Origin: Candidatus Wildermuthbacteria bacterium RIFCSPHIGHO2_01_FULL_49_22b | GTDB lineage: Bacteria; Patescibacteriota; Minisyncoccia; Minisyncoccales; UBA10102 | Direction: 5' to 3' | Length of the DNA stretch: 48,342 nucleotides | Assembly (NCBI GenBank): GCA_001823165.1 | Contig: MHTT01000008.1 | Span: 1-48,342 of the forward strand | Shown: one piece after another, positions 1 through 48,342 of the stretch | How positions within the stretch are numbered: position 1 is the stretch's first letter | Layout of the letters: each line of letters opens with the position of its first letter | Made by a program: the position numbers and the translations under genes | The notes under the pieces: generated by a model | Seen by the model: only the letters and a program-made list of their open reading frames with translations | What the model was told of the DNA's origin: nothing | Databases searched by the model: none

Positions 1-1
1 A

Positions 2-3000
2 ACTTCAGCTGCTGTGGAACGAATGAGAATAGATAGCTCTGGCAAGGTCGGCATCGGCACTGCCACCCCGGGAGCCCTGCTCTCTGTTGCCACAGACGGT
101 GCCAACGACGCCTTCCGCATCGGAGACAATGGCGCCGGGAACATTCTTACCGTGCAGAACGGAGGCAACGTCGGCATCGGGACGGCGAGTCCGGGAACGA
201 AGCTAGAAGTAAACTTAGGGGGAGTTAGTATAACTGCTATTCGAGCCTTAAGTGGCGGTGTTAATAATTATACTGCTATAGGTATTGGAAGAACATCACT
301 AGAGGGAGCCCTCGCGATTGCAGCTGGGGCCGGACAATGGTCCAGCTTTGCCACTACTGGAGATATTATTCTGCGGTCTGACACGGAAGATTTAATTTTA
401 GGTGCCAGAAATGCTACCGGATCTCTTCGTTTTGCGACTGGCTTTCCTGATACAGAGAAAATGACAATTTTATCTGGCGGCAACGTCGGCATCGGCGACA
501 CCACCCCGGACGCTCTCTTGGAGATTGTGTCTTCCGGAGGCAAGAACCTTTTTGCCCTTACCGATACCACAGACGGAGATGTGTTTATGGTGAACAACGC
601 CGGCAGGGTGGGCATCGGAGATACCACCCCGGACGCGGCACTAGAGATTGTAACCTCCGGCACCACAGACGCGTTCCATATCTCTTCTACAGCCGCCAGA
701 GACGGAGACCTTTTTACCATTACCGCTTTAGGAAACGTGGGCATCGGGACGGCAAGCCCCGGAGTGGCTCTTGAGCTTGGAGCCGACAAATCATTCCGCA
801 TTACGGGGGGAACGGCTTTCCCCGCCTCGCCGTCTGAAGGGCAGATGTTTTTTAGAACCGACACAACCCAGCTCTATGTGTACGCCAACGCAAAATGGCA
901 GGCGGACCGGACTACGGCAACCAAGATAGTGGCTGCCAGCGACTCCAGCAACGAAGAGAAAGCCGACTATGTGGCAGACGGCACCAACGACGAGGTAACG
1001 ATTGAGGCCGCCCTAGCCGCCCTTCCGGCTGGAGGAGGCATGGTGTTTCTTTTGGAAGGAACCTACAGCATTGGGGCCGCCATAGACATAACTCAATCAA
1101 AGGTGTCGCTTGTCGGTTCAGGAAAGGCAACCATACTGCAAAGGGCCGCAAATGCCATTGACGTTATCGTGGTGGGAAACGCGGGAACCGCGTATGAGAG
1201 AGTGATTATCTCCAACCTTCAGATAGACGGAGCAAAAGCTACCCATACGAGCGGCGCGAACGATGGAATAGTTTTTAACCAGAAAATCACCAATTCAGAG
1301 ATTCTAGATACCTGGATTCACGACAATGCGGGCTCTGGCATTTATCTCTTAAGCGGCGGGACCAGCGGCACTGCCAATAACGATAATGTTGTAAGAGGCA
1401 ACAAAATTTTGTCCAACGGCGGTTATGGTCTCGTGATAGCAACTTATGGCTCCAGAAACCGCATAGAGAACAACGATATTAGCTCCAACACGAACAGCGG
1501 AATTCTTTTTTCAACCGGCGCCTATAACAATATGGCCATTGGAAATAGAATTGCCTCAAATTCCTCAAATGGAATAGAAATTGGCAGGGGAGAGGACAAC
1601 ATGATTGCGAATAATTATATTAACTCAAATACGGGAGACGGAGTGAGAATCGCAGGCGACGGCAACGACACGGCTATCATCGGCAACTATATAGAGTTAA
1701 ATACGGGCGACGCAATAGACACAACAACAGGAACCCAGGCGAGCGAACGGCACAGCATTGTATCAAACCTTATCATTGACGATATTACGCTGGGCGGCAC
1801 GGGAATACACTTGGTCTCTTCCAACCGCGTGACAGGCAATATCACCATAAACGCCAGCTCTAATGATAATTATCTTGCGGGCAACACGATTAGCGGAACA
1901 ATCACCGACAACGGCTCAAACAACGTCATTCAGCACAGCAGCCAGTTCAAAATAGAATCCACCTCTGCCACCGTGGTGCCCCTCACCATTACAGCCGATT
2001 CTCTCGCCGCGGCAAACGGCATTGCCCTTTCCGTTGACGGCCTAACCACAGGCACCGGCCTTGATATTTCTTCTACCTCTACTGCGGGAGGAGCTTCTGG
2101 CGTTTCCAAACTGATTAACCTCTCTCGGTCGGGAACCAATGCCAACGCCTCCCACACCGCCTACGGCCTGTACTCCGCGGTAACCAACACAGGGACAACC
2201 TCTACGAATATCGCGGGATATTTCTCTGCCTCCGGCGCCACAAACAACTACGCTGGTATATTTGAGAACGGAAGCGTTGGCATAGGGGATACTACCCCGG
2301 ACGCTCTCTTGGAGATTGTGTCTTCCGGAGGCAAGAACCTTTTTGCCCTTACCGATACCACAGACGGAGATGTGTTTATGGTGAACAACGCCGGCAGGGT
2401 GGGCATCGGAGATACCACCCCGGACGCTACCCTAGAGGTTGTGACGATAGGCACCACAGACGCGTTCCATATCTCTTCTACGGCCGCCGGAGACGGAGAC
2501 CTGCTTACGGTCACTGCCTTAGGAAACGTGGGCATCGGGGCGGCGAGTCCGGGAAGCAAGCTTACCATTGGAAGCGGCTCCTTTGATCTTAGCAGTCAGG
2601 GTTCCATACTTAACGTCGGCAACTCCGGCAGCGACCTTACTGACGGGGTATGGTCTGTCGCGCGCAGCAACAACCAGGCGCAGTTCAGCGTACAAACCTT
2701 TGACGACGCCGGCAACACGCCTCCTGTGCTGAATCTTGCAAGCGCCTTGAGCGACACCATAGGCACCTACACGGCGGTCACCAATACGACAGTGCTTGGC
2801 AGAATTGACTTTCAAGGAGCAGACGGCACCGGTTTTGGCACGGGAACGCGCATTGAAGGCGTTGCCACCGAGACATTCAGCGGTTCCGCCACCGGGGCCT
2901 ACCTTAGTTTCTACACTACCGATACCGGCACCAACACAAAAGACGAGCGCCTGCGCATTGACCAGGATGGGGGCATTTTCATGTATGCCATGGCCGACAA

Positions 3001-4312
3001 CTTAGTTGAAGACGGGGCAGTATGCATTTCGGGCGATGAGCTTTCAGATGAATCAGACGGCCTGTGCGATGCCTCGTCCATAAAGGTCAAGACCGATGTT
3101 CGGGACCTGGACTACGGCATTGCAGAGTTAATGCAGCTTCGTCCGGTGTTCTTCCGCTACAAGGAGGACTTCAAGCCGGACTTTCAGGCAGTGCGGGCCG
3201 GATTCATTGCCGAAGAAATGAACCTGGTTATACCCGAAGTTGTAACGTACGACAGCTACGATGAACACGGAATTCCCAACGGAGATCCTGACGGCATTGA
3301 CTACGGCAAACTGACCGCAGTGCTCACAAAAGCAATGCAGGAACAGCAAAAGCAGATTGAAGAACTGGAGCAATCGCTTCTGACTGTCGCTCAAAACATC
3401 TCTGGCGAACTGGTGAATGTGGACCCGGAATACTTCAGGCAGGGGCTTTCTTCCCTGGGTCTTGCGGTGAACACCAACGGAGTGCTGGAGGTAGACACTC
3501 TCAAAGCAAAAAAGGCGGTATTGGACACCCTTGAGTTAAAAGACCAGCTTACCGGAAAAGTATGGTGCACCTGGATTGAAAACGGAGAATGGCAAAAGGT
3601 GGAAGCAAACTGCGAGCAGATTTCGTACCTGAACGGCCAGCTTGTGATAAACGGGCAGCCCGCGGACTATGACGCCATTGCCGCGGCCAATGGCCTGGTT
3701 TTAGAGCCCCAGCCAGAGGAGCCCGCCCCTGATTCCCTTACCGACACGGTCTCTGATTCCATCTTTGACTCCACTCCCCCCATTATCTCCTTGCTCGGAC
3801 CAAGTTTGCTGGAGATTGAGCTGAACGCAGAATATGTGGATGCCGGAGCTACCGCGACAGATGACGTTGACGGCGACATTTCAGCAAACATTGCAGTAGA
3901 CAACCCAGTGGATACTTCCGTCCTTGGTGCTTATTTCGTCACCTACACTGTGTCTGATGCCGCGGGAAACAAGGCAACGCCAGCGACCCGTACCGTGAAC
4001 GTTGTAGAAGCGCTCTCTGCTCCAGAACCAGCTCTGGAACCAGAGCCAGAACCCCAGGACAGCATGCCTCCGGTCATCACTCTTCTTGGCGAAGCTGTGG
4101 TGGAGCTTGAAGTCGGTGGAATATACGAAGACGCTGGAGCCACCGCGGCAGACGATGTGGACGGAGACATCACTGCAAACATTATTGTCAGCAACCCCGT
4201 AGATACCGCTACTGTTGGCGCCTACACCGTTACCTATATCGTTTCTGACGCGGCCGGTAACGAGGCTGCCCCAGCCGCCCGCACCGTCAATGTCGTACTA
4301 AATCCGATTTAG
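2..4312 (+). CDS. Giant surface/tail-fibre-like protein, 5' partial (frame open to the window edge). Contains GNVGIGT..P repeat modules, a right-handed beta-helix (NosD/pectate-lyase-like) region, an internal peptidase-S74-like intramolecular chaperone domain, a coiled coil and two C-terminal DUF5011/Ig-like repeats.
   Basis: 1432-aa ORF with no stop back to nt 2. Recurrent GNVGIGTASPG/GRVGIGDTTPDA motifs. N/G/I-rich ~22-aa repeats (NNDISSNTNSGI, GNRIASNSSNGIEI, NNYINSNTGDGVRI) typical of parallel beta-helix. DLDYGIAELMQLRPVFFRYKED...GFIAEEMNLVIPEVV...IDYGKLTAVLTKAMQEQQKQIEELE matches the S74 chaperone-of-endosialidase pattern. Two PP(I/V)I(S/T)LLG...YxDAGATAxDDVDGDIxANI...GAYxVTYxVSDAAGN units match the DUF5011 pattern. 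Confidence 0.85.
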   Translation, partial: TSAAVERMRIDSSGKVGIGTATPGALLSVATDGANDAFRIGDNGAGNILTVQNGGNVGIGTASPGTKLEVNLGGVSITAIRALSGGVNNYTAIGIGRTSLEGALAIAAGAGQWSSFATTGDIILRSDTEDLILGARNATGSLRFATGFPDTEKMTILSGGNVGIGDTTPDALLEIVSSGGKNLFALTDTTDGDVFMVNNAGRVGIGDTTPDAALEIVTSGTTDAFHISSTAARDGDLFTITALGNVGIGTASPGVALELGADKSFRITGGTAFPASPSEGQMFFRTDTTQLYVYANAKWQADRTTATKIVAASDSSNEEKADYVADGTNDEVTIEAALAALPAGGGMVFLLEGTYSIGAAIDITQSKVSLVGSGKATILQRAANAIDVIVVGNAGTAYERVIISNLQIDGAKATHTSGANDGIVFNQKITNSEILDTWIHDNAGSGIYLLSGGTSGTANNDNVVRGNKILSNGGYGLVIATYGSRNRIENNDISSNTNSGILFSTGAYNNMAIGNRIASNSSNGIEIGRGEDNMIANNYINSNTGDGVRIAGDGNDTAIIGNYIELNTGDAIDTTTGTQASERHSIVSNLIIDDITLGGTGIHLVSSNRVTGNITINASSNDNYLAGNTISGTITDNGSNNVIQHSSQFKIESTSATVVPLTITADSLAAANGIALSVDGLTTGTGLDISSTSTAGGASGVSKLINLSRSGTNANASHTAYGLYSAVTNTGTTSTNIAGYFSASGATNNYAGIFENGSVGIGDTTPDALLEIVSSGGKNLFALTDTTDGDVFMVNNAGRVGIGDTTPDATLEVVTIGTTDAFHISSTAAGDGDLLTVTALGNVGIGAASPGSKLTIGSGSFDLSSQGSILNVGNSGSDLTDGVWSVARSNNQAQFSVQTFDDAGNTPPVLNLASALSDTIGTYTAVTNTTVLGRIDFQGADGTGFGTGTRIEGVATETFSGSATGAYLSFYTTDTGTNTKDERLRIDQDGGIFMYAMADNLVEDGAVCISGDELSDESDGLCDASSIKVKTDVRDLDYGIAELMQLRPVFFRYKEDFKPDFQAVRAGFIAEEMNLVIPEVVTYDSYDEHGIPNGDPDGIDYGKLTAVLTKAMQEQQKQIEELEQSLLTVAQNISGELVNVDPEYFRQGLSSLGLAVNTNGVLEVDTLKAKKAVLDTLELKDQLTGKVWCTWIENGEWQKVEANCEQISYLNGQLVINGQPADYDAIAAANGLVLEPQPEEPAPDSLTDTVSDSIFDSTPPIISLLGPSLLEIELNAEYVDAGATATDDVDGDISANIAVDNPVDTSVLGAYFVTYTVSDAAGNKATPATRTVNVVEALSAPEPALEPEPEPQDSMPPVITLLGEAVVELEVGGIYEDAGATAADDVDGDITANIIVSNPVDTATVGAYTVTYIVSDAAGNEAAPAARTVNVVLNPI
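500..765 (+). repeat. Intragenic direct repeat, copy 1 (~265 bp) inside the giant surface protein gene
   Basis: accccggacgctctcttggagattgtgtcttccggaggcaagaacc... recurs at offset +1791. About the first 130 nt are identical by eye and the rest is diverged. Confidence 0.9.
2291..2556 (+). repeat. Intragenic direct repeat, copy 2
   Basis: Same sequence as 500-765. It encodes the duplicated module TTPDALLEIVSSGGKNLFALTDTTDGDVFMVNNAGRVGIGDTTPDA. Confidence 0.9.
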
Positions 4313-4338
4313 CTATCCCCACCTAAATCGGATTTAGG
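4298..4338. repeat. REP-like palindrome doublet (family C) immediately upstream of the RayT-like gene
   Basis: ctaaatCCGatttag (4298-4312) and cctaaatCGGatttagg (4322-4338). Each is a 7-bp-arm perfect palindrome, and the two differ only in the central base (opposite orientations). The first copy contains the TAG stop and the last codons (LNPI*) of the giant protein. Confidence 0.85.
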
Positions 4339-4382
4339 ATATAGGGGAAACAGAGTCAGTAGATTAGAATATAATATAAAGC

Positions 4383-5099
4383 ATGCCAAGAACAAAACCA
4401 GAAAAGGGAAAAATCTACCATATTTTCAACCGTGGCGTAGAAAAGCGGAACATCTTTATATCCGAAGGAGATCGCTGGAGATTTTTGCAGGGGATGTATT
4501 TGTTTAATAATGAAGATTCCACCACAAATCTTCTCTATCGTCTTGAGCAAAGAAAGGGCAAGATGCATTTTGGCATCCTGCGAGATTATATGCAGCGAGA
4601 AGGCGTTAAGCGCAAGCCCTTGGTACGCATTATGGCAGATTGCCTTAAGCATAATCACTTTCATTTTAGCATTGAAGAAACTCAAGAAAACGGCATTTCC
4701 CGTTTTATGCAAAAGCTGGGTATTGGATATACAAAATATTTTAATAAAAAATATGAGCGCGTAGGACCGCTGTTTCAAGGAAAGTTTAAACTGGTAGAGA
4801 TACAAAGCGATGCGCAGCTTATGTATCTTATTGCCTATATTAATGCGATTAACCCCGGCCAAGAGTTAGAGCCAGAACTAAAATCAGTAGCGCAAGATCC
4901 AGAGCAAATCCTTGAGTTTATTCAACATTACCCATGGAGTACTCATTTGGAGTATTTGGGCAAAAGAGATTCTATTATTATAGATAAAGGTGTTGCGGGA
5001 GAATTATTTGGTACCCCAATTGCTTACCGAAAGTTTGTAGAAGATATTGTAAAAGGCAAAAAAAGTTTTGGTTTGTCAAAGAAAGATTTTCTTGAGTAG
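4383..5099 (+). CDS. IS200/IS605-like Y1 (HUH) transposase of the REP-associated RayT type (COG1943-like)
   Basis: YHIFNRGVEKRNIF N-terminus. HUH motif in CLKHNHFHFSI. GPLFQGKFK and the LIAYINAINP Tyr helix. HYPWSTHLEY tail. Flanked on both sides by the same palindrome doublets. Confidence 0.8.
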   Translation: MPRTKPEKGKIYHIFNRGVEKRNIFISEGDRWRFLQGMYLFNNEDSTTNLLYRLEQRKGKMHFGILRDYMQREGVKRKPLVRIMADCLKHNHFHFSIEETQENGISRFMQKLGIGYTKYFNKKYERVGPLFQGKFKLVEIQSDAQLMYLIAYINAINPGQELEPELKSVAQDPEQILEFIQHYPWSTHLEYLGKRDSIIIDKGVAGELFGTPIAYRKFVEDIVKGKKSFGLSKKDFLE

Positions 5100-5101
5100 T
5101 T

Positions 5102-5138
5102 CCTAAATCCGATTTAGTTTTACTAAATCGGATTTAGG
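5102..5138. repeat. REP-like palindrome doublet (family C) immediately downstream of the RayT-like gene
   Basis: cctaaatCCGatttag (5102-5117) and ctaaatCGGatttagg (5123-5138), in the same CCG-then-CGG order as the upstream doublet. Confidence 0.85.
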
Positions 5139-5153
5139 AGAATTAGGAGAATT

Positions 5154-5969
5154 ATGAGAGAAATTTTAGAAAAAGTAAAAAATGGGGTGCTGGACGCGGT
5201 ATTTCCGGCAACCTGCATGGGTTGCGGTAGAGAAGGAAAGTATATCTGCCAAAGGTGCGAAGGTTTTGTAAGCGAAGTTGCTTTCATCTGCCCAGTATGT
5301 GAACAGTCGAGTTTTGCCGGAGAGCGGCACCAAACCTGCAAATCGTTCTATGGTTTTGATGGTTTGGTAAGCATTTGGGAATACGAGGGGCTCATGAAGA
5401 GTTTACTGCATTATATAAAGTACAATGGCATTACCCATGCTGCCAAAGAAACCACGGAGCGCGCATTTGAGGTGATTGGGCGCGACAGAGAACGATTTGG
5501 CGCATTTTTATCTTTTTTGTTATCTCAAGATACTTTTGTGACGTATGTGCCCATGTTCAAGAAAAAAGAGAGAAAAAGAGGGTTTAACCAGGCGGAGATA
5601 CTTGCAAGAGAGCTTGGAAAAATAGCCGGGAAAGAAACTCTTTGCGCCTTAGAGAAGATACATGATACAAAACCGCAGGTTGAGCTGAAGAAAGAAGAAC
5701 GGCTGGTAATCGTACAAGGCGCCTTTCAGACAACATTGCCCGCCTTTGCCGACCTGCCTGCTGGCAAGGTGGGGGCTTTGGCGGGCAGGCAAATTACAAA
5801 TCCAGACAATCAATTATCAATGGTCAATCATCAATGGTCGGCACCGCAGAAAGTGGTGCTGGTAGATGACGTGTGGACCACAGGAGCTACCATGAAAGAA
5901 TGCTGCAGGGTTTTGAAAAGGGCTGGCGCCAAAGAAATATGGGGGCTTACTATCGCAAGAACCCCCTAA
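5154..5969 (+). CDS. comF: ComF-family protein (phosphoribosyltransferase-like competence protein) carrying a ~30-40 aa extra segment
   Basis: N-terminal CxxC...CxxC zinc finger. RGFNQAE, VQGAF and VVLVDDVWTTGAT PRTase motifs. SD aggaga lies 5 nt upstream of the ATG. Confidence 0.85.
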   Translation: MREILEKVKNGVLDAVFPATCMGCGREGKYICQRCEGFVSEVAFICPVCEQSSFAGERHQTCKSFYGFDGLVSIWEYEGLMKSLLHYIKYNGITHAAKETTERAFEVIGRDRERFGAFLSFLLSQDTFVTYVPMFKKKERKRGFNQAEILARELGKIAGKETLCALEKIHDTKPQVELKKEERLVIVQGAFQTTLPAFADLPAGKVGALAGRQITNPDNQLSMVNHQWSAPQKVVLVDDVWTTGATMKECCRVLKRAGAKEIWGLTIARTP

Positions 5970-6040
5970 ATTTTCAATCAATGACCCAATTTCACAATTT
6001 TTCAATTGAACATTAAAACATTGATAATTCATTGAAAATT
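5967..6040. repeat. AT-rich TIR-bounded miniature element (family E), copy 1. It fills the comF-dprA spacer.
   Basis: Begins taaattttcaat (the TAA is the comF stop) and ends cattgaaaatt. aaattttcaat and attgaaaatt are reverse complements. It shares the blocks cccctaaattttcaat, caatgacc.aattt and tgataatt...cattgaaaatt with 43185-43271. Confidence 0.7.
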
Positions 6041-6046
6041 AGTGTC

Positions 6047-6952
6047 ATGGCTGACAGTATAACTAAAGAAAGTCCTCGATACCCAACACTACTCGGTGAA
6101 CTTAGGGACGCGCCAAAGCAGCTGTATTATAGGGGAAATTGGGACGGGATTTTTTCCGTCGAAGGCGGATCCGCCTCTGGCGGAGAAAAATGCCTGGCGG
6201 TTGTAGGCACGCGGAGAATGACCAGCTATGGAAAGCGCATGACCGAGCAGATCGTGGGTGAGGTTGCTGCGGCCGGGGTGACCGTTGTTTCTGGTTTTAT
6301 GTACGGTATTGATGCTGAAGCCCACAAAGCAGCTTTGAGAGCCGGCGGCAAAACCATTGCCGTAATGCCCTGCGGAATTGACGTTGTGCACCCAGAATAT
6401 CAGGCGGACTTATATCAAGAGATTTTAGATACGGGCGGCTTAGTGGTTTCAGAATACGAAGGCACGCATCCTGCTTTGTATTGGACGTTTCCACGCCGAA
6501 ATCGCATTGTAGCAGGCCTTTCAAAGGCAACGCTGGTAGTGGAGGCCGGTGAAGACAGCGGAGCATTGATTACCGCAGACCTTGCTAAAAAATACGGCAG
6601 AAAACTCTTTGCCGTGCCAAATCCTTTAACGAGCGCGGTTTCGCAAGGAGTAACGCGGTTGCTAAAAGAGGGTGCAACGATTGCAAGCAGCGCAGACGAT
6701 ATTTTGAAGTATTTTGGGTTTCGTACGCGGAGTAGGGTCAGACCCTACTCGCAAGTAGGGTCTGACCCTACTCCGCAGATTGCAGGCGAACTTGAGCAAA
6801 AGATTATGCAGGTGCTTTTCAAGGAATCAATGCAGATTGACGCGCTTGCCAGAAAACTTAAGATACCGGCAGCGCAGCTGGGAGCCGCAATTTCCATGTT
6901 GCAGTTGGAAGGATGCATAACAGAAGAACAGGGCAAATTATATGTTGTTTAA
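6047..6952 (+). CDS. dprA: DNA processing protein DprA
   Basis: LAVVGTRRMTSYGKRMT, VVSGFMYGIDAEAHKAAL, FPRRNRIVAGLS and a C-terminal winged-helix-like tail. The ORF is open from TTG 6032 but ATG 6047 is the more likely start. Confidence 0.9.
   Translation: MADSITKESPRYPTLLGELRDAPKQLYYRGNWDGIFSVEGGSASGGEKCLAVVGTRRMTSYGKRMTEQIVGEVAAAGVTVVSGFMYGIDAEAHKAALRAGGKTIAVMPCGIDVVHPEYQADLYQEILDTGGLVVSEYEGTHPALYWTFPRRNRIVAGLSKATLVVEAGEDSGALITADLAKKYGRKLFAVPNPLTSAVSQGVTRLLKEGATIASSADDILKYFGFRTRSRVRPYSQVGSDPTPQIAGELEQKIMQVLFKESMQIDALARKLKIPAAQLGAAISMLQLEGCITEEQGKLYVV
6727..6776. repeat. Family B palindromic doublet translated in frame within dprA
   Basis: gcggaGTAGGGTCaGACCCTACtcgcaaGTAGGGTCtGACCCTACtccgc. 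It is two 8-bp-arm hairpin units and the whole 50-mer is nearly self-complementary. It encodes [17 protein letters not shown] in the linker between the Rossmann and winged-helix domains. Confidence 0.85.
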
Positions 6953-8474
6953 GGTGCAATCTGCAGCAAACTCGGGACTGGAGGCACTCGGGGTGGACAT
7001 TGAAATAAGCGTTTCAAACAGGGGGTTGCCGGGTTTTGACATTGTGGGGCTTCCCGACAAGGCCGTTCAAGAAAGCAAGGAGCGGGTGAGAGCTGCCATT
7101 GGAAATTCAAAAATTGAGTTTCCTCAAAGAAAAATTACCGTAAACTTGGCGCCAGCCGATATTCCCAAAGAAGGCTCTCTGTACGACTTGCCCATAGCAG
7201 TGGGAATTATGGCCTCGGTTTTGCAATATGAGATTCCCCCAAACAGCTTATTTTTGGGAGAGCTTTCTTTAGACGGCAAGCTTCGCCACACAAAAGGGGC
7301 CGTACTTATGGCGCTTTTTGCAAAAGAACAGGGATTTCAAAATGTGTTTGTTCCAGCAGAATCCGCAAACGAGGCAGCTATTATTCAAGGCGTAAACGTG
7401 TACGGAATAAAAAACCTTACCGAAATAGCCGGACTTTTCTTGGGTAAATCTTTTTTGCGGCCCGTTGCTTACCAGAAAAAAGAAGAGCTCACTGAGGATA
7501 TAGAGTTTGACATGGCAGAAGTACTTGGCCAGGAAACCGCCAAGCGCGCCGTAGAGATAGCTGCCGCCGGCGGCCATAATATATTAATGATAGGAAGCCC
7601 TGGTTCCGGGAAAACCATGCTGGCGCGGGCCTTGCCAGGCATTTTGCCAAGGTTAAATGAAGAAGAGTCCTTGGAGGTTACGAAACTCTATTCTATTGCA
7701 GGGAGCATGCCGCCCCGGGGATCTCTTATCACCACGCGCCCTTTTCGCTCGCCCCATCACAGCGTTTCTCAAATTGGGCTGATAGGAGGCGGTCAAAAAC
7801 CGCAACCTGGAGAAATAAGCTTGGCTCACCGAGGGGTCTTGTTTTTAGACGAGTTTAACGAGTTCCCTCGGTCTGTATTAGAAGGTCTCCGCCAACCCGT
7901 AGAAGACGGCGCGCTTACCATTTCAAGAAGCAAAGAACGAGTAACCTATCCTTGCCGTTTTATGTTGGTGGCGTCTGCAAATCCTTGTCCGTGCGGATAC
8001 TTAAATCACCCAAGGAAACCCTGTGTCTGCACTCCTCGAGAGATAAAAAAGTACCGGAAGCGAGCATCCGGCCCTATTTTAGAGCGCATTGATTTGCATG
8101 TTGAAGTGCCGGAGGTTGACGTGGAAGAGTTTCGCGGCAATCAAAAGTCCACGAGCGCCGCAGAAAGCTCTTGTTCTATTCGGGAACGAATGAGCGAGGC
8201 GCGAAAAATCCAAGAAACAAGATTTGCAGAAGAGTCCATCTATACGAATGCAGAAATGAAAAACGCGCATATTAAAAAATACGCCGCACTTTCAAAAGAG
8301 GCCGAGCAGATGGTACTACGGGCTGCGCTTCAATATCAGCTTTCTGCAAGGTCATTTATGAAAATGATAAAGATCGCCCGCACCATTGCAGACCTTGCCT
8401 TTGAGCAACAGATTGGAAAAGAACACATGCTCGAGGCCTTGCAGTATCGCCCCAAGATATATGAGTTGGACTGA
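6942..8474 (+). CDS. comM: YifB/ComM-family Mg-chelatase-like AAA+ ATPase
   Basis: 510 aa. Walker A IGSPGSGKT, Walker B VLFLDEF, a Lon-protease-like N-terminal domain and ALQYRP near the C-terminus. It overlaps the dprA stop by 11 nt. Confidence 0.92.
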   Translation: MLFKVQSAANSGLEALGVDIEISVSNRGLPGFDIVGLPDKAVQESKERVRAAIGNSKIEFPQRKITVNLAPADIPKEGSLYDLPIAVGIMASVLQYEIPPNSLFLGELSLDGKLRHTKGAVLMALFAKEQGFQNVFVPAESANEAAIIQGVNVYGIKNLTEIAGLFLGKSFLRPVAYQKKEELTEDIEFDMAEVLGQETAKRAVEIAAAGGHNILMIGSPGSGKTMLARALPGILPRLNEEESLEVTKLYSIAGSMPPRGSLITTRPFRSPHHSVSQIGLIGGGQKPQPGEISLAHRGVLFLDEFNEFPRSVLEGLRQPVEDGALTISRSKERVTYPCRFMLVASANPCPCGYLNHPRKPCVCTPREIKKYRKRASGPILERIDLHVEVPEVDVEEFRGNQKSTSAAESSCSIRERMSEARKIQETRFAEESIYTNAEMKNAHIKKYAALSKEAEQMVLRAALQYQLSARSFMKMIKIARTIADLAFEQQIGKEHMLEALQYRPKIYELD

Positions 8475-8482
8475 AAAAATAT

Positions 8483-8845
8483 ATGAGAGTACACAATATG
8501 ATAGGAGAGAGAGGGGAGGAGATTGCGCGCCAGTTTTTGGAGAACAAAGGATATACAATTATTGAGTGCAATTACAGGACAAAGAGAGCAGAAATTGATA
8601 TCATTGCAAAACATAAAAATAAACTAGTGTTTGTGGAGGTGCGAACAAAGCACCGCGAACAATACGGAACCCCAGAAGAAACTATTGATTATAAAAAACG
8701 CATGAGATTGAAAAAGAATGCCGCAGCTTATGTCCATCGAAAGAAATATTATGGGCCTTTTCGCATAGACGCCGTATGTCTGGTACTAGATGAGAACGCG
8801 GGGCTCCAGCGGATTAACCACTATGAAAACATTGTGGAAAACTAG
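8483..8845 (+). CDS. yraN: YraN-family (UPF0102) putative endonuclease
   Basis: GERGEEIARQFLENKGYTIIECNYRTKRAEIDIIAK...VFVEVRT...IDAV pattern. ATG 8498 is an alternative start. Confidence 0.85.
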   Translation: MRVHNMIGERGEEIARQFLENKGYTIIECNYRTKRAEIDIIAKHKNKLVFVEVRTKHREQYGTPEETIDYKKRMRLKKNAAAYVHRKKYYGPFRIDAVCLVLDENAGLQRINHYENIVEN

Positions 8846-8905
8846 GCGAGACCAAGGATTCCTTGGTCTCGCCTAAGAGCTAAAACTAAGGAGCTCATGG
8901 GAACA
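8762..8905 (+). repeat. 144-bp direct repeat, left copy (yraN 3' end, hairpin, and start codon of the next ORF)
   Basis: Identical to 10847-10990 except one mismatch (8790 t versus 10875 c) by my alignment. Contains the 13-bp-stem hairpin ggcgagaccaagg-att-ccttggtctcgcc (8845-8873). Confidence 0.9.
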
Positions 8906-9418
8906 AACGAGGCCGAAATGTCTGTTTTCCAAAACAGGACTGTTCTTGGAAGTATTGCACGAGGAATACAAAAGATACCGGGGGGAGAAATAGTGGTGCC
9001 GTTCGGACGCACTCCTTCTGCTGTGGCAATGCAAATTATCAACTATTCACCAGTAGGGATTGTAAGGGCCATTGTGCAGAACATTGGCAAGGGCAGGTTT
9101 GACCAAAGAACATTCTCCCAGATGATGGGACGCGGCATTGTTGGTACTGGACCATATTTATTGGAATGGAGCTTTTTGGAAAAGACCTTATTTCTCTTGA
9201 TTGGCCTACCACAGAAAGGGAACGCAAGTGGCGAATTGAAAAGCCCAAAGAAACTTCAAAGAACGCTTACGCCTTCTCCGCTACGTCCATTCTTGAGAGA
9301 AAAAAAGCAGAAGCCTTTTGCGGTTCCTGCCGGAGCTGGGTTTGGGGAGTTTCCTAACTTTCCTGACTTTCCCGAGTTCCCTGATTTCCCAGAGTTCCCT
9401 GAGTTTACGGGATTTTAG
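8897..9418 (+). pseudogene. Chimeric, frameshifted remnant ORF. Its first three codons (MGT) come from the duplicated start of the downstream Wzy/TPR gene.
   Basis: It starts inside the direct repeat with the same catgggaaca as 10982. The reading frame appears to switch near 9150-9170, where the 9166..9357 frame continues with GKDLISLDWPTTERERKW. It ends in a 9-bp tandem repeat. Confidence 0.5.
9346..9408 (+). repeat. 9-bp tandem repeat, about 7 units
   Basis: gagtttcct aactttcct gactttccc gagttccct gatttccca gagttccct gagtttacg, encoding (E/D/N)FP x7. Confidence 0.85.
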
Positions 9419-9429
9419 AAAAAACCTAC

Positions 9430-9597
9430 TTATTCCTCTATATGTTTTTCAAACTTTTCCTTGTGAGCATTATCATTATCTATTATGTATAACCAGAATA
9501 AAATACCCCCAAGCCACATCCAAAAGCCAGACATACCCCCAAACTTTATGAGCAAGAATAATGAAACAACAATACCAAAAGCTTTAACCCAGCTCAT
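9430..9597 (-). CDS. Small 55-aa two-TM protein, possible holin (below the ORF-track length cutoff)
   Basis: My reverse-strand translation is MSWVKAFGIVVSLFLLIKFGGMSGFWMWLGGILFWLYIIDNDNAHKEKFEKHIEE. It has two hydrophobic helices and a charged tail. A G-rich ggggggagg lies directly upstream, though the spacing to the ATG is short. Confidence 0.3.
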   Translation of the reverse strand: MSWVKAFGIVVSLFLLIKFGGMSGFWMWLGGILFWLYIIDNDNAHKEKFEKHIEE

Positions 9598-9635
9598 ACC
9601 TCCCCCCTACCACCCCTAACCCACCTCGTCAAGCT

Positions 9636-9878
9636 ATGGAACAAAACCACGAACAACTAAACAACATTGAGTGTACCCTCGGAGAAGTTTTGGGGGAAAT
9701 GAAAGGTATAAACGGACATCTTGCTCGTATCAACGGCCGCCTTGACATCCATTCCGACAGAATACGCAATGTTGAAGGCGAACAGAAAGTGCTGAAAACC
9801 AAGGCGGCTATGTTAGGAGGCGGACTTGGGGTTGGCGTTGTGGTAATATGGGAGTGGTTGAAAATGCAATTCAAGTAG
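9636..9878 (+). CDS. XhlA-like small protein (N-terminal coiled coil plus C-terminal TM helix), phage-lysis associated
   Basis: 80 aa. The coiled-coil segment is LNNIECTLGEVLGEMKGINGHLARINGRLDIHSDRIRNVEGEQ, followed by the TM helix AAMLGGGLGVGVVVIWEWL. The architecture matches the XhlA family. No clear SD. Confidence 0.45.
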   Translation: MEQNHEQLNNIECTLGEVLGEMKGINGHLARINGRLDIHSDRIRNVEGEQKVLKTKAAMLGGGLGVGVVVIWEWLKMQFK

Positions 9879-9947
9879 GATTTTCTTGAGGGGACAAGAA
9901 TAACTTGCCCTCTCAATAAAGTTCTTTCAAAAGAAAGGAGGAAGTCA

Positions 9948-10190
9948 ATGTGTCCGTACTGCAAGACCGAGAGCGCCTTGGTCAAAGAAAGAGATAGATA
10001 CGGCCTTTACATTTCATGTCGGGTGTGCGGGTGGCTCAAAGACCTTGGAGTTCCTTCGCCAGACAAAATCCTCGCTTCAGACGAAAGAAGCAAAGGAAGG
10101 AGGGGAATGGTATTTTTGCCCCGCAACGGCAGAAACCCATATTTTCATCTAAAGCGCACAAGGAGGGAAAGGAAGAGAAGAAAGGAGTGA
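9948..10190 (+). CDS. Small zinc-ribbon protein with a very basic C-terminus
   Basis: CPYC...CRVC pair. Strong SD aaggagg lies 7-8 nt upstream of the ATG. K/R-rich tail. Confidence 0.5.
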   Translation: MCPYCKTESALVKERDRYGLYISCRVCGWLKDLGVPSPDKILASDERSKGRRGMVFLPRNGRNPYFHLKRTRRERKRRKE

Positions 10191-10257
10191 ACGAAATGAA
10201 GCTTGAGGCATTGGAGGTTTTAATGCTCACTGACCGAGTGAGGAACGAAGACACGAA

Positions 10258-10773
10258 ATGACTTCTCTCAAGAAGGGCGGGGAAAAGGAGAATAAAAATA
10301 ATCCCCAGTACCTGCCCACCGATTCAATGAAAAATAATATGAACAAGTTTATCTACAGGCCCATTAAGTTTAATCGGATAACCCAGATTTTCGGAGAGAA
10401 CAAAACAGATTACTCCAAACTTGGTATGCTCGGACATAATGGTCTTGATATGGCTACCTGGAATGGGACACCAATATATCATTCTGGTGACTATATGGGT
10501 TATATGAAGACAGAAATTGATGCAATGGGTGGCATAGGAGTAGATATCTATTCTAATACTCCCCAGATTGATGGAAAACGTATCAAATTGCGTTATTGGC
10601 ACTTAAAGCAAGTTGTAGGGTGGGATGGAAAAGAAGTGCGACCAGGACAACTTATAGGTTTTGCTGATAATACTGGATTTTCAACAGGAGACCATTTATA
10701 CTTTGATTTAAAATGTGTAGATGAGAATGACAAAACATCACGAACAATACGGAAGCCCGGAAGAAACCATTGA
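10258..10773 (+). CDS. M23/LytM-family peptidase-like protein (endolysin-like), 3' end running into the yraN-like fragment
   Basis: GHNGLDM (HxxxD) and NTGFSTGDHLYFDL. The usual HxH reads HLY, so it is possibly degenerate. The C-terminus is read out of the yraN-homologous DNA in another frame. Confidence 0.55.
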   Translation: MTSLKKGGEKENKNNPQYLPTDSMKNNMNKFIYRPIKFNRITQIFGENKTDYSKLGMLGHNGLDMATWNGTPIYHSGDYMGYMKTEIDAMGGIGVDIYSNTPQIDGKRIKLRYWHLKQVVGWDGKEVRPGQLIGFADNTGFSTGDHLYFDLKCVDENDKTSRTIRKPGRNH

Positions 10774-10930
10774 TTATGAAAAACGCATGAGACTGCAGCG
10801 AAACGCAAGAGCGTATATTCACCGAACAAAGTACCGCGGCCCATACCGCATAGACGCCGTATGTCTGGTACTAGACGAGAACGCGGGGCTCCAGCGGATT
10901 AACCACTATGAAAACATTGTGGAAAACTAG
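10722..10930 (+). pseudogene. Displaced, duplicated 3' fragment of a yraN-like gene
   Basis: It encodes ...HEQYGSPEETIDYEKRMRLQRNARAYIHRTKYRGPYRIDAVCLVLDENAGLQRINHYENIVEN, parallel to residues ~53-120 of the intact YraN. The N-terminal catalytic part is absent. Confidence 0.8.
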
Positions 10931-10990
10931 GCGAGACCAAGGATTCCTTGGTCTCGCCTAAGAGCTAAAACTAAGGAGCTCATGGGAACA
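10847..10990 (+). repeat. 144-bp direct repeat, right copy
   Basis: See 8762-8905. The hairpin copy is at 10930-10958. Confidence 0.9.
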
Positions 10991-13198
10991 TTTTTTGACT
11001 TCATTATTAGAACAAGTGTTGTCCTTTTGGTGTTCTTGGTTCCTTTAGCGTGGAGCCCCTGGACCTTTGAGGCCTTTGAGTTTTCAAAGCAGTATCTTTT
11101 GTTCTTTTTGGTTCTCTTGGGCCTGTTTGCTTGGATAGCACGCATGGTGCTGGTTGAGCGCGAGGTGCGGTTCAAGAAGACCCCGCTTACCTTCTTTGTC
11201 TTTCTGTTTGTTGCCGCCGCCCTGCTTTCTAGCTTGTTTTCAGCTGACCGCTGGTCTTCTTTGTTTGGGCACTACGGAAGTTTTTCTGACGGACTCCCAG
11301 GCATTCTTGCTTCTGCGGGGGTTTACTTTCTTGTGACCAACGCCGTGCGCCAGCCGCGTTTTCTACTCAAGCCCTTTTTCGCTTCAGCTGCTCTTGCGGT
11401 GTTCCTCGCTTACCTTTCTTTGTTTGGAGTGCTGCCCCAAGCGGGTTTTAACCCGGTAGCGGAAAATTTTGAGAGCTTTTCCGTCTTCCTTGCCTTTCTC
11501 ATTTCTCTCCTTTCCTTTTTTGTCATACGCCCCCAACAAAACCAGCTGCCGTTTGCCGGAACTATTGTTTTGCTGGTTTCCGCTTTTGGCTTACTCCTTG
11601 CGGCGCATGAATCTACGAACTGGGCCGTGGTTTTTGCGGGCCTGCTGCTGTCGCTGTTTGCAGGACTACTGCAACGTTTGTGGACAGGGGAGGCGGGAAA
11701 AATAAGGGGATTGGGGTTGCCTCTGCTGCTTTTGTTCCTGACCTTTGTTGCCTTGCTTTCCCCGGCCTGGCCGGATCTTCCCTGGGCGTTTCCCCTGGAA
11801 CCCGCGCTTTCTCAAAGAATGTCTTGGGGTATTGCCCTTGACACTGTCAGCGACAACGCTAAAAACCTGTTCTTGGGTTCGGGACCCGGCACCTTTGCCC
11901 TGGATGTTTCCCTGCACAAGCCGGTTTCTTTGAATCAAACAGACCAGTGGCAGACCCGTTTTGACCGGCCCTCCAGCTTTTTTGCAGGACTTTTTGCCAC
12001 GACAGGACTCCTTGGTTTTCTCTTGTATCTTGCGCTGCTTTGCTGGTTCTTCCTGGTTTCTCTGGCGTTCTTGAGAAAACAGGAGAGCATGCCTTTTCTT
12101 CTTGGGGCCGCGGTGCTTGCGGCAGGCCAGGTCGCGCATGACCAGATGACGGCGCTCCAGCTTTCTTTTTGGCTGTTTTTGGGGCTCTGCCAGGTTTCCT
12201 GGAAAATTCCTGCCAGGGAGACCCGCTTTTCCCTGCCAAGGACCGCCGAGTTTCAGCTTGCAGCCAGGGCCGCGCTCCTGCTGGTGTTCCTTGCCTCTGC
12301 GGCAGCTTTCTTTTTTGGGAGCCGCCTGTACGCAGCAGATATGAAGTACGCGGCTTCCGTGAAGGCCGCGCCGTATTTTCCTGCAGCGGGCATTGAACAG
12401 GGACAAGAAGCCGCAGGATTGAATCCCTGGCAGGCAGAATACAGGATTTTCCTCTCCCGGCTTCACCTGCAGCGCGCCCTGGCCGAATTGCAAAAGCCAG
12501 AAAACCTCCGCAGCAAAGAGCAAGTTTCCAAGGACGTGCAGCTTGCCATTGCATACGCGAGGGGAGGCAGTGTGGAAGACCAAAGGATCGTGGGCGCCTT
12601 GGAGCTTAGTTCAGCCAGGGTCGCCTCGTGGGAAACGCTCGGAACAGTGTACAAAAACATTGCGTCAGCTCCCGGGGCCTTGGATTGGGGTATCCGTTCT
12701 TTTGAGACAGCGATTGCCCTGGAACCCGCAAATCCCGTTCTCCACACTGAATTGGGAAAGCTGTATGTCAAAAATGAGCAGTTTGACAAGGCGCGAGAGC
12801 GCTTTCAAAAAGCGATTGAATTAAAGCCCGACTACGCGCAGGCCCGAATGCAGCTTGCCTTGATTGCGGAAAAAGAGGGGAATGCCGGCAAAGCCATTGG
12901 GCAGCTCCATGACCTCGTTGTCCGCTTTCCTCGGGATTCAGAAACCCTGTTCCAGCTGGGAAGATTGTATTATAATGAAGGGGAGGTTGCCGGGGCGATT
13001 TCCCAATTTGAACGGGTGCTTGCAGGAGCCCCCAATCATTCCAACGCCTTGTTTGCCTTGGGTCTTGCCTATGAAAGCCAGGGGAGAATCCAGGAGGCCG
13101 CGCAGAAGTTTGAAAGGGTCTTGCAGCTGAACCCCGGAAACGAGGAAGTCCGCCGAAAGTTGCAAGAGCTTGGCAGGGAAAGTATAATACGGGAATAG
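10982..13198 (+). CDS. Polytopic O-antigen-ligase-like (Wzy_C) membrane protein with C-terminal TPR repeats
   Basis: About 10-12 hydrophobic helices. LFLGSGPGTFALDVSLHKP motif. The C-terminal third has TPR-like repeats (AIALEPANPVLHTELGKLY, AIELKPDYAQARMQLA, VLQLNPGNEEVRRKL). Confidence 0.8.
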   Translation: MGTFFDFIIRTSVVLLVFLVPLAWSPWTFEAFEFSKQYLLFFLVLLGLFAWIARMVLVEREVRFKKTPLTFFVFLFVAAALLSSLFSADRWSSLFGHYGSFSDGLPGILASAGVYFLVTNAVRQPRFLLKPFFASAALAVFLAYLSLFGVLPQAGFNPVAENFESFSVFLAFLISLLSFFVIRPQQNQLPFAGTIVLLVSAFGLLLAAHESTNWAVVFAGLLLSLFAGLLQRLWTGEAGKIRGLGLPLLLLFLTFVALLSPAWPDLPWAFPLEPALSQRMSWGIALDTVSDNAKNLFLGSGPGTFALDVSLHKPVSLNQTDQWQTRFDRPSSFFAGLFATTGLLGFLLYLALLCWFFLVSLAFLRKQESMPFLLGAAVLAAGQVAHDQMTALQLSFWLFLGLCQVSWKIPARETRFSLPRTAEFQLAARAALLLVFLASAAAFFFGSRLYAADMKYAASVKAAPYFPAAGIEQGQEAAGLNPWQAEYRIFLSRLHLQRALAELQKPENLRSKEQVSKDVQLAIAYARGGSVEDQRIVGALELSSARVASWETLGTVYKNIASAPGALDWGIRSFETAIALEPANPVLHTELGKLYVKNEQFDKARERFQKAIELKPDYAQARMQLALIAEKEGNAGKAIGQLHDLVVRFPRDSETLFQLGRLYYNEGEVAGAISQFERVLAGAPNHSNALFALGLAYESQGRIQEAAQKFERVLQLNPGNEEVRRKLQELGRESIIRE

Positions 13199-13230
13199 TA
13201 ATTTATTTTTCTCATATAATATAAATATAT

Positions 13231-15552
13231 ATGAAACTCATTCTCTGGCTTGAAAGGATTTCAAAGGGAAGCTTGTACGCTGCGGTGCTTCTTTTGCCCC
13301 TTTGGTTTTTGCCCTTTACGCAGAATATGGTGATATACCAAAAGCAGACCCTGCTCTTGGTGCTGGTGTTTGTGGGGCTGGTTGCGTGGCTGGCCAAGGC
13401 GGTGAACCAAGGCGAGATTCGTCTTAGGCTCTCTCTGATATTTATTCCCGCCTTCCTCCTGCTTTTGGGCGCGGGGGTTTCCACCCTGCTTTCTCTGTGG
13501 GTTTCCTCCAGTTTCTGGGGCTGGCCCCTGGATGTTACCGACAGCTTCCTGACATTGGCCGCTTTCGTCCTGTTTTCCTTTTTGGCATTCCAGGTTGTCC
13601 AAGACCACAAGGAGCTGTTTCGTCTGCTCTTGGTCCTGCTGGTTTCCTCGGGGCTTGCCGCGCTGTATGCTTTGGCGCAGGTCTACGGGGCGTATGTCTT
13701 GCCCTTTGCCTTTGCGAAATCTTCTGTTTTCAACACCATAGGGAACAGCAATGATGTTTCCCTGTTTGCCGCCGTGCTTCTGCCTCTTGCCCTGGCCCTG
13801 GCATTTGTCGCAAAGCGGCAGCTTCGCTTGGCCCTATGGGTTGTAGCAGGTATATTATTGGCATGCGTTGTGCTCTTTAACTTTCAGACGGCCTGGATTG
13901 TTCTTATAGCAGGACTCTTGGTGCTTTTGGCTTTTGGCATATGGAACATGCAAAAGAGAGCCGAGTCGGGGTGGATTTCCTTTCCCATGGCCCTGATTAT
14001 TGCGGCCGTGTTCTTCCTGACATTTCAGGTTTCTCTGCCTGGAGCTCCCAAAGACCTGCCGGTTCAGGTTTCCTTGAGCCAGCGGGCAACGCTCAATGTC
14101 GCAAAAGACGTGCTTAAAGAACGGGCGCTCTTTGGAGGGGGTCCCGGAACCTTTTCCTTGGAGTATGCAAGGCACCGGCCAGCAGAGCTGAACCAGACCA
14201 TATTTTTTGGCACAAGGTTTGCCTCGGGCGCGACAGAATTGTTTGACTGGTTCGTGACCAAGGGAGCGGTCGGCTTGCTCTTGCTCCTGGCGCTTTTTGG
14301 GGTCTTAAAGGTGGTTGGAGCTAAATCCCTGGTGGATTTTCGGGGTGAAAAGGTTGTGTGGATGCTGCAGCTGGGAATCTTTGCCTCGCTTGTCGCCCTG
14401 GTGGTTTCCCAGTTTTTGTATCCTTCCTCCTTTCTGCTCTGGTTTGTCTTTTGGGTACTGGCTGCGGCCCTGGCGCTTAGCGCGGCCCCAAAGACCCTGC
14501 ACTTTACGGTTTCCACGTACCCGTTTCTTGCCTTAGCGTCTTCGTTCGTGTTCTTGGTTGTTTTTGTCTTTGGGCTCGGGCTCTTGTTTCTCGGAGGGCA
14601 AAAGTATGCAGCTGAAGTTCTGTACCTGCAGGGAGCAAAGGCCTCAGCGGCAGGGGATTTGCAAGGAGCCATTGCCAAGATTGGTTCTGCTGCCAACCTG
14701 AATGGCAGCGTTGATATCTACTGGAGGGACCTGGCCCAGCTGTACCTGCTCAAGATGAATCAGGTTGTTGGCGCCGCAGGCCTTTCTCAAGAGCAAAAAC
14801 AGCAGCAGACGCAGACAGCAATATCCAACGTGGTTAGAGCGGCCCGGGCCGCGACCAGCGCAGCTCCCGCAAACGTTGCAAACTGGAATGTGCAGGGATT
14901 TGTGTACCGTTCCCTCATTGGCATTCAGGGAGCGGAAGCGCTGGCGCAGGAGGCCTACCTGAAGGCGGCAGAACTGGAGCCAACTTCTCCTTTCCCTTGG
15001 ACCGAGCTGGCGCGTTCCCAGGTAATGCAGGCCAAGAACCTTGGCAGACAGCAAGGCGTTTCGCAGATTCAGGGCCAGATGCTGGAGAATGCCTTAGAAA
15101 ACCTGCAGAAGGCCTTGGCGTTAAAGTCCGACTATGCCCCGGCCCATTACCTTTTGGCCGTGGTGTATGAGCAACAGGGAAAGGTTGAAGAAGCCGTTGC
15201 CAAGCTTGAGGAAACAAAGCTCATTGCCCAAAACGACGTGGGCCTTGCCTTCCAGCTTGGAGTCATCTACTGGCAGCGCCAAGAATGGGATAAGGCGGCC
15301 CTAGAACTGGAACGCGCAAGAAGAATTAATCCCAACTATTCTAACGCAAGATACATTCTGGGTTTAGTGTATGATGTGAAAGGCAACAAGGAAGCGGCGC
15401 GCCAGGAGTTTTCTGCGGTCTGGCGCCTGAACCCCGACAATGAAGAGGTGCAGCGCATTCTGGAAAACCTGGAGCAGGGGCTCCCTGCTTTAGAGGGTAT
15501 TACTCCAGCACAACCTCCGGTGCAGGAAACTCCGCCTGAAATCCAGAAGTAA
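13231..15552 (+). CDS. Paralogous O-antigen-ligase-like (Wzy_C) membrane protein with C-terminal TPR repeats
   Basis: Same architecture as the preceding gene. LFGGGPGTFSLEYARHRP motif. TPR repeats (ALALKSDYAPAHYLLAVVY, ARRINPNYSNARYILGLVY, VWRLNPDNEEVQRIL). Confidence 0.8.
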   Translation: MKLILWLERISKGSLYAAVLLLPLWFLPFTQNMVIYQKQTLLLVLVFVGLVAWLAKAVNQGEIRLRLSLIFIPAFLLLLGAGVSTLLSLWVSSSFWGWPLDVTDSFLTLAAFVLFSFLAFQVVQDHKELFRLLLVLLVSSGLAALYALAQVYGAYVLPFAFAKSSVFNTIGNSNDVSLFAAVLLPLALALAFVAKRQLRLALWVVAGILLACVVLFNFQTAWIVLIAGLLVLLAFGIWNMQKRAESGWISFPMALIIAAVFFLTFQVSLPGAPKDLPVQVSLSQRATLNVAKDVLKERALFGGGPGTFSLEYARHRPAELNQTIFFGTRFASGATELFDWFVTKGAVGLLLLLALFGVLKVVGAKSLVDFRGEKVVWMLQLGIFASLVALVVSQFLYPSSFLLWFVFWVLAAALALSAAPKTLHFTVSTYPFLALASSFVFLVVFVFGLGLLFLGGQKYAAEVLYLQGAKASAAGDLQGAIAKIGSAANLNGSVDIYWRDLAQLYLLKMNQVVGAAGLSQEQKQQQTQTAISNVVRAARAATSAAPANVANWNVQGFVYRSLIGIQGAEALAQEAYLKAAELEPTSPFPWTELARSQVMQAKNLGRQQGVSQIQGQMLENALENLQKALALKSDYAPAHYLLAVVYEQQGKVEEAVAKLEETKLIAQNDVGLAFQLGVIYWQRQEWDKAALELERARRINPNYSNARYILGLVYDVKGNKEAARQEFSAVWRLNPDNEEVQRILENLEQGLPALEGITPAQPPVQETPPEIQK

Positions 15553-15562
15553 ACAAGAGACC

Positions 15563-15586
15563 ATGTGTGAAACCTGGTTTCACACA
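15563..15586. repeat. Family D palindrome, copy 1, 11 nt after the stop of the TPR protein
   Basis: atgtgtgaaacctggtttcacaca is identical to 42247-42270. The arms tgtgtgaaacc/ggtttcacaca are perfect reverse complements. Confidence 0.9.
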
Positions 15587-15629
15587 ACTTGTTGAAAACG
15601 TGGGGAAAAGCCCGGTTTGACATGAGGGC

Positions 15630-15658
15630 TTGACATTTTTGCTAAGATTGCTTACCAT
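15630..15658 (+). promoter_or_regulatory. Candidate sigma-70 promoter upstream of rpoB
   Basis: TTGACA, 17-nt spacer, TACCAT. The -10 is weak. Confidence 0.3.
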
Positions 15659-15763
15659 GATGTTCAGTTAAATATTTTGAAAGGTTCCCAAACCTTGGCC
15701 TCTTTTTTTGCATAAGCAGTAAGTCGCCGCCAGGCCCTTTTTGTATTGGGACCTTTGTTTTGT

Positions 15764-18700
15764 ATGCCTGTTCCGCAGCCTTCCTTTAAAAACTTTGGCA
15801 AATCCGGCGTTCATTTTCCCTTGCCCTATCTTTTGCAGGTACAGCAGGACAGCTGGAGCCAATTTTGGCGCGGGGATTTTAAAGAACTGCTGCAGGAAAT
15901 CTCGCCCATATACGACCACACGAAAAAAGAGTTTGAGCTGTGGTTTGTGGACTTTAAACTCGGCGAGCCCAACTACGCCACGGACCTGGAGGCCAAAGAA
16001 AACGATGATTCTTTTGAGGCGCCCCTGCGCGTGAAGGTGCGTTTGGTGAACCTCAAAACCAAAGAGCAAAAAGAGCAGGAGATTTTCCTTACTGATTTCC
16101 CCTTGATGACCGAGCGGGGCACGTTCATTATCAACGGGGTGGAGCGAGTCGCCATTTCCCAGCTCATTCGTTCTCCGGGGGCCTTCTTTACCGGACAAGA
16201 AGCCAAGGTAACAAGAAAGCTGTTCGGAGCAAAAATCATTCCCAACCGCGGGGCCTGGCTGGAATTTGAAACGGAAAACTCGGGATTCATCGGTGTTCGC
16301 ATTGACCGAAAAAGAAAGGCGCCCGCCACCACGCTCCTGAAGGCCTTTGGCCTGGAGACTGAGGAAGCCATACAGAGCGCCTTTTCTGACGTGGACAAAG
16401 GCAGCGTGAGTTACATCGCGGAAACCCTGAAAAAAGATACCGCCAAAGGGCAGGGAGAGGCCTTAATGGAGATTTACCGACGGTTGCGCCCCGGCGACTA
16501 CGTCACTCCCGACACCGCAAAAGAACTGATAGGGAACATGTTCTTTAATTTTGAACGATATGACCTTTCCCGGGTGGGGCGATGGAAAACGCTGCAGCGC
16601 CTGCCCGCGTTAAAAAATCCAAAATCCAAAACAGAAGAGGAAGTTTCTCTTAAAGACAGAGTGCTGAAATTAGAAGACATCATTGAGGTTTTGCGGGAAA
16701 TCATCCGTCTCAACAATGCGCCGGGGGCCGTGCCCGACCAGATTGACCACCTGGGAAATCGAAGGGTGAGAACGTTCGCCGAGTTCTTGCAGAACCGCCT
16801 GCGCGTCGGGTTCATGAGAATGGAACGCATCGTGAAAGACAGGATGTCCACCCTTGACGCAAGCATGTTGACGCCTGCCCAGCTGGTGAACCCCAGGCCG
16901 GTCATGGCCATGGTCAAGGAGTTCTTTACGTCATCCCAGATAACGCAGTTCATGGACAATGAAAACCCGCTGGCCGAACTGGAGCACAAAAGAAGGGTGT
17001 CTGCCACGGGACCCGGGGGATTGACCCGAGAGCGGGCCGGCTTTGAGGTGCGGGACGTGCAGCCCTCCCACTACGGAAGGATTTGCCCCATTCAGACCCC
17101 CGAGGGCCCCAACATCGGACTCGTTGGGCATATGGCAAGCTACGCACGCATTAACTCGTACGGATTCCTGGAAACTCCGTACTTTGAGGTGCGCAAAGAG
17201 AAGGTGACCGAAAGGATTAAGTATCTGAACGCGTTTGAAGAAGAGCAGGAGGTTATAGCGCACGCGGGAATTCCCCTGGATGCAAAGGGCGCCATTATCC
17301 CCGACAAGGTGGAAGCCAGGGTTAGGGGGGAAGCGGGAATGGCCGCAAAGAAGGACGTCACGTACATTGACGTGGGCCCCGAGCAGTCCATTTCCGTTGC
17401 CACGGCCCTGATTCCCTTTTTGAGAAACGACGACGCAAACCGCGCACTCATGGGTTCTAACATGCAGCGCCAGGCCGTTCCCTTGCTGCGGGCCGAAAGT
17501 CCTTTGGTGGGAACTGGCCTTGAGGAAAAGGTGGCAAAGGATTCCGGTTTGGCCGTGGTGGCGCAGGAAGACGGGGTTGTAAAGGAAGTTGACGCAAGAC
17601 ATATTACGGTTAAGCCCGCAACCGAGAAATCGCATACCTATGAGCTCAAAAACTTTGTAAGGACAAACCAGTATACTTCCTTTCATCAGCGTCCCATCGT
17701 GGATGTGGGCCAAAAGATAAAAAAAGGACAGGTGATAGCAGACGGGGGCGCCATTGACCAGGGACGCCTGGCTTTGGGAACCAACCTGCTGGTTGCCTTC
17801 ATTTCCTGGCGGGGAGGCAACTACGAGGACGCCATTATCTTGTCTGAACGCCTGGTAAAGGATGACCGGTACACCTCAATCCATATTGAGGATTTTGTGG
17901 CCGACATCAGGGAAACCAAGCTGGGCCCAGAACTGACCACATCAGACATTCCCAACGTAGGGGAGGAGAAATTAAAGGATTTGGACGAAGAGGGAGTGGT
18001 GCGCGCGGGGGCTGAAGTGGGGCCCAACGACATTCTGGTTGGTAAGATTTCTCCCAAAGGGGAAGCCGATCTCACGTCGGAAGAACGGCTCTTGCGAGCC
18101 ATATTCGGGGAAAAGGCGCGGGACGTGAAAGACAGCTCTTTGCTGATGCCCCACGGAAAGCGTGGGCGGGTGGTTTCCGTAAAAGTGTTTGAACGCGTCC
18201 AGGGCCATAAGCTAGAGCCCGGGGTGATAAAGCGCATCCATGTTGAGGTGGCAGAGCTTAGAAAAGTGCAGCCGGGAGACAAGCTGGCAGGAAGACACGG
18301 CAACAAAGGGGTCATTTCCTTTGTACTCCCCGAAGAGGATATGCCCTTTATGGAAGACGGAACCCCCGTGGATATTGTTTTAAACCCGTTGGGGGTTGCT
18401 TCCCGAATGAACATCGGCCAAATCCTGGAAACGCATCTTGGCTGGGCGGCAAAGAAGCAAGGGTACTTTGCTTTGACCCCGGGCCTGGCGGGAGCAAATG
18501 AAAAAGACATCAAAGCGGAACTCAAGGCAGCCGGGCTCCCGGAAGACGGTAAGGTGACCCTGTTTGACGGCAGGGACGGAACGTCCTTCCCCCAGAAAAT
18601 CACGGTGGGCATGATATATATGATGAAGCTCATTCACATGGTGGAAGACAAGATTCACATGCGCTCCATTGGCCCCTATTCTTTGATTACCCAGCAGCCC

Positions 18701-18997
18701 CTGGGAGGGAAAGCGCAGTTTGGAGGACAGCGGTTCGGGGAAATGGAGGTGTGGGCGCTGGAAGGATACGGGGCCTCTCACATCCTCCAGGAAATGCTTA
18801 CCATCAAGTCAGACGATGTTCCGGGAAGGGCAGCCACGTATGAAAGCATCCTGCGGGGACAGCCCATTCAAACCCCCAACCTGCCTGCCTCCTTTTCGCT
18901 TTTACTTGCTGAATTGAGGTCGCTTGGCCTTAACATTGAAGTAAAGGAGACGCAACGGGCGGAAAGAAAACAAGAAGACGAAAGAGAAAAATCCTAA
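15764..18997 (+). CDS. rpoB: DNA-directed RNA polymerase subunit beta
   Basis: Full-length conserved RpoB (FMDNENPLAELEHKRRVSATGPGGL, NMQRQAVPL, GRHGNKGVIS, GGQRFGEMEVWALEGYGA). The ORF is open from TTG 15746 and ATG 15764 is preferred. Confidence 0.97.
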   Translation: MPVPQPSFKNFGKSGVHFPLPYLLQVQQDSWSQFWRGDFKELLQEISPIYDHTKKEFELWFVDFKLGEPNYATDLEAKENDDSFEAPLRVKVRLVNLKTKEQKEQEIFLTDFPLMTERGTFIINGVERVAISQLIRSPGAFFTGQEAKVTRKLFGAKIIPNRGAWLEFETENSGFIGVRIDRKRKAPATTLLKAFGLETEEAIQSAFSDVDKGSVSYIAETLKKDTAKGQGEALMEIYRRLRPGDYVTPDTAKELIGNMFFNFERYDLSRVGRWKTLQRLPALKNPKSKTEEEVSLKDRVLKLEDIIEVLREIIRLNNAPGAVPDQIDHLGNRRVRTFAEFLQNRLRVGFMRMERIVKDRMSTLDASMLTPAQLVNPRPVMAMVKEFFTSSQITQFMDNENPLAELEHKRRVSATGPGGLTRERAGFEVRDVQPSHYGRICPIQTPEGPNIGLVGHMASYARINSYGFLETPYFEVRKEKVTERIKYLNAFEEEQEVIAHAGIPLDAKGAIIPDKVEARVRGEAGMAAKKDVTYIDVGPEQSISVATALIPFLRNDDANRALMGSNMQRQAVPLLRAESPLVGTGLEEKVAKDSGLAVVAQEDGVVKEVDARHITVKPATEKSHTYELKNFVRTNQYTSFHQRPIVDVGQKIKKGQVIADGGAIDQGRLALGTNLLVAFISWRGGNYEDAIILSERLVKDDRYTSIHIEDFVADIRETKLGPELTTSDIPNVGEEKLKDLDEEGVVRAGAEVGPNDILVGKISPKGEADLTSEERLLRAIFGEKARDVKDSSLLMPHGKRGRVVSVKVFERVQGHKLEPGVIKRIHVEVAELRKVQPGDKLAGRHGNKGVISFVLPEEDMPFMEDGTPVDIVLNPLGVASRMNIGQILETHLGWAAKKQGYFALTPGLAGANEKDIKAELKAAGLPEDGKVTLFDGRDGTSFPQKITVGMIYMMKLIHMVEDKIHMRSIGPYSLITQQPLGGKAQFGGQRFGEMEVWALEGYGASHILQEMLTIKSDDVPGRAATYESILRGQPIQTPNLPASFSLLLAELRSLGLNIEVKETQRAERKQEDEREKS

Positions 18998-19085
18998 GAA
19001 ATCCTAAATCCGATTTAGAGAAATCCTAGATTTAGTAAGAAATCCTAAATCCGATTTAGTAAGAAATCCTAAATCCGATTTAGAA
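18988..19085 (+). repeat. Tandem array of family C REP-like palindromes in the rpoB-rpoC spacer
   Basis: cctaaatccgatttag at 19003-19018, 19044-19059 and 19068-19083, with a degenerate copy at 19024-19035, at ~24-nt period (aagaaatcctaaatccgatttagt). All are in the CCG orientation. The rpoB TAA stop (18995-18997) lies in a partial unit aaatcctaag. Confidence 0.85.
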
Positions 19086-19125
19086 ATTTTAGAAATTAGA
19101 ATTTAGAGTTTTAGTTTTAGCATAC

Positions 19126-22100
19126 ATGAGGGTAACCGATTTAGAATCCATTCGAATAAAGCTCGCCTCCCCGGACAACGTTTTGGCGTGGTCTCACGGG
19201 GAGGTTACGAAGCCCGAAACCATCAACTACCGCACCCAGCGCGCGGAAAAGGAAGGTTTGTTTGACGAGCGCATCTTTGGTCCGGAAAAGGACTATGAGT
19301 GCTATTGCGGCAAGTACCGCAAGATACGCTACAAGGGCGTGGTGTGCGACCGGTGCCAAGTGGAGGTGACCAAATCCTCGGTGCGCCGCGAGCGCATGGG
19401 CCACATCAAGCTGGCCTCGCCCTGCTCGCACATCTGGTTTCTGCGGGGGGTGCCCTCGCGCATGGGCCTTGTTTTGGATATTCCTTCTGGCGCCTTGGAG
19501 CGCGTCATCTACTTTGCCTCGTATATCATCACCAAGGTGAACGAGGAGGCAAAAGCCAAGGCCGCAGACGAGATTGAGGCGGAATTCAAGCAGAAATTCA
19601 AGAACAAGGGAGAAGAAGAAAAGCAGCAGCTCAAGGGAGCGCGCGACCGGGCCAGAGAAGAGCTCAAGCTCCTCCAGCCCTTGAAAATCCTTTCTGAAGC
19701 AGAGTATCAGAACCTTTCTTTAAAGTACGGCCAGGCCTTTGAGGCGGGAACCGGAGCTGGAACCCTAAGAAAAATATTTCAAGAAGTGGATTTAAAGAAG
19801 CTTCTCAATCAGGTAAAAAAAGACCTGGAAAAGGCGAGTTTGGTGACGAAACGAAAACTCTTGGTCAGGATGCGACTGCTGCAGGGAATGCTGGAGTCCT
19901 CTATTCGCCCCGAATGGATGTTTTTCACCCACTTGCCTGTTCTTCCTCCCGACCTGCGTCCCATGGTGCAGCTGGACGGGGGAAGGTACGCTTCCTCTGA
20001 CTTAAACGACCTGTACCGCAGGGTGATTAACCGCAACAACCGCTTAAAGTATCTGCTGGAAATTGAGGCCCCGGACGTGATTGTGCGCAACGAGAAGCGC
20101 ATGCTGCAGGAAGCCGTGGACGCCCTGATTGACAACTCTATGAGAAAAGGACAACTCACGTCAGCTACCACGGGAGGAAGGCGCCTGTTAAAGTCCCTAG
20201 CGGACATGCTCAAGGGAAAGCAGGGACGGTTCCGCCAGAACCTGCTGGGAAAGCGTGTGGACTACTCGGGGAGGTCGGTCATTGTGGTGGGTCCCACCAT
20301 GAGTTTGAAGAACGTGGGACTGCCAAAGCGCATGGCCCTGGAGCTGTTTAAGCCCTTTGTGATTCAAAAAATCCTTGAACGGGAGTTTGCCTTCAATGTC
20401 CGGGGAGCAAATCGGCTTATTGAACAGGAAACCAACGATGTATGGGCGATTTTGGAAGAGGTTGTCGCAGAAAGAATGGTGCTCTTGAACCGCGCGCCGA
20501 CTCTTCACCGCTTGGGCATCCAGGCCTTTTACCCGCAGCTCGTGGAAGGGGAGGCCATCCGCCTGCATCCTCTGGTGTGCTCCGCCTTCAACGCGGACTT
20601 TGACGGAGACCAGATGGCCGTCCATGTGCCTCTGTCCAAAGAGGCCCAGGAAGAGGCCAGAAACCTGATGCTGTCGGCAAACAATCTGTTAAAGCCCGCC
20701 ACGGGAATCCCGGTGGCCGGTCCCCGCCAGGATATGGTGCTCGGCTGCTATTACTTGACCGGCGCAGACAAAAAACCGCAGGAACAAAAGAAGAGTTTTT
20801 CGTCTCCGCAGGAGGTCCTGCTTGCCATGGAAGCCGGGGCTGTCGGGTTGCGGGACGCCATACGGGTGCGTATGCCAAAGACCTGGGGAGGGGACGGTAT
20901 TTCTCTTGCGGAAACCACGCCAGGCCGCCTCATTTTCAACGAGTCCTTGCCTTCCGGGTTCCCGTTTGTCAACGAACAGATTACCGCAAAAAGAATGGAA
21001 CGCCTGGTGGCGGATATTATTAAGCATTATCCTGCCGAGGAGGCCCCCGGCATGTTAGACAAAATCAAGGAGCTGGGATTTGAATATGCGACCAAGTCCG
21101 GAATCACTTGGGGCATGGATGATCTGACGGTCCCGGAAGAAAAGAAAGAGCTGCTGGGGCAAGCTGCGCAAGAGATTGAAGTCATTGATTCCCATTTTGC
21201 AAGGGGATTGCTTTCCAAGGAGGAGAGGTCGGCTAAGGTCATTGAAATCTGGCAGCGGGTGAAGTCCGCGGTGGAAAAACTCGTGCCGAAATCCCTGCCT
21301 GAAGGCGGTTCGGTCTTTTCCATTATTGACTCCGGGGCAAGGGGTTCTTGGTCCCAGCCCGTGCAGATGGCGGGCATGAAGGGCTTGGTGATTAACCCGG
21401 CAGGCCGCATTATTGAGCTGCCCGTCAAGAGTTCTTTCAAGGAAGGGTTTGACGTACTGGAGTACTTCATTTCCACGCACGGGGCAAGAAAGGGAACCGC
21501 GGACACCGCCTTGAGAACGTCCACGGCAGGGTATCTTACCCGCCGTTTGATTGACGTTGCCCATGACGTGCTGGTAACCTTGCATGACTGCAAAGACACG
21601 GCGGGCATCGTCATTACCAAGGCCGTGGCCCAAGAGCTGGGCCAGAACATTGCTTTAAAGCTTGCTGGCAGGATTTCCCTGCAGGACCTGAAAGGAATTG
21701 TGAAGAAAGGAGGGTACATTGATTGGGACAAGGCCCAGGCAATTGGAGAAGACGAGAAGGTAAAGGAGGTGTGGGTACGCTCGCCTTTGTCGTGCCGCGC
21801 GGTGCGGGGAGTGTGCCAGCTGTGCTACGGATGGGATATGGGCAGGAACAGGGAGATTGAGCTGGGAGCGGCTGTTGGCATCGTGGCGGCCCAATCCATT
21901 GGAGAGCCGGGAACGCAGCTTACCATGAGAACATTCCACACGGGAGGGGTTGCTGGAGGAGGCGACATTACCCAGGGACTTCCCCGCGTAGAGGAAATCT
22001 TTGAAGGAAGGGTTCCGAGCGGCAAGGCCGTCTTATCAGAGCTTGCAGGGAAAGTGGTTGAGATAACTCCAGAGGGCGCGGTGAAGATACAAGCAACAAT

Positions 22101-22716
22101 TGACAATTTACAATTGACAATTGACAAGAAGAATAGTCGTCAAAAGTCAAAAGTCAAGAGTCAAGAGTCAATCGTGGAATACCAGATTCCCGCAAAGCGG
22201 GCTTTGTGGGTAAAGCTTGGAGACCAGGTCGTGAAAGGGCAGCAACTGTGCGAAGGGCACCCGGACCTTCAAGAGATATTTTCCCTCACCGGAAAGGACG
22301 GCGCGGCGTCTTATATCGTCAGAGAAGTGCAAAGTATTTACACTTCCCAGGGCGCTTCCATCCACGACAAGCATATTGAGACCATAGCGCGCCAGATGTT
22401 TTCCCGCATCAGAATCAAGGATGCGGGAGACGCCGCCTTCACGGAAGGGGAAGTGGTAGAAAGGGCCGTATTTCTGGAAGAAAACGCCAAGGTCAAGAAG
22501 CTTTCAAAGAGAGGAGCCGTGGGCTCCCAGCTTCTCTTGGGCATTTCCAAAATTGCCCTCACCACGGACAGCTTTCTGTCCTCGGCCTCGTTCCAGGAAA
22601 CCTCCCGCGTTTTGATTAAGGCCTCTCTGGAAGGCAAGGAAGACCGCCTGCGGGGTCTGAAAGAAAACGTGATTATCGGGAAGCTTATTCCTGCGGGAAC
22701 CGGGTTCAAGAAATAA
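19126..22716 (+). CDS. rpoC: DNA-directed RNA polymerase subunit beta-prime
   Basis: Zn-finger CYCGKYRKIRYKGVVCDRCQVEV, catalytic NADFDGDQMAVHVPLS, trigger-loop region GEPGTQLTMRTFHTGG and C-terminal ASFQETSRVL. Confidence 0.97.
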   Translation: MRVTDLESIRIKLASPDNVLAWSHGEVTKPETINYRTQRAEKEGLFDERIFGPEKDYECYCGKYRKIRYKGVVCDRCQVEVTKSSVRRERMGHIKLASPCSHIWFLRGVPSRMGLVLDIPSGALERVIYFASYIITKVNEEAKAKAADEIEAEFKQKFKNKGEEEKQQLKGARDRAREELKLLQPLKILSEAEYQNLSLKYGQAFEAGTGAGTLRKIFQEVDLKKLLNQVKKDLEKASLVTKRKLLVRMRLLQGMLESSIRPEWMFFTHLPVLPPDLRPMVQLDGGRYASSDLNDLYRRVINRNNRLKYLLEIEAPDVIVRNEKRMLQEAVDALIDNSMRKGQLTSATTGGRRLLKSLADMLKGKQGRFRQNLLGKRVDYSGRSVIVVGPTMSLKNVGLPKRMALELFKPFVIQKILEREFAFNVRGANRLIEQETNDVWAILEEVVAERMVLLNRAPTLHRLGIQAFYPQLVEGEAIRLHPLVCSAFNADFDGDQMAVHVPLSKEAQEEARNLMLSANNLLKPATGIPVAGPRQDMVLGCYYLTGADKKPQEQKKSFSSPQEVLLAMEAGAVGLRDAIRVRMPKTWGGDGISLAETTPGRLIFNESLPSGFPFVNEQITAKRMERLVADIIKHYPAEEAPGMLDKIKELGFEYATKSGITWGMDDLTVPEEKKELLGQAAQEIEVIDSHFARGLLSKEERSAKVIEIWQRVKSAVEKLVPKSLPEGGSVFSIIDSGARGSWSQPVQMAGMKGLVINPAGRIIELPVKSSFKEGFDVLEYFISTHGARKGTADTALRTSTAGYLTRRLIDVAHDVLVTLHDCKDTAGIVITKAVAQELGQNIALKLAGRISLQDLKGIVKKGGYIDWDKAQAIGEDEKVKEVWVRSPLSCRAVRGVCQLCYGWDMGRNREIELGAAVGIVAAQSIGEPGTQLTMRTFHTGGVAGGGDITQGLPRVEEIFEGRVPSGKAVLSELAGKVVEITPEGAVKIQATIDNLQLTIDKKNSRQKSKVKSQESIVEYQIPAKRALWVKLGDQVVKGQQLCEGHPDLQEIFSLTGKDGAASYIVREVQSIYTSQGASIHDKHIETIARQMFSRIRIKDAGDAAFTEGEVVERAVFLEENAKVKKLSKRGAVGSQLLLGISKIALTTDSFLSSASFQETSRVLIKASLEGKEDRLRGLKENVIIGKLIPAGTGFKK
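22097..22172 (+). repeat. Family A heptamer-array hairpin element translated within rpoC
   Basis: caa TTGACAA TTTACAA TTGACAA TTGACAA gaagaat agtcgtc AAAAGTC AAAAGTC AAGAGTC AAGAGTC aat, encoding TIDNLQLTIDKKNSRQKSKVKSQES. Homologous to 36963-37036 and to the reverse complement of 34589-34662. Confidence 0.85.
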
Positions 22717-22725
22717 CAGAAACCA

Positions 22726-22750
22726 AAAATCGCCTTCAAGGCGGTTTTTT
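22726..22750 (+). terminator. Rho-independent terminator after rpoC
   Basis: aaaaatCGCCttcaaGGCGgtttttt, a short GC stem flanked by an A-run and a T-run, 10 nt after the stop. Confidence 0.55.
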
Positions 22751-22799
22751 GGTACAATAGGGTGGAGGATATTCTCTAGGTTTGATATAATAAGGGAAC

Positions 22800-24968
22800 G
22801 TGGCACGGAAAAAACGCAAGAAGAATAACGTGAACAAAAGAGGATTCCATCTTGATGTTCCAGAGGATGCCAAGCGAAAGATTGCCGGCGTTTTGATGTT
22901 TGTGCTGGCTCTCATTTTTGCCTTTGCCTTTTTTCAGAAGGCGGGGTCGGCGGGCGTCCTGCTCTTTGACGGCGCCGCTCTTTTAGCTGGGAAGGTGGTA
23001 TTCTTGATTCCCCTGTTTTTGGTTATCTCGGGCCTGGTGTTCTTTGGCATGAGGTACTGGGGCCTTTGGCAGGTGATGCTTGCCTTGCTGCTGCTGTTTT
23101 TGGGTGCGGGGGGAATCGTGGGGACTCTTGCGCGTTCTCAAGAAATGAACATTCAGCAAGCAGCCGGCTGGCTGGGGTTCTTGGTGTCCTGGCCCGTGTT
23201 TTCTGCCTTTGGGTTCTGGGTGGCAGAGATTATCTTTGCCGCTTTGGTTGCGGTTTCAGGCATCATCTTCTGGCAGTTATTAGACCATGAGAAGATTGGA
23301 GAATCTTCGTTTGCCCAGGGGGCGAAAGAGAAGATGCGGAAAATCTTTGAACCGAAGTTCAGCGTGGAGTCCGTGGAACCTGAAGTGAAAGGCCAGGAGT
23401 TAGCTCCCAAGGAAGAAGAAAAAGTCGCCTCATCAGCGACCCACCGAGAAGGCGGAAAAGAGGAGGGGGGCTTTCAGACCTTGCCTCTGGCCGGCAGCTA
23501 TCAATTTCCGCCTGCCTCCATTTTAGAGTCAGAAAGCGGCGTTCCCAACGCGGGGGATATTAAAATATATTCTGCCATCATTAAAAAAACCCTGGCGAAC
23601 TTTGACATCCCCGTGGAGATTTCCGAGGTGAACATTGGCCCTGCGGTCACCCAGTACGCCTTCAAGCCCGCGGAAGGCATTAAACTGGCCCGCATCACGG
23701 CCCTTTCCAACGACTTGGCCTTGGCCTTGGCGGCCCACCCCATTCGTATTGAAGCCCCCATTCCGGGAAGGTCCCTGGTGGGCATTGAGATTCCCAACAA
23801 GGTGCGCACCGTGGTTCGCCTGCGCACCCTGATTGAGAACTCCAGGTTTAAGAATTCCCCCGACCCTTTGCTTTTTTCCCTGGGAAAGGATGTTGCGGGA
23901 AACCCCATTTTCACGGATTTGGCCCACATGCCCCATCTTCTGGTAGCTGGGGCCACGGGAACGGGCAAGACCATTGCCTTGAGCAACATTATCTTGAGCC
24001 TGATTTACCGCAACCCGCCTTCCCGGGTACGTTTCATTCTTGTTGACCCAAAGCGGGTGGAGTTCCCGGTGTACAACGACCTTTCCCATCTCTTGACCCC
24101 CGTCATCTTGGACACCCAGCGCGCCCTGAATGCCTTAAAATGGCTGGTCAAGGAAATGGAGCGAAGGTTTCTGGCGCTCTCGGCCGCGCGCGCCAGGGAC
24201 ATTGCAAGCTATCACGTCCTCCAGCAGCAGGGGCAAGAGAAAGGAAAGAAAAAAAGAGGAGAGGACCAGGATACCATGCCCTACATTGTAGTTATCATTG
24301 ATGAATTAGCCGATCTTATAGCCTCAAGGGGAAAAGAGATTGAGGCCTTGGTGGTGCGTTTAGCTCAGATGGCGCGGGCCGTAGGCATTCACCTGGTCTT
24401 GGCAACCCAGCGCCCTTCCGTGGAGATTATCACCGGACTCATTAAAGCCAACATTACCTCGCGCGTTGCATTTCAGGTCGCCTCGCAAGTGGATTCCAGG
24501 ACCATTCTGGATGCAGCCGGAGCAGAAAAGCTCCTGGGAAGGGGAGACATGCTGTTTATTTCCTCTGAATTTTCCCGTCCAAAGAGGATTCAGGGTGCGT
24601 ATGTTTCAGACAAGGATGTCAAGCGCGTGGTGGAATGGATTCAAAAGAACACCAAGGATTTTGTGAGGGAAGGAATAGCGGAAGATGAGCTTTCCCAGGC
24701 CGCGACAGAGGGCATGGGAGTTGCGTCCAGCGGGGACCGCGAAGACCCAATGTACGAGGAGGCAAAGCGCTTGGTGGTGGAGTACAAAAAGGCATCCGCC
24801 TCCCTGCTGCAGCGGCGCCTGAAGGTTGGATACGCCAGGGCAGCCCGTCTGCTGGATATTTTGGAAGAGCGGGGAGTCATTGGCCCGGGAGAGGGGGCAA
24901 AACCCAGGGAAGTGTACGGGTCGCCCCAAGGAGAAAGCTCAAAGGCCTCTGACTGGTTCAGTCCTTAG
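22800..24968 (+). CDS. ftsK: FtsK/SpoIIIE-family DNA translocase
   Basis: GTG start. N-terminal TM helices. Motor domain with VAGATGTGKT, IVVIIDELADL and ATQRPS. C-terminal gamma winged helix (LLQRRLKVGYARAARLLDILEERGVIG). Confidence 0.93.
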   Translation: MARKKRKKNNVNKRGFHLDVPEDAKRKIAGVLMFVLALIFAFAFFQKAGSAGVLLFDGAALLAGKVVFLIPLFLVISGLVFFGMRYWGLWQVMLALLLLFLGAGGIVGTLARSQEMNIQQAAGWLGFLVSWPVFSAFGFWVAEIIFAALVAVSGIIFWQLLDHEKIGESSFAQGAKEKMRKIFEPKFSVESVEPEVKGQELAPKEEEKVASSATHREGGKEEGGFQTLPLAGSYQFPPASILESESGVPNAGDIKIYSAIIKKTLANFDIPVEISEVNIGPAVTQYAFKPAEGIKLARITALSNDLALALAAHPIRIEAPIPGRSLVGIEIPNKVRTVVRLRTLIENSRFKNSPDPLLFSLGKDVAGNPIFTDLAHMPHLLVAGATGTGKTIALSNIILSLIYRNPPSRVRFILVDPKRVEFPVYNDLSHLLTPVILDTQRALNALKWLVKEMERRFLALSAARARDIASYHVLQQQGQEKGKKKRGEDQDTMPYIVVIIDELADLIASRGKEIEALVVRLAQMARAVGIHLVLATQRPSVEIITGLIKANITSRVAFQVASQVDSRTILDAAGAEKLLGRGDMLFISSEFSRPKRIQGAYVSDKDVKRVVEWIQKNTKDFVREGIAEDELSQAATEGMGVASSGDREDPMYEEAKRLVVEYKKASASLLQRRLKVGYARAARLLDILEERGVIGPGEGAKPREVYGSPQGESSKASDWFSP

Positions 24969-24993
24969 AGATTTTCAATAGTAATATAAAGTT

Positions 24994-26001
24994 ATGCCAA
25001 AGAAAAAATCAGAACCAAAAGAGTTAGCCGACCTCCAAGAGGCCATTGATGAGATAAAGCAAAGATTCGGGGAGGGAGCCATTATGAAACTTTCGGAAGC
25101 TACAGCCATGGACGTTGAGGTTATCCCCACCGGCTCTGTTTCCATTGATTTGGCCCTGGGAGTAGGGGGCATACCCAGAGGACGGGTGGTTGAAATCTAT
25201 GGACCAGAAGCCACCGGCAAGACAAGTTTGTCGCTGCATATTATAGCTGAAGCTCAAAAAAAAGGCGGAGTCGCCGCGTTTATTGACGCTGAACACGCCC
25301 TGGACCCTGACTATGCAAAGAGGATTGGAGTGAAGGTGGAGGATCTCTTAATCTCCCAGCCCGATTCGGGCGAGCAAGCCCTGCAGATATTGGAAACCCT
25401 GGTGCGCTCGGGCGAGGTAGACGTTATCGTTGTTGACTCCGTGGCGGCGCTCACCCCCAGAAACGAGATTGCAGGGGAGATGGGGGAATTTCAAATTGGC
25501 CTGCAGGCCCGGCTCATGTCTTCTGCCCTGCGGAAATTGTCTGCCATTGTTTCCAAAACCAAAACCACGGTTATTTTCTTGAACCAGATTAGAATGAAAA
25601 TCGGGATTGTCTATGGCAATCCGGAAGTCACGCCGGGAGGTCTGGCCCTCAAGTTCTACTCTTCCGTGCGCATTGAGCTGAGAAGAATAGCGCAGTTAAA
25701 ATCAGGGGATCAGATTATCGGGAACCGCGTTCGGGCAAAGATTGTCAAAAACAAAGTGGCCCCTCCGTTCAAGACCTGCGAGTTTGACATCTACTACAAC
25801 GAGGGGATTTCGGCTGCAGCAGATCTCTTGAACGCGGGGGTCAAGGAAGGAGTGGTAACGAAAGCCGGCTCCTGGCTGCAGTACGAAACCGTAAGGATGG
25901 GCCAGGGCATGGAGGCCTCAAGAAAGTTCCTGGGAGAGAACCCCAAGATTGCAAAGGAAATCCGAGAAAAGCTACTTTTGCGAGGCAGAGAGCAGGCCTA
26001 G
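24994..26001 (+). CDS. recA: Recombinase RecA
   Basis: [10 protein letters not shown] Walker [21 protein letters not shown] and [10 protein letters not shown]. Confidence 0.97.
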
Positions 26002-26169
26002 GTGACGGGCCCGCTTGACGGCTCTTGCAATGCGGCGCTGGTGGGTGGAACACAGCCCTGTTTTTCTTTTTGGGCGTATCTTTCCAAGCCCTGAAATGTA
26101 GTTTCGCAAAAGAAAGGTTTCCTTAAAATCAATGTCCTTGATGTTTTTTTTGCACAAATAGCACTCCAT
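25972..26169 (-). CDS. rpsR: 30S ribosomal protein S18
   Basis: 65 aa: [48 protein letters not shown]. Convergent 30-nt overlap with the recA 3' end. Confidence 0.9.
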
Positions 26170-26292
26170 AGATTTTACTGCGTAAAAGAAATTACAAATT
26201 CAAAGCACCAAATTCCAAACGCTTTTGGTTTGTGATTTGTGGTTTTGGTCATTGTAATTTGTTTGTAGTTTGGAATTTGTAATTTGTGATTT
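26170..26292 (-). repeat. Family F intercistronic element (ssb-rpsR spacer)
   Basis: The reverse complement is colinear with the groES-groEL spacer. It has a CA-rich tract (aaatcacaaa...), then gcgtttggaatttggtgct(t/g)tgaatttgtaatttcttttacg(c/a)agtaaaa directly before the ATG. Inverted termini are aaattacaaattc.../...tttggaatttgtaattt. Confidence 0.8.
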
Positions 26293-27182
<890 letters not shown>

Positions 27183-27290
27183 AAAGTCAGGGTATCACAG
27201 AGGGGTCTTTGGGTCAAGCTTCCCCGCAAACTAAGCTTAATTTTAGCATACCCAGCATCACTTTTTTTGGAAAGCGGCGCTGGGTATGGT

Positions 27291-28088
27291 ATGATGGGGG
27301 ATATGAAAAATATCAAAGACATCACAGAACAAGAGTTGGGGGCGCTTCGGGTTATTACTTTTGATATTGACGGCGTTATCATTCCTACTGGCACCCAGCT
27401 TCAGGAAAACGCGGATGGGACGGAGCTACACATGAAATCAAAACAGCTCTCAAGGCAGTTTGTCGAGAACTTAAAAGAGCTGAAAAAGCATCTCAAGTTA
27501 AACTTCTCCTCTGGCAGGAATATTCTGTATCTTAAAAGTTTGGTGAATGAAATTTTTGATGAGGATATATTTTTGCAGGCAGAGAACGGCAATATCAGCT
27601 GGTTTGAGGGAAAGCTCACCCATTCCAGCCATTCTGCAGATTACTTCCAGAAGCTGAAAATCATCCGGGAGCGGATAAAAGGGATGATTGCTGGGGGAGA
27701 CAAAAGAATCAGGGGCTTTGAGCCCAAGATGTTCATTCTTACCTCTCATTCTGACCAGATGGAAGACATACCGAATCTGGTACAGGAGGTGGATCCCGAA
27801 GGAGAATTATACTGCCTGTGGACGAATGAAGGTTATGATATAGGGAGTAAAAGCATGAGTAAGGGAAAGGGTATTAAAAAACTTGCGCGGCATCTCGGCA
27901 TTAACCCTAAAGAGATTATGACTACAGGGAATAATTATAACGATGCTGAAATGCTGAAGGTGGGCACGGGAGTCACGGTGGAACCTGTCAGGGTGGAGGC
28001 GCAATATTTTATTGAACACCAACCAGATGAACTCGGTGGAGAGTTGCTTGCCGAATTTCTCCTGGACTATTATAGGAAACGCGCTTGA
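27291..28088 (+). CDS. HAD-superfamily (Cof/SPP-like, type IIB) phosphatase
   Basis: ITFDIDGVIIP (DxD motif), SGRN, and KGKGIKKLARHLGI...TTGNNYNDAEML. The 5' part of the 420-aa track ORF (26826-27290) is antisense to rpsF and was discarded. Confidence 0.75.
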   Translation: MMGDMKNIKDITEQELGALRVITFDIDGVIIPTGTQLQENADGTELHMKSKQLSRQFVENLKELKKHLKLNFSSGRNILYLKSLVNEIFDEDIFLQAENGNISWFEGKLTHSSHSADYFQKLKIIRERIKGMIAGGDKRIRGFEPKMFILTSHSDQMEDIPNLVQEVDPEGELYCLWTNEGYDIGSKSMSKGKGIKKLARHLGINPKEIMTTGNNYNDAEMLKVGTGVTVEPVRVEAQYFIEHQPDELGGELLAEFLLDYYRKRA

Positions 28089-28101
28089 GGCCTTGACCAT
28101 C

Positions 28102-28137
28102 ATAACACTAATTTGACGGTCGTCTCTCTAATGTTAT
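28102..28137. repeat. Left ~35-bp terminal inverted repeat flanking the PaaX/Cas2-like gene
   Basis: ataacactaatttGACGGTCGTCTCTctaatgttat. Its reverse complement aligns with 28704-28738 (13-bp perfect core plus the outer ataaca/tgttat arms). Confidence 0.8.
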
Positions 28138-28146
28138 TTTGGGGAT

Positions 28147-28707
28147 ATGCGCTTGATGAGACAAAATTCTCTTCCGTACAAAATTCTTAGCCACCTAGAA
28201 GATATCGGAGAAGATATGCTTGATTTTATCGTGAACCCTCCAAAAACCATGTATCAAGCTGTGAAAAGATTGGATCGGGAACAGCGCAAGCAAAGGATAC
28301 AATATGCATTGTTTCGATTATGGAAACGAGGGTTAATAGAGAGTACTATGCGCAATAATAAAAAATATATTGCGATTAGTAAAAAAGGAAGAATTCAAAT
28401 TGCCCGATATGTTATAGAAAAAAAGAAAAAGATGCCTTGGGACGGAAAATGGCGCATTGTGATTTTTGATATCCGGGAGGCAGCAAGAAGAGATAGAAAT
28501 TTTTTTCGGCGACAGCTTCAATGGTTTAGTTTTATAGAATTGCAAAAAAGTGTATGGGTTATTCCTTGGGATGTGACGAAGGAATTCCGCGATTTTCTTT
28601 CTGCATGCAAAGCTGAATTAACAGGCGATATGCGTTTTCTTGTTGTGGAGAAGATTGATACTGATTACGATTTAAAAAAACGTTTTGGTTTGGTTGAAAC
28701 AAAATAA
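28147..28707 (+). CDS. PaaX-family-like regulator (wHTH plus Cas2-like ferredoxin-fold segment)
   Basis: 186 aa. WDGKWRIVIFDIREAARRDRNFFRRQLQWFSFIELQKSVWVIPWD matches the PaaX/Cas2-type motif (W.G.W..v.fdIpe..R..R...r..L...gF..lq.SvWv.P). The N-terminal part looks wHTH-like. Confidence 0.6.
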   Translation: MRLMRQNSLPYKILSHLEDIGEDMLDFIVNPPKTMYQAVKRLDREQRKQRIQYALFRLWKRGLIESTMRNNKKYIAISKKGRIQIARYVIEKKKKMPWDGKWRIVIFDIREAARRDRNFFRRQLQWFSFIELQKSVWVIPWDVTKEFRDFLSACKAELTGDMRFLVVEKIDTDYDLKKRFGLVETK

Positions 28708-28738
28708 CACAAAAGAGACGACCGTCGCATTAATGTTA
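28704..28738. repeat. Right ~35-bp terminal inverted repeat flanking the PaaX/Cas2-like gene
   Basis: ataacacaaaAGAGACGACCGTCgcattaatgtta. It overlaps the TAA of the PaaX-like gene (28705-28707) and the TAA of the convergent trpS (28736-28738). Confidence 0.8.
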
Positions 28739-29719
28739 AGATTGGAGGAGGCCGATTTTTTCCCGGACGTCTTGCATGGTGGCTTTTGCAATGGAGGAAG
28801 CCCGGTTTTGTCCCTGGCGCAGGATTTCTTTTACGTACAGCTCCCGCGAATCCAGCTCCCTTTTCTTTTTCCTGAGAGGTTCCAATTTTTGAGTGAGCAG
28901 GGCGGCAAGGGATTTCTTTAAAAAGGCGTAGTCCTTTTTCTGGAACTTCTTTTCCGCCTTCTGCATGGGTTCTTTTGAGAATAAAGAATAGATGGTGAGA
29001 AGGTTGGAAATGCCGGGCTTTTTCTTTTCGTCAAACTTTATCTCTTTGCCCGTATCCGTGGTTGCCGCCATGATTTTCTTTTTCATGCTCTCTGGCTCCT
29101 CAAAAATGCCAAGATAGGAGTCGGGTTTGTCTGACTTGGACATCTTCTTTCTTGGCTCTTTCAACGACATGATTCTTGCTCCTTCCTTTTTGAGAATGGT
29201 CTTTGGCTCAACAAATGTTTCCCCGAATCTTGAATTGAACTTTTTAGCCAGAGTTCTTGTGAGCTCCAGATGCTGGGCCTGGTCTTGCCCGACCGGGACC
29301 GCCTGGGTCTTGTACAAGAGGATGTCTGAAGCCATAAGCACGGGGTAGTTGAAGAGTCCCGCGAAGACCTCCGTCTTTTGCTTTTTTGCCTTGTCTTTGA
29401 ACTGCGTCATTCGCTCCAGTTCCCCCAGGGGAGTCATGGTATTGAGAATCCAGGCAAGTTCGGTGTGTTCTGGCACTTGAGATTGTACGAACAAGGCGCA
29501 TTTCTCGGGGCTAATGCCCGTGGCCAGGAGTTCAATGACCTTGTTTCTTGTCGCTAGCTCCAGCTCTTTTGGGTTCTGGGGAACGGTAATGGCGTGCAAG
29601 TCAACCACGCAAAAGAAGCATTCGTGCTGTTTTTGCAACTCTAACCACTGGGAGACAGCTCCCAGGTAGTTTCCAATGTGCATTGGGCCTGTTGGTTGAA
29701 TCCCGCTGAATATACGCAT
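28736..29719 (-). CDS. trpS: Tryptophan--tRNA ligase
   Basis: SGIQPTGPMHIGNYLGA (HIGH-type) and KMSKS. Class Ic size of 327 aa. Confidence 0.95.
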   Translation of the reverse strand: MRIFSGIQPTGPMHIGNYLGAVSQWLELQKQHECFFCVVDLHAITVPQNPKELELATRNKVIELLATGISPEKCALFVQSQVPEHTELAWILNTMTPLGELERMTQFKDKAKKQKTEVFAGLFNYPVLMASDILLYKTQAVPVGQDQAQHLELTRTLAKKFNSRFGETFVEPKTILKKEGARIMSLKEPRKKMSKSDKPDSYLGIFEEPESMKKKIMAATTDTGKEIKFDEKKKPGISNLLTIYSLFSKEPMQKAEKKFQKKDYAFLKKSLAALLTQKLEPLRKKKRELDSRELYVKEILRQGQNRASSIAKATMQDVREKIGLLQS

Positions 29720-29788
29720 ACGCTTAGTGTAAATCTAAATCTTGAAAATACAACGTCTTTGCCCACGCCCGTTCGCCCATGCCCGCGG

Positions 29789-31471
29789 TTATACCTCAAT
29801 AATCACGGGGAGCACCATGGGGCGTCTGTTGGTTTTCTTTTGCAGGAAATCCGACACCTCCTTTTTCACCTGGTCTCTCACATATACCCAGTTCACGGCC
29901 CCTCCGGTTCCAGAGGCCCTGTCTACGATTCCCACCACCCTTCTTCTCACGTCTCGCAAAAGGTCTTTTGATTCCCGCAGGTAAATGAATCCCCTGGAGA
30001 TGATGTCCGGGGAGCCCCGCACGGTTCCTTTTTGGCGGTCCACCACGGCGATAATCACGAACATGCCGTCTTTGGCCAGGTTCTGGCGATCCCGGAGCAC
30101 AATTTCTCCCACGTCTCCCACGCCCAGACCGTCCACCATGATAAGGTTTGAGGGAACGGTCTTTTTATCAATGGACACCTGGTTTTTCGTGAGGTTTATG
30201 ATGTTTCCGTTTTCCGGGATGACAATGTTTTTTTCCGCAACACCCTCTTTTTGCGCCAGGTCCGCATGGGCATACATCATGGAAAACTGGCCGTGAATTG
30301 GCATGAAAAACTTGGGTTTCAGGTATGAGATGAGCTCTTTGAGCTCGTCTTCGTTGGCGTGTCCTGAAGCATGAATGTCCATCATTTTGTAGTGAAAGAC
30401 CAAGGCGCCCTGGCGGTAGAGATGGTCCTTCACAAACTGCACGGTCCGTTCGTTTCCCGGAATAACCGAAGAAGAGAAGATAACAGAATCCCCCCTCTGA
30501 ATGCGCAGGGTCTTGTGCTCTTTGTTGATGATGCGCATTAAGACCGCATTTTCTTCCCCCTGGGCGCCCGTGGCAAGAATGGTCACCTTATGGTCGGGGT
30601 ATTTTAACACCTCGCTGGTGGAGAGCAGGGTGCCCTTCTTTGCTTTTATGTACCCCAGCTGCTTTGCGATTTCCACGTTGGTTTTCATGGAGTATCCTTC
30701 AATGGCGACTCTCCTGCCGTGCTTTTCAGACAGGGTGATAATTTGCTGGATGCGGTTCAAAAGGGAACCGAAGGTTGCCGTGATAATCCTGCCCTGGGCC
30801 TGTTTGAAGATTTCATCCAGGTTCTCCATGATTACTTTTTCAGACAGAGAGTGGTTGGGCTGTTCGGCGTTCGTGGAATCGGACATTAAGAGGAGTACGC
30901 CTTCTTTGCCGAATCTCTTTAACCTCTCATAGTCGGTCGGAGGGTCATTGACGGGGGAGTCGTCGAACTTGAAGTCCGATGTGTGAAGGATTTTTCCCAC
31001 CGAGGTTTCAATGACGAACCCAAAGTTGTCATTGATGTTGTGGTTCTGGCGGAAGGGCTCTATGGAGAAAGGACCTATGCGCAGCAGCTTGCCGTCTTCA
31101 ATTGGGGCTATCTTGAGCTTGGGCTGACGCTGAAAGTCCTCCTGGCGTTTTAAGATGATGCCTTTGGAAAGAGGCGAGGCCCACAGGGGAGGACTGCCGA
31201 GTTTTCCCACCAGGTACGGGATTGCCCCCACGTGGTCTAAGTGTCCGTGGGTGATGAGAATACCCGCGATGTCCCGCTCTCTTCCCTTTAGGAAAGTGAT
31301 GTTGGGGATGATGTAGTCAATGCCGGGCATGTCTTCTTCTGGCATGCGAAGGCCCATGTCAACAATCAAAAGTTTGCCCTGGTCTTCAATGACGAGCATG
31401 TTTTTGCCAACCTCACCTAATCCCCCCAAGGGGATTATCTTAACTGTTTGTTGAGTACGTTGTTGGGGCAT
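29789..31471 (-). CDS. rnj: Ribonuclease J
   Basis: Metallo-beta-lactamase HGHLDHVGA, beta-CASP region and C-terminal domain, 560 aa. The N-terminus VKIIPLGGLGEVGKNM is typical of RNase J. Confidence 0.92.
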   Translation of the reverse strand: MPQQRTQQTVKIIPLGGLGEVGKNMLVIEDQGKLLIVDMGLRMPEEDMPGIDYIIPNITFLKGRERDIAGILITHGHLDHVGAIPYLVGKLGSPPLWASPLSKGIILKRQEDFQRQPKLKIAPIEDGKLLRIGPFSIEPFRQNHNINDNFGFVIETSVGKILHTSDFKFDDSPVNDPPTDYERLKRFGKEGVLLLMSDSTNAEQPNHSLSEKVIMENLDEIFKQAQGRIITATFGSLLNRIQQIITLSEKHGRRVAIEGYSMKTNVEIAKQLGYIKAKKGTLLSTSEVLKYPDHKVTILATGAQGEENAVLMRIINKEHKTLRIQRGDSVIFSSSVIPGNERTVQFVKDHLYRQGALVFHYKMMDIHASGHANEDELKELISYLKPKFFMPIHGQFSMMYAHADLAQKEGVAEKNIVIPENGNIINLTKNQVSIDKKTVPSNLIMVDGLGVGDVGEIVLRDRQNLAKDGMFVIIAVVDRQKGTVRGSPDIISRGFIYLRESKDLLRDVRRRVVGIVDRASGTGGAVNWVYVRDQVKKEVSDFLQKKTNRRPMVLPVIIEV

Positions 31472-31669
31472 ATATTATGTTGAATGTGTGATACAATTAG
31501 TATACGGGGCGATTAACCAGGGCATGCATTACGTGTATTCCCGCCAGAACTCCGCTTTTGCGGGGTTTTTGTTTTTTCATGATTATTTTTTGATGCCTGG
31601 GGCGAGACCCGGGGAGTGATAAACACTCCCCGCCCCGTGTTCATCACGGGGCGAACTCGCTTGTGCTTG

Positions 31670-31753
31670 TGTCGGAGGAGGGACTCGAACCCTCATGGGT
31701 GTTACCCCACATGGTCCTGAACCATGCGCGTCTACCGGTTCCGCCACCCCGAC
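31670..31753 (-). tRNA. tRNA-Leu(CAG), class II with a long variable arm. CCA is not encoded.
   Basis: The reverse complement folds as GUCGGGG UG GCGGAACCGGUAGACGC G CAUGG UUCAGGA CCAUG UGGGGUAACACCCAU GAGGG UUCGAGU CCCUC CUCCGAC A. Confidence 0.9.
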
Positions 31754-31756
31754 AAT

Positions 31757-33763
31757 TCATCGCGCCCACACCCTTTTTGTCTTTATATACCACTCCGCGA
31801 TTCCAGAAAACCTTTGGGAGGGCTCGGGCAGGAGCTGTTCTTTCACGCCTTTAACTTCCTTTGAAACGATATACTGAAAGGGAAGATCGTAGAGGGCAAG
31901 GGCGGGAAGGTCTGAAAGCAGGAGTTCCTGGAGCTGAAGCAGAAGAGCTCCCCGATTCTCCTTGTCAAAGCTTCTGCGAATCTGTTCTAAGAGCGCGTCT
32001 GCCTTGCTGTTGTCGTATCCGGTGAGATTGAGCCCGGGGTCCTTGACCTGCGAGGAATGCCAGAAGGGAAGAGGGTCTGGAACCTTGCTTAAAATCTCTC
32101 CAAACAAGAGTATTTCAAAGTTTCTTGGTTTTAGCACATCTCGCTCCAATTCACCAGGGGTCAAAAGGACAAGCTCGGTGGCAATGCCAAGCTCCTGCCA
32201 CGAGAAAGCAACAAAGGAAGCCGCATCTTTTAAGGGGGACTGGTTGAGCGTGGTGAGCTTGAGGGTGAGGGGAGTTGCCTCTTGCGGGACAGAGCAGACC
32301 TCCTTGAGTTTCGCCCTTGTTGAGGGGCCCGCGGTTCCCGTTCCCTTCTTGAGCCCCGAGGGATTGAGCACGTCTTTCGCGTATTTTTCCTGAAAGGCAA
32401 TGACTGCTTGCTGGGTTACGGGACCAAATATGCCGTTCACGGTTCCTTGGGGGTATACCTCTTTGTCTTTCGCTAGGCATTCTTGCAGGGCAATGACACT
32501 GGGTCCTTGGTTTCCCCGGCGGAGATCTGCTGAAAAGTCGTCCGACAAGACAATCTTCGCCAGATTCCCGGAATCTGTCCGTTCGTATCCTCCTTTTGAA
32601 AGCAGCGAGAGGGCCAGTTCAACGTCTTTGCGCTGTACAGGAGGGTTCTCAAACGAAAACAGGTCCGGACGCAGCGGGGAAGACAGGAGTATCGCGTTTC
32701 CTCCAAACACGCTTTTGTTCAGCTCCTCTTGGTCAATTGCCAGAGCAAGGGCTTTTCGCACGGAGTATTCTGCAACCGGGGAATTCGCCTCAAGATTAAA
32801 AAACAAAGAGTAGGAGCGCGGCAGAGAGAACGCGTACAGCTGGAGCGCGGGATTGCGCAGCCTGGAGGGGGCGGGGTCGGCCAAAGAGAAACTCTGCAGC
32901 TTGCCCTCGTTAGCTTCGCGGAGGAGGTCGGCCTCCGTTTCAAAGAATTTGAACACCAGGGTTGAAATGAAGGGGCCTTCCAAATGGTAGCGCGTATTGG
33001 CCTGAAGCCGCATTTCTTTCACCGTTCCTGACTTGTCGCGTTTTACGTCCGAGAGGCGGTAGGGCCCGGTTCCCACGGGCTGCAGGTTATACAGAGAAAG
33101 GGCAAAGTTTTCAGGGCTGATTTCTTCCCAGAGGTGCCGGGGCAGAATGTTTAGAGTCAGGCGGTCAGGGAAGCCGGCAAAGGGATCTTTAAGAACAAAC
33201 CTCACCTTGAGAGGGGAAAGCTTTTCTACGCTTACCCCCACCCAGTTTGCCCGCACCGGCGACTTGTACCTGGGGTCTTGCGCGGTCTGCACGGTAAAGA
33301 GAACGTCGTCTGCGGAAAATGCGTAGCCGTCGTGCCACCTTACGCCGTCTTTGAGGTTGACCTCAAATATCTTCCCGCCCTCCAGGACGCTGTAGCTTTC
33401 GGCCAGGTCGGGCGCCAGGTTGCCTTGGCTGTCGTAACGCAAGAGCCCTGAAAAAACGAGCTCCGTAAGGCTCCGGTCAATGTCGTTTACCTCAGCATAC
33501 ACCGGATTGAGAAAACGGGGACTGCCCACCACGCCTTCCACCAGAGTCCCTCCTTGAGTTGGGACTTGCACGGTGGAGGTGATGTAAGCCCTGGAGGTCA
33601 GGAAAACGAAGGAACCCGCAAAGAGCAGGGAAAGCGCGACAAGCGCCTTTTTTTCTTTTGGGGAGAGAACGCGCGGGAACTTTGTCCATTGATTAAAGGA
33701 AGGAAAGCTGGTTTTCCGCGTGAAATTGGCGAACTGTTCAAAATAAGGGAGTTTTTGAAACAT
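31757..33763 (-). CDS. Family-5 (peptide/nickel type) ABC substrate-binding protein with an N-terminal TM anchor and an embedded PG_binding_1-like module. No ABC partner genes are adjacent.
   Basis: SBP_bac_5-like blocks (GGTLVEGVVGSPRFLNP, WHDGYAFSADDVLFT, GTGPYRL). An inserted segment GNQGPSVIALQECLAKDKEVYPQGTVNGIFGPVTQQAVIAFQEKY (~32293-32545) matches the peptidoglycan-binding domain pattern. Confidence 0.8.
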   Translation of the reverse strand: MFQKLPYFEQFANFTRKTSFPSFNQWTKFPRVLSPKEKKALVALSLLFAGSFVFLTSRAYITSTVQVPTQGGTLVEGVVGSPRFLNPVYAEVNDIDRSLTELVFSGLLRYDSQGNLAPDLAESYSVLEGGKIFEVNLKDGVRWHDGYAFSADDVLFTVQTAQDPRYKSPVRANWVGVSVEKLSPLKVRFVLKDPFAGFPDRLTLNILPRHLWEEISPENFALSLYNLQPVGTGPYRLSDVKRDKSGTVKEMRLQANTRYHLEGPFISTLVFKFFETEADLLREANEGKLQSFSLADPAPSRLRNPALQLYAFSLPRSYSLFFNLEANSPVAEYSVRKALALAIDQEELNKSVFGGNAILLSSPLRPDLFSFENPPVQRKDVELALSLLSKGGYERTDSGNLAKIVLSDDFSADLRRGNQGPSVIALQECLAKDKEVYPQGTVNGIFGPVTQQAVIAFQEKYAKDVLNPSGLKKGTGTAGPSTRAKLKEVCSVPQEATPLTLKLTTLNQSPLKDAASFVAFSWQELGIATELVLLTPGELERDVLKPRNFEILLFGEILSKVPDPLPFWHSSQVKDPGLNLTGYDNSKADALLEQIRRSFDKENRGALLLQLQELLLSDLPALALYDLPFQYIVSKEVKGVKEQLLPEPSQRFSGIAEWYIKTKRVWAR

Positions 33764-33818
33764 TTCCTAATTTTGAGCAAGGTGAGAAATCAAGGTTTTT
33801 GAGCGAAGCGAAGGGTTC

Positions 33819-34034
33819 TCATGCCACGAGATTGGCAAGGGCAAGAAGCACGAAAAGAGTGCCCAGGACAACGCTTGCCCAGTAGAGTTTTCGCTGGAGG
33901 CCCCTTCTTGCCGCGTAAAATCCTCCGCCTTCACCCCCGAAGGCGCCGCCCAGGCCTCCTCCTCTTTGCTGGAGAAGAATGGCTGCAACCAAGAGGACTG
34001 CGATTGCTATCTGCGCTAGGGAAAGGTAGGACAT
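33819..34034 (-). CDS. secG: Preprotein translocase subunit SecG
   Basis: 71 aa, two TM helices, LLQQRGGGLGGAFGG glycine-rich loop. Confidence 0.8.
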   Translation of the reverse strand: MSYLSLAQIAIAVLLVAAILLQQRGGGLGGAFGGEGGGFYAARRGLQRKLYWASVVLGTLFVLLALANLVA

Positions 34035-34040
34035 GCAAGA

Positions 34041-34382
34041 TTAGATCTTGCCTTTGCTAAACAGGGAAAGCACGATAAGCACTGCTGCGACCGCAAACCC
34101 CGTCAGCGCAAGAGACGTGAGGTTGGGAATGGTGAGCTCGGGAAAGAATATGTCCAGCGCCCATACGGCGGAAAAAACCAGGGCCAAGAGAACCGCGAGC
34201 TTCACAATCAAGGAAAAAAGATTCAGTAAGGGGCGCGCCACAGCCAGAATGATACCAAGAATGAGCCCCGCAATCAAGAAGTTTTTCAGCTCCCCCGTAA
34301 AATCCACTCCCGGCACGAACTCTGTTGCAATCCAAAGGCCGGCCAATCCCGCGAGCAGAGAGAGAACAATGGTATGAAGCAT
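34041..34382 (-). CDS. Four-TM membrane protein, DUF360/phage-holin-4-like family
   Basis: 113 aa and entirely hydrophobic helices. Its start overlaps the uvrC stop (TAATG), implying translational coupling. Confidence 0.6.
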   Translation of the reverse strand: MLHTIVLSLLAGLAGLWIATEFVPGVDFTGELKNFLIAGLILGIILAVARPLLNLFSLIVKLAVLLALVFSAVWALDIFFPELTIPNLTSLALTGFAVAAVLIVLSLFSKGKI

Positions 34383-35788
34383 TAAGATAGCGTACCCCGC
34401 TTTTGAGATTTGGTCAATCCGAGGACTTGTTCCCTGAGCTTTCGATGGTAAGAAATGGCAAAGCGGTGCGCTTCGTCCCTGATATGGAGAAACAGATTCT
34501 CAAGGGGCCTCGGCAGGTCTCTCAAAAGCACTGGTCTTGATTTGCCGGGAAAGAACAGCTCGTTTTGTTTTTTTGCCAGTGCCACCATGATTGACTTTTG
34601 ACCTTTGACTTTTGACGATTGACTTTTTTTGCTGTCAATTGTCAATTGTGAATTGCCAATTGTTAGCTCCCGCAGCGCAGAGAGCGCTGCGGTGAGCTGC
34701 CCCTTTCCTCCGTCAATGACCATGAGCTGGGGATAGGGCCATTCGGGGTGCCGGAGACGCCTTGAGAGAAGTTCTTCCATCATAGCATAATCATTTGATT
34801 TACCAGATATGCGAATCTTGTACTTTCTATAGGATTCCTTGAGAGGGGCCCCTTTAAGAAAGGTAACCTGGGAACCTGTTGCTTGTTTCCCTTGGATGTT
34901 GGAGATGTCATAGGCCTCCATGCGGGAGATTCGTTTTCTTGTTTCAAAGAGCTTCTGGAGTTCCTTTTCTATGAGGTTCCAGTTGGTGGAGGGCGCGGTC
35001 TCGCGGGAAAGGAGCCGCGCATGAGAAACAATGCGCTCTAAAGCGAGAAATTGATCTCTCAATCCTGCTGCTTTTTCAAAACCCTGATTCTTTGCGGCCT
35101 CGTTCATTTCTTTTTTCAGTTGTCTGAAAACCGAGGTTCTCTTTCCTTTGAGGACGGCGGCAAGTTTGCGCAGGTTCTTTTTGTATGTTTTCTCATCTGG
35201 GTCGGGTCCCGGGCAGAGATTGAGCTGGCACCAGGAGCAGGGAAGGGAGCCGTGCTTTTTTGCCGTGTAATAGGGGAATACCCTCCGAAGCAATCTCAAT
35301 ACCCGCCTGATTGCCTTTCCTTCCGTGAAAGGGCCAATATAGTTTGTATCTTGTATTTTGTATCTTGTATTTTGTATTTTTTTCTCCTTTTTCATACCAG
35401 ATACCAGATACGAGCTACAAGATACAAGGCGGGGCTGATGCGTCAAAAAGATTCTCGGAAGTTTATCTTTTGTTATTCCAACAAAAAAATACCCCTTGTC
35501 GTCTTTCCACATGACGTTGTATTTGGGCTGCAGCTTCTTTATGAGCTGCGACTCCAGCAACAAGGCATCAATTTCAGATTGAGTTTCAAGATATCCTACC
35601 CTGGTTACTTGGGATGTGAAAAGATTGTCCCGGTAGCTGGGCTGGGCAAAGTGGATTCTGACCCGGTCTTTGATATTCCCCGCCTTTCCTATATACAGCA
35701 CCGCTTTGGGAGAAGCCAAAGCATACACCCCGGGTGCTTTTGGAAGGGTTGAGAGTTTTGATTTGGGAACATACCGAAACTTTTCCAT
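34382..35788 (-). CDS. uvrC: Excinuclease ABC subunit C, short form (no C-terminal HhH2 domain), carrying two in-frame repeat insertions
   Basis: GIY-YIG (GVYALASPKAVLYIGKAGNIKDRV), UVR domain (EMNEAAKNQGFEKAAGLRDQFLALERI) and endonuclease V-like domain ending IRDEAHRFAISYHRKLR. ATG 35788 fits the canonical N-terminus, but the frame stays open to TTG 36091. Confidence 0.9.
   Translation of the reverse strand: MEKFRYVPKSKLSTLPKAPGVYALASPKAVLYIGKAGNIKDRVRIHFAQPSYRDNLFTSQVTRVGYLETQSEIDALLLESQLIKKLQPKYNVMWKDDKGYFFVGITKDKLPRIFLTHQPRLVSCSSYLVSGMKKEKKIQNTRYKIQDTNYIGPFTEGKAIRRVLRLLRRVFPYYTAKKHGSLPCSWCQLNLCPGPDPDEKTYKKNLRKLAAVLKGKRTSVFRQLKKEMNEAAKNQGFEKAAGLRDQFLALERIVSHARLLSRETAPSTNWNLIEKELQKLFETRKRISRMEAYDISNIQGKQATGSQVTFLKGAPLKESYRKYKIRISGKSNDYAMMEELLSRRLRHPEWPYPQLMVIDGGKGQLTAALSALRELTIGNSQLTIDSKKSQSSKVKGQKSIMVALAKKQNELFFPGKSRPVLLRDLPRPLENLFLHIRDEAHRFAISYHRKLREQVLGLTKSQKRGTLS
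34589..34662 (-). repeat. Family A heptamer-array hairpin element translated within uvrC
   Basis: The coding strand reads caa TTGGCAA TTCACAA TTGACAA TTGACAG caaaaaa agtcaat cGTCAAA aGTCAAA gGTCAAA aGTCAAT cat, encoding TIGNSQLTIDSKKSQSSKVKGQKS. Confidence 0.85.
35344..35428. repeat. Family G heptamer-array hairpin element translated within uvrC
   Basis: The plus strand reads TTGTATC TTGTATT TTGTATC TTGTATT TTGTATT tttttctcctttttc ATACCAG ATACCAG ATACGAG CTACAAG ATACAAG. ttgtat and atacaa are reverse complements. It encodes the extra segment ...LVSCSSYLVSGMKKEKKIQNTRYKIQDTNY.... Confidence 0.8.
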
Positions 35789-36091
35789 GAGTATAGTATA
35801 TCTGCTTTGCGGAGTTGCGTCTAAAAAAAAGTGTCCTGAAGCGCTTGGCTCAGGACACAGGAACAGCAGGACACAGAAACAAGGATGGTATGGCCCTAGT
35901 TTATTATGATTGGCAGAGCAGATGCTCCTTGCTGCCGTAAGGCCAAGGAAGCATCCGGCAAGGCCCAGAACCAGGGTTGAGACAACGATGGAGGTCTGGC
36001 TGGGTCCTTGGGGAAGAAGGGATACCAGGATGCCAATTCCTGCACCCAGCAACCCTCCGATTATGATAATGATGCCGAATATCTTATCCAA
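35789..36091 (-). CDS. SD-led two-TM ORF segment in frame with uvrC. It is either a separate small membrane protein whose stop is missing or frameshifted, or an N-terminal membrane anchor of UvrC.
   Basis: TTG start at 36091 preceded by gaAGGAGGaatc (SD 5 nt upstream). Translation is MDKIFGIIIIIGGLLGAGIGILVSLLPQGPSQTSIVVSTLVLGLAGCFLGLTAARS, then low-quality Cys-rich sequence across the terminator hairpin. TAA TAA and TAG occur in the other two frames right after TM2. Confidence 0.35.
35823..35858 (-). terminator. Rho-independent terminator-like hairpin on the minus strand, between the upstream 2-TM ORF segment and the uvrC ATG
   Basis: The minus strand reads GTGTCCTGA-gccaagcgct-TCAGGACAC followed by TTTTTTTT. 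Confidence 0.55.
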
Positions 36092-36189
36092 GATTCCTCC
36101 TTCGTGCCTTGCTCAACTTGAATTTGCTTGTATTAGAACTTGTATCATATATTTTTCTCAATGTCAATAGTCGCGAGCGTCCTTATCTC

Positions 36190-36218
36190 TTGAAATGATT
36201 TGACGGGGAAGGTATAAT
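36190..36218 (+). promoter_or_regulatory. Candidate sigma-70 promoter of uvrA
   Basis: TTGAAA, 17-nt spacer, TATAAT. SD-like aagga lies 5 nt before ATG 36230. Confidence 0.5.
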
Positions 36219-36229
36219 TGTAAGGACCT

Positions 36230-39157
36230 ATGGCACAGGATTTCATTAAAATCAGGGGAGCACGGGTTCACAACCTCAAGAACATTGACGTTGATATCCC
36301 CAAGGGCAAGCTTGTGGTGATTACCGGGCTTTCCGGGTCAGGGAAAAGCTCTCTTGCCTTTGATACTCTGTATGCTGAAGGACAGAGAAGGTACGTTGAG
36401 AGTTTGTCCGCATACGCGCGGCAATTCCTGGGCGTCATGCAAAAGCCCGATGTGGATTCCATTGAGGGCATTAGTCCTGCCATTGCCATTGACCAGAGAA
36501 AGGGAGCTCACAACCCTCGTTCTACCGTTGGGACCATTACGGAGATATATGACTATCTCCGTCTTTTGTTTGCAAGGATAGGAGTTCCGCACTGTCCCAA
36601 CTGCGGCAGGGAAGTCAAGCGCCAGTCGGTTTCCTCCATTGCAGACCAGGTGCAGAAACTTCCCGCCAAAGACGAGATTGCCATTCTTGGTCCTGTAATC
36701 AGGGAGAAAAAAGGGGAGCACCGGGGAGTTTTAGAAGAAATCCAGCGTTCCGGGTTTGTGAGGGCTCGCATTGACGGCATTGTGGAGCGCGTTGAAGAGG
36801 CCCTGGAAAAGGAGTTGGACCGCAAAAAGAAGCATTCCATTGAAGTGCTCGTGGACCGGCTAACCATAGACAAGGATCTGGACCGCCCCCGCCTCATCGA
36901 TTCTTTAGAGACCGCCTTAAAGCTTGGGAAAGGGCTGGTGATTGTGCGGGCACAGTCACCAACAATTGACAATTCACAATTAACAATTAGCAAGAAGAAT
37001 CGTCGTCAAAAGTCAACAGTCAATAGTCAAAAGTCAGGAGAAGACCTGGTCTTCAGCGAGCGCTTTGCCTGCGAGCAATGCAGTATTTCCCTGCCAGAGA
37101 TTGAGCCGAGAATGTTTTCTTTCAACTCTCCCTTTGGGGCGTGTCCTGCGTGCCAGGGATTAGGAGAAAAGCTGGAGGTTGATCCCAAACTGGTGATTCC
37201 CAACCCCCGGCTTTCCCTTGCCGAGGGCGCCATTTTCCCCTGGGCGCACGCTTCCCATAAGATAGGACGCCAGGGATTCTTTTGGTGGAAACTGGAAGAC
37301 CTGGCGAAAGAAAGGAAGTTTTCTTTGAATACTCCAGTAGAGGAGCTTTCTCCTAAAGTCATTAGCCTGGTCTTGCAAGGAGATAGAGGGTTTGCCGCCC
37401 GCAGAAGCGGGCGAGCCTCACCCGCCTCTGAAGAGGCGAGGTGGGAAGGAGTGATTCCCTGGCTGGAACGAAGATACCATGAGACCGACTCTGAATACGC
37501 CAGGGAAGAGATTGAGCAGTATATGATAGAGCGCTTGTGCGAAATGTGCCAGGGAAAGAGGTTGAAACCCGAGGTGGTGGCGGTAACCGTGGGGGCAAAG
37601 TCCATTCACGGGGTCGTAAACCTGCAGCTCAACCGCGTCAAAGAGTTTTTTGGCAAACTCTTCTTGAAAGAGCATGAGAAAAAGATAGCAAGCCCCATTG
37701 TAAAAGAGATTGTGAATCGCCTTCAGTTTTTAATTGATGTGGGCTTGGAGTATCTCACCCTGGCGAGAAAAGCCGCGACCCTGTCAGGAGGAGAAGAACA
37801 GAGAATACGGCTCGCCACCCAGATTGGCTCAAAGCTTACTGGGGTCTTGTACATATTGGACGAGCCCTCTGTCGGTTTGCATGCCAGAGACCAGCATCGC
37901 CTCATTGCGACCTTGCAGCAATTGCGCTCTTTGGGCAATACCATTGTAGTAGTAGAGCATGACCCCCAAACCATACGGTCAGCTGACTGGGTGGTGGATA
38001 TTGGCCCTGGAGCAGGAAAGCACGGGGGCCGTGTCACTTTTACCGGAACGCCAAAACAGCTGCTCAAGTCGCGCACACTTACCGGAGATTACCTAGCGGG
38101 GCGCAGAACTGTTCAGATAAGCAAAGTAGGGTCAGACCCTACTCGGGTGAGTAGGGTCAGACCCTACTCACAGCTGATTGTCCAGGGGGCAACGCACAAC
38201 AACTTAAAGAACATTGACGTTGCAATACCGCTGGAAAGGATGGTGTGCGTGACCGGGGTTTCAGGGTCTGGCAAAAGTTCTCTGGTCAGCGATATTGTGG
38301 CAAAAGCCCTGCTGCAGAAGTTCTACAGGGCAAAGGAAGAACCGGGAGAGCATAAGGCAATTTTAGGCACGGAGCATCTTAACAAGGTGGCGCTGGTGGA
38401 CCAGTCGCCCATTGGCAGAACTCCGCGTTCCAACCCCGCAACCTACACAGGGTCCTTTTCTGTCATACGGGATTTGTTTGCTTTATGCAAAGAGGCCAGG
38501 GTGCGGGGCTACAAGCCGGGAAGATTTTCTTTTAATGTAAAGGGAGGAAGATGCGAGTCCTGCGAGGGCCAGGGGCTAAAAAAGATTGAGATGTACTTTT
38601 TACCGGACGTGTATGTGGAGTGCGAGGAATGCCAGGGACAGCGATACATGAAAGAGGTCCTGGAGGTGGAATACCGAGGCAAAAACATTGCCCAGGTTCT
38701 GGCAATGACCGTGGAGGAAGCCCTGGCGTTTTTCAGAAACATTCCCGCCCTGACAGCGAAGTTGAAGACCTTAAACGACGTGGGACTCTCGTATGTGGAG
38801 CTGGGACAGCCCGCCCCCTCCCTTTCTGGGGGAGAGGCCCAGCGAGTAAAGCTGGCAACCGAGCTTGCAAAGAAAGCAACAGGAAAGACCCTGTACATTC
38901 TAGACGAGCCAACCACGGGTCTTCATTTTGACGACGTGAAAAAACTGCTTCAGGTGTTGGGGGAACTGACGGACAAGGGAAACACGGTATTGATTATTGA
39001 GCACAATCTTGATGTGGTGCGCAATTCGGACTGGATTATTGACCTGGGACCAGAGGGAGGAGAAAAAGGGGGGAAATTGGTCGCAGAGGGAACCCCAAGA
39101 GATGTTGCCAAAATAAAAAAGAGCTATACGGGGCAGTACTTGCGTAAGTTCAGCTGA
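36230..39157 (+). CDS. uvrA: Excinuclease ABC subunit A, carrying two in-frame repeat insertions
   Basis: Two ABC modules ([51 protein letters not shown]), zinc modules (CPNCG, CEQC...[12 protein letters not shown]...CEECQGQRY), 975 aa. Confidence 0.97.
36963..37036 (+). repeat. Family A heptamer-array hairpin element translated within uvrA
   Basis: caa TTGACAA TTCACAA TTAACAA TTAGCAA gaagaat cgtcgtc AAAAGTC AACAGTC AATAGTC AAAAGTC a, encoding [25 protein letters not shown]. Confidence 0.85.
38125..38168. repeat. Family B palindromic doublet translated within uvrA
   Basis: aGTAGGGTCaGACCCTACtcgggtgaGTAGGGTCaGACCCTACt, encoding [17 protein letters not shown]. These are the same two peptide readings as in dprA but in swapped order. 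Confidence 0.85.
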
Positions 39158-39385
39158 TTTGGTATGATTTTTGTAGATTTTTCTCGGAGATGCATATAAG
39201 GCGCGGGACATCCTTTCGCGGAATGTTACCCCTGCGCTAAAGGACATCCGCAAGATGCTATCGTGGATCTTTCCGCCTTTGCTTTTTGCCGCAGGTGCTT
39301 TGCGACTTGGAACCCAGACCCAGAGGCGAGACCTTCTGAAAAACGAGGATGGATAAGGAGATTCTTCGGATGGCACAGCTCTTGA

Positions 39386-39419
39386 CCCCCACCCTTTGCA
39401 TTTATGCAAAGGGTGGGGG
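39386..39419. repeat. Perfect 16-bp-arm palindrome upstream of the groES promoter
   Basis: cccccaccctttgcat-tt-atgcaaagggtggggg, followed by ttgactttttt. Confidence 0.85.
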
Positions 39420-39447
39420 TTGACTTTTTTGCGGGGCTGTGTAAGAT
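39420..39447 (+). promoter_or_regulatory. Candidate sigma-70 promoter of groES-groEL
   Basis: TTGACT, 16-nt spacer, TAAGAT, located just upstream of the CIRCE-like inverted repeat. Confidence 0.5.
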
Positions 39448-39457
39448 AGGGACTGGA

Positions 39458-39484
39458 TTGGCACTCAAAGGTCTTGTTTGCTAA
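39458..39484 (+). promoter_or_regulatory. CIRCE-like inverted repeat (putative HrcA operator)
   Basis: TTGGCACTC-aaaggtctt-GTTTGCTAA against the consensus TTAGCACTC-N9-GAGTGCTAA (8/9 and 7/9 matches). The position between the -10 and groES is canonical. Confidence 0.6.
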
Positions 39485-39522
39485 CGTATATAATTCAAGA
39501 ATAAAAAACAAAGATTCACCAT

Positions 39523-39816
39523 ATGCAGATAAAGCCATTGGCAGATCACGTTTTGATTGAGCCCTTAGAGGAGGAGCAAAAGACCAAGACCGGCATTCTT
39601 TTGCCGGAAACAGCGGAACAAGAAAGGTCAGAACAGGGGACCGTTGTCGCCGTGGGTCCCGGCAAGAAAGGCAAAGACGGCAAGGTGATTCCTTTGGAGG
39701 TAAAGGCGGGGGACCTTGTACTGTTTGCCAAGTACGGTCCAAGCGAGGTGAAGGTGGACGGCAAAGAATACCTTATTGCAGAAGAAAAAGACATCCTCGC
39801 GATTTTAGAGCGCTAA
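39523..39816 (+). CDS. groES: Co-chaperonin GroES
   Basis: MQIKPLADHVLIEPLEEEQKTKTGILLPE...GDLVLFAKYG...ILAILE. Confidence 0.96.
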   Translation: MQIKPLADHVLIEPLEEEQKTKTGILLPETAEQERSEQGTVVAVGPGKKGKDGKVIPLEVKAGDLVLFAKYGPSEVKVDGKEYLIAEEKDILAILER

Positions 39817-41586
<1,770 letters not shown>

Positions 41587-41615
41587 TATATATCCTTCCT
41601 CCGAGGAAGAAAAAG

Positions 41616-41655
41616 AACAACATGCGCCCCCTCCAGGGCGGTGTTGTATTTTTTG
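41616..41655 (+). terminator. Rho-independent terminator after groEL
   Basis: aacaacatgcgccc-cctcca-gggcggtgttgt followed by attttttt. Confidence 0.6.
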
Positions 41656-41680
41656 GGGGTTGTTGGTATACTAGAAACAT

Positions 41681-42244
41681 ATGAACACCATACAAATTAT
41701 CATTTTGGTCGCAGCCATTGTCGTTGTCTGGGCCATTTTTAGCTACAACCGCCTTATCGCGTTGCGCAATCGGGTAAAGGAGGCATTCTCTGACATTGAT
41801 GTGCAATTAAAGCGCAGATACAACCTTATCCCCAACTTAGTGGAAGCGGTGAAAGGATACGCCGCACACGAAAAAGGGGTTTTTGAGAAGGTGACTGAGG
41901 CGCGGGCAAAGGCGCTTTCCGCAGAGCAGACAGGAAAGGTAAAAGATATGGCGGGAGCGGAAAACATGCTCTCGGGGGCATTGAAGTCCCTGTTTGCCGT
42001 AGCAGAGAATTATCCCCAGCTGCAGGCATCCCAGAACTTCATGGAGTTGCAGCGGGAATTGCGCGACGCAGAAGACAAGATTCAGGCGGCGAGAAGATTC
42101 TTTAATACCACGGTCATGTCTCTGAACACAAAGATTGAGAGCTTTCCCGTGGTGCTTGTTGCCAAGAGTTTTGGATTCAAAGAAGAAGAGTTCTTTGAGA
42201 TTGAAGAAGAAGTGCAGCGGGCAGTTCCAAAAGTAAAATTTTAG
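41681..42244 (+). CDS. lemA: LemA-family membrane protein
   Basis: N-terminal TM helix, then YNRLIALRNRVKEAFSDIDVQLKRRYNLIPNLVE...YPQLQASQNFMELQ...RRFFN. Confidence 0.9.
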   Translation: MNTIQIIILVAAIVVVWAIFSYNRLIALRNRVKEAFSDIDVQLKRRYNLIPNLVEAVKGYAAHEKGVFEKVTEARAKALSAEQTGKVKDMAGAENMLSGALKSLFAVAENYPQLQASQNFMELQRELRDAEDKIQAARRFFNTTVMSLNTKIESFPVVLVAKSFGFKEEEFFEIEEEVQRAVPKVKF

Positions 42245-42246
42245 CA

Positions 42247-42270
42247 ATGTGTGAAACCTGGTTTCACACA
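42247..42270. repeat. Family D palindrome, copy 2, between the lemA stop and the htpX start
   Basis: atgtgtgaaacctggtttcacaca, identical to 15563-15586. Confidence 0.9.
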
Positions 42271-42281
42271 TCCTTGAGCTT

Positions 42282-43187
42282 GTGAATATCTACTCGCACG
42301 CTGAAGCAAACACAAGAAAAACATGGTTGTACCTTCTGGGGTTTTTTGTCTTTGTGGTTGCGATTGGCTGGTTCATGAGTTATGCCTTAGGCAGTCAGGT
42401 CATCTTGTGGATTGCGGTTGGTTTGAGCATTGTCATGAGCTTTGGTTCTTTTTGGTATTCAGACAAACTGGTGCTGTCTTTATCGCATGCAAAACCCATT
42501 GAGAAGAAAGATGCCCCCGAATTGTACCGTATGGTGGAGAATTTGAGCATCACGGCAGGACTGCCAACGCCGCGAGTATTCATTATCCAGGACGCGCAGC
42601 CCAACGCTTTTGCAACAGGCAGGGACGCAAAGCACGCCGTGGTGGCAGTAACCACGGGTTTGTTCAGTCGTTTGGAGCGCACCGAGCTGGAAGGAGTGCT
42701 TTCCCACGAACTCTCCCACATTGGCAACAAGGATATGCTGGTTTCCACGGTTGTGGTGGTTTTGGTTGGCGTGGTGGTTTTGCTTGCAGATCTTTTCTTT
42801 CGCCTTGCCTATTTTGGAGGCATGGGAGGGCGAAGCGATAGAGGAGGAGGGCAGGCAAGGATCGCGCTCATTCTGATTGCGCTCGCCTTCCTTATCCTGG
42901 CCCCCATGCTGGCCCAGGCAATGAAGTTTGCCATTTCCCGGAAACGCGAGTTTCTGGCCGACGCTTCCGGAGCCCTTCTCACAAGGTATCCTGAAGGCCT
43001 GGCCTTGGCCCTAGAAAAGATTTCAAGCGACCCGCACCAGTTAAAATCCGCCAACGACGCCACCTCCCATCTATATATTGCAAATCCGTTTAGGGGCAAA
43101 GAGCAGAAGAGCTGGATTCACAAACTATTCATGTCGCATCCGCCGGTAGAGGAGCGCGTCAAGGCATTGCGCGGTATGCGCCCCTAA
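42282..43187 (+). CDS. htpX: M48-family zinc metalloprotease HtpX
   Basis: GTG start, HELSHI zinc motif, four TM helices, EFLADASGALLT, SHPPVEERV. Confidence 0.93.
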   Translation: MNIYSHAEANTRKTWLYLLGFFVFVVAIGWFMSYALGSQVILWIAVGLSIVMSFGSFWYSDKLVLSLSHAKPIEKKDAPELYRMVENLSITAGLPTPRVFIIQDAQPNAFATGRDAKHAVVAVTTGLFSRLERTELEGVLSHELSHIGNKDMLVSTVVVVLVGVVVLLADLFFRLAYFGGMGGRSDRGGGQARIALILIALAFLILAPMLAQAMKFAISRKREFLADASGALLTRYPEGLALALEKISSDPHQLKSANDATSHLYIANPFRGKEQKSWIHKLFMSHPPVEERVKALRGMRP

Positions 43188-43271
43188 ATTTTCAATTATC
43201 AATTTCCAATTTTTAATCAAACCCCAATGACCAAATTTTTAAACAGTCTGATAATTGAAGCATTGAAAATT
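43185..43271. repeat. AT-rich TIR-bounded miniature element (family E), copy 2
   Basis: It starts at the htpX TAA (cccctaaattttcaat...) and ends ...cattgaaaatt. It shares blocks with 5967-6040. Confidence 0.7.
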
Positions 43272-43303
43272 CACTGAAGATTGAGAATTGCAAATTGAGA
43301 ATT

Positions 43304-43840
43304 ATGCGTAAATTGTGTCCGCATCATCAGACATCTTTAGAGCAAGCAGCCATCTTGGGGGTGCAGATTGATTACTGCCCCCAGGACTACGGCCTGTGGT
43401 TTGACGAAGAGGAACTAAGAGAAGCAAAAGATGCCAGAGACCGGGATTTGAGATGGCTGGATATTGATTTGTGGAAAGATCCCGCCAAGTTTATTCTTTC
43501 CCCAAAGCAAAAGCTGTGCCCCAAAGACCGCCTTCCTCTGTACGAAGTGGAATACGGGGACTCCGGCATTAAGGTGGACGTGTGCAATCTGTGCCATGGG
43601 GTGTGGCTGGACCGAGGAGAGTTTAAAAATCTTACTGTTTACCTGCGAGAGAAAGCCGAACACCGGATTCTGTACCACTATGCCCGAGATGTGTTTGAGG
43701 AGGCCTGGGAAGTGTTTTCGGGGCCTGAAATCTTAAGAGAGGAAATTCTGGACTTCCTGGCTGTGCTCAAGCTTTTAACGTACAAGTTTGCCGCCCAGTA
43801 TGGCCGGCTTTCCCAGCTTATGGTATCTTTGCCGAGGTGA
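43304..43840 (+). CDS. Protein with two TFIIB-type zinc-ribbon (zf-TFIIB-like) modules
   Basis: CPHH...YCPQDYGLWFDEEELREA and CPKD...VCNLCHGVWLDRGEFKNL. The ORF is open from TTG 43295. Its stop overlaps the first bases of tRNA-Ser. Confidence 0.7.
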   Translation: MRKLCPHHQTSLEQAAILGVQIDYCPQDYGLWFDEEELREAKDARDRDLRWLDIDLWKDPAKFILSPKQKLCPKDRLPLYEVEYGDSGIKVDVCNLCHGVWLDRGEFKNLTVYLREKAEHRILYHYARDVFEEAWEVFSGPEILREEILDFLAVLKLLTYKFAAQYGRLSQLMVSLPR

Positions 43841-43925
43841 GGTGGCTGAGCGGCCGAAAGCGATTGCTTGGAGAGCAATTATGCAGGAAACTGCATCGTG
43901 GGTTCGAATCCCACCCTCACCGCCA
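43836..43925 (+). tRNA. tRNA-Ser(GGA), class II, CCA encoded
   Basis: GGUGAGG UG GCUGAGCGGCCGAAAGC G AUUGC UUGGAGA GCAAU UAUGCAGGAAACUGCAUC GUGGG UUCGAAU CCCAC CCUCACC G CCA. Confidence 0.92.
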
Positions 43926-43971
43926 GTTCTCAAAGAAAGGTTGAAGATAATAGCTTATTATTTCTTTCACT

Positions 43972-44418
43972 ATGCCGAAAAATGTCTATCTCATTATTGG
44001 AGTTGTCGCGTTTCTCATCGTTGGAGGATTTTTGTTTTTGCGGGGCAGCGAGGTTCAGGCTCCAGGTCAAGAGCAGACCACGCAAGAGCAAGTGGAAGCT
44101 CCTCTTGAGGTTGTTGTAACCTACACGGACTTTGGGTTTTCCCCGCGCGAGGTTACCGTAGCAAAGGATGGCACCGCGACGTTCCAGAATCAAAGCTCCA
44201 GGGACATGTGGCCTGCCAGTGCCGTGCACCCCACGCACATGGCGTACCCTGGCTCTGACATTGAAAAGTGCGGAACTGCAGAAGAACCCCGGCTCTTTGA
44301 CGCCTGCGGTCCTGTTGCTCCAGGTGAAAGCTGGTCTTTTGTGTTTACAGAGCAGGGGAGCTGGGGATACCACGACCACCTAAATGTTTCCAACACGGGA
44401 CGAATTGCCGTACAATAG
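43972..44418 (+). CDS. Membrane-anchored cupredoxin-like domain protein
   Basis: N-terminal TM helix, then a beta-rich domain with FSPREVTVAKDGTATFQNQSSRDMWPASAVHPTH...C...WGYHDHLN (His/Cys ligand-like pattern). Confidence 0.6.
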   Translation: MPKNVYLIIGVVAFLIVGGFLFLRGSEVQAPGQEQTTQEQVEAPLEVVVTYTDFGFSPREVTVAKDGTATFQNQSSRDMWPASAVHPTHMAYPGSDIEKCGTAEEPRLFDACGPVAPGESWSFVFTEQGSWGYHDHLNVSNTGRIAVQ

Positions 44419-44501
44419 CGGTATATGTTCCAGCACGTCTACGCAATCCTCATTTTGGCCCTTGCCTTGAGCCGGTTGAACAGGTAGAATAAAGCAGAAT
44501 T

Positions 44502-46262
44502 ATGCTTCAGTCGCCAATTGAGGAGGTGAAGAACCGCCTGGATATTGTACAGGTGGTGGGAGAATACCTTAAGCTGCAAAAGGCCGGGGCGAACTTTCGC
44601 GCCCTGTGTCCGTTTCATGCTGAAAAAGGCCCCTCTTTTTTTGTGACCCCGGCCCGTCAGATGTGGCATTGTTTTGGGTGCGGCATCGGGGGGAGCGTTT
44701 TTGATTTTGTCATGCACATTGAGGGCTTGGAGTTTGGGGACGCCCTGCGCCTGCTGGCTCAAAAGGCAGGGGTGGAGCTCCCAAAGCGCAGCCCTGCCTT
44801 TGTGCAGCAAGAGACGGAACGAAAGCGTCTTTTGGAAATCACCGAGCTTGCCGCCAGATTTTTTGAAAAGCAGCTGTCTTCAAAGGCGGGAGCGGCGGCC
44901 AAAGAATACTTACAGAAAAGAGGGGTAAGCAACGAGTCGTTTGCGGCTTGGCGCATTGGGTACGCCCCAGGAACCAAACGCTCCATGCTGGATTTCTTGG
45001 TGCAGCAAGGATACCGCGAGCAGGAAATTGGCAGGGCAGGATTGCTGGTGCGGGGAGAACAAGGAGTGTTTGACCGCTTCCGTTCCCGCATCATGTTTCC
45101 CGTGTTCAACCTGCAGGGAGAGGTTATGGGATTTGGGGGAAGGATTTTTGGGAAGGAAGACAAGGACATGGCAAAGTATGTGAATACCCCGAATACACCG
45201 CTGTATGACAAGGGCAGGATTCTGTACGGGCTAGACAAGGCAAAACTGGAGGTCAGAAAGCAGGATTCCTGCGTTCTGGTAGAAGGGTACATGGATGCCA
45301 TCTTGGTTTCGCAGGCAGGCACGAAAAACGTGGTGGCTACGTCTGGGACCGCCCTAACCTCTTTTCACCTTCAGCTCTTGCGGCGCTACTCAGAAAACCT
45401 TGTGCTGGCTTTTGACATGGACATTGCGGGAGATACCGCGACAAAGAGAGGTATTGAACTGTCAATGGCCGAGGGGTTTTTAGTAAAGATTGTGCGTCTG
45501 ACAGAAGGCAAGGACCCGGCTGAAGCCGCGCACAACCCCGAGTCCTGGCATTTGGCCTTGGACAGGGCAACCTCCATCATTGATTACTATTTTGAAAGCA
45601 CGTTTTCCTCTTTTAACAAGAGAACGCTTGATGGAAAGAGCAAGGCGGCCTCCCTTTTGCTTTCCGTCATCTTTAAGCTCCCGAACAAGATTGTGCAGAG
45701 CCACTGGATTCAGCGTTTGGCAGAGGAACTAGGGGTGAGAGAGGAGGCAGTGAGGGAAGAACTGGCAAAGGTGAAGGCCGAACCTCGCCTGCAAAGAACA
45801 AACGCTCCCTTTGCGCTCTCGGCGCGGGAAAAGAAGGGGAGAAGGGAACTGATTGAAGAGCGCATTCTCGTGCTCGTGTTTTGCGACCCAGGCAATCTTA
45901 AACAATTAAAAGAAGAGGACGTCCGCCAGATGTCGCTCACGATGCAGGAAATCGTTGCCGGGCTGCAGCAGGCCGAAAATCTGGAGTTTTCTTCTTTGGA
46001 ACAAGTGTTCTCTCAAACAAATCTGCAGACGGTACGGCACGCAGCCCTGCTTGCTGAACTTGAAAAAGGTGAGGAAGAGCTCAAAGACGAGTTCAGCTTG
46101 TGCTTAAAATCCCTCGCCATCTTTTCCTTAAAAGGGCGCCTGGAGGAGATTATGCGGGAAATCAAGAAGGCGGAAGGGGAACAGGAGTTGTCCAGGATTG
46201 ATTTGCTTTTGCGCGAATTCCAGGAGATAGCCAAGGAGTTGACAGTTCCCCCGACCCCCTGA
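44502..46262 (+). CDS. dnaG: DNA primase
   Basis: Zinc-binding CPFHAEKGPSFFV...WHCFGCG, and a TOPRIM domain with VLVEGYMDAI and AFDMDIAGDTA. Confidence 0.95.
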   Translation: MLQSPIEEVKNRLDIVQVVGEYLKLQKAGANFRALCPFHAEKGPSFFVTPARQMWHCFGCGIGGSVFDFVMHIEGLEFGDALRLLAQKAGVELPKRSPAFVQQETERKRLLEITELAARFFEKQLSSKAGAAAKEYLQKRGVSNESFAAWRIGYAPGTKRSMLDFLVQQGYREQEIGRAGLLVRGEQGVFDRFRSRIMFPVFNLQGEVMGFGGRIFGKEDKDMAKYVNTPNTPLYDKGRILYGLDKAKLEVRKQDSCVLVEGYMDAILVSQAGTKNVVATSGTALTSFHLQLLRRYSENLVLAFDMDIAGDTATKRGIELSMAEGFLVKIVRLTEGKDPAEAAHNPESWHLALDRATSIIDYYFESTFSSFNKRTLDGKSKAASLLLSVIFKLPNKIVQSHWIQRLAEELGVREEAVREELAKVKAEPRLQRTNAPFALSAREKKGRRELIEERILVLVFCDPGNLKQLKEEDVRQMSLTMQEIVAGLQQAENLEFSSLEQVFSQTNLQTVRHAALLAELEKGEEELKDEFSLCLKSLAIFSLKGRLEEIMREIKKAEGEQELSRIDLLLREFQEIAKELTVPPTP

Positions 46263-46410
46263 TTTAGAAACAATGTACCTGGGCATTTCCTTATCTCGCG
46301 GTCCTTCGATAAACTTAGGATATCGTTTGCAGAGAAAATGCCCGCCGAAAGCAAAGCAGTTTGCTTTTGGTCCGCGAGGGGAACTAAAAATTTTGTAAAC
46401 AAAATTTTGC

Positions 46411-47619
46411 ATGGCAATAAAAAAAGGTAAAAAGAAACCAGTCAGAAAAAAGCTGCAAAAGAAGGGCAGGGTTCCAAAGAAAAGAAAGTTGGCTCAAAAA
46501 AGGCGCGCCGCCAGAAAAAAGCCCCTGCGAGAACAAACAAGCAAAAAAAGAAAGGCGTCCCTGCTCCCGGAAGACCAGCTGCGAGGGCTTTTTGAAAGGG
46601 GCCAGCCCCGGGGGTTTGTAACGTATTCTGAAATTTTGTACGCCTTCCCTGGCATTGAAAAGAAAATCCCCGCCCTGGAGGCCTTGTACGCAAAACTTGA
46701 GGAGTCCGGGATTCGGGTGGAAGAGGTGAGGGAGTATCTGAATTTGCCAGAAAAGGAAGAGGTAGAAAGGAGAAAAGTAGAAGAAGAAGCCCCCCTGGAC
46801 CCCGTGCAAATGTACCTGAAAGAGATCGGCAAGATTTCTTTTGTGACGGCCGAGCAGGAAAAGGAGTTGGCAAAACGCATTGAAAAAGGCGACTTGGAAG
46901 CAAAAAAGCAGCTGGCCAGAGCAAATCTTCGCCTTGTGGTTTCCATTGCCAAAAGATACGTTGGCAGGTCTCCGAACCTTACCCTCCTGGATTTGATTCA
47001 AGAGGGAAACCTTGGCCTGTTTCGGGCAGTGGAGAAGTTTGACTGGAGGCGGGGATACAAGTTTTCAACGTACGCTACCTGGTGGATACGTCAGGCCATA
47101 ACCAGGGCTTTAGCTGACCAGGCAAGGACCATACGCATTCCCGTTCACATGATTGAAACCATCTCAAAGTACACCCAGGTAAGGAGGCGTCTCCTGCAGG
47201 ACTTGGGCAGAGAGCCCCTGGCAGAAGAGGTGGCAGCGGAAATGGGGCTGGAAGTGGAAAAGGTGCACCAGATTCAGAGAATCTCCCAGGAAACCGTGTC
47301 CCTGGAGACCCCGGTGGGGGAAGATGAAGAAGACAGCGTGCTGGCAGAGTTTGTAGAAGACGAAAAGGTTCCCCCTCCTTCGGTGGAAGCTGCGCGCAAT
47401 CTTCTCAAGGAACGATTAAAAGAGATTCTCATTGACTTGACCCCGCGGGAACAAAAGATTCTTGCCATGCGTTTTGGTTTGGATGATGGAGTAACCCACA
47501 CGTTAGAGGAGGTGGGGAGTGAGTTTGGCGTGACCCGAGAAAGAATACGCCAGATTGAAGCCAAAGCCCTAGAGAAAATCCGCGACCACCGCTCGTTAAA
47601 GAAACTGAGAGGATATTAA
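46411..47619 (+). CDS. rpoD: RNA polymerase sigma-70 factor RpoD with a lysine-rich N-terminal tail
   Basis: Region 1.2 [11 protein letters not shown], region 2 [12 protein letters not shown]...[17 protein letters not shown]...[13 protein letters not shown], region 3 and region 4 [20 protein letters not shown]. Confidence 0.96.
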
Positions 47620-47638
47620 AGCCTAACGGGGGGCAAGG

Positions 47639-47666
47639 ACAGTCGGCATAGGGCCGGCTGTTTTTG
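47639..47666 (+). terminator. Rho-independent terminator after rpoD
   Basis: acagtcggc-loop-gccggctgt stem (one G-U pair) followed by ttttt. Confidence 0.55.
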
Positions 47667-47669
47667 CTG

Positions 47670-47698
47670 TTGCAATCTTGCGTGTCTTCTCCTATAAT
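47670..47698 (+). promoter_or_regulatory. Candidate promoter of the intron-containing tRNA-Asn
   Basis: TTGCAA, 17-nt spacer, TATAAT. The -10 ends 16 nt before tRNA position 1. Confidence 0.55.
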
Positions 47699-47714
47699 GG
47701 CACTGCTATCATAT

Positions 47715-47999
47715 TCCGCGGTAGCTCAGCTGGTAGAGCGGCTCGCTGTGAGTAAAGTTGCAGCTTCTTGGAGCAATCCAGGTTGAAAAACGGGGTTAAT
47801 TGCGGGAAACCTAAAGCGAAAGCCAAGGCAATCCGCAGCCAAGGGATGTAACATTTTGCCTTGCAAAATTGTACGTTCAAGGTTCAGAGACTATACGCCC
47901 CGCACCCCTTTGGGGTGATGAGATAGTCCACGCCAGTATGAAAGTATTGGGTTGCGTGTAACGAGATGGTCGTAGGTTCGAATCCTACCCGCGGAGCCA
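47715..47999 (+). tRNA. tRNA-Asn(GUU) interrupted in the anticodon loop by a group I intron. Exons are 47715-47749 and 47959-47999 (CCA encoded).
   Basis: The spliced product is UCCGCGG UA GCUC AGCUGGUA GAGC G GCUCG CUGU|UAA CGAGA UGGUC GUAGG UUCGAAU CCUAC CCGCGGA G CCA. U1-A72, G73 and overall similarity to bacterial tRNA-Asn support the call. One 27-43 mismatch. Confidence 0.85.
47750..47958 (+). ncRNA. Group I self-splicing intron (209 nt, tRNA-intron/IC3-like, no ORF)
   Basis: The canonical core elements are all present: P aattgcgggaaa (~47798), Q aatccgcagc (47830-47839), R gttcagagacta (47882-47893) and S agatagtcc (47921-47929). P1 pairs exon gcugU (47745-47749) with IGS Gcagc (47760-47764), giving a U-G wobble at the 5' splice site. 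The intron ends in G (47958). Confidence 0.88.
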
Positions 48000-48342
48000 A
48001 ATAGGATGATACGAGTTCTCCGCCTCGGGGCTTCGCCCCTCGGCGGGCAAATCGGCGAGAATTTTCCACGACTTTTTGGGTTCAAAGCAAATCGCTTGCA
48101 AGCGCAAAACGCGGTTCGCCGCGCGAAGCGCCGAGGCAACAAACTCACAACATACAATTTGGCTCCGAACGCTGAACGAAATCCGAACATTTTTTAGCGA
48201 AAATCCGAACGCTGAATTTTGACGCTCCGCCCCGCCGCCGCTCGCTACCACTCGCCGCACTACAGAAAAATACTCTTTGCTCTTTTCGTTTTGCGCGCGC
48301 CCAATTTTTTCTTCTAAAAGGAAAAGAATGTTTTGCTTGGCT

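Follow-up and report, generated by a model that had tools for sequence, protein, structure and literature searches.

Introduction

PaaX is the repressor of the phenylacetate operon and acts on palindromic operators. The Cas2-like domain of PaaX is a dimerisation module, and the Cas2 motifs FDI and LQKSV have been lost in E. coli PaaX. In Cas1-Cas2 complexes, the Cas2 dimer lies along duplex DNA. Looping repressor systems in which the gene is flanked by operators are represented by lambda cI between OL and OR, gal with OE/OI and lac with O1/O2/O3. To our knowledge, only very few transcription factors can be recognised in Patescibacteria (CPR), whose gene regulation is almost undescribed.

Here, we report the analysis of a gene for a PaaX-like protein lying between two copies of a symmetric site in a 48,342-nt stretch of Candidatus Wildermuthbacteria DNA (the window). 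Three readings of the two copies were put forward in the initial annotation: operators of the encoded regulator, ends of a mobile cassette bounded by terminal inverted repeats (TIRs), and boundaries of an invertible or excisable segment. The first has found the best support among the three, from the symmetry of the sites, the overlap with a promoter-like element, a third copy of the site and the recurrence in related loci. We put the probability of an autoregulated PaaX-like repressor with operators at roughly 0.6.

Architecture of the Two Blocks

The two blocks were read directly from the sequence at 28102–28137 and 28704–28738. They are inverted copies sharing a perfect 13-mer, as had been annotated, and the repeat search extended the inverted repeat to 43 nt with 84% complementarity (arms 28099–28141 and 28700–28742). 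The same search found the blocks as direct repeats of 74% identity, because each block is a pseudo-palindrome. Each consists of a composite, two-fold-symmetric site of 36–38 bp, in which AT-rich spacer DNA separates the core GACG-GT-CGTC from the arms ATAACA/TGTTAT. In the left block, the proposed operator O-up (28102–28137, assigned to neither strand), the arms are ATAACA at 28102–28107 and TGTTAT at 28132–28137, and the core GACGGTCGTC occupies 28115–28124 with the symmetry centre between 28119 and 28120. In the right block, the proposed operator O-down (28704–28739, likewise unstranded), the arms are ATAACA at 28704–28709 and TGTTA(A) at 28734–28739, with the core GACGACCGTC at 28717–28726.

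This architecture is confined to the two blocks within the window. The 13-mer GACGGTCGTCTCT occurs exactly twice in the 48 kb, once per strand, even with two mismatches allowed, and the pattern ATAACAC-N15-30-TAATGTTA was found at both blocks only, against 0 expected. The complete 36-nt architecture with up to three mismatches was again found only at the two blocks, and in shuffles not at all. When the upstream and downstream flanks of all 30 window genes were searched for their best 42-nt match, this gene came first with 35/42, the runner-up 26/42 and the median 23.

Between the left block and the ATG there are 9 nt, and the right block fills the entire 28-nt gap between the convergent stop codons. 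The stop TAA of the enclosed gene (28705–28707) lies within the left arm of the right block, and the stop of trpS (TTA, 28736–28738, minus strand) within its right arm; the annotated overlap of the right block with both stops is thus borne out by the coordinates.

Comparison with the 75%-identical ortholog in locus L008 revealed 31 of 36 conserved positions in the left block and 36 of 40 in the right block (direct reading). The spacers drift and the arms and core are kept, which points to probable purifying selection on arms and core.

With one gap allowed, the inverted repeat reaches 13–15 nt further outward. The left outer flank GGCCTTGACCATC (28089–28101, neither strand) repeats the right outer flank in inverted, gapped form; it matches the reverse complement of AGATTGGAGGAGGCC (28739–28753) at 11 of 14 positions, and the flank-word search returned GAGGCC as common to both. 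The right outer flank codes for the last trpS codons. We estimate the chance probability of the outer-flank match as ~1e-3. The inverted copy is possibly the trace of a gene conversion or an inverted duplication between the blocks.

The Enclosed Gene and Its Protein

The blocks enclose a single ORF of 186 aa, as annotated, which we call the mini-PaaX gene (28147–28707, plus strand). Database gene callers start at the second ATG, 28156, and give 183 aa. The protein combines a predicted winged helix at its N-terminus with a ferredoxin fold of Cas2 type at its C-terminus. The resemblance to PaaX and Cas2 proposed in the initial annotation was recovered for the central Cas2-like domain of PaaX, PF20803 (E = 2.2e-19, 69.8 bits versus a cutoff of 24). 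The N-terminal winged helix of PaaX, PF07848, gave no match in the Pfam search, and PaaX_C, PF08223, is missing, the protein stopping after the Cas2-like domain at 186 aa. The NCBIfam PaaX model TIGR02277 scored 45.3 bits against a cutoff of 264.55 (model positions 35–151 of 279). The Cas2 profiles stayed below cutoff for the window protein (TIGR01573, 19.3 versus 24.5; PF09827, 20.5 versus 23.8), and one relative, P0010, passed with 28.7. PADLOC gave only sub-threshold Cas2 matches and PHROGs none above threshold.

The N-terminal part found weak matches to TrmB (E = 0.021) and to winged helices of MarR/PadR type. In the AF2 model (pLDDT 82.7), its helix-helix-helix-hairpin fold superposes on PaaX. 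The best fold matches of the model in the PDB were PaaX (8a39, E = 7.6e-5), Rv0674 (3kfw) and 3l09, followed by Cas2 structures. The best reading of the ORF product is a PaaX-like DNA-binding protein that lacks the ligand-binding PaaX C-terminal domain.

In the family alignment, all 16 invariant columns fall at residues 81–146, which span the last part of the wing and the Cas2-like domain, while the N-terminal domain is variable. This division parallels that of the sites, in which the arms are variable and the core is invariant. A recognition code relating winged helix to arm sequence was sought and abandoned, because the divergence of the N-terminal domain is too great for such a code to be read. 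Two Cas2 motifs, FDI with the invariant Asp108 and LQKSV, are retained in the family, so that a nuclease activity is conceivable. Profile searches and the family alignment revealed no HUH, DDE, serine or tyrosine recombinase motif in the protein, and no His-x-His or Tyr is invariant in the alignment.

Recurrence of the Bracket in Related Loci

The family is large. Matches with E ≤ 1e-30 comprise at least 825 clusters (50% identity), and at least 578 family loci are present in GTDB species representatives. The members that we observed carry either no source name or the label 'CRISPR-associated endonuclease Cas2', and some lie above the NCBI cas2 cutoff. The bracket arrangement was not found in searches of the literature on PaaX and Cas2, on PaaX and Patescibacteria, or on Cas2-like domains with winged helices, and it appears to be undescribed for the family as a whole.

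Of 77 related loci, 69 have the gene bracketed by a matching pair of upstream and downstream blocks (at least 28/42, to be compared with 26/42 as the best score of any other window gene). Direct pairs were counted in 30 loci and inverted pairs in 16, and 10 loci were ties; the pair is direct also in L187, which has the same core as the window. The blocks of the window are inverted, but the terminal inverted repeat is probably the wrong frame for them: each block is itself two-fold-symmetric, and since direct pairs outnumber inverted ones across the family, the blocks are probably not TIRs. The distance from the stop codon to the centre of the downstream site has a median of 24 nt. Elsewhere in the family loci, palindromes occur at only 0.014 per 135 nt.

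The symmetry of the sites is stepwise. Positions 2–4 from the centre are 92–98% symmetric. The C at −3 and the G at +3 hardly vary within the family (99% have the G), and most relatives have a central core of perfect symmetry, such as CGATCG or CCATGG. Positions 5–8 are only 56–64% symmetric, positions 9–12 are A or T in at least 88%, and positions 13–18, the lineage-specific arms, are again 80–90% symmetric, while beyond position 20 the symmetry is gone. The non-symmetric spacer positions 5–8 are nevertheless 71–78% identical between the two copies of a locus, and some block pairs are identical at 41–42 of 42 positions. This near-identity suggests that copying or gene conversion may have acted beyond selection for binding alone.

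The genomic surroundings are diverse. The largest cluster of neighbour genes comprises 5 of 82 loci, and no conserved partner gene emerged from the neighbour clusters of these 82 loci. The downstream neighbour lies on the plus strand in 40 loci and on the minus strand in 40. The idea that block orientation follows the strand of the downstream gene was rejected, as the loci split 12/12 for direct and 5/6 for inverted pairs; the downstream site is therefore not systematically the promoter operator of the next gene. Several genomes harbour two or three paralogs, and since paralogs within a genome differ in their blocks, they are not recent copies.

Promoter-Like Element and the Nature of the Sites

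A promoter-like element, identified by consensus match, lies in the left block (28113–28140, plus strand). It consists of a −35-like TTGACG (28113–28118), a 16-nt spacer, a TG at 28132–28133 and a −10-like TATTTT (28135–28140). The extended −10, TGtTATTTT, overlaps the left block and is followed by 6 nt (GGGGAT) and the ATG at 28147, a leaderless layout. The right block carries the mirror image of this TGtTATTTT, from which an antisense start near 28692 would be expected. The layout in L008 is alike (TTGACG-16-TATCAT, 6 nt, ATG), and several other family members show TGnTATAAT, 6 nt and ATG. Across the family, a −10-like hexamer stands 5–8 nt upstream of the ATG in 56% of the family genes versus 30% of the neighbour genes, and the centre of the site most often lies 26–30 nt from the ATG. 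The promoter scanner returned equally many such matches in shuffles of the region as in the region itself. Judged by consensus and layout, the left site probably overlaps the gene's own promoter.

The proposed regulation would proceed as follows. Each site would be bound by a dimer whose winged helices contact the arms and whose conserved Cas2-like part covers the equally conserved core, and occupancy of the left site would shut the gene's own leaderless promoter. The right site, just past the stop codon, could form a loop of ~600 bp with the left site and so cooperate with it. Alternatively, it could be a roadblock that keeps the convergent trpS transcript out of the gene. Some observations count against the operators. 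A second operator hugging the stop codon is not needed by a regulator, the non-symmetric positions 5–8 are alike within pairs, and the Cas2 motifs are kept.

A very improbable alternative takes the blocks as RNA or single-strand hairpins, which would serve as terminators or insulators at transcript ends or as a 5'-UTR hairpin bound by an RNA-binding Cas2-like protein; RNase activity has been reported for Cas2 and VapD homologs. Many blocks of the family are indeed perfect palindromes of 36–42 nt (that of L016, from the complete genome OZ246412.1, folds at −18 kcal/mol, z = −8.8), and the blocks stand at terminator-like places, the left one after the upstream gene and the right one after the stop codon. 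However, none of the three sites of this genome, the third of which is described below, folds better as a single strand than its shuffles (z from −1.25 to +0.15). The symmetry is limited to arms and core with asymmetric spacers, and G-T and A-C mismatches in the arms are balanced (38 versus 39), so neither strand is selected for wobble pairing. There are no T-runs, the terminator scan is empty at the blocks and no Rfam match was found in 27500–29900. Moreover, the left block is not transcribed if its −10 element is used, because the −10 lies inside it. The folding z-scores together with the mismatch balance thus argue for a duplex site rather than a hairpin.

A Third Site and Further Copies

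In the initial annotation, the lack of any other copy of the block was taken to speak against its proposal, and a search for such copies was suggested. This objection does not apply because a third copy exists in assembly GCA_001823295.1, which also holds the window locus with the cassette beside trpS. The third site, ATAACA-N7-GACGGTCGTC-N7-TGTTAG, is located at 1412–1447 of contig MHUB01000021.1 (L218), between an ECF sigma gene and a DUF5667 gene. We estimate ~2e-6 chance matches to this pattern per 1-Mb genome. It is the one remote site known in the assembly, and the window holds none elsewhere.

The third site abuts a conserved element, TAGTGTAATATTTT, upstream of the DUF5667 gene. A TARA relative has the same conserved element and a spacer of equal length without the third site, and both trpS loci in its sample are empty; its assignment to a cassette-free population is by sample co-occurrence, not from a binned genome. 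The third site replaces sequence of equal length in the homologous spacer and was therefore not inserted. If bound by the same repressor, it would put the DUF5667 gene and the genes of giant surface proteins, downstream of the ECF sigma gene, under the same control.

Further sites were observed in other family loci, upstream of glmS in L014 and upstream of a neighbouring gene in L027, and L103 has two sites upstream and two downstream. A metagenome scan for AACA-N7-GACGGTCGTC-N7-TGTT returned 115 matches, of which only L103 and L187 carry the family gene; most were discarded as chance matches inside GC-rich coding DNA. Also set aside were the AT-rich solo palindromes of L100, L132, L142, L149, L153 and L170/L195 (next to dnaJ), which are untied to a regulator, and the pattern matches in L139 and L156, which lie beside serine recombinases in non-CPR DNA and look unrelated.

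The Cassette at the trpS Junction

The neighbours of the locus are genes for a HAD-family hydrolase, trpS, RNase J, rpsF, ssb and recA, with no paa genes. The HAD gene is the left neighbour (27291–28088, plus strand, with the start that gives 265 aa in the gene call of the L001 copy of the locus), and the convergent trpS (28736–29719, minus strand), whose stop lies within the right block, marks the insertion site on the right. In relatives, the left slot at trpS is taken by HAD or phosphoglucomutase (PGM). The search for empty sites advocated in the initial annotation was positive: in eight of ten close trpS orthologs (79–84% identity), HAD or PGM abuts trpS with a 4-nt overlap of the stop codons, and neither cassette nor block is present. 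Only the window and L008 are filled, with HAD and PGM as their left contexts. Homology between them sets in at 28102, precisely on the outer edge of the left block. Filled and empty populations occur together in some samples, such as SRR16297628 with L008 and L210.

The composition of the cassette is also distinct. Its GC content is 0.366 versus 0.506 for the window, the lowest of any 637-nt segment of the window, and its GC3 is 0.32 versus 0.51–0.66 for the neighbours. From the empty sites and the low GC it follows that the ~650-bp site-gene-site unit is an accessory insertion. It is, on this sequence comparison, an AT-rich accessory insertion between convergent stop codons and not a core gene. 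In the trpS tree, the two filled loci do not group together; the tree is star-like, and the exchange of HAD for PGM and the filled or empty state are scattered over it, so the order of gain and loss cannot be read from it. A distant member with 37% identity, L051, stands at the same PGM/trpS junction.

These findings raise the question of a selfish, protein-recognised mobile cassette of RAYT/REP type, with the blocks as element ends. The winged helix would target the ends, the Cas2-like domain with its conserved Asp would nick or cleave the invariant core, and cleavage would drive insertion, excision or gene conversion. We consider this rather unlikely, although much of the evidence is compatible with it. 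The indel is clean, with eight distinct empty trpS orthologs and filled loci in two left contexts, apart in the trpS tree and with L008 homology starting at 28102. The same is true for the lowest GC of the window, the two or three paralogs in several genomes, the diverse neighbours, and L051 at the same junction. Block pairs that are nearly identical even where they are not symmetric would fit as well, as would the inverted repeat reaching into the flanks and the Cas2 motifs invariant in the family. Moreover, the window itself contains a true RAYT/REP system whose bracket is laid out alike (4298–5137; its gene, 4383–5099, matches PF01797). Nevertheless, the signs of transposition are missing. 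The longest word shared by the flanks across the family has a mean of 4.36 versus 4.21 ± 0.13 in mismatched controls, hence no family-wide target-site duplication, and none was seen at the window and L008 junctions in comparison with the eight empty sites. Seventeen contigs with an identical protein, from several samples, show one context and one orientation, and the window holds one family gene. The blocks of paralogs differ, direct pairs outnumber inverted ones in the family loci, the third site arose in place, the blocks of this genome form no hairpins, and the HUH, DDE, serine and tyrosine recombinase motifs are lacking. The annotated TIR-bounded mobile cassette is therefore sustained in its empty sites (eight of ten) and foreign composition, and fails for want of a transposase, a duplication and a second context.

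The invertible or excisable segment, in which the blocks would be recombination sites of a host or cassette recombinase, gained no support and is barely credible. The sites are inverted here with an asymmetric central GT/AC, and the inverted repeat enters the flanks, as such a segment might show. However, all 17 contigs, from several samples, have one orientation, no recombinase lies in or beside the unit, and the perfectly symmetric core of the relatives carries no orientation. Site-specific excision would also leave one hybrid block behind, and the empty sites have none.

Distinctly unlikely as well, though of wider consequence, is that the family comprises site-specific Cas2 relatives acting on DNA, with a catalytically competent dimer (Asp108) on the C-N4-G core. 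The variable winged helices would position the dimer on this invariant core, and nicking there would lead to gene conversion between the blocks, with the whole repeat-gene-repeat unit being inserted or lost. Such an activity would account for the block-bounded indel and the near-identity of pairs at non-symmetric positions, along with the inverted copy of trpS codons across the cassette and the sequence CTAATGTTC common to some empty sites. If true, it would define a new kind of self-propagating element and might connect Cas2 in evolution with PaaX-type regulators and with the way in which CRISPR arrays duplicate their repeats.

Implications

Most of the sampled family genes adjoin two candidate recognition sites, which provides a list of protein/site pairs with diverse specificities. 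Each pair allows the prediction of a regulon by site scan; in this genome, the predicted target is the locus of the genes for the ECF sigma factor, the DUF5667 protein and the giant surface proteins. In CPR genomes, many genes annotated as 'solo Cas2' should not count as CRISPR remnants. A Cas2-like domain with Cas2 motifs in a DNA-site-specific context bears on the relationship between Cas2 and PaaX. The layout of extended −10, 6 nt and ATG adds evidence that leaderless transcripts may occur in these organisms.

Comparison with Known Systems

The proposed autoregulated repressor is best compared with PaaX (8a39), Rv0674 (3kfw) and 3l09, which share the order of a winged helix, predicted for the window protein, and the Cas2-like central domain PF20803. 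PaaX differs in its length of ~310 aa with PaaX_C, whereas the window protein has 186 aa, keeps FDI/LQKSV and has no paa genes nearby. The window protein differs further in that its proposed composite operators of 36–38 bp bracket its own gene. With Cas2, the C-terminal domain shares the ferredoxin fold and the sequence motifs; unlike Cas2, the protein scores below the Cas2 cutoffs and is fused to a winged helix. No CRISPR array-like repeats were found in the 48-kb window.

TIR transposons and MITEs resemble the window unit in their inverted terminal blocks at exact indel edges and their patchy distribution. In contrast, the window unit has no transposase, target-site duplication or multiple copies, and the pairs in most relatives are direct or fully symmetric. 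In RAYT/REP systems, the gene is likewise bracketed by palindrome copies in an AT-rich segment, with further copies in the genome. They differ in their short hairpins and the IS200-like Y1 transposase (HUH-Y1), while the window gene has no PF01797 and its sites are of duplex type with 36–38 bp; moreover, only one remote copy is known here, and it arose in place. As in lambda cI, gal and lac, a repressor gene would lie between two sites for its own product, one of them on the promoter. The second site in the window differs from theirs in lying ~600 bp off, directly after the stop codon, at a place with no demonstrable promoter.

Paired Blocks in the Window

The gene for the 186-aa protein (28147-28707, + strand) lies between a HAD gene (27291-28088, + strand) and the convergent trpS (28736-29719, − strand). 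It is bracketed by two blocks at 28102-28137 and 28704-28739, and the sequence at these coordinates bears out the positions given in the initial annotation. A repeat search returned the blocks as one inverted pair, as had been claimed (arms 28099-28141 and 28700-28742, 43 nt, 84% complementary, 558 nt apart), which surrounds this single ORF, and both convergent stop codons do fall inside the right block. The perfect 13-mer GACGGTCGTCTCT occurs at two places only in the 48 kb, one in each block, even when two mismatches are allowed. Within the window, the arm pattern ATAACAC-N15-30-TAATGTTA (0 expected) and the full 36-nt block architecture are also limited to the two blocks. As a control, the upstream flank of each of the 30 window genes was compared with its downstream flank for the best-matching 42 nt; the cassette gene scored 35/42 and the next gene 26/42, with a median of 23. 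It had been overlooked that each block is itself a pseudo-palindrome (ATAACA, 7 nt, GACG GT CGTC, 7 nt, TGTTAT), and because of this the two blocks are also 74% identical as direct repeats.

A Family-Wide Bracket

Homologs of the protein number at least 578 loci in GTDB representatives, nearly all labelled Patescibacteria, and at least 825 clusters at 50% identity (E ≤ 1e-30). In the 80 best loci, together with the cassette-bearing ortholog L008 and the window, palindromes of like build flank the gene closely both upstream and downstream, while elsewhere in these loci they are rare (0.014 per 135 nt). The upstream and downstream 42-mers match at 28/42 or better in 69 of the 77 loci with both flanks available, a level which exceeds the score of every other window gene in the flank-match control. 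No description of this family-wide bracket was found in the literature searched.

The anatomy of the sites was obtained from 117 blocks aligned on their symmetry axes. Counted from the centre, positions 2-4 are 92-98% symmetric, with G at +3 (C at −3) in 99%, positions 5-8 are only 56-64% symmetric, and positions 9-12 are at least 88% A or T. Positions 13-18 are again 80-90% symmetric, with a sequence that varies between loci, and beyond position 20 both symmetry and pair identity drop to background. The most frequent cores are ACGATCGT, GCGACCGC, GCCATGGC, and ACGGTCGT. Upstream sites are centred at a median of 29.5 nt 5′ of the ATG, downstream sites at a median of 24 nt 3′ of the stop.

The blocks had been taken for terminal inverted repeats, which the family does not bear out. 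With the blocks centred, the better match within a locus is direct in 30 loci, inverted in 16 and equal in 10; the window is among the most clearly inverted, and L187 has the same core as the window, GACGGTCGTC, yet its pair is direct. Co-directional and convergent downstream genes are equally frequent (40 loci each), and block orientation showed no correspondence with the strand of the downstream gene. The mixture of direct and inverted pairs speaks against terminal inverted repeats. A hairpin in RNA or single-stranded DNA is a poor fit too: single-strand folding of the three sites of this genome (the third is described below) was not better than that of shuffled sequence (z −1.25 to +0.15), and their symmetry is confined to arms and core. 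Across the family, arm mismatches comprise 38 G-T and 39 A-C pairs and, therefore, no strand is selected for wobble pairing. Taken together, orientation, folding, and mismatches agree with recognition of a DNA duplex by a symmetric protein.

The Protein

The PaaX/Cas2 fold proposed in the initial annotation found support in a match (2e-19) to PF20803, which represents the Cas2-like central domain of PaaX. The NCBIfam PaaX model is covered at positions 35-151 of 279 (45 bits vs. a cutoff of 264), and the NCBIfam cas2 model gives 19.3 bits, slightly under its cutoff of 24.5. In the AlphaFold model from 21 homologs (pLDDT 82.7), a winged helix (helices 9-60, hairpin 64-77) is followed by a linker helix and by a domain of beta-alpha-beta-beta-alpha-beta topology. 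Against the PDB the model matches E. coli PaaX 8a39 best (E = 7.6e-5), next the PaaX-like Rv0674 and 3l09 and, after these, several Cas2 structures. Because of the PaaX-model coverage, the predicted fold, and these matches, the protein as modelled is a PaaX cut off after the second domain. In the family alignment all 16 invariant columns lie at residues 81-146, the Cas2-type motifs WDxKWRIVxFDI and LQKSV among them, and the N-terminal domain is highly variable. No second family member was found within the 48-kb window.

The Cassette as an Accessory Insertion

In L008 the protein is 75% and trpS 83% identical to those of the window and both blocks are present, but the left neighbour is a phosphoglucomutase (PGM) gene and not HAD; homology between the two loci begins exactly at 28102. 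A check for empty sites yielded eight more trpS orthologs (79-84% identity) without the cassette (L204, L206, L208, L210, L211, L212, L214, and L216). There, HAD or PGM is convergent with trpS, the stop codons share 4 nt (CTAG, TTAA, CTAA or TTAG), and no block is found in any of the eight. The trpS tree is star-like, with filled and empty states, as well as HAD and PGM, dispersed across it. No other 637-nt stretch of the window is as AT-rich as the cassette (GC 0.366 vs. 0.506 ± 0.042), whose GC3 is 0.32 vs. 0.51-0.66 in its neighbours. A member only 37% identical (L051) also sits at this PGM/trpS junction, with CCATGG-core blocks, and in L032 a member lies between RNase J and trpS. Comparison of the loci shows that the whole site-gene-site unit is gained and lost, and the cassette is an accessory insertion.

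Of the mobile cassette suggested initially, this gain and loss, seen in the eight empty loci, stood; the expected marks of transposition were missing. No target duplication was found at the window and L008 junctions against the eight empty sites, nor across the family, and no recombinase or transposase motif in the unit. All 17 contigs with an identical protein show one context and one orientation, which also speaks against the invertible segment once considered, and paralogs within one genome bear different blocks. Mobility is therefore treated as evolutionary gain and loss, by horizontal transfer or recombination, and not as demonstrated transposition.

The rpsF-trpS slot itself was compared between the window (27291-28088) and L206, L208, L210, L212, L214, L216, and L008. 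In close relatives it holds a HAD phosphatase or a PGM, the latter of two divergent types. As the HAD/PGM state varies independently of cassette presence, the slot is a local hot spot where genes replace one another. The HAD of the window stops two codons sooner than that in L204 and L211. L208 carries, at 371-1048, a LAGLIDADG-type ORF (weak PF14528 match) 5′ of RNase J, which is absent from the window.

Predicted Operators

Inside the left block, a promoter scan revealed TTGACG (28113-28118) separated by 16 nt from TATTTT (28135-28140), which has a TG before it; the ATG comes 6 nt after TATTTT. Transcription starting 7 nt past the −10 would begin with the A of the ATG and yield a leaderless message. 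L008 has TTGACG-16-TATCAT followed by 6 nt and ATG. Across the family, site centres show a sharp peak at 26-30 nt from the ATG, and several members (e.g., L053, L059, L071, L073, and L074) have a perfect TGnTATAAT 6 nt before the ATG. A −10-like hexamer lies 5-8 nt 5′ of the ATG in 56% of family genes vs. 30% of 263 neighbour genes. As the predicted promoter is inside the left block, protein bound there would occlude the putative promoter of its own gene. The conserved core and variable arms mirror the conserved Cas2-like domain and variable winged helix, which suggests one dimer per site; the Cas2-like dimer would cover the core, and the winged helices would contact the arms at a separation of about three helical turns.

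A metagenome pattern scan gave ATAACA-TAAAAGT-GACGGTCGTC-TTATTAT-TGTTAG in L125, and the protein beside this site is encoded on MHUB01000021.1 of GCA_001823295.1, which also has the window locus as MHUB01000024.1. The search for further block copies was thus rewarded with a third site in the same assembly as the window locus (L218, 1412-1447). Its left arm forms the last codons and stop of an ECF sigma gene, and its right arm abuts TAGTGTAATATTTT, 36 nt 5′ of a DUF5667 gene, after which comes a surface-protein gene (>1,100 aa). In a TARA sample with both related trpS loci empty, the homologous locus keeps TAGTGTAATATTTT and a spacer of about the same length (26 vs. 24 nt), and reads GCAATAGGCGGTATAGGTATATCCGA where the third site would be. 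From this comparison the third site goes with the cassette, and from the like spacer length its origin or decay took place in situ, without insertion. Additional sites lie 5′ of other genes in L014 (glmS), L027, and L103.

The symmetry of the blocks, the promoter overlap, the bracket in 69 of 77 loci, and the third site favour the operator reading of the initial annotation. On sequence grounds, an autoregulated repressor flanked by its own putative operators is the probable identity of the unit (probability about 0.6).

The downstream site hugs the stop codon and no function could be shown for it, which suits a different reading of protein and blocks, by nuclease action and gene conversion. 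It also draws on the spacer positions 5-8, which are non-symmetric yet 71-78% identical between the two copies of one locus, and on pairs identical at 41-42 of 42. In the window, the inverted repeat runs on past the blocks, with one gap, into the HAD and trpS flanks (28089-28101 vs. 28739-28753, 11/14), where the 13 non-coding nt that follow the stop codon of HAD mirror the final codons of trpS. Moreover, trpS of the empty L206 and L211 ends in CTAA(A)TGTTC (CTAATGTTC or CTAAATGTTC), and the same 9-mer is the right-block outer arm in L008 (990-998); this word may mark a past loss, be favoured as a target, or belong to trpS coding sequence that the loci share. On these points gene conversion by a nuclease retains a low probability, and the repressor remains the favoured reading.

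Other Repeats and Known Systems

Two identical copies of a 24-nt perfect palindrome, ATGTGTGAAACCTGGTTTCACACA, lie 26.7 kb apart (15563-15586 and 42247-42270) and may be the site of another regulator. A direct repeat of 261 nt (8645-8905 and 10730-10990, 87% identity) carries in each copy a perfect 33-nt palindrome (TAGGCGAGACCAAGGATTCCTTGGTCTCGCCTA; 8843 and 10928). The arms of a 116-nt inverted repeat (26173-26288 and 39831-39946, 86% complementary) are 13.5 kb apart, one of them in the spacer adjoining rpsR and ssb. Heptamers of the AACAATTGACAATT type and GTCAAAA heptamers, repeated in both orientations, make up three related arrays at 22095-22177, 34585-34664, and 36960-37036. In L170 (2360-2640), an ORF-free gap of ~590 nt between an rmuC-like gene and dnaJ contains a structured-looking segment, possibly an RNA gene, which ends in a terminator-like hairpin and adjoins the solo perfect palindrome ATAACACTTTTCAGACGGTCGTCTGAAAAGTGTTAT; ARAGORN found no tRNA in the gap.

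A RAYT-like gene (4383-5099, 238 aa; PF01797 IS200-like Y1 transposase, E = 1.7e-5) has on either side two copies of a 15-bp palindrome, CTAAATCSGATTTAG (4298/4323 and 5103/5123). Three further copies (19004, 19045, and 19069, within 19004-19083) lie just 5′ of the gene at 19126-22716. The segment is on a par with the cassette in AT content (GC 0.367), and 4298-5137 has the appearance of a patescibacterial REP/RAYT system.

The cassette protein is a relative of PaaX but falls outside it: the C-terminal domain and a paa context are both missing, and the score lies far under the cutoff. It falls outside Cas2 as well, with a score under the cutoff and no CRISPR array found within the 48-kb window. 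The RAYT/REP segment of the window is an example of a selfish bracket, from which the cassette differs in both protein fold and type of site.

Follow-up and report, generated by a model that had tools for sequence, protein, structure and literature searches.

Three copies of a short repeat built from 7-nt units, here called Family A, lie inside rpoC, uvrC and uvrA of a bacterium of the Candidate Phyla Radiation (CPR), all of them in the sense orientation and all in the same frame of the element, which is the only one of six that each copy leaves open. We consider that these copies most probably represent a selfish dispersed hairpin repeat, tolerated in its open frame at permissive loops of the host proteins, and that the shared frame reflects survivorship (probability about 0.7). 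The element has been copied between loci, and its intragenic copies have passed a translational filter.

The source, according to the source names of the UvrC, UvrA and RpoC proteins, is Candidatus Wildermuthbacteria bacterium RIFCSPHIGHO2_01 (Parcubacteria/CPR), from the groundwater of the Rifle aquifer; its genome encodes OHA65988/OHA65989/OHA65975. The window, which is the whole stretch of DNA that was analysed, has a length of 48 kb, and the sample of Family A consists of the three copies (n=3) that lie within it.

Architecture and copies of the element

Family A is 76-79 nt long and consists of four heptamers of the TTGACAA type, a spacer of 8-11 nt and five heptamers of the GTCAAAA type (Table 1). 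Read along the minus strand from 34664 to 34589, the copy in uvrC opens with AACAA, which is followed by the left arm, the spacer CAAAAAAA and the right arm, and the translated open reading frame (ORF) of uvrC runs through it as ...LSALRELTIGNSQLTIDSKKSQSSKVKGQKSIMVALAKK. The DNA and the peptide that an earlier note on this sequence had quoted for the uvrC copy agree exactly with the minus strand and with the uvrC ORF. That note had also counted it as the third sense copy in one frame, and its two counterparts are indeed present in rpoC and uvrA in the identical frame.

Table 1. Positions of the Family A copies, their parts and their host genes, counted from the first letter of the window
Feature	Position	Strand	Remarks
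rpoC (RNA polymerase beta')	19126..22716	+	carries Family A copy 1
Family A copy 1, in rpoC	22095..22173	+	RpoC residues 991-1015, TIDNLQLTIDKKNSRQKSKVKSQES
uvrC coding sequence	34382..35788	-	468 aa, ATG at 35786-35788
Family A copy 2, in uvrC	34589..34664	-	UvrC residues 376-399 (TIGNSQLTIDSKKSQSSKVKGQKS) and the next Ile
Copy 2, left arm	34632..34659	-	four heptamers, TTGGCAA TTCACAA TTGACAA TTGACAG
Copy 2, heptamer 2	34646..34652	-	TTCACAA; a perfect TTGACAA unit would put TGA in frame
Copy 2, spacer	34624..34631	-	CAAAAAAA, 8 nt; the spacers of copies 1 and 3 are 3 nt longer
Copy 2, right arm	34589..34623	-	five heptamers, GTCAATC GTCAAAA GTCAAAG GTCAAAA GTCAATC
Deletion in contig L195	34589..34616	-	four right-arm units of copy 2
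uvrA	36230..39157	+	carries Family A copy 3
Family A copy 3, in uvrA	36961..37036	+	UvrA residues 245-269

The repetitive nature of the element is evident in several ways. A period of 7 with 4.4-5.3 copies was reported by TRF for every arm of every copy, the core pattern occurs 13 times compared with 1.4 occurrences expected from shuffled sequence, and the GC content of the copies is 32%, compared with 47-54% in the host genes. Pairwise identity among the three copies ranges from 79% to 87%, and copies 1 and 3 have a common non-repetitive spacer, AAGAAGAAT[A/C]GTCGTC. An nhmmer profile made from the three copies recovered them with E values of 1e-19 to 1e-23 and detected no fourth copy within the window. 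Judged by sequence comparison, the repeat is real and the three copies are homologous.

Four independent assemblies contain the same 22 kb with an identity of 99.8-99.99%, and all three copies are unchanged in them, bar one deletion variant (see below); an assembly artefact was ruled out for the copies by the agreement of these assemblies. Among about nine strain-level variants of UvrA and UvrC, Family A is fixed and its frame is open, nearly all of them being intact. A longer uvrC ORF of 569 aa, which begins at 36091, was dismissed as an over-extension of the true protein.

A single strand of Family A would fold into an imperfect hairpin, in which 5-bp TTGAC/GTCAA helices alternate with 2x2 mismatches. 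On the sense strand, the predicted hairpins of copies 1 and 2 have z = -3.3 to -3.8, and that of copy 3 has decayed (-5.6 kcal/mol, z = -0.3). The antisense strand is predicted to fold much better, with z = -5.9 to -6.6 for all three copies and energies of -23 to -26 kcal/mol, compared with -5.6 to -19 kcal/mol on the sense strand.

Stop codons and the shared frame

The agreement in orientation and frame is not what random insertion would be expected to give, as the earlier note had pointed out. With six possible configurations, three random insertions would agree by chance with a probability of (1/6)^2, or about 0.03. Six-frame translation offers a simple account of it. Exactly one frame of the six is free of stops in each copy, and this is the frame in use, whereas the remaining two sense frames and the three antisense frames contain 1-4 stops each in every copy. 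An idealised Family A made of perfect units has TGA in all six frames. The reason lies in the repeat unit itself. TTGACAA contains TGA, which with a period of 7 nt moves to another frame in each successive unit, so that three perfect units are enough to close three frames, and (TTTTGAC)n, the antisense of the right arm, closes frames by the same 7-nt logic.

The single opening depends on one unit. Heptamer 2 is the sole unit that would place its TGA in the frame in use, and this TGA is gone from all three copies: the rpoC copy has TTTACAA (Leu) at this unit, and the copies in uvrC and uvrA have TTCACAA (Ser). In copy 2, the frame is kept because its spacer differs from the others by exactly 3 nt. 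Hairpins resembling Family A were also found in two other metagenome contigs (L170, 4459-4523, which is the best match outside the window with 46 bits, and L150, 2446-2519); both of them lie between genes, and both have stops in all six frames.

As only one of the six configurations would be survivable, the shared frame can be read as survivorship and not as evidence of directed insertion. It is supported by these translations that a purifying filter alone would be sufficient to produce a common orientation and frame in essential genes, and antisense insertion, besides introducing stops, would give a stronger U-rich hairpin in the mRNA, which may add to this filter. Of the two explanations put forward in the earlier note, purifying filtering has therefore gained support from the coincidence of the sole stop-free frame with the used frame in each copy, whereas strand-specific insertion appears unnecessary. 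Control of orientation by the direction of replication was ruled out, since the copies are placed +, -, + along 15 kb and track the strand of the gene; a form tied to transcription is retained as a rival and is weighed below.

Under the survivorship reading, Family A would be a short, AT-rich, non-autonomous dispersed repeat, in which inverted 7-nt arrays of about four TTGACAA and about five GTCAAAA units flank a short spacer, and copies of it would be pasted into unrelated loci of the Wildermuthbacteria genome. A copy within an essential gene would persist only if it had the sense orientation, if it entered the single frame without stops, if the length that it added were a multiple of three nucleotides, and if it came to lie in a surface loop tolerating about 25 more hydrophilic residues; such a copy would then enter the transcript and, through translation, become part of RpoC, UvrC or UvrA. 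The copies probably arose by transposition-like copying. Neither a consistent target-site duplication nor a conserved target motif was found at the three junctions (AGTCA flanks copy 3 alone and is part of a heptamer), Family A has no link to a mobilising enzyme, and no parent IS with matching ends was found for it in the 48-kb window.

Inserts in the host proteins

The uvrA site is empty in three of four syntenic relatives, whose UvrA proteins are 80-84% identical, and reads VINSKGGDQLF there as against VRAQSP-[25 aa]-GEDLVF in the source genome; at the end of the UvrB-binding domain, the UvrA of G. stearothermophilus has 5 residues and that of the source genome has 31. In UvrC, 24 residues stand in place of 4 in T. 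maritima in a loop of the endonuclease domain that is flanked by the DGGxGQ helix and the vGLAKK strand. The RpoC insert corresponds to an 18-residue gap in the alignment to B. subtilis beta' and is absent in the nearest representatives, and the positions of the E. coli alignment suggest that it lies at the tip of a hairpin in the jaw region. By these alignments, the inserts of uvrA and rpoC are specific to the lineage, and those of all three proteins fall in loops of the solved homologues of UvrC, UvrA and beta'.

The AlphaFold model of UvrC has a mean pLDDT of 80.6, with about 47-58 in the insert and more than 90 in its flanks, and the insert is modelled as a loop of low pLDDT, with a confidently predicted helix on one side and a confidently predicted strand on the other. 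A second heptamer hairpin is present elsewhere in uvrC (35343-35427, residues 122-149), where pLDDT is below 50 over residues 122-144.

The peptide encoded by Family A is hydrophilic, basic and rich in Lys, Ser and Gln, with a net positive charge, and the intact frames suggest that all copies are translated within RpoC, UvrC and UvrA. There are 8 nucleotide differences between copies 1 and 3, of which one is synonymous and seven are nonsynonymous, and the sense hairpin has decayed in copy 3. Both the peptide and the mRNA hairpin look unconstrained, and the copies may be selectively near-neutral. No Rfam family was found for Family A (E <= 1, 34480-34780); an intron or intein was rejected on this result and because 25 residues are too short for an intein.

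Inserts of this kind are numerous in the source genome and in its relatives, and the same loops hold other sequences in related genomes. At the uvrA site of Family A, one relative (L199) has an (AATCACA)n array, which is unrelated to it. The corresponding uvrC loop varies among seven relatives, being either without an insert or occupied by a plain heptamer array, another heptamer hairpin, a nested GC hairpin or small double hairpins. A comparison of 19 orthologue groups with four relatives revealed 14 sites at which the length differs by at least 7 aa, and several of these sites are period-7 arrays or strong hairpins.

Possible origins and comparable repeats

A RAYT-like Y1/HUH gene is located at 4383-5099 in the window, with a score of 25.4 bits against Pfam Y1_Tnp (cut-off 23). 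Its product has an HUH motif (HNHFHF) and a Tyr motif (YTKYFNKKYERVGPLFQGKF), and a PDB sequence search with this protein gave no match. Hairpins of the sequence CTAAATCCGATTTAG are found on both sides of this gene, where Family A flanks neither, and in three copies in the rpoB-rpoC spacer. Because the RAYT-like gene is flanked by such hairpins, transposition of single-strand hairpins is plausible in this genome.

The rival account that is tied to transcription would have an HUH/Y1 enzyme insert the element as single-stranded DNA, preferentially in existing hairpins or in genes under transcription, where the non-template strand is exposed, in which case both the orientation and the recurrent sites would be due to targeting and not to selection. 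An enzyme of this kind would fit with the RAYT-like gene, its HUH and Tyr motifs and the REP hairpins on its flanks, with the RAYT-like gene that one relative also carries, with the lack of target-site duplications, as in the IS200/IS605 family, with the far better folding of the antisense strand, and with the different and in some cases apparently nested inserts in the uvrC and uvrA loops of relatives, which could mean that the sites are targeted. However, the palindrome that flanks the RAYT-like gene is different from Family A, the three copies have no conserved target tetranucleotide on their 5' side, and their orientation does not follow the direction of replication. The stop-codon filter explains the frame, which a mechanism acting on DNA cannot, and we regard targeted insertion as rather unlikely. 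A little less likely again is an exapted peptide module, that is, a basic loop kept for its benefit to DNA-binding enzymes, for example through extra non-specific contacts with DNA. RpoC, UvrA and UvrC all bind DNA, the peptide carries a net positive charge and is fixed in strain variants, and Di Nocera et al. (PMC3733652) argued that intragenic REPs are unlikely to have gathered in uvrABCD and replication genes by chance. Against such a benefit stand the seven nonsynonymous substitutions out of eight between copies 1 and 3, the close relatives with 80-84% identical UvrA that do without the insert, the low-confidence modelling, which is consistent with a disordered loop, and the unrelated sequences that fill the same loops in relatives.

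Two further accounts invoke slippage. In contig L195 (ERZ27254767), which is 99.8% identical over 22 kb, a clean deletion of 28 nt (four heptamers) has occurred between two GTCAATC units, as the sole indel across these 22 kb; it shifts the frame of uvrC ahead of the conserved IRDEAHRFA segment, which is thereby lost, and the gene is called at 513 aa from the over-extended start that gives 569 aa. The deletion suggests that the arrays are slippage-prone, and one might imagine a phase-variation tract in which 7-nt slippage toggles uvrC or uvrA and gives rise to transient mutator subpopulations. We find this very improbable: the deletion allele is seen in one of about nine strain-level sequences, among which single-unit length variants are absent, each array is imperfect and has no more than 4-5 units, what is seen in L195 could be an assembly error or else a rare null allele, and the dispersed homologous copies would be left unexplained. 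That the low-complexity loops grew in situ through slippage during replication, and that nothing was copied from one locus to another, is scarcely credible. Period-7 arrays are common in the genome and in the clade, in loops as well as in spacers, and (ACAATTN)n arrays occur in many phyla, but the three copies agree in the order of their arms, the number of units, the non-repetitive spacer and the variant heptamer 2, and independent slippage was rejected because a shared non-repetitive spacer would not recur independently.

A selfish repeat tolerated in its open frame has precedents in several known systems. Rickettsia palindromic elements (RPEs; RPE-1 and other families, Ogata et al. 2000/2002, reviewed in PMC10969869) are repeats that are found in frame in unrelated and apparently functional housekeeping genes and whose peptide appears to be compatible with the fold. 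Family A resembles them as a dispersed hairpin repeat with a conserved peptide in frame in unrelated ORFs (rpoC, uvrC and uvrA), in its insertion at fold-compatible sites, here alignment gaps and a low-pLDDT loop, and in the reduced genome and host-dependent lifestyle of the organism that carries it. In contrast, RPEs are about 100-150 bp long, compared with 76-79 nt built from tandem 7-nt units, and belong to Rickettsiales/Alphaproteobacteria, compared with CPR/Patescibacteria; the two are set apart by size and lineage.

Intragenic GTAG/CGTC REPs were described by Di Nocera et al. (2013) in ORFs, where they contribute 20-30 residues and are concentrated in uvrA/B/C/D, recBCD and polymerase genes; both uvrA genes of Opitutus terrae carry REP inserts, and a RAYT-type transposase was proposed as the mobiliser (PMC3733652). 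The window resembles this system in that it encodes a RAYT-like protein and in that its uvrA and dprA contain palindrome dimers of the GTAG type. REPs, however, have a single stem of 5-13 bp, a length of 20-40 nt and a terminal GTAG or CGTC tag (PMC3733652), whereas Family A is a composite hairpin with CGTC in an internal position, at the start of the right arm, in all three copies, and it does not flank the RAYT gene.

With its tandem 7-nt units, for which the period found by TRF is 7, Family A is also similar to heptamer arrays. The STRR sequences of cyanobacteria are short tandem 7-nt arrays. TAACTGA heptanucleotide repeats have a broad and patchy distribution over Beggiatoaceae, Cyanobacteria and Bacteroidetes, with one case in an RNA polymerase beta'-like ORF, and three of their units in one orientation stop every frame (MacGregor 2015, PMC4679880). 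Such direct arrays are mostly intergenic and located a short way upstream of start codons, whereas Family A has paired inverted arrays within conserved genes. Small mobile repeats with an open frame that occasionally form in-frame fusions to genes are known as enterobacterial RU/ERIC (Delihas 2007, PMC2759123); these differ in their length of 103-168 bp, their defined terminal inverted repeats (TIRs) and their mostly intergenic location. Family A ends in ATTGAC...GTCAAT, and the whole element is two inverted arrays without a distinct TIR plus unique core; from MITEs it differs in lacking a consistent target-site duplication, and no parent IS was found for it in the 48-kb window. Inverted repeats that are translated within conserved protein genes are also found in the mitochondria of Nematomorpha (PMC6649704), but these are organellar, long and perfect palindromes and do not form a dispersed repeat family. 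By analogy, Family A matches RPEs and intragenic REPs in its behaviour and TAACTGA repeats in its heptamer logic. Full-text literature searches gave no paper that describes such elements from CPR. Intragenic palindromes in uvrABC have already been described in other phyla, whereas what appears to be new is the host, a member of CPR, and the architecture of heptamer arrays.

Family A would extend the phenomenon of selfish DNA inside protein genes, as seen with RPEs and intragenic REPs, to the Candidate Phyla Radiation and to a new architecture, in which arrays of 7-nt units are paired, and it offers a clean worked example of stop-codon content alone forcing a shared frame and orientation. CPR RpoC, UvrA, UvrC and DprA would be decorated by repeat-derived loops. 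Such inserts inflate apparent protein divergence, give false "novel insertions" in CPR proteins and can break alignments and gene calls, and they probably mark slippage-prone sites, as illustrated by the uvrC frameshift allele. The reuse of the uvrC and uvrA loops by unrelated repeats, together with the published enrichment of REPs in uvrABC, raises the question of permissiveness versus targeting. It is conceivable, if improbable, that heptamer-array hairpins are a widespread form of mobile single-stranded DNA, which an HUH/RAYT enzyme reinserts into the same repair and transcription loops of CPR and which provides a mutator switch through slippage; the repair capacity of uvrC and uvrA would then be switched in subpopulations, amounting to a built-in mutator switch in genome-reduced symbionts.

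Searches beyond the window yielded other repeats. In metagenome contigs, the right-arm pattern TCGTCAAAAGTCAANNGTCAA gave 73 loci, mostly intergenic (GTCAAAA)n arrays or other hairpins, with no true copy of Family A among them, and no match was detected in the viral contigs scanned for Family A. A search of the protein database with a 78-aa concatenated element peptide returned nothing at E <= 10, which is probably due to composition bias at that database size. In genome contigs, the pattern ACAATTNNCAATTNACAATTNNCAA revealed (ACAATTN)n arrays in many phyla, mostly intergenic among the matches listed. Within the window, intergenic period-7 arrays are present at 19089-19107, 26262-26292, 39839-39930 and 43187-43303, and the GTAG-type palindrome dimers are located at 38125-38168 in uvrA and 6727-6776 in dprA.

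Structure and variation of uvrC

In addition to the Family A copy, uvrC contains a second heptamer hairpin that is unrelated to Family A and is translated as UvrC residues 122-149 (VSCSSYLVSGMKKEKKIQNTRYKIQDTNY), with an AlphaFold pLDDT below 50 across residues 122-144. The uvrC ORF in the public record (569 aa, 34382-36091, minus strand) is over-extended: the true start is the ATG at 35786-35788, which gives a protein of 468 aa. A terminator-like hairpin (35858-35831) lies inside the over-extended region, and in strain contigs an 89-aa hydrophobic ORF upstream of uvrC is called separately. The 99.8% identical strain contig L195 (ERZ27254767) has lost 28 nt (four heptamers) from the uvrC Family A copy, corresponding to window positions 34589-34616. 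This deletion, the only indel across 22 kb, results in a frameshift, and the gene is called as 513 aa.

Other in-frame inserts and the RAYT-like gene

Several further repeat-associated features were identified in the window, both within and between genes.

Repeat-associated features and an intron-split tRNA gene in the window
Feature	Position	Strand	Details
Inverted CTAAATCCGATTTAG hairpins	4298-4337 and 5101-5139		either side of RAYT-like gene
RAYT-like Y1/HUH transposase gene	4383-5099	+	Pfam Y1_Tnp match and motifs
GTAG-type palindrome dimer (GAGTAGGGTCAGACCCTACTC x2)	6727-6776		in dprA
REP hairpins of the RAYT flanks (AAATCCTAAATCCGATTTAG)	18983-19107		three tandem copies filling rpoB-rpoC spacer; span includes the period-7 array that follows
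Period-7-rich element, 116 nt	26173-26288		intergenic recA/ssb spacer (convergent)
Second heptamer hairpin, (TTTGTAT)n / (ATACCAG)n	35343-35427	minus	in uvrC
GC-rich hairpin-forming insert, 17 residues	37391-37441		in uvrA; mfe -39 kcal/mol
GTAG-type palindrome dimer (GAGTAGGGTCAGACCCTACTC x2)	38125-38168		in uvrA
Period-7-rich element, 116 nt	39831-39946		intergenic groES-groEL spacer
tRNA gene, anticodon region split by group I intron	47718-47998	+	Rfam

The GTAG-type dimers of uvrA and dprA are translated in frame as 17 and 14 residues, respectively. The GC-rich insert in uvrA, which is missing in all four relatives compared, represents yet another kind of palindromic insert that keeps the reading frame. 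In the relative L199 (GCA_027624865.1; uvrA at 3279-6248), the exact Family A position is occupied by an unrelated (AATCACA)n array and a AATCAGCATCAATCAG duplication, which together encode HKSQITNHKQITNPKTQNTNNKSASISRNQHQSAA. The GTAG-type palindrome family is present in this uvrA at the identical site to the window's dimer, and L199 has additional GC-rich hairpins (mfe -60 kcal/mol).

The RAYT-like gene matches Pfam Y1_Tnp above the cut-off (25.4 bits) and NCBIfam REP_Tyr_transpos weakly, and its product possesses the motifs HNHFHF and YTKYFN..GPLFQGKF. Together with its flanking hairpins, it gives this CPR genome a REP-RAYT (REPtron) arrangement. A comparable RAYT-like gene is present in L199 (14231-14788). 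In the rpoB-rpoC spacer, the three REP hairpins are followed by a period-7 array (TTAGAAA) reaching the rpoC start.

Heptamer arrays outside genes and in other genomes

The two 116-nt elements are 86% complementary and inverted relative to each other. Tandem (ACAATTN)n arrays, frequently (ACAATTA)n with up to approximately 15 units, were found among the matches listed for GTDB genome loci (L001-L120) in Cyanobacteria, Bacteroidota, Chloroflexota, Planctomycetota, Acidobacteriota, and CPR; at L039, L092, L097, and L114 they form inverted pairs flanking a short core. In many unrelated metagenome contigs, a conserved motif, ACTAGTACCGC(N2-3)GCGT, directly precedes TCGTCAAAAGTCAAAAGTCAA arrays (L133, L140, L141, L145, L146, L153, L157, L159, L160, L164 (two sites), L167, L174, L180, and L191), and it resembles one end of a separate repeat element.

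Intron-split tRNA gene

The intron-split tRNA gene was not called by ARAGORN; its group I intron was detected at 47740-47950 (Rfam RF00028, 92.5 bits).

Follow-up and report, generated by a model that had tools for sequence, protein, structure and literature searches.

How a hairpin made of seven-nucleotide repeats comes to be read by the ribosome as part of a DNA-repair protein, and whether it serves the gene or merely lives in it, is the question raised by the uvrC locus of a Candidatus Wildermuthbacteria bacterium. The window, that is, the whole stretch of DNA analysed, measures 48,342 nucleotides. The element studied here, called family G, had been predicted from the sequence as the second of two heptamer-array hairpins of common design, the first being family A, and the resemblance had been taken to suggest a shared generating or mobilising mechanism.

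A heptamer-array hairpin in the uvrC reading frame

At its full extent, the uvrC open reading frame covers positions 34382-36091 (-); the probable start and the coordinates of all features are given in Table 1. Its product carries GIY-YIG, UVR and RNase H-like endonuclease domains, and the gene hosts both family G and one copy of family A. Family G (35343-35428) comprises five 7-nt units, a 16-nt spacer and five 7-nt units of the complementary word. On the plus strand, the first array reads TTTGTAT CTTGTAT TTTGTAT CTTGTAT TTTGTAT, the spacer TTTTTTCTCCTTTTTC and the second array ATACCAG ATACCAG ATACGAG CTACAAG ATACAAG. The order of arrays, spacer and complementary arrays had been correctly predicted; the spacer had been put at 15 nt, a trivial difference. 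TRF finds both arrays at period 7 (5.4 and 4.6 copies) and also at period 14 with 100% matches; the 3' arm, with core ATAC.A, has a super-period of 14 nt. By TRF and by the lag-7 excess described below, family G is a heptanucleotide tandem repeat, a class that takes at least 3-4 head-to-tail 7-nt copies.

An inverted-repeat search returned arms of 34 nt, 82% complementary and separated by 16 nt. The RNA of the sense strand folds at -26.8 kcal/mol (z = -5.8), which none of 200 shuffles equalled, and the DNA fold has z = -5.2: when folded, family G is a long imperfect hairpin. With opposite-strand arrays, close together, and a significant fold, it is an inverted heptamer array pair as well. Sequence, TRF, inverted-repeat search and folding thus all bear out the hairpin predicted at 35344-35428. 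An assembly artefact was rejected, as the element is unchanged in four further independent assemblies from the source population (five in all) and k = 141 exceeds the array length.

Family G lies in frame within the uvrC ORF and is translated as LVSCSSYLVSGMKKEKKIQNTRYKIQDTNY. The peptide falls between the Pfam matches to GIY-YIG (aa 21-92) and UVR (aa 223-253), and comparison with orthologs confirms the earlier proposal of an extra translated segment between the two domains. The insertion, about 23 residues long, occupies a length-hypervariable linker after the GIY-YIG domain, which from THQ to YIGPF spans 5-60 aa among 100 homologs, with a median of 19, and 7 aa in L010. AF2 assigns residues 122-144 a pLDDT below 50 and coil, and the linker with family G is predicted to be disordered. 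As judged from orthologs, open frame and AF2, the element is a stop-free, in-frame palindromic insertion at a tolerant site, like the Rickettsia palindromic elements (RPEs) discussed below.

Table 1. Positions in the window of the heptamer arrays, of the uvrC gene and of a strain-specific deletion
Feature	Position	Strand	Remarks
Intergenic AAATCCT/GATTTAG array complex	18983..19111	.	between rpoB and rpoC; TRF
Family A in rpoC (beta prime)	22094..22176	+	segment ~20 aa longer than Thermus beta prime
Intergenic arrays, TTTGTAA/TTTGTGA/TTTGGAA words	26205..26294	.	weak fold, z = -1.5
uvrC coding sequence	34382..35788	-	likely true start MEKFRY; terminator-like hairpin upstream of start
Family A in uvrC	34587..34665	-	ACAATTG-type x4.5, spacer, GTCAAAA-type x5
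28-nt (four-heptamer) deletion, strain contig L278	34600..34627	.	in the family A copy of uvrC
Family G 3' arm (uvrC sense)	35343..35377	-	ATACAAA ATACAAG ATACAAA ATACAAG ATACAAA; 5 units
Family G spacer/hairpin loop	35378..35393	-	sense GAAAAAGGAGAAAAAA; 16 nt; encodes KKEKK
Family G 5' arm (uvrC sense)	35394..35428	-	CTTGTAT CTTGTAG CTCGTAT CTGGTAT CTGGTAT; 5 units, conserved core GTAT
Family A in uvrA	36958..37041	+	loop 3-10 aa long in most orthologs
Intergenic paired arrays, ACAAAYC-type/TTTGGAA-type	39839..39930	.	downstream of uvrA; TRF; fold z = -3.6
Intergenic paired arrays, AATTTTC-type/GAGAATT-type	43184..43303	.	after M48 peptidase gene; fold z = -3.9

Conservation and history in other UvrC lineages

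Family G is no peculiarity of its source genome: it is conserved at the nucleotide level and stands at the exactly equivalent site in at least seven diverged UvrC lineages. Six orthologous copies have identical boundaries and always 5 + 5 units, with an A-rich spacer of 13-19 nt, and all six fold, with z from -4.5 to -8.6. Between the window and lineage L001, family G is 92% identical (third positions 90%), compared to 61% for the uvrC gene (third positions 40%). Across these orthologs, conservation of the cores GTAT and ATAC.A amounts to 93-100% irrespective of codon position, and the variable slots of the heptamers differ even at codon positions 1 and 2. Third positions are invariant in 62% of the codons of the element, against 6% of the remaining uvrC codons. 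Conservation of family G tracks the 7-nt period, not the codon.

These figures bear on the idea of a protein-level adaptation, in which the Lys/Asn/Gln/Thr-rich heptad peptide would be a flexible positive loop aiding DNA binding by UvrC, UvrA or beta prime. All host proteins in the window are DNA-binding, the peptides are basic (KKEKKIQNTRYK; SKKNRRQKS) and the insert is kept in at least seven lineages. However, codon position has no bearing on conservation, which peaks at the synonymous core sites, and the element has a lower amino-acid identity (0.79) than nucleotide identity (0.92). Besides, the segment is predicted to be disordered, many homologs do without it, and elements of this type recur in intergenic DNA and in the gene of a membrane glycosyltransferase. 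A role of this kind seems to us highly improbable. The comparison suggests that in family G the nucleic-acid pattern has been kept and the peptide has not; UvrC orthologs bearing the same peptide without DNA periodicity had been envisaged, but every ortholog that bears the peptide has the periodicity.

The 7-periodic nucleotide conservation, across lineages with saturated synonymous sites, speaks for a host cis-acting element: a hairpin of the uvrC mRNA (or a DNA cruciform) selected for tuning uvrC expression, with the peptide as a by-product. Translational pausing at the GIY-YIG boundary, mRNA processing and mRNA stability are the modes suggested. The identical boundaries and unit numbers of the six lineages and the folding of all six copies point in the same direction, as does the proposed register, in which 74.8% of cells pair, where slid registers give 22-50%. 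So does the fact that nearly all long UvrC linkers hold a hairpin-forming sequence of some other family. Yet no helix covariation was detected among the six orthologs: of 35 pairs, 20 are the same in every copy and a single one is compensatory, and the values do not rise above those of shuffles. Moreover, about 29 of the 100 homologs have a short linker without a hairpin and several others have single-arm arrays, the family A copy of uvrA has lost its fold, and similar elements lie in unrelated genes and intergenic spacers. Rfam gave no family match, only chance matches below the threshold (23 bits, where the gathering score is 90). All in all, a cis-acting element appears rather unlikely.

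The carriers of family G are dispersed over the UvrC tree, and the pairwise identity of the elements (0.70-0.89) does not correlate with that of the genes. The sister uvrC genes L286 and L288 are 0.82 identical, but their elements only 0.74; although L285 is distant, its element window and that of L288 reach an identity of 0.92, the flanks reverting at once. A recombination tract as the cause of this discordance was rejected because of this immediate reversion. The history of family G is decoupled from that of its host gene. At the corresponding linker site, L284 has GAAACGT/GTTTCAC paired arrays, and L282 a lone array of the word ATACYAA, which is also present in the uvrA gene of L282.

The finding of different words at one site in different lineages can be accommodated by local simple-repeat expansion, according to which slippage from a native 7-nt seed creates one arm, and fold-back or template switching the other, while nothing moves. 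The 3' array adjoins the codon for the conserved tyrosine of YIGPF, which in some orthologs forms part of the array; lag-7 arrays were found in unrelated phyla too, and one strain has a 28-nt deletion (see below). In many prokaryotes no long simple repeat is more common than the heptanucleotide type, and a polymerase footprint of 7 nt has been put forward (Mrazek 2007, as cited in PMC4679880 and PMC4692102). Against this stand the 5 + 5 element in distant lineages, at 75-92% identity, the conflict between element and host histories, the single word shared by uvrA and uvrC of L282, and the copies of family A, which in three genes share unit order, variants, spacer and sharp ends. Purely local expansion is in our judgement improbable.

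Other heptamer arrays, strain variation and the question of mobility

At lag 7, 15 of the 28-nt windows show at least 24 matches, compared to none at any other lag within 4-12. The stretch contains 13 lag-7 segments versus 0.05 in shuffles, and at most 2 at other lags: its 7-nt periodicity exceeds chance. It had been asked whether any other lag-7 array-hairpin locus exists; the window alone holds three copies of family A and four intergenic pairs (Table 1). All six frames contain stops in the complex between rpoB and rpoC and in the arrays that follow the M48 peptidase gene, and the words at 26205..26294 are one base off the family G word.

The near-identical copies of family A in rpoC, uvrC and uvrA end sharply, between flanks that are unrelated, and have unit order, unit variants and spacer (GCAAGAAGAATMGTCGTCAAAAGTCAA) in common. 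The uvrC copy sits at a place where the UvrC of T. maritima makes a short turn, and AF2 gives residues 381-395 a pLDDT below 50. In each copy one of the six frames is open, and this is the host frame; in all three, the unit that would otherwise put a TGA in frame is changed, from which it appears that the copies are translated under selection. Their common frame and orientation were considered as a sign of targeted insertion, and this was rejected because, with a single open frame per copy, selection alone explains them. The proposal that families A and G share one layout stands for the arrays, spacer and complementary arrays, but not for a strict hairpin property: the complementarity of the family A arms is no more than ~71%, and the uvrA copy has lost its fold. 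Like RPEs, family A occurs several times in unrelated genes of one genome, whereas family G has a single copy in the window.

Relatives of family G outside uvrC were seen in genomes other than that of the window. Contig L092 has family G-like hairpins in two loci, a PMT glycosyltransferase ORF and a 68-nt intergenic spacer, and the other G-like copies are in uvrA of L165 and L282. Over 321 kb of CPR loci, the word of family G was seen hardly anywhere but at the uvrC and uvrA sites and in L092. One loop of UvrA has three different occupants: family A in the window, an ATCACAA array in L003 and the family G word in L165. A protein search with a synthetic 46-aa idealised probe found no host protein with the family G peptide, and when the real 33-aa peptide was used in an exhaustive HMMER search, the matches were 13 small ORFs, translated from long pure (ATACAAG)n-type arrays, and no host proteins. 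Metagenome and viral scans relied on the pattern ATACRAR x3 + ATAC, which is too unspecific; among the matches listed, 126 arrays were from metagenomes, 15 of them with a partner array, and 81 were viral, one of them with a partner, many of the viral matches being giant-virus bins, and these matches gave no sign of a phage origin of family G.

The layout of family G, with at least four contiguous 7-bp units, a conserved core and direct and inverted orientations, is also that of the heptads of plasmid pSM19035, at least four contiguous copies of which, in mixed orientation, are needed for binding of the omega protein (ParB) to the parS/operator sites (PMC9499535). The arrays could accordingly be duplex-DNA binding sites, in which a dimeric protein (e.g. 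ribbon-helix-helix, omega/ParB-like) would read a 4-5-bp core every 7 bp; at any place where the genome puts up with them, they would be kept for this binding, in the service of nucleoid organisation, partition or repression. The 4-5-nt core with 2-3 free positions per unit, the number of units and the two orientations match the plasmid heptads (PMC9499535), single-arm arrays, which a hairpin model does not need, persist at equivalent sites, and L003 has AATCACA-type heptads. On the other hand, the window yields no candidate binding protein, and its many different words within 48 kb would call for many proteins or a very loose reader. The near-equal unit numbers and adjacent arms are what pairing would predict. 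Furthermore, pSM19035 heptads are plasmid-borne and have a known cognate protein (PMC9499535), and known heptad operators are placed upstream of promoters and not within genes, whereas the present arrays are chromosomal, intragenic and of many words. We hold this explanation to be no likelier than purely local expansion, and improbable.

Variation between strains was seen in family A. In contig L278, the uvrC copy has lost four heptamers (Table 1), and the resulting frameshift truncates uvrC (P0128, 513 aa). This deletion is the sole indel in 21.6 kb, where there are 18 substitutions, and the only one in four near-identical strain contigs (15-22 kb, 12-20 substitutions each). At the level of the assembled sequences, it is shown that the arrays change by whole 7-nt units. 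Family G has no such length polymorphism between close strains, all five assemblies being identical. Since the unit is not a triplet, its gain or loss could switch uvrC and uvrA off and on as contingency loci, giving a reversible mutator or repair-deficient subpopulation, and the natural four-unit deletion does truncate UvrC; the material covered by PMC2651432 includes heptanucleotide and other simple repeats that act as switches in other bacteria. But a single event was observed, with one frameshifting variant in family A and zero in family G, which is unchanged in five assemblies and keeps 5 + 5 units in six orthologs. Family A is also present in the essential rpoC, where off-switching would be lethal. 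A switch function is thus very unlikely.

As to mobility, the ORFs of the 48-kb window include no transposase, RAYT-like or other mobilising gene, and the ends of the G copies and of the three family A copies showed neither a target-site duplication nor a target motif in common. Families A and G therefore lack the terminal inverted repeats with target-site duplication that define a MITE. The shared mechanism originally suggested is in agreement with the near-identical copies of family A, the G-like copies of L092 and the 28-nt slippage deletion; its mobilising part finds no enzyme in the window and no duplication or motif at the element ends.

Known relatives and probable nature of the element

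Paired inverted heptamer arrays are not new, having already been described in Xanthomonas, where 70-75 convergent pairs of GGGAATC arrays per genome lie dispersed, with a mechanism still unexplained (Rehm et al. 2015; PMC4692102). As here, tandem 7-nt units form two nearby opposite-strand arrays with stem-loop or cruciform potential. However, Xanthomonas has one G-rich, quadruplex-forming word per genome, mostly intergenic and under-represented on the coding strand (PMC4692102), whereas the present genomes have many A/T-rich words, in-frame copies in core genes and orthologous copies conserved across lineages; TTGTATC/ATACAAG, the family G word, is not of the G-rich quadruplex type.

Heptanucleotide repeats are known as well from the cyanobacterial STRR and other long simple repeats (Mazel 1990; Mrazek 2007; both through PMC4692102 and PMC4679880) and from the TAACTGA repeats of Beggiatoaceae (PMC4679880). 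In what these two sources relate, they share head-to-tail 7-nt units, a dominant long-repeat period of 7, proposed slippage and a patchy distribution, but are single direct arrays, overwhelmingly intergenic; unlike these descriptions, the present arrays have a complementary partner, lie in frame in conserved proteins and are built of core-plus-variable units. REP/REPIN sequences and MITEs are likewise short, multi-copy, non-coding hairpins relying on enzymes encoded elsewhere (PMC3116915, PMC10969869); the present elements differ by the absence of the hallmarks of mobility looked for above, by their tandem-unit build and by their survival within ORFs. The RPEs of Rickettsia, an alpha-proteobacterium, are ~100-150 bp long with a family consensus (Ogata et al. 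2000, 2002; PMC10969869). Within the scope of the description in PMC10969869, they are short palindromic families lying in frame in unrelated housekeeping genes, translated and fold-compatible, with no transposase identified. RPEs are not made of 7-nt tandem units and belong to an unrelated lineage, and the likeness is one of description, with none expected in sequence.

The reading we prefer, holding it with about as much confidence as doubt, is that family G is a self-maintaining, hairpin-forming heptad-array repeat, selfish or structural, tolerated only in permissive loops, with the peptide as a passenger and no dedicated role in UvrC. It would belong to a population of heptamer arrays inhabiting the intergenic spacers and, in the products of the housekeeping genes uvrC, uvrA and rpoC, a few permissive surface loops of Wildermuthbacteria-like CPR bacteria, and families A and G would resemble RPEs in lifestyle and heptanucleotide simple repeats in construction. 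On the sense strand, the plan is five NNN-GTAT units, an A-rich spacer and five ATAC-NAN units, able to pair into a long imperfect hairpin that the ribosome would read through in frame, stop-free, adding ~23 passenger residues. Arrays may arise and resize by replication slippage in a 7-nt register. The two arms and ten units may be kept alike by pairing-dependent copying, through gene conversion or a switch of template from one inverted-repeat arm to the other. Copies may spread, or be overwritten, between loci through some copy mechanism, selection sparing only those open in the host frame and located in tolerant loops. The array pairs of Xanthomonas (PMC4692102), in-frame palindromic RPEs (PMC10969869) and the homogenisation and expansion of arms through template switching (PMC7202029, PMC8604942, PMC13100816) provide precedents.

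Several observations count against this selfish or structural reading, among them the single window copy of family G, the narrow distribution of its word and the negative outcome for mobilising genes in the window and for target marks at the element ends. The evidence for slippage is one event, in family A and not in family G. The variable slots are still mismatched, and arm-to-arm copying should have removed these mismatches. Because boundaries are identical and units number 5 + 5 in six orthologs, one old selected insertion fits better than repeated insertion. The cores are invariant at specific positions, both inside an array and from lineage to lineage; this is what purifying selection leaves behind, and a model of purely selfish or neutral DNA does not account for it unaided. 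Opposed heptad arrays might be a distinct class of elements under nucleotide-level selection in the core genes of CPR bacteria (uvrC, uvrA, rpoC). Two versions can be envisaged: a site-specific, homing-like or conversion-driven mobile hairpin that overwrites the codons of one loop again and again, or a dual-coding cis-element, i.e. an mRNA hairpin or a protein-bound heptad operator within the reading frame of DNA-repair genes. Taken together, the two versions are doubtful, though somewhat less so than the cis-acting element considered above.

The 7-periodic conservation that overrides codons is a clean and testable sign of a nucleic-acid constraint within an ORF, and the family G signal offers a route into the long-unexplained excess of heptanucleotide repeats in prokaryotes. 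Inserts of this kind inflate and fragment protein families, and bring spurious RYKIQDT-type repeat ORFs into databases; they can also frameshift repair genes in natural populations. If the preferred reading holds, genome-reduced CPR bacteria tolerate, and may conserve, hairpin-forming heptamer repeats in their most conserved genes.

A paired heptamer array in a permissive loop of UvrC

The original prediction placed a spaced pair of complementary heptamer arrays, family G, inside uvrC. This location is borne out, the same arrays being read on the + strand at 35343-35428. The element shows a period of 7 and a perfect period of 14 (TRF), and an inverted-repeat search gives arms of 34 nt each, 16 nt apart, with 82% complementarity. 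The sense RNA is predicted to fold at -26.8 kcal/mol (z = -5.8; none of 200 shuffles was equally good), and the DNA gives a fold z of -5.2. Lag 7 is singular among lags in the window: fifteen 28-nt windows have at least 24 matches at this lag and none at any other lag from 4 to 12, while lag-7 periodic segments number 13; shuffles give 0.05, and no other lag exceeds 2.

Among the long simple repeats of many prokaryotes, those with a heptanucleotide unit are the most frequent, and polymerase slippage is their proposed source (Mrazek 2007, as cited in PMC4679880 and PMC4692102). Xanthomonas carries 70-75 convergent inverted GGGAATC array pairs per genome (Rehm et al., PMC4692102), and Rickettsia genes carry in-frame palindromic repeats, the RPEs (PMC10969869). 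A literature search found no description of paired heptamer-array elements in CPR genomes.

The window is a contig of a Candidatus Wildermuthbacteria bacterium (CPR/Patescibacteria) of the Rifle aquifer, and its annotated uvrC product is OHA65988.1 (569 aa). Within this - strand gene, family G, translated as LVSCSSYLVSGMKKEKKIQNTRYKIQDTNY, lies after the GIY-YIG match (aa 21-92) and before the UVR match (aa 223-253). In 100 homologs the linker from ..THQ to YIGPF.. measures 5-60 aa (median 19; L010 has 7 aa, L011 has 10 aa), and none of the solved GIY-YIG domains reaches as far as the family-G site. An AlphaFold2 model based on 43 aligned sequences shows residues 122-144 (family G) and 381-395 (the sister family A) as coil with pLDDT <50, both bounded by confidently modelled elements; at the family-A site the aligned T. 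maritima UvrC shows a gap exactly there. Family G has thus been inserted into a loop that is hypervariable and permissive.

The annotated UvrC start lies 101 codons upstream of MEKFRY, and a terminator-like hairpin with a T-run stands between the hydrophobic two-helix segment encoded there and MEKFRY. Since this hairpin follows the annotated N-terminal extension and most homologs begin with MEKF, translation probably begins at MEKFRY (35788), and the extension is likely to be an over-call or a small ORF of its own.

Features of the window and of compared contigs (L-numbers)
Feature	Location	Positions	Remarks
Family G, first array	uvrC	35343-35377	+ strand reading TTTGTAT CTTGTAT TTTGTAT CTTGTAT TTTGTAT
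Family G, spacer	uvrC	35378-35393	16 nt, T/C on + strand
Family G, second array	uvrC	35394-35428	+ strand reading ATACCAG ATACCAG ATACGAG CTACAAG ATACAAG
Annotated N-terminal extension of UvrC	upstream of MEKFRY	35789-36091 (-)	
Terminator-like hairpin	upstream of MEKFRY	35831-35858 (-)	
Family A copy	rpoC	22094-22176	
Family A copy	uvrC	34587-34665	
Family A copy	uvrA	36958-37041	
Paired arrays	intergenic	18983-19111	words other than A/G
Paired arrays	intergenic	26205-26294	words other than A/G
Paired arrays	intergenic	39839-39930	words other than A/G
Paired arrays	intergenic	43184-43303	words other than A/G
Single-arm array	ComF-like ORF	5808-5836	ATCAATT ATCAATG GTCAATC ATCAATG
ComF-like gene		5154-5969	
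DprA gene		6032-6952	
Nonamer tandem repeat	ORF 8897-9418	9347-9406	GAGTTCCCT x6.6
Group I intron match	near window end	47740-47950 (+)	
Palindromic-repeat insert	L003, UvrC homolog	7244-7300	
Palindromic-repeat insert	L006, UvrC homolog	10349-10456	
Palindromic-repeat insert	L013, UvrC homolog	10355-10450	
Paired arrays	L015, Elusimicrobiota	6489-6563	GGAAGTG/TTTTACC
Paired arrays	L017, Elusimicrobiota	6100-6192	AAGTGGT/TTTACTA

Conservation of nucleotides and of codons

Between the window and the related locus L001, uvrC has 61% nucleotide identity (40% at third positions) and family G 92% (90%); no other 29-codon window exceeds 76%. Across six orthologs, conservation at the seven heptamer positions is.87.80.63 1.0.93 1.0.93 in the 5' arm and 1.0 1.0 1.0.97.87.97.67 in the 3' arm; it tracks heptamer position and is flat over codon positions. 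Conservation is 94-100% for core bases that fall on a third codon position and 71-83% for variable slots that fall on a first or second one. Of the element codons, 62% have a third position that never varies among the six genomes, versus 6% in the rest of uvrC. Judged from these alignments, it is the nucleic acid that is kept, and a role of the insert at the protein level seems very improbable.

In the proposed register 74.8% of cells are paired, versus 22-50% in slid registers. No covariation was found in the helix among the six orthologs, and 20 of its 35 pairs never vary, so that structure is not separable from the repeated motif. The strongest rival explanation makes family G a cis-element of the host: the invariance of the core by position and the same boundaries in six lineages resemble purifying selection. 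We consider it unlikely, though not negligible. Still less probable is that proteins bind the heptads, as omega/ParB binds the contiguous, mixed-orientation heptads of pSM19035 parS (PMC9499535).

Arrays in relatives, in the window and beyond

The full element occupies the UvrC site in at least 7 of 100 homologs (window, P0025, P0111, P0092, P0116, P0118, P0068), and 7 more have half-versions. The DNA of six carriers has a constant 5 + 5 units, an A-rich spacer of 13-19 nt, identical boundaries and the same frame, and every copy folds (z -4.5 to -8.6). Contig L092 has two G-like hairpins, the first in frame within a PMT-family glycosyltransferase, the second filling the 68-nt spacer from a dehydrogenase stop codon to an epimerase start codon. 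Other words occupy the same sites. The UvrC linker holds GAAACGT/GTTTCAC paired arrays in L284, a single ATACYAA array in L282 (whose uvrA has the same word) and unrelated palindromes in L003, L006 and L013; the UvrA turn, 3-10 aa in most orthologs, contains family A in the window, ATCACAA arrays in L003 and the family-G word in L165.

Besides heptamer arrays, the alignment of UvrC homologs P0002-P0120 shows about 20 sporadic insertion sites. Recurrent insert peptides (PSTTLRAG, LPKGAGARAKLGRGRGY, CRARPKGSHM, HSTNSGQA, IPTAPPELR, PKLSLG) are translations of other palindromic repeats, often GC-rich, each type being patchy on the tree. Hairpin repeats that colonise genes in frame thus seem to be general in the clade.

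Family A consists of 4.5 ACAATTG-type units, a spacer and five GTCAAAA-type units. The alignment of its three copies extends from AACAATTG to GTCAATCRTGG; beyond these ends the flanks are unrelated, and no copy has a target-site duplication. That they share a frame was rejected as a sign of targeting, since in each copy the host frame alone is open. The unit threatening an in-frame TGA is changed in 3/3 copies; together with the single open frame, this indicates translation under selection.

For the single-arm array in the ComF-like ORF (double zinc ribbon and phosphoribosyltransferase) no partner was seen. The in-frame nonamer repeat, of period 9/18, is unrelated to the heptamer families, and its ORF has no Pfam match. 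The match to the group I intron (Rfam RF00028) is full-length and scores 92.5 bits, and ARAGORN predicts no tRNA at that place.

Lag-7 arrays number 27 per 100 kb in the window, 8 in other CPR loci and 4 in outgroup loci; paired arrays are also present in further groups, among them Elusimicrobiota and Thermodesulfobacteriota. Among the metagenome matches listed, 15 of 126 ATACRAR arrays are accompanied by a complementary array no more than 150 nt away (control flanks, 0/163); on viral contigs, 1 of 81 has a partner. In GC-rich metagenome contigs (L162, L069, L102, L149), intergenic DNA has a GC-rich hairpin at the centre, bordered by A/T-rich ATACGAR arrays and their complements (L162: ATACGAGATACGAGATACGAAATAC gagaggggcctcggg...cccgaggcccctctc GTATTTCGTATCTCGTATCTC), which suggests that arrays extend pre-existing hairpins. 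The two Elusimicrobiota pairs lie in the N-terminal signal-peptide region of apparently the same ORF and repeat the pattern of same site, different word in another phylum. Public small 'hypothetical proteins' of RYKIQDT, GYRIQDT or RFKIQDS repeats (P0134-P0146) are translated long ATACAAG-type arrays, probably spurious gene calls.

Turnover and origin of the arrays

Four near-identical strain contigs differ by 12-20 substitutions over 15-22 kb and a single indel, a deletion of 28 nt, or four units, from the family-A 3' arm of uvrC (34600-34627). It occurs in ERZ27254767 k141_1481066 (L278 10001-11542; 18 substitutions in 21.6 kb) and frameshifts uvrC, yielding the truncated P0128 (513 aa); family G is unchanged in all four. 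That the arrays act as a contingency switch is, in our estimation, highly unlikely.

On a rough neighbour-joining tree (linker masked, no support values), G carriers occupy five or more distinct positions, and other insert types are as patchy. Identity between elements (0.70-0.89) does not follow that between their genes: L286 and L288 are sisters whose genes are 0.82 identical and whose elements just 0.74. Along the gene L288 is closest to L286 except in the element window, which is 0.69 identical to L286 and 0.92 to the distant L285, the flanks reverting at once. This affinity is only suggestive, the variable slots being few and near saturation. What stands firm is that either the slots evolve more quickly than synonymous sites do or the element gets overwritten. 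Inverted-repeat arms are known to be homogenised and expanded through template switching between them (PMC7202029, PMC8604942, PMC13100816); purely local expansion of the arrays is an improbable account.

The family-G finding is real and out of the ordinary, and every ingredient has a precedent. The best-supported reading, to which we give about an even chance, is a self-maintaining, hairpin-forming heptad-array repeat. It would live in permissive loops and intergenic spacers, its peptide being a translated passenger; it would resize through 7-nt slippage and be copied or overwritten between loci by a putative copy mechanism. The DprA and ComF-like genes make uptake and recombination of DNA by the organism probable, which bears on a possible exchange of repeat variants between lineages.

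Follow-up and report, generated by a model that had tools for sequence, protein, structure and literature searches.

The uvrA gene of the window (the whole stretch of DNA that was analysed, 48,342 nucleotides, from an uncultured CPR/Patescibacteria bacterium of groundwater) contains a short repeat element in its reading frame, and two further copies lie in rpoC and uvrC (Table 1). In uvrA the element codons correspond to residues T245-S269, that is, 25 codons or 75 nt at 36962-37036, with codon 245 beginning at 36962; the residues directly N-terminal of the 25-residue insert are ...LVIVRAQSP, and the left boundary is uncertain by ∼3 nt (CAA/CCA).

Table 1. Position and composition of the uvrA element, its host gene, and the other copies of the family in the window.
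Feature	Position	Strand	Evidence and remarks
Host gene uvrA, 975 aa	36230..39157	+	ORF list; Pfam UvrA_inter, UvrA_DNA-bind, ABC_tran; full-length match to solved UvrA structures 2R6F, 3UWX, 9GXK
Element in uvrA	36960..37036	+	Sequence; alignment with other copies; empty site in relative L096; pLDDT
Left arm in uvrA, TTGACAA TTCACAA TTAACAA TTAGCAA	36966..36993	+	Sequence; unit 2 holds the stop-removing change
Spacer in uvrA, GAAGAATCGTCGTC, purine-rich, hairpin loop, encodes KNRR	36994..37007	+	Sequence; alignment
Right arm in uvrA, AAAAGTC AACAGTC AATAGTC AAAAGTC A	37008..37036	+	Sequence; GTCAA cores
Family copy in rpoC, best preserved, residues about 991-1016, TIDNLQLTIDKKNSRQKSKVKSQES	22096..22172	+	Sequence; alignment; fold; missing from closest RpoC relatives
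Family copy in uvrC, LTIGNSQLTIDSKKSQSSKVKGQKS	34590..34666	-	Sequence; alignment; fold; four right-arm units (28 nt) deleted in assembly L002

The element is ordered as four TTGACAA-like units, the spacer, and four AAAAGTC-like units, and the bases that the sequence-only reading had quoted for 36963-37036 are exact. Tandem Repeats Finder resolves the arms into head-to-tail heptamers (period 7; 4.7 and 4.6 copies; 84-88% matches). The arms can pair through their complementary 5-nt cores (TTGAC in the left arm, GTCAA in the right), with the 2-nt linkers mismatched, and they are thus imperfect terminal inverted repeats. The uvrA element consists of two different, mutually complementary heptamer arrays around a spacer inside a gene, and is not a single direct intergenic array.

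The three copies have one orientation relative to the host gene and one reading phase relative to the spacer, which bears out the earlier view that the uvrA copy has the architecture and orientation of the rpoC copy; the uvrC copy is a third such case. That the uvrA copy is also read in the same frame as the rpoC copy is true, but it is weak evidence, because a heptamer array runs through all three frames every 21 nt and any frame would encode the same 7-residue periodic peptide; the informative part is the phase shared relative to the spacer. Within the 48 kb covered, the copy number of the family in the genome is at least three, and other heptamer families in the window, built from many unrelated heptamers, have the same two-arm architecture.

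DNA homology between the copies and purging of stop codons

The rpoC and uvrA copies are identical at 67 of 78 nt, their spacers (GAAGAATAGTCGTC in rpoC, GAAGAATCGTCGTC in uvrA) match at 13 of 14 positions, and an AATyGTC variant unit adjoining the spacer is common to all three copies. The three-copy pattern did not occur in 100 dinucleotide shuffles, and single-arm patterns in the window number 31 against 5.6 expected and 20 against 8.8 expected. This similarity lies well above that of a low-complexity K/Q/S-rich coding null, the comparison on which the proposed kinship of the copies had been made to depend: of the 19 residues that rpoC and uvrA copies have in common, 18 are encoded by the same codon in both (8.05 expected from the codon usage of the window; at least 18 in 0 of 100,000 simulations), the 67/78 nucleotide identity exceeds that of random back-translations of both peptides (mean 50, maximum 61), and the period-7 self-matches number 48-50 out of 71, where the null averages 27 and reaches at most 44. 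Since the identity includes the non-repetitive spacer, the codons of the shared residues, and the common AATyGTC unit, the copies appear to have arisen by copying and not by convergent composition.

A perfect left-arm array would place a TGA in the uvrA frame, and the change of unit 2 from TTGACAA to TTCACAA removes it. The stop-removing unit TTyACAA is also found in rpoC, where TTTACAA is the sole change in the left arm, in uvrC, and in every in-gene copy found in other genomes; intergenic copies of other genomes have the pristine form, with stops in every frame. The substitutions in the uvrA copy had been attributed to decay of an older insertion, and this part of the earlier reading has to be divided: TTCACAA is not decay, because TTyACAA stands at the same unit in every in-gene copy, while the other five departures are compatible with it. 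Changes from the unit consensus that stop removal does not require amount to ∼5 in uvrA, ∼5 in uvrC, and ∼2 in rpoC by a unit count on the alignment, a count that is no clock because the arrays can be re-homogenised by slippage. Continuity of the open reading frame and the purging of stops suggest that the uvrA element is translated. Between the relatives L077 and L078, codon positions 1, 2, and 3 of the element are 73, 90, and 77% identical, compared with 87, 94, and 62% in the rest of uvrA, a pattern from which the element codons appear to be free of protein-type constraint.

Insertion state and distribution of the family

In the alignment to the solved Geobacillus UvrA (2R6F), residues 240-271 of the query (32 residues) face only 6 residues just before the second CxxC, in zinc module 1, and in the AlphaFold2 model pLDDT falls below 50 at exactly residues 245-269, as a coil between two strands. 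The insert therefore lies, as had been supposed, in a loop preceding a zinc module, and because 6 residues in 2R6F correspond to 32 here and the model is of such low confidence at the insert, the position appears to be permissive for insertion. The UvrA of the window is nested in a clade that mostly has a minimal 13-residue loop (P0003, P0007-P0014), and the empty site of L096, in which ...AGG AAA directly abuts GGA GAT..., delimits the insert. Similarly, the closest RpoC relatives (75-79% identity) are without the rpoC copy, and the uvrC site in L097 is nearly empty. Homology between the copies at the DNA level, together with close orthologues that do not have the insert, supports the earlier view that the uvrA segment belongs to a dispersed repeat family and is read through in frame.

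An exhaustive phmmer search with a 31-residue peptide of the rpoC copy (the element and a few flanking residues) against 1.8 billion representatives returned no match, with a query that is short, of low complexity, and mute on distribution. This result bears on the proposal that selection acted on the protein, with a K/Q/S-rich disordered linker favoured in UvrA, RpoC, and UvrC, for example for nucleic-acid or partner binding, and with the DNA repeat as a by-product. The peptide is indeed basic and hydrophilic, its three hosts are all enzymes that act on nucleic acids, and the sole orientation seen is the one that encodes hydrophilic residues. The proposal is largely refuted, however, by the synonymous-site test, in which synonymous positions are nearly identical between copies, and it is further opposed by the presence of the same DNA between genes with stops in all frames, the close orthologues without the insert, the codon-position divergence, the disorder of the model at the insert, and, within the limits of its query, the phmmer search; we therefore regard it as very unlikely.

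The bipartite motif is found across several phyla, with ∼30% of the copies inside genes. No fewer than 10 unrelated genes of related bacteria contain the composite element, and its in-gene hosts elsewhere are mutually unrelated (MnmA, a LepA-like GTPase, LeuRS, SecA, a class-I aaRS, a histidine kinase, and DnaE). Viruses were considered as carriers and set aside, as only one IMG/VR contig matches the pattern. Spacers in the copies of other genomes range from about 4 to 45 nt, a wide variation that is unusual for a simple cut-or-copy-and-paste element. At the UvrA loop itself, different lineages have differing heptamer-derived inserts that are unrelated to one another, and a distant clade (P0031, P0043) has the element family at this loop as well. 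The use of one loop by unrelated inserts, and by one family in a clade so remote, is accounted for only in part by random insertion with subsequent selection. At the uvrA site some orthologues have a direct array alone, such as (AAATCAC)∼11 in L097, and many others have the peptide SQKSKVKSQKF, as (GTCAAAA)n would encode.

Such direct arrays are among the observations that would fit an origin in place, in which each locus expands a heptamer microsatellite by slippage and acquires the inverted arm by snap-back or template switching, so that no mobility is involved and the likeness of the copies reflects a mutational preference. Heptamer repeats are over-represented in bacteria, with polymerase slippage as the proposed cause (PMC4692102), and this origin would also agree with the many unrelated window heptamers that have the two-arm architecture, with the differing spacers among copies of other genomes, and with the whole-unit deletion seen in the uvrC copy of assembly L002. 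It does not account for the common spacer of rpoC and uvrA, the adjacent variant unit, and their overall identity, or for the recurrence of the composite element in unrelated genes of related bacteria. In addition, the arms are not simple reverse complements (TTGACAA versus TTGACTT), so a single snap-back duplication cannot yield the structure. We consider growth in place unlikely.

Assembly variants and hairpin potential

Four other assemblies (ERZ4903072 and ERZ27254767 from ENA, a Rifle scaffold, and JGI 3300025317) contain the identical uvrA copy, each with its reading frame unbroken. The source contigs are metagenome-assembled and repeats are error-prone in such assemblies, from which it might be suspected that the element is an artefact, namely a chimeric or mis-assembled low-complexity stretch; the four identical copies make this exceedingly improbable. 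Over 22 kb in each of these assemblies the sole indel is the exact four-unit (28 nt) loss in the uvrC copy of L002, which truncates UvrC and which, in a MEGAHIT assembly, may itself be an assembly artefact. A hairpin or repeat was also looked for at the SNP cluster at 34858-34885, and none is there.

The rpoC copy has a predicted RNA fold of -18.4 kcal/mol (z = -3.9) and the uvrC copy a fold with z = -3.7, whereas the sense strand of the uvrA copy folds no better than shuffled sequence (z = -0.08) and its antisense strand has z = -6.0. In-gene copies were tried as weaker hairpins than intergenic ones, a notion that was dropped because the difference is not significant (-0.289 versus -0.326 kcal/mol per nt, p = 0.32). 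Among the Rfam 15 covariance models, only a group I intron and two tRNAs were found at gathering score in the whole window and none on the element, and its identity as a known RNA family was rejected accordingly. A promoter or terminator role in uvrA was likewise unpersuasive, with one weak sigma-70-like match (TTCACA-16-AAGAAT) and no terminator-like site.

These hairpins could nevertheless make the element a functional cis-element in genes, modulating transcription, translation, or mRNA decay, or a contingency locus in which 7-nt slippage acts as an on/off mutator switch of repair genes. The rpoC and uvrC copies keep their hairpin potential (z about -3.8), as does the uvrA antisense strand, in-gene hairpins are not significantly weaker than intergenic ones, and the weak promoter-like match lies within the uvrA element. 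Two of the three hosts belong to nucleotide-excision repair, and in one population sample UvrC is truncated by the loss of four units. On the other hand, the element is not conserved at orthologous sites in close relatives, the sense-strand hairpin in uvrA is gone, the uvrA copy is invariant across the four other assemblies, there is no Rfam match, and the evidence for switching is a single short-read assembly variant; moreover, a switch that turned off rpoC, an essential gene, would be lethal. A regulatory or switching role is, in our judgement, quite unlikely.

Relation to known systems and likely origin

Rickettsia palindromic elements (RPE) are selfish short palindromic repeats that lie in frame within housekeeping genes (Ogata et al., 2000, summarised in PMC10969869). 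Like RPE, the present element is a short dispersed palindromic repeat found in frame in many unrelated genes, at fold-compatible sites, and with no associated transposase; translation with the host protein has been reported for RPE and would apply here as well. The element can be assigned to an RPE-like functional class on three grounds (DNA-level homology of dispersed copies, the capacity to form a hairpin, in uvrA on the antisense strand only, and in-frame location at fold-compatible sites of unrelated genes), with the RPE families themselves set apart by description, no membership in them claimed, and no relationship to their sequences expected. RPE are about 100-150 bp long with a family-specific consensus, have no tandem 7-nt units, and belong to an alphaproteobacterial endosymbiont, whereas the element here has 75 nt, heptamer-array arms, and a variable spacer, and occurs in Patescibacteria.

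Similarly, MITE, REP/BIME, and RAYT-associated REP sequences are small, multi-copy, of non-coding origin, hairpin-capable through inverted arms, and in many cases intergenic (PMC3733652; PMC3184786; PMC10969869). The present element has terminal inverted repeats, as a MITE does, but no target-site duplication and no parent IS in the loci examined. It differs from REP in being a 75-nt intragenic sequence and not a 20-40 nt extragenic palindrome, and in having no conserved GTAG/CGTC head, with CGTC only within the spacer. Furthermore, its considerable intragenic fraction and its arms, which are tandem arrays of varying unit number, are unlike both MITE and REP. In contrast to a RAYT system, the window lacks a Y1 gene, and a different hairpin flanks the only Y1 seen, that of the relative L097.

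The STRR and TAACTGA arrays of cyanobacteria, Beggiatoaceae, and Bacteroidetes resemble the element in their A/T-rich 7-nt units in 2-6 copies, in one orientation with stops in all frames, in their spread over distant phyla, and in their occasional position within ORFs, one of them RNA polymerase beta-prime-like. The heptamers of Calothrix PCC 7601 are presumably STRR, and the right arm of the cyanobacterial matches in the motif scan, (CAGTCAA)n, we take to be the STRR3 unit CAACAGT. Three tandem heptanucleotide repeats have been reported in that strain (PMC4692102), and arrays of the heptamer TAACTGA have been described (MacGregor, 2015; PMC4679880). Published heptamer arrays are direct repeats that lie for the most part between genes, and often shortly before a start codon, whereas the element here is bipartite, inverted, and in core genes; TAACTGA and CAATTGA differ at 2 of 7 positions. 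Nostoc small dispersed repeats (SDR), the subject of work by Elhai and colleagues in Genome Research in 2008, are reportedly very small, putatively mobile, tied to tandem heptamer arrays, and in some cases located in genes; each is said to be a 21-27 nt hairpin core within one homogeneous array, which would distinguish them from the two different, mutually complementary arrays seen here. Conserved proteins of Plasmodium, including RNA polymerase, are said to contain lineage-specific hydrophilic disordered surface inserts, which Pizzi and Frontali reportedly credited in 2001 to A/T-rich slippage; these inserts occur in a eukaryote, do not represent a single DNA element in dispersed copies, and lack the hairpin architecture. 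The literature search found no paper printing these repeat strings or reporting such elements in CPR.

The element is probably a small non-autonomous hairpin repeat that multiplied in the genome and is tolerated in genes as a disordered loop; we infer that it is mobile, translated, and neutral. The family would have multiplied within this Patescibacteria genome to at least three copies in 48 kb, with those in coding DNA surviving only if they fell in a surface loop, had a length that kept the reading frame, and had the left-arm TGA mutated (TTGACAA to TTyACAA). In uvrA this loop would be a beta-hairpin tip where the UvrB-binding domain ends, 10 residues ahead of the second CxxC in zinc module 1. 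The copy would be transcribed and translated with its host gene, and the 25 hydrophilic, disordered residues that it adds would be tolerated without being functional. Once in place, the arrays appear to be altered by point mutations and by replication slippage in steps of whole 7-nt units, the latter seen in the uvrC deletion, and slippage would make them a frameshift hazard. As to movement, one can guess at a hairpin- or single-strand-dependent route (a Y1/RAYT-type transposase) or at a copy-and-paste process in which copies recombine or the template is switched from one copy to another.

Against a mobile element stands the finding of no transposase, target-site duplication, or autonomous parent in the loci examined. 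The junctions in rpoC, uvrA, and uvrC and the empty site of L096 have no direct repeat; in ∼730 kb of loci no gene flanked by an arm pair and no autonomous parent was seen, in a search for solo arms and for arm pairs with large inserts that could say little, because perfectly palindromic copies match both strands. The ORF at 28147-28707, which occupies the position of the Y1 transposase in L097, was rejected as a mobiliser, being PaaX/Cas2-like and not Y1. The Y1 transposase of L097 is flanked by a REP-like hairpin, GGGCTAAAAC-NN-GTTTTAGCCC, which is absent from the window.

A wider and decidedly speculative proposal, to which we give little credence, is that hairpins with heptamer-array arms form a widespread self-propagating bacterial class (Patescibacteria, Bacteroidales, Cyanobacteria, Planctomycetes, and others), whose members in CPR would settle time and again in the same core-protein surface loops and displace each other there, which would point to targeting of existing hairpins or specific DNA structures beyond mere selection among random insertions; slippage by 7 nt would then provide a reversible frameshift switch, for example in uvrC, as a mutator/repair contingency system built into minimal genomes.

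Heptamer arrays common to distant phyla have been a puzzle that is now tied to a defined hairpin architecture, and the unit-wise deletion that truncates UvrC in L002 suggests that such arrays are frameshift hot spots in repair genes. The element also offers a concrete DNA-level origin for new disordered protein segments. If the favoured reading as a mobile, tolerated hairpin repeat is true, in-frame colonisation of essential genes would reach beyond Rickettsia, and such insertion would shape RNA polymerase, UvrABC, SecA, and aminoacyl-tRNA synthetases in the very reduced genomes of CPR/Patescibacteria, where it would be a source of many of the lineage-specific low-complexity loops that hamper alignment, phylogeny, and structure prediction.

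Copies of the element and the level of their similarity

Three copies of the two-arm element were found when both strands of the window were searched, in uvrA, rpoC and uvrC (see table). The uvrA copy reads caa TTGACAA TTCACAA TTAACAA TTAGCAA gaagaat cgtcgtc AAAAGTC AACAGTC AATAGTC AAAAGTC, base for base as quoted in the sequence-only reading, and its arms are period-7 arrays of 4.7 and 4.6 copies (Tandem Repeats Finder). No match to a pattern covering all three copies occurs in 100 shuffled versions of the window. The copies share their orientation relative to the host gene and their phase relative to the spacer; the uvrA copy does have the architecture, orientation and frame of the rpoC copy, as had been proposed.

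The rpoC and uvrA copies are identical at 67 of 78 nt, whereas random back-translations of their peptides average 50 identical bases and reach 61 at most. Identical codons are used at 18 of 19 identical residues, where 8.05 are expected from window codon usage and none of 100,000 simulations reaches 18, and period-7 self-identity, with 27 as the mean of the null, is 48–50 of 71. The similarity thus exceeds that expected of low-complexity K/Q/S-rich coding sequence and is at the DNA level, not one of peptide composition; the alternative of a protein-level module conflicts with the synonymous-site test. In-place growth of each array by slippage is contradicted by the non-repetitive spacer that the rpoC and uvrA copies have in common (GAAGAATAGTCGTC against GAAGAATCGTCGTC), which is adjoined by the variant unit AATyGTC in all three.

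Repeats and other features of the window
Feature	Position	Strand	Description
rpoC copy	22096-22172	+	same two-arm architecture
uvrC copy	34590-34666	-	same two-arm architecture
uvrA copy	36963-37036	+	two-arm element
uvrA ORF	36230-39157	+	975 aa; Pfam and full-length similarity to solved UvrA structures
Inverted repeat in uvrA	36936-36961		12 nt, 92% complementary, 2-nt loop
Second insert in uvrA	37394-37445		GC-rich double stem-loop, residues about 384-403
SNP cluster in uvrC	34858-34885		four SNPs in 28 nt
Second hairpin in uvrC	35343-35425	-	unrelated heptamer arrays, in frame
Intergenic hairpins	39839-39930; 43187-43303		heptamer-array arms of different unit sequences
groES-groEL spacer hairpin			(ACAAAyC)n...(TTTGGAA)n; -18.8 kcal/mol
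M48 peptidase/Zn-ribbon intergenic hairpin			(AATTxxC)n – about 60 nt – (GAGAATT)n; -24.5 kcal/mol
rpoB-rpoC spacer array	18983-19107		dense, periods 19-24 nt
Group I intron match	47740-47950	+	full-length Rfam match, 92.5 bits
PaaX-domain ORF	28147-28707	+	186 aa; PF20803, 69.8 bits

Other repeats are present nearby. The second hairpin of uvrC consists of (CTTGTAT-like)x5 – GAAAAAGGAGAAAAAA – (ATACAAG/ATACAAA)x5; its fold reaches -26.8 kcal/mol, its peptide reads ...SCSSYLVSGMKKEKKIQNTRYKIQDTNY, and its site has other inserts in relatives. The array just upstream of rpoC has the unit GATTTAGTAAGAAATCCTAAATCC, each unit holding an internal AAATCC/GGATTT-like palindrome. The group I intron match lies downstream of a sigma-70 gene, with no tRNA there by ARAGORN, and may extend past the window. 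The 186-aa ORF carries a PaaX central (Cas2-like) domain with a weak Cas2 match, and the window contains no CRISPR array.

The uvrA copy as an insertion at a reused loop

The element codons, counted from 36962, specify T245-S269 of UvrA, 25 residues with the frame kept. A minimal loop (e.g., MVQVSSRKGDQLF) occupies this point in most of 120 aligned UvrA relatives, including the clade that encloses the window UvrA (P0003, P0007-P0014, 78-83% identity), and the empty-site DNA of the relative L096 (...AGG AAA / GGA GAT CAG...) sets the limits of the insert; the segment is an insertion. Geobacillus UvrA (2R6F/3UWX) aligns to query residues 4-239 and 272-972, with ~32 query residues against 6 where the UvrB-binding domain ends, directly ahead of the second CxxC of zinc module 1; this places the copy in the loop preceding a zinc module, where the sequence-only reading had put it. 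In an AlphaFold2 model (mean pLDDT 78.8), pLDDT falls below 50 at exactly residues 245-269, modelled as coil between strands 236-242 and 271-276. The closest RpoC relatives lack the rpoC copy, their site reading VKIKGKDIETKAKEEVMEYQIP, and the uvrC-copy site is nearly empty in the closest-clade relative L097 (GCA_027624865.1).

In the alignment of 120 relatives, UvrA is also variable near residues 384, 477 and 632. The second in-frame hairpin insert of uvrA (GCCGCCCGC-AGAA-GCGGGCGAGC and CTCACCCGCCTC-TGAA-GAGGCGAGGTGGG) lies in a region that folds at -47.5 kcal/mol and encodes 20 residues; residues 388-402 have pLDDT below 50, and 35 of 120 orthologues vary at this site. Abutting the 5' side of the uvrA element, the inverted repeat TGGTGATTGTGC / GCACAGTCACCA codes for VIVRAQSP, where orthologues differ (SSRK), and may be a leftover of an earlier insert.

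Relatives carry varied inserts at the same position, which makes this loop a hot spot of insert turnover. The UvrA sister pair P0031 and P0043, from a distant clade, has an element of the same family at the same codon junction, which in the L077 uvrA reads CCA/ACAATTGACAATTTACAATTG...GTCAAATGTCAAATGTCAAATG/TCT GAA GAC. About 11 units of AAATCAC, the unit of a hairpin arm in the window groES-groEL spacer, occupy the site in L097, a right arm only, apparently decayed, is found in L076, and P0045 and P0058 have NTKYKIQNT, resembling family B of uvrC. Many orthologues have SQKSKVKSQKF, which, judging from protein sequences, would be the peptide of a (GTCAAAA)n array. The window, L076 and L097 each have different inserts at the same two uvrC loops. 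The families thus differ from genome to genome, with the same permissive loops reused repeatedly.

Hairpin structure, stop codon removal and array variation

Left-arm TTGAC cores pair with right-arm GTCAA cores and the AA linkers oppose as mismatches, giving a predicted structure of 5-bp helices between 2x2 internal loops. Folding energy is -18.4 kcal/mol (z = -3.9) for the rpoC copy, and z is -3.7 for the uvrC copy. The sense strand of the uvrA copy is not above shuffles (z = -0.08); its antisense strand folds well (z = -6.0) because the G-to-A changes give G:U pairs there. In the phase of the element, a perfect (ACAATTG)n array reads ACA ATT GAC AAT TGA and ends in a stop. The stop-bearing unit reads TTTACAA or TTCACAA in all three window copies, a stop-removing unit is also present in L077 and in the in-gene copies of the genome and JGI metagenome scans, the more degraded left arm of L078 is stop-free as well, and in the rpoC copy this change is the sole left-arm substitution. 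The point substitutions of the uvrA copy had been read as decay of an older insertion. Since the unit is changed at the would-be TGA in all window copies, TTCACAA is instead the price of staying open, and the remaining substitutions are compatible with an older or less constrained copy. On the three-copy alignment, uvrA and uvrC each show about 5 other departures from consensus units and rpoC shows about 2, a count that is no clock because slippage can re-homogenise arrays. Between L077 and L078, codon positions 1/2/3 are 73/90/77% identical in the element and 87/94/62% identical in uvrA outside it, a comparison which shows an element without protein-type constraint.

Independent assembly recovered the window locus at least four more times, a Rifle aquifer scaffold among them; four other assemblies of 22 kb each (L001-L004) differ by 3-16 SNPs. 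These assemblies carry the identical sequence, which contradicts an assembly artefact, and the uvrA copy is invariant across them. Their sole indel is the loss in L002 of 28 nt, exactly four units of the uvrC copy (34590-34617), which causes a frameshift and a UvrC of 412 instead of 468 residues without the RDEAHRFAI motif; the deletion is a true slippage allele or else an artefact of the assembler. The reading of the element as a functional hairpin or contingency switch is weakly supported. Elsewhere in uvrC, the SNP cluster is common to L001, L002 and L004 and absent from L003 and the window; no repeat or hairpin was evident in it, and it may be a recombination tract.

Distribution and relation to known repeats

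A bipartite-motif scan of the genomes of 185,579 species returned 71 loci, cultured isolates among them, in Patescibacteria, Bacteroides/Parabacteroides/Prevotella, cyanobacteria, Planctomycetes, Chloroflexi, Acidobacteriota, Clostridia and others, and a stricter CPR-type pattern gave 17 loci in JGI metagenomes. Long ORFs read through 28 of 92 unique copies, with confirmed hosts being MnmA, a LepA-like GTPase, LeuRS, SecA, a class-I aaRS, a histidine kinase and DnaE (two copies); in intergenic copies the units are pristine and no frame is free of stops. Non-CPR arms are mostly perfect complements (TTGACAA and TTGTCAA). The Bacteroides loci have a conserved core, CTATGCAGnnTGAnnGCGCAGCC, between heptamer arms (L008, L055 and L064; L016, L017, L029, L036, L052), and in three species one copy occupies an apparently identical position of one gene. 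The cyanobacterial right arm is (CAGTCAA)n, the STRR3 heptamer. The DnaE of a planctomycete (Gemmataceae) locus (L005) contains two in-frame copies of a perfect-palindrome version (RIDNYQLTIDNCQLKEN...CQLSIVNCQC). Copies at L056 (95-161) and L057 (minus strand, around 6153-6214) are found within N-terminal leaders of type IV pilin-like genes, with the GFTLIELL prepilin motif right after them, a position at which an additional hydrophilic peptide should do no harm. Viruses do not stand out as carriers, with one matching contig. For the window itself, the names of the closest proteins include Patescibacteria, Wildermuthbacteria and Paceibacterota, and the source is an uncultured groundwater bacterium.

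The element works like the Rickettsia palindromic elements and, in a looser sense, like MITEs and REPs, but is not assigned to any of these families. No target-site duplication, REP head, associated Y1 gene or Rfam match was found for it. In L097, a Y1 (IS200/RAYT-like) transposase gene (1238-2070; PF01797, 29.7 bits), whose best NCBIfam match is a REP-associated tyrosine transposase below cut-off, has a different hairpin, GGGCTAAAAC-NN-GTTTTAGCCC, on both flanks, arranged as in a REPtron, and its N-terminal HUH part (HHIYNRG) is encoded further upstream, in a different frame; gene and hairpin are both absent from the window. The literature searched contained no report of such elements in CPR or of these repeat strings. 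The element connects to heptamer arrays that are known, though unexplained, across phyla: those of TAACTGA (PMC4679880) and the over-representation of heptamers treated in PMC4692102.

The evidence best supports reading the element as a non-autonomous hairpin repeat whose arms are heptamer arrays. Such a repeat would be copied within the genome, its copies in coding DNA would persist only at disordered surface loops and once the stop codon is removed, and the uvrA copy would be translated as a tolerated 25-residue loop.

Follow-up and report, generated by a model that had tools for sequence, protein, structure and literature searches.

A translated, hairpin-forming palindromic doublet in uvrA of a Patescibacteria bacterium: a probable REP-type passenger

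The stretch of DNA considered here (the window) is positions 1 to 48,342 of contig MHTT01000008.1 (assembly GCA_001823165.1), from a Patescibacteria bacterium of the Parcubacteria type. It carries the genes uvrA and dprA and a gene resembling those of the REP-associated tyrosine transposases (RAYTs), together with short repeats, designated families A, B and C, that lie within or beside these genes (Table 1).

Table 1. Genes and repeats of the window discussed in the text
Feature	Position	Strand	Remarks
Two family C palindromes (CTAAATCSGATTTAG)	4298..4338	.	Just upstream of the RAYT-like gene
RAYT-like Y1 (HUH) transposase gene	4383..5099	+	238 aa; Pfam PF01797
Family C inverted doublet	5101..5139	.	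39-nt palindrome; starts right after the RAYT-like stop codon
dprA	6032..6952	+	Pfam DNA_processg_A aa 9-218, DprA_WH aa 245-301
Second family B doublet	6727..6776	+	In frame in dprA
uvrA	36230..39157	+	975 aa, intact; full-length match to solved UvrA structures
Family A repeat	36960-37036		In uvrA, aa 243-270; unrelated to family B
GC-rich hairpin pair	about 37385-37445		In uvrA
Family B palindromic doublet	38125..38168	+	44 nt; in frame in uvrA
Unit 1 of the uvrA doublet	38126..38142	+	Read VGSDPT; centre base falls at the third position of a Ser codon, where change is synonymous
Unit 2 of the uvrA doublet	38151..38167	+	Read SRVRPY; the A at its centre opens the codon AGA

The uvrA product aligns end to end with the solved UvrA structures 2R6F and 9GXK (E=0). 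It has the two ABC modules with their ATPase motifs (Walker A at aa 33 and 676, signature at 518 and 865, Walker B at 540 and 888), both H-loops, the zinc modules and six CxxC pairs. A first-pass annotation had claimed that two unrelated repeats, of families A and B, are inserted in this gene and leave every catalytic motif intact. The ATPase and zinc motifs are indeed all kept, and the two repeats are present and unrelated; the count of two was too low, as a third repeat-like insert is found at aa 387-403. The B doublet comprises aa 632-647, in the linker between the two ABC modules and, as annotated, just ahead of module II; it is in frame and conceptually translated, with no stop codon across its length. 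The linker is hypervariable at this position in the homolog alignment. In an AlphaFold2 model of moderate quality overall (mean pLDDT 69.5), all three inserts are coil with pLDDT below 50, which fits the expectation that they occupy exposed loops.

The letters of the uvrA doublet, in agreement with the first-pass annotation, are aGTAGGGTCaGACCCTACtcgggtgaGTAGGGTCaGACCCTACt. They hold two perfect 17-nt palindromes, GTAGGGTCAGACCCTAC, within two 19-nt units, AGTAGGGTCAGACCCTACT, that start 25 nt apart; taken together these make an almost perfect inverted repeat, in which arms of 20 nt enclose a 4-nt loop and mismatch once only, where the unit centres meet. As RNA it is predicted to fold into one long hairpin (-37.4 kcal/mol, z = -7.5). 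Inverted symmetry fails only at the centre of unit 2, where a symmetric T would create an in-frame TGA. The doublet has a single open reading phase because one frame of each B unit reads TAG; of the other two frames, each unit is read in a different one. An Rfam search with the doublet returned generic long-hairpin miRNA models only, far below their thresholds.

The dprA doublet is palindromic without mismatch over 50 nt, with 23-nt arms around a 4-nt loop (fold of -49.6 kcal/mol), and spans aa 232-249, between the core and winged-helix domains of DprA. The order of units in uvrA is reversed relative to that in dprA, and the two units are read in different frames. The conserved entity is the DNA or RNA palindrome, and the encoded peptide would be a by-product. 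The pattern GTAGGGTCNGACCCTAC, with at most two mismatches allowed, has four matches in the window (at 6732, 6755, 38126 and 38151), against a chance expectation of 0.00 from 100 dinucleotide-preserving shuffles. These four identical units, in unlinked genes 31 kb apart, make up the only two B loci of the window; a search across it for further degenerate copies of the B core found none.

The first-pass annotation spoke of an insertion, and this is supported, with a refinement. An in-frame element is there, but the uvrA linker, at 144 nt, is only 5-6 aa longer than the 126-129 nt of relatives with an ‘empty’ site, so that the plain addition of 44 nt does not describe the doublet. The net gain of DprA over its relatives is similarly small, about 3-5 aa; both figures count against a clean insertion. 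The comparison with sister genomes that had been proposed finds this uvrA site occupied by GCGGGGTCNGACCCCGC, in which the changes in one arm are compensated in the other. The sites have had a variety of occupants: in different genomes the uvrA linker holds B, a variant B', or B plus another palindrome, and the dprA linker holds B (window), C (locus L121) or C' (L122). Sister variants read GCGG and GGAG where B has GTAG; at L017, some palindromes sit within the centres of others. Many close relatives (P0003, P0004, P0006-8) have no palindrome at these sites. Among close strains, no site was found in both a filled and an empty state; the closest UvrA relatives are 81-85% identical, and the nearest relatives found are about 80% identical in protein. 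The presence of B at uvrA may reflect one old event; alternatively, the site may be a hot spot, hit and re-occupied repeatedly.

Family B is not confined to this lineage. Since about 140 matches to a 16-base pattern would arise by chance in 596 Gb, the flanks of matches in public genomes were tested. Of 123 matches to the 17-mer, 85% have a palindrome that is longer by 1 bp (A...T) or more, where 25% would be expected; chance was rejected on this basis, and most of the matches represent one real element, AGTAGGGTCWGACCCTACT. About 89% have A or T at the centre. The element is present in multiple copies in several Burkholderiales MAGs (more than 25 loci in CAVTFQ01), in Saccharibacteria CAYJUW01 (6 units) and in Vogelbacteria PCSX01 (4). 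It is common in intergenic DNA; in-frame copies occur, besides that in dprA of the window, in mnmA (L114), recG (L056), pcm (L012/L052), uvrA (L017) and the RAYT-like gene itself. Searching proteins with the encoded peptides combined into one composite query was uninformative (one match, E=1.7, among 576 word-sharing candidates).

A physical link to transposase genes emerges from 25 low-GC loci that were selected solely for containing the B palindrome. Homologs of the window's Y1_Tnp protein are encoded at five of these. In Saccharibacteria contigs, B directly adjoins RAYT-like Y1 transposase genes. At L101 it lies on both sides of the Y1_Tnp gene; at L018 a unit is 10 nt from the 3' end of the gene; at L075 the gene is flanked on both sides by a covarying variant, GGAGGGTCAGACCCTCC; at L079 and L107, B is within about 1.5 kb. 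No RAYT-like gene was found at the high-GC B loci, an observation that counts against the REP reading developed below. Among all loci, tblastn with an approximate E. coli RAYT query retrieved nothing; the window protein as query succeeded.

The RAYT-like protein of the window is a distant relative of the characterized enzymes. It scores 25.4 bits against PF01797 (gathering cutoff 23) and has an HUH motif, HNHFHF, and a tyrosine motif, YINAINP; H92, H94 and Y152 are invariant or nearly so across 47 homologs. The best NCBIfam match is ‘REP-associated tyrosine transposase’ in 44 of the 47 family members, and IS200 in one. The RAYT-like family as a whole spans 11,690 clusters. For the window protein itself, that model scores 17.9 bits, far below its equivalog cutoff of 80, a further point against the REP reading. 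Searches of the PDB with one sequence or six gave no match; a profile of all 47 ranked ISDra2 TnpA and E. coli TnpA-REP at the top, weakly (E 0.06-0.3). A single-sequence AlphaFold2 model was unusable (pLDDT 34.8). The gene is flanked on both sides by family C, which is built like B: its arms are 8 bp long, its centre is one base and its apex reads TC-N-GA. An ortholog in GCA_022563395.1 (68% identity) has the same neighbourhood and is flanked by its own palindrome variant; this synteny between relatives implies apparently vertical inheritance. The gene shows these marks of a RAYT: it is single in the window, has its own flanking REPs and is apparently inherited vertically. It is not flanked by B, and the window contains no cognate family B transposase, which again weighs against the REP reading.

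Among the known systems close to family B are the GTAG REPs surveyed by Di Nocera, De Gregorio and Rocco in 2013, a set that includes the SMAG elements of Stenotrophomonas (PMC3733652). These lie mostly in intergenic DNA, just after stop codons, and are linked to RAYT genes; they frequently pair up head to head or tail to tail. Some are wholly inside ORFs, often as dimers and often in repair genes, and GTAG-type REP dimers are found inside uvrA (two REP inserts) of Thioalkalivibrio and Opitutus terrae as well as in other repair genes (PMC3733652). Like them, the B unit is a short palindromic stem-loop that starts with GTAG (17-21 nt, at the short end of about 20-40 bp), and it forms inverted dimers that can fold into one larger hairpin. 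Unlike them, B mirrors its GTAG as CTAC, with both base-paired in the stem, instead of carrying an unpaired tag at one end, a departure that counts against a canonical REP; the unit has a one-base centre, no more than 3-7 nt separate the units of a dimer, and that survey did not extend to the host phylum, Patescibacteria. In REP and REPIN systems the same repeat flanks the RAYT gene. B does so in other genomes of the candidate phyla radiation (CPR); in the window, family C takes that place. The REPIN-RAYT systems (Bertels and Rainey 2011, PMC3116915; Bertels et al. 2017, PMC5581495) share with the elements described here the hairpin formed by an inverted REP doublet and the single, syntenic Y1 gene flanked by its REPs, although the B doublet, at 41-51 nt, is much shorter than the REPINs of Pseudomonas. 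The TnpA enzymes of IS200/IS605 elements (IS608, ISDra2) belong to the same HUH/Y1 family and recognize subterminal DNA hairpins; unlike theirs, the RAYT-like gene lies outside any multi-copy IS, and the hairpins are dispersed alone.

A different precedent is provided by the Rickettsia palindromic elements (Ogata et al. 2000), which are likewise in-frame, translated palindromes in many conserved genes of a reduced genome; they sit in surface loops and spare the function of the host protein, behaviour that they have in common with B. Family B is nevertheless no member of that group: it is 44 nt long rather than about 100-150 bp, and both the sequences and the phylum (Alphaproteobacteria) are unrelated. 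We know of no dedicated transposase for the Rickettsia elements.

Taken with these precedents, the uvrA doublet is probably a REP/REPIN-type mobile palindrome, carried as a tolerated, translated passenger in a permissive loop. On this account B would be a short selfish palindrome family in a dimeric, hairpin-forming (REPIN-like) state; for its spread it would rely on a RAYT-like tyrosine transposase of the HUH/Y1 type, with single-stranded hairpins as substrate, and a copy would have become fixed in the flexible linker between the ABC modules of UvrA. A peptide rich in Gly, Ser, Pro and Arg would be harmless there, and so would be carried along and translated. That a RAYT-like enzyme moved B, and that the doublet is neutral for UvrA, are steps that we infer. 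Since REP dimers in uvrA are known from Thioalkalivibrio and Opitutus, B would then be a known kind of element in a new phylum.

A bolder version supposes that REP doublets in Patescibacteria may home into pre-existing palindromes or replace them, rather than simply landing at random and surviving in loops. The serial occupancy of the sites (B, B', C, C') and the nested palindromes would point to such hairpin-targeted insertion, which, if true, would be the work of a large, uncharacterized clade of RAYT-like enzymes. Two further readings accompany this one: long multidomain genes may be under selection to contain a stable mRNA hairpin, and one REP-RAYT system would have spread horizontally across phyla, leaving CPR and Burkholderiales genomes with an identical 19-nt element. 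The three taken jointly we regard as rather unlikely.

Selection might also act alone, keeping a stable mRNA stem-loop at a domain boundary, as a ribosome pause for domain-wise folding or as an RNase or stability signal. Any palindrome family would then serve, and families could replace each other at one site, in keeping with the varied occupancy of the dprA and uvrA linkers; the folds are very stable (-37 to -50 kcal/mol), and the window's own units are perfect, without decay. This proposal must accommodate the many close relatives that lack a palindrome at these sites, a unit that is decaying (L118), the abundance of B in intergenic DNA, and copies in mnmA, recG and pcm that lie in loops within domains and not at domain boundaries. 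A permissive site filtered by selection accounts for the reuse without any function, and hairpin selection on its own is a distinctly unlikely explanation.

Another perspective dispenses with mobility: an old linker was made palindromic by template switching or hairpin-templated repair and then homogenized by gene conversion. Template-switch correction in quasipalindrome mutagenesis yields perfect palindromes, such as are seen here, and the small net change in length and the related doublets at the orthologous site in sister genomes are in keeping with it. It does not readily explain identical 19-21-nt units in two unlinked genes, the occurrence of B in many genes and phyla, or its position directly flanking RAYT-like genes; and gene conversion would still require a dispersed donor family. 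We consider this origin quite improbable.

A DNA uptake sequence like the Neisseria DUS, or a site that is bound by a protein and enriched in genes of genome maintenance, would suit the hosts uvrA, dprA and recG (genome-maintenance and competence genes) and the competence genes that Patescibacteria encode (the window has dprA and a ComF-like gene). Known uptake sequences occur roughly once per kb; the uptake idea was rejected on copy density, as B has about one locus per 24 kb, and the covarying arms of the palindrome and the physical tie to Y1 transposase genes also speak against what is a very improbable alternative. An artefact of assembly or binning, to be considered because the source is metagenomic and palindromes can seed misassemblies, is hardly credible, because independent records hold the same proteins with the doublet (an identical UvrA, P0001, with 6 member sequences; a 99%-identical DprA, P0122), and the ORFs are in frame and collinear with homologs on both sides.

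The REP/REPIN reading would extend the REP/RAYT world, and with it translated palindromes in core genes of the kind seen in Rickettsia, to the tiny genomes of the CPR; the literature searched contained no description of either for the candidate phyla radiation. Such inserts inflate and diversify the linkers of CPR proteins, and can mislead alignments, phylogenies and domain annotation; they also supply strain-level markers. The window, where a RAYT-like gene and the repeats beside it occur together with a sister repeat that is in frame in other genes, is a compact test system for how these elements move and why repair genes are often hit.

The doublets in uvrA, dprA and mnmA and at L119 are each predicted to fold as one long hairpin. 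In the JGI metagenomes the exact tight doublet occurs at four loci only: three are intergenic, in high-GC DNA, and one is in frame in mnmA.

The palindromic doublet at 38125-38168, which the first-pass annotation had described as translated inside uvrA, is present exactly as quoted there, and the reading attached to it is supported: it is probably a REP- or REPIN-type palindrome that sits in frame within a permissive linker of UvrA. One extra base pair per flank extends each of its units to 19 nt; with their 6-nt spacer the units form a near-perfect inverted repeat (20-nt arms, 4-nt loop), which as RNA folds into one hairpin (-37.4 kcal/mol, z = -7.5). At up to two mismatches, the 48-kb window holds four copies of GTAGGGTCAGACCCTAC, the uvrA pair and a pair at 6732-6748 and 6755-6771; shuffled window sequence holds none, and no degraded additional copies of the core were found in the window.

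TAG closes one frame of every unit, and the remaining two read VGSDPT and SRVRPY. Units are spaced 25 nt apart in uvrA and 23 nt in dprA; therefore, the two are always in different frames, in the order VGSDPT, SRVRPY in uvrA and the reverse in dprA. The SRVRPY frame requires A at the centre, as T would create TGA; the sole break in the inverted symmetry of the uvrA doublet is the centre base of its SRVRPY-frame unit. We read this break as a footprint of selection for an open reading frame. In family B it is the palindromic DNA that is conserved, with the peptide as a by-product.

The host protein keeps all that the first-pass annotation ascribed to it: both sets of Walker A, signature, Walker B and H-loop motifs and six CxxC pairs are present, and the doublet is translated just before module II as 16 aa (aa 632-647), preceded by YLAGRR, where module I ends, and followed by a 12-aa stretch opening module II. 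The nearest relatives of UvrA and DprA, at no more than 85% identity, are Patescibacteria (Parcubacteria group, Wildermuthbacteria and similar), and the window's gene order is shared with relatives such as GCA_022563395.1. Among 60 CPR UvrAs compared, both the length and the sequence of the linker are hypervariable, and many of the others have low-complexity, repeat-derived-looking stretches there. The distance from LTGDY to NIDV is 144 nt in the window and 126-129 nt in relatives with an 'empty' site, a net gain of only 5-6 aa. The doublet would be neutral for UvrA. That the inserts lie in exposed linkers is borne out in part: in an AlphaFold2 model (63 sequences in the alignment, mean pLDDT 69.5), coil of pLDDT below 50 is predicted for family A (aa 243-270), for a GC-rich hairpin pair (387-403) and for family B (634-644), which is supportive only, as the model has further low-confidence segments. 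The hairpin pair is a third repeat-like insert, missing from most CPR UvrAs. The unrelated family A repeat (~77 nt) has the same frame and orientation in rpoC, uvrC and uvrA (TIDN.QLTI..K...QKS.V.SQ.S); a similar peptide occupies the same UvrA site in some other CPR UvrAs (P0031, P0043).

Palindromes and associated genes in the window and in fetched loci of other genomes (L-numbers)
Feature	Position or locus	Setting	Details
uvrA ORF	36230..39157 (+)	window	full-length alignment with solved UvrA structures 2R6F, 9GXK (E=0)
B unit 1	38126-38142	uvrA linker, window	perfect 17-nt palindrome GTAGGGTCAGACCCTAC
B unit 2	38151-38167	uvrA linker, window	perfect 17-nt palindrome GTAGGGTCAGACCCTAC
Third UvrA insert	37385-37445 (aa 387-403)	uvrA	GC-rich hairpins GCCCGCAGAAGCGGGC and CGCCTCTGAAGAGGCG; 17 aa encoded
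Family A copy	22094-22170	rpoC	
Family A copy	34585-34664 (minus)	uvrC	
Family A copy	36960-37036	uvrA	
B doublet	6727-6776	dprA linker, window	perfect 50-nt palindrome; fold -49.6 kcal/mol
B' doublet	L119, L118	uvrA linker	GCGGGGTCNGACCCCGC; compensatory changes in both arms
Single intact B unit with adjoining B-like unit	L017 6476-6587 (MAG JAQBTT01)	uvrA, same linker as window	adjoining B-like unit (AGGG...CCCT)
C doublet	L121	dprA linker	PKSDLSKTKSDLG
C' doublet	L122	dprA linker	
B doublet	L114	mnmA	tight; read SRVRPYQVGSDPT
B doublet	L056	recG (Curtissbacteria)	
Single B unit	L012, L052	pcm	same position in two genomes
RAYT-like gene	4383-5099	window	238 aa; Pfam Y1_Tnp 25.4 (gathering score 23)
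Two C units	4298-4338	upstream of RAYT-like gene	
C inverted doublet	5101-5139	downstream of RAYT-like gene	begins immediately past stop codon
RAYT-like gene	L101		B at both sides, one unit inside
RAYT-like gene	L018		B 10 nt from 3' end
RAYT-like gene	L075		covarying variant GGAGGGTCAGACCCTCC both sides, canonical B inside
RAYT-like gene	L079		B ~1.5 kb away
RAYT-like gene	L107		B ~0.7 kb away

The dprA doublet (aa 232-249) falls where the core domain (Pfam match aa 9-218) gives way to the winged helix (aa 245-301), for a net gain of only ~3-5 aa. Comparison with sister genomes, which the first-pass annotation had proposed for UvrA, reveals turnover at both linkers: covarying B' doublets occupy the same uvrA linker in two relatives, in one of which (L118) a unit is decaying; in L017, palindrome CCATTGCTTCCCCTGGGGAAGCAATGG fills the centre of the B-like unit, a nested palindrome; and several other DprA relatives carry decayed versions. 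These loops may be the few places that tolerate such inserts; alternatively, incoming palindromes may preferentially invade or convert existing ones.

Family B extends well beyond this lineage. The 17-mer, scanned against one genome per species, occurs in more than 112 stretches among the matches listed; as ~140 matches are expected by chance in 596 Gb, flanks were examined. In 85% of 123 matches the palindrome is longer by one pair (A...T) or more, where chance would give 25%, and ~89% have A or T at the centre; the matches are thus one element. An identical 19-nt form, AGTAGGGTCWGACCCTACT, is multi-copy and intergenic in several high-GC Burkholderiales MAGs and occurs also in CPR MAGs (loci L001-L112, e.g. 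CAVTFQ01, JADLEZ01, CALDKM01, JAICKU01, CAWGZZ01). The Burkholderiales copies occupy spacers directly 3' of stop codons, as classical REPs do. Saccharibacteria and Vogelbacteria MAGs carry B in multiple copies, other Parcubacteria-group MAGs in single matches; on low-GC contigs it is partly intergenic, partly within long ORFs.

The window encodes a RAYT-like protein (HUH motif HNHFHF, tyrosine motif YINAINP), whose gene is flanked on both sides by palindromes of the sister family C, CTAAATCSGATTTAG. Its ortholog in the same neighbourhood of GCA_022563395.1 (L122 8552-9268; 68% identity) is flanked by that genome's own C variant; this ortholog has an in-frame TAG. Three further C units lie in the window's rpoB-rpoC spacer (18995-19084). 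When the window's protein and an HMM built from its family were run against all fetched loci, homologs appeared in five of those retrieved solely for B; we put the chance of such a gene in a random 8-kb locus of a ~1-Mb genome at ~1-2%. Two of these genes, in Saccharibacteria MAGs, contain an in-frame B unit (LVGSDPT) at the same position (L075 763-779, L101 1232-1248). No RAYT-like gene was captured in the high-GC Burkholderiales loci with B. The family is large (11,690 cluster representatives at E<=0.001); NCBIfam 'REP-associated tyrosine transposase' is the best match for 44 of 47 members, but below its equivalog cutoff, and IS200 is matched by only one of the 47. In PDB profile searches the top matches, to ISDra2 TnpA and to E. 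coli TnpA-REP, are both weak. The palindromes of families B, B', B'' and C are built alike, with covarying arms of 8 bp, one base at the centre and a TC-N-GA apex. A RAYT-like enzyme would have moved the doublet. Three more novel possibilities find no support here: that replacement is targeted to hairpins, that the mRNA hairpin is selected, and that one REP has spread across phyla.

Rickettsia RPEs are a close analogue of the B doublet. REPIN-RAYT systems (PMC3116915, PMC5581495) are another. The behaviour of the uvrA doublet closely matches that of GTAG-tagged REPs, which are mostly intergenic, linked to RAYTs, and frequently head-to-head or tail-to-tail dimers folding as one hairpin (Di Nocera et al. 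2013, PMC3733652). In several species GTAG REPs lie wholly within ORFs; over half of these intragenic copies occur as dimers or groups, and many fall in genes for replication and repair, including two REP dimers in Thioalkalivibrio uvrA and double inserts in both uvrA genes of Opitutus terrae (PMC3733652). The present doublet is therefore a further case of a known phenomenon. It differs in that GTAG is mirrored and paired, whereas theirs is an unpaired tag at one end; both the unit and the spacer are very short; the protein linked to it is only distantly related to RAYTs; and the host is a Patescibacteria bacterium, a group for which the literature searched yielded no REP/RAYT description.

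The window holds other repeats. A 286-nt direct repeat (478-763, 2269-2554; 90% identical) lies within the gene for a 1432-aa surface-type protein (14-4312; beta-helix, Ig-like and Peptidase_S74 domains). Identical perfect 33-nt palindromes, TAGGCGAGACCAAGGATTCCTTGGTCTCGCCTA (8843-8875, 10928-10960), sit within a 261-nt direct repeat (8645-8905, 10730-10990; 87% identical), and palindrome ATGTGTGAAACCTGGTTTCACACAT (24-25 nt) lies at two gene ends (15563-15586, 42247-42271). An inverted 116-nt pair, 86% complementary, occupies the recA-ssb (26173-26288) and groES-groEL (39831-39946) spacers. ARAGORN called no tRNA at 47717-48008, where a tRNA-like gene with visible acceptor and T arm, ending in GCCA, is split by a group I intron (47740-47950; Rfam RF00028, 92.5 bits).
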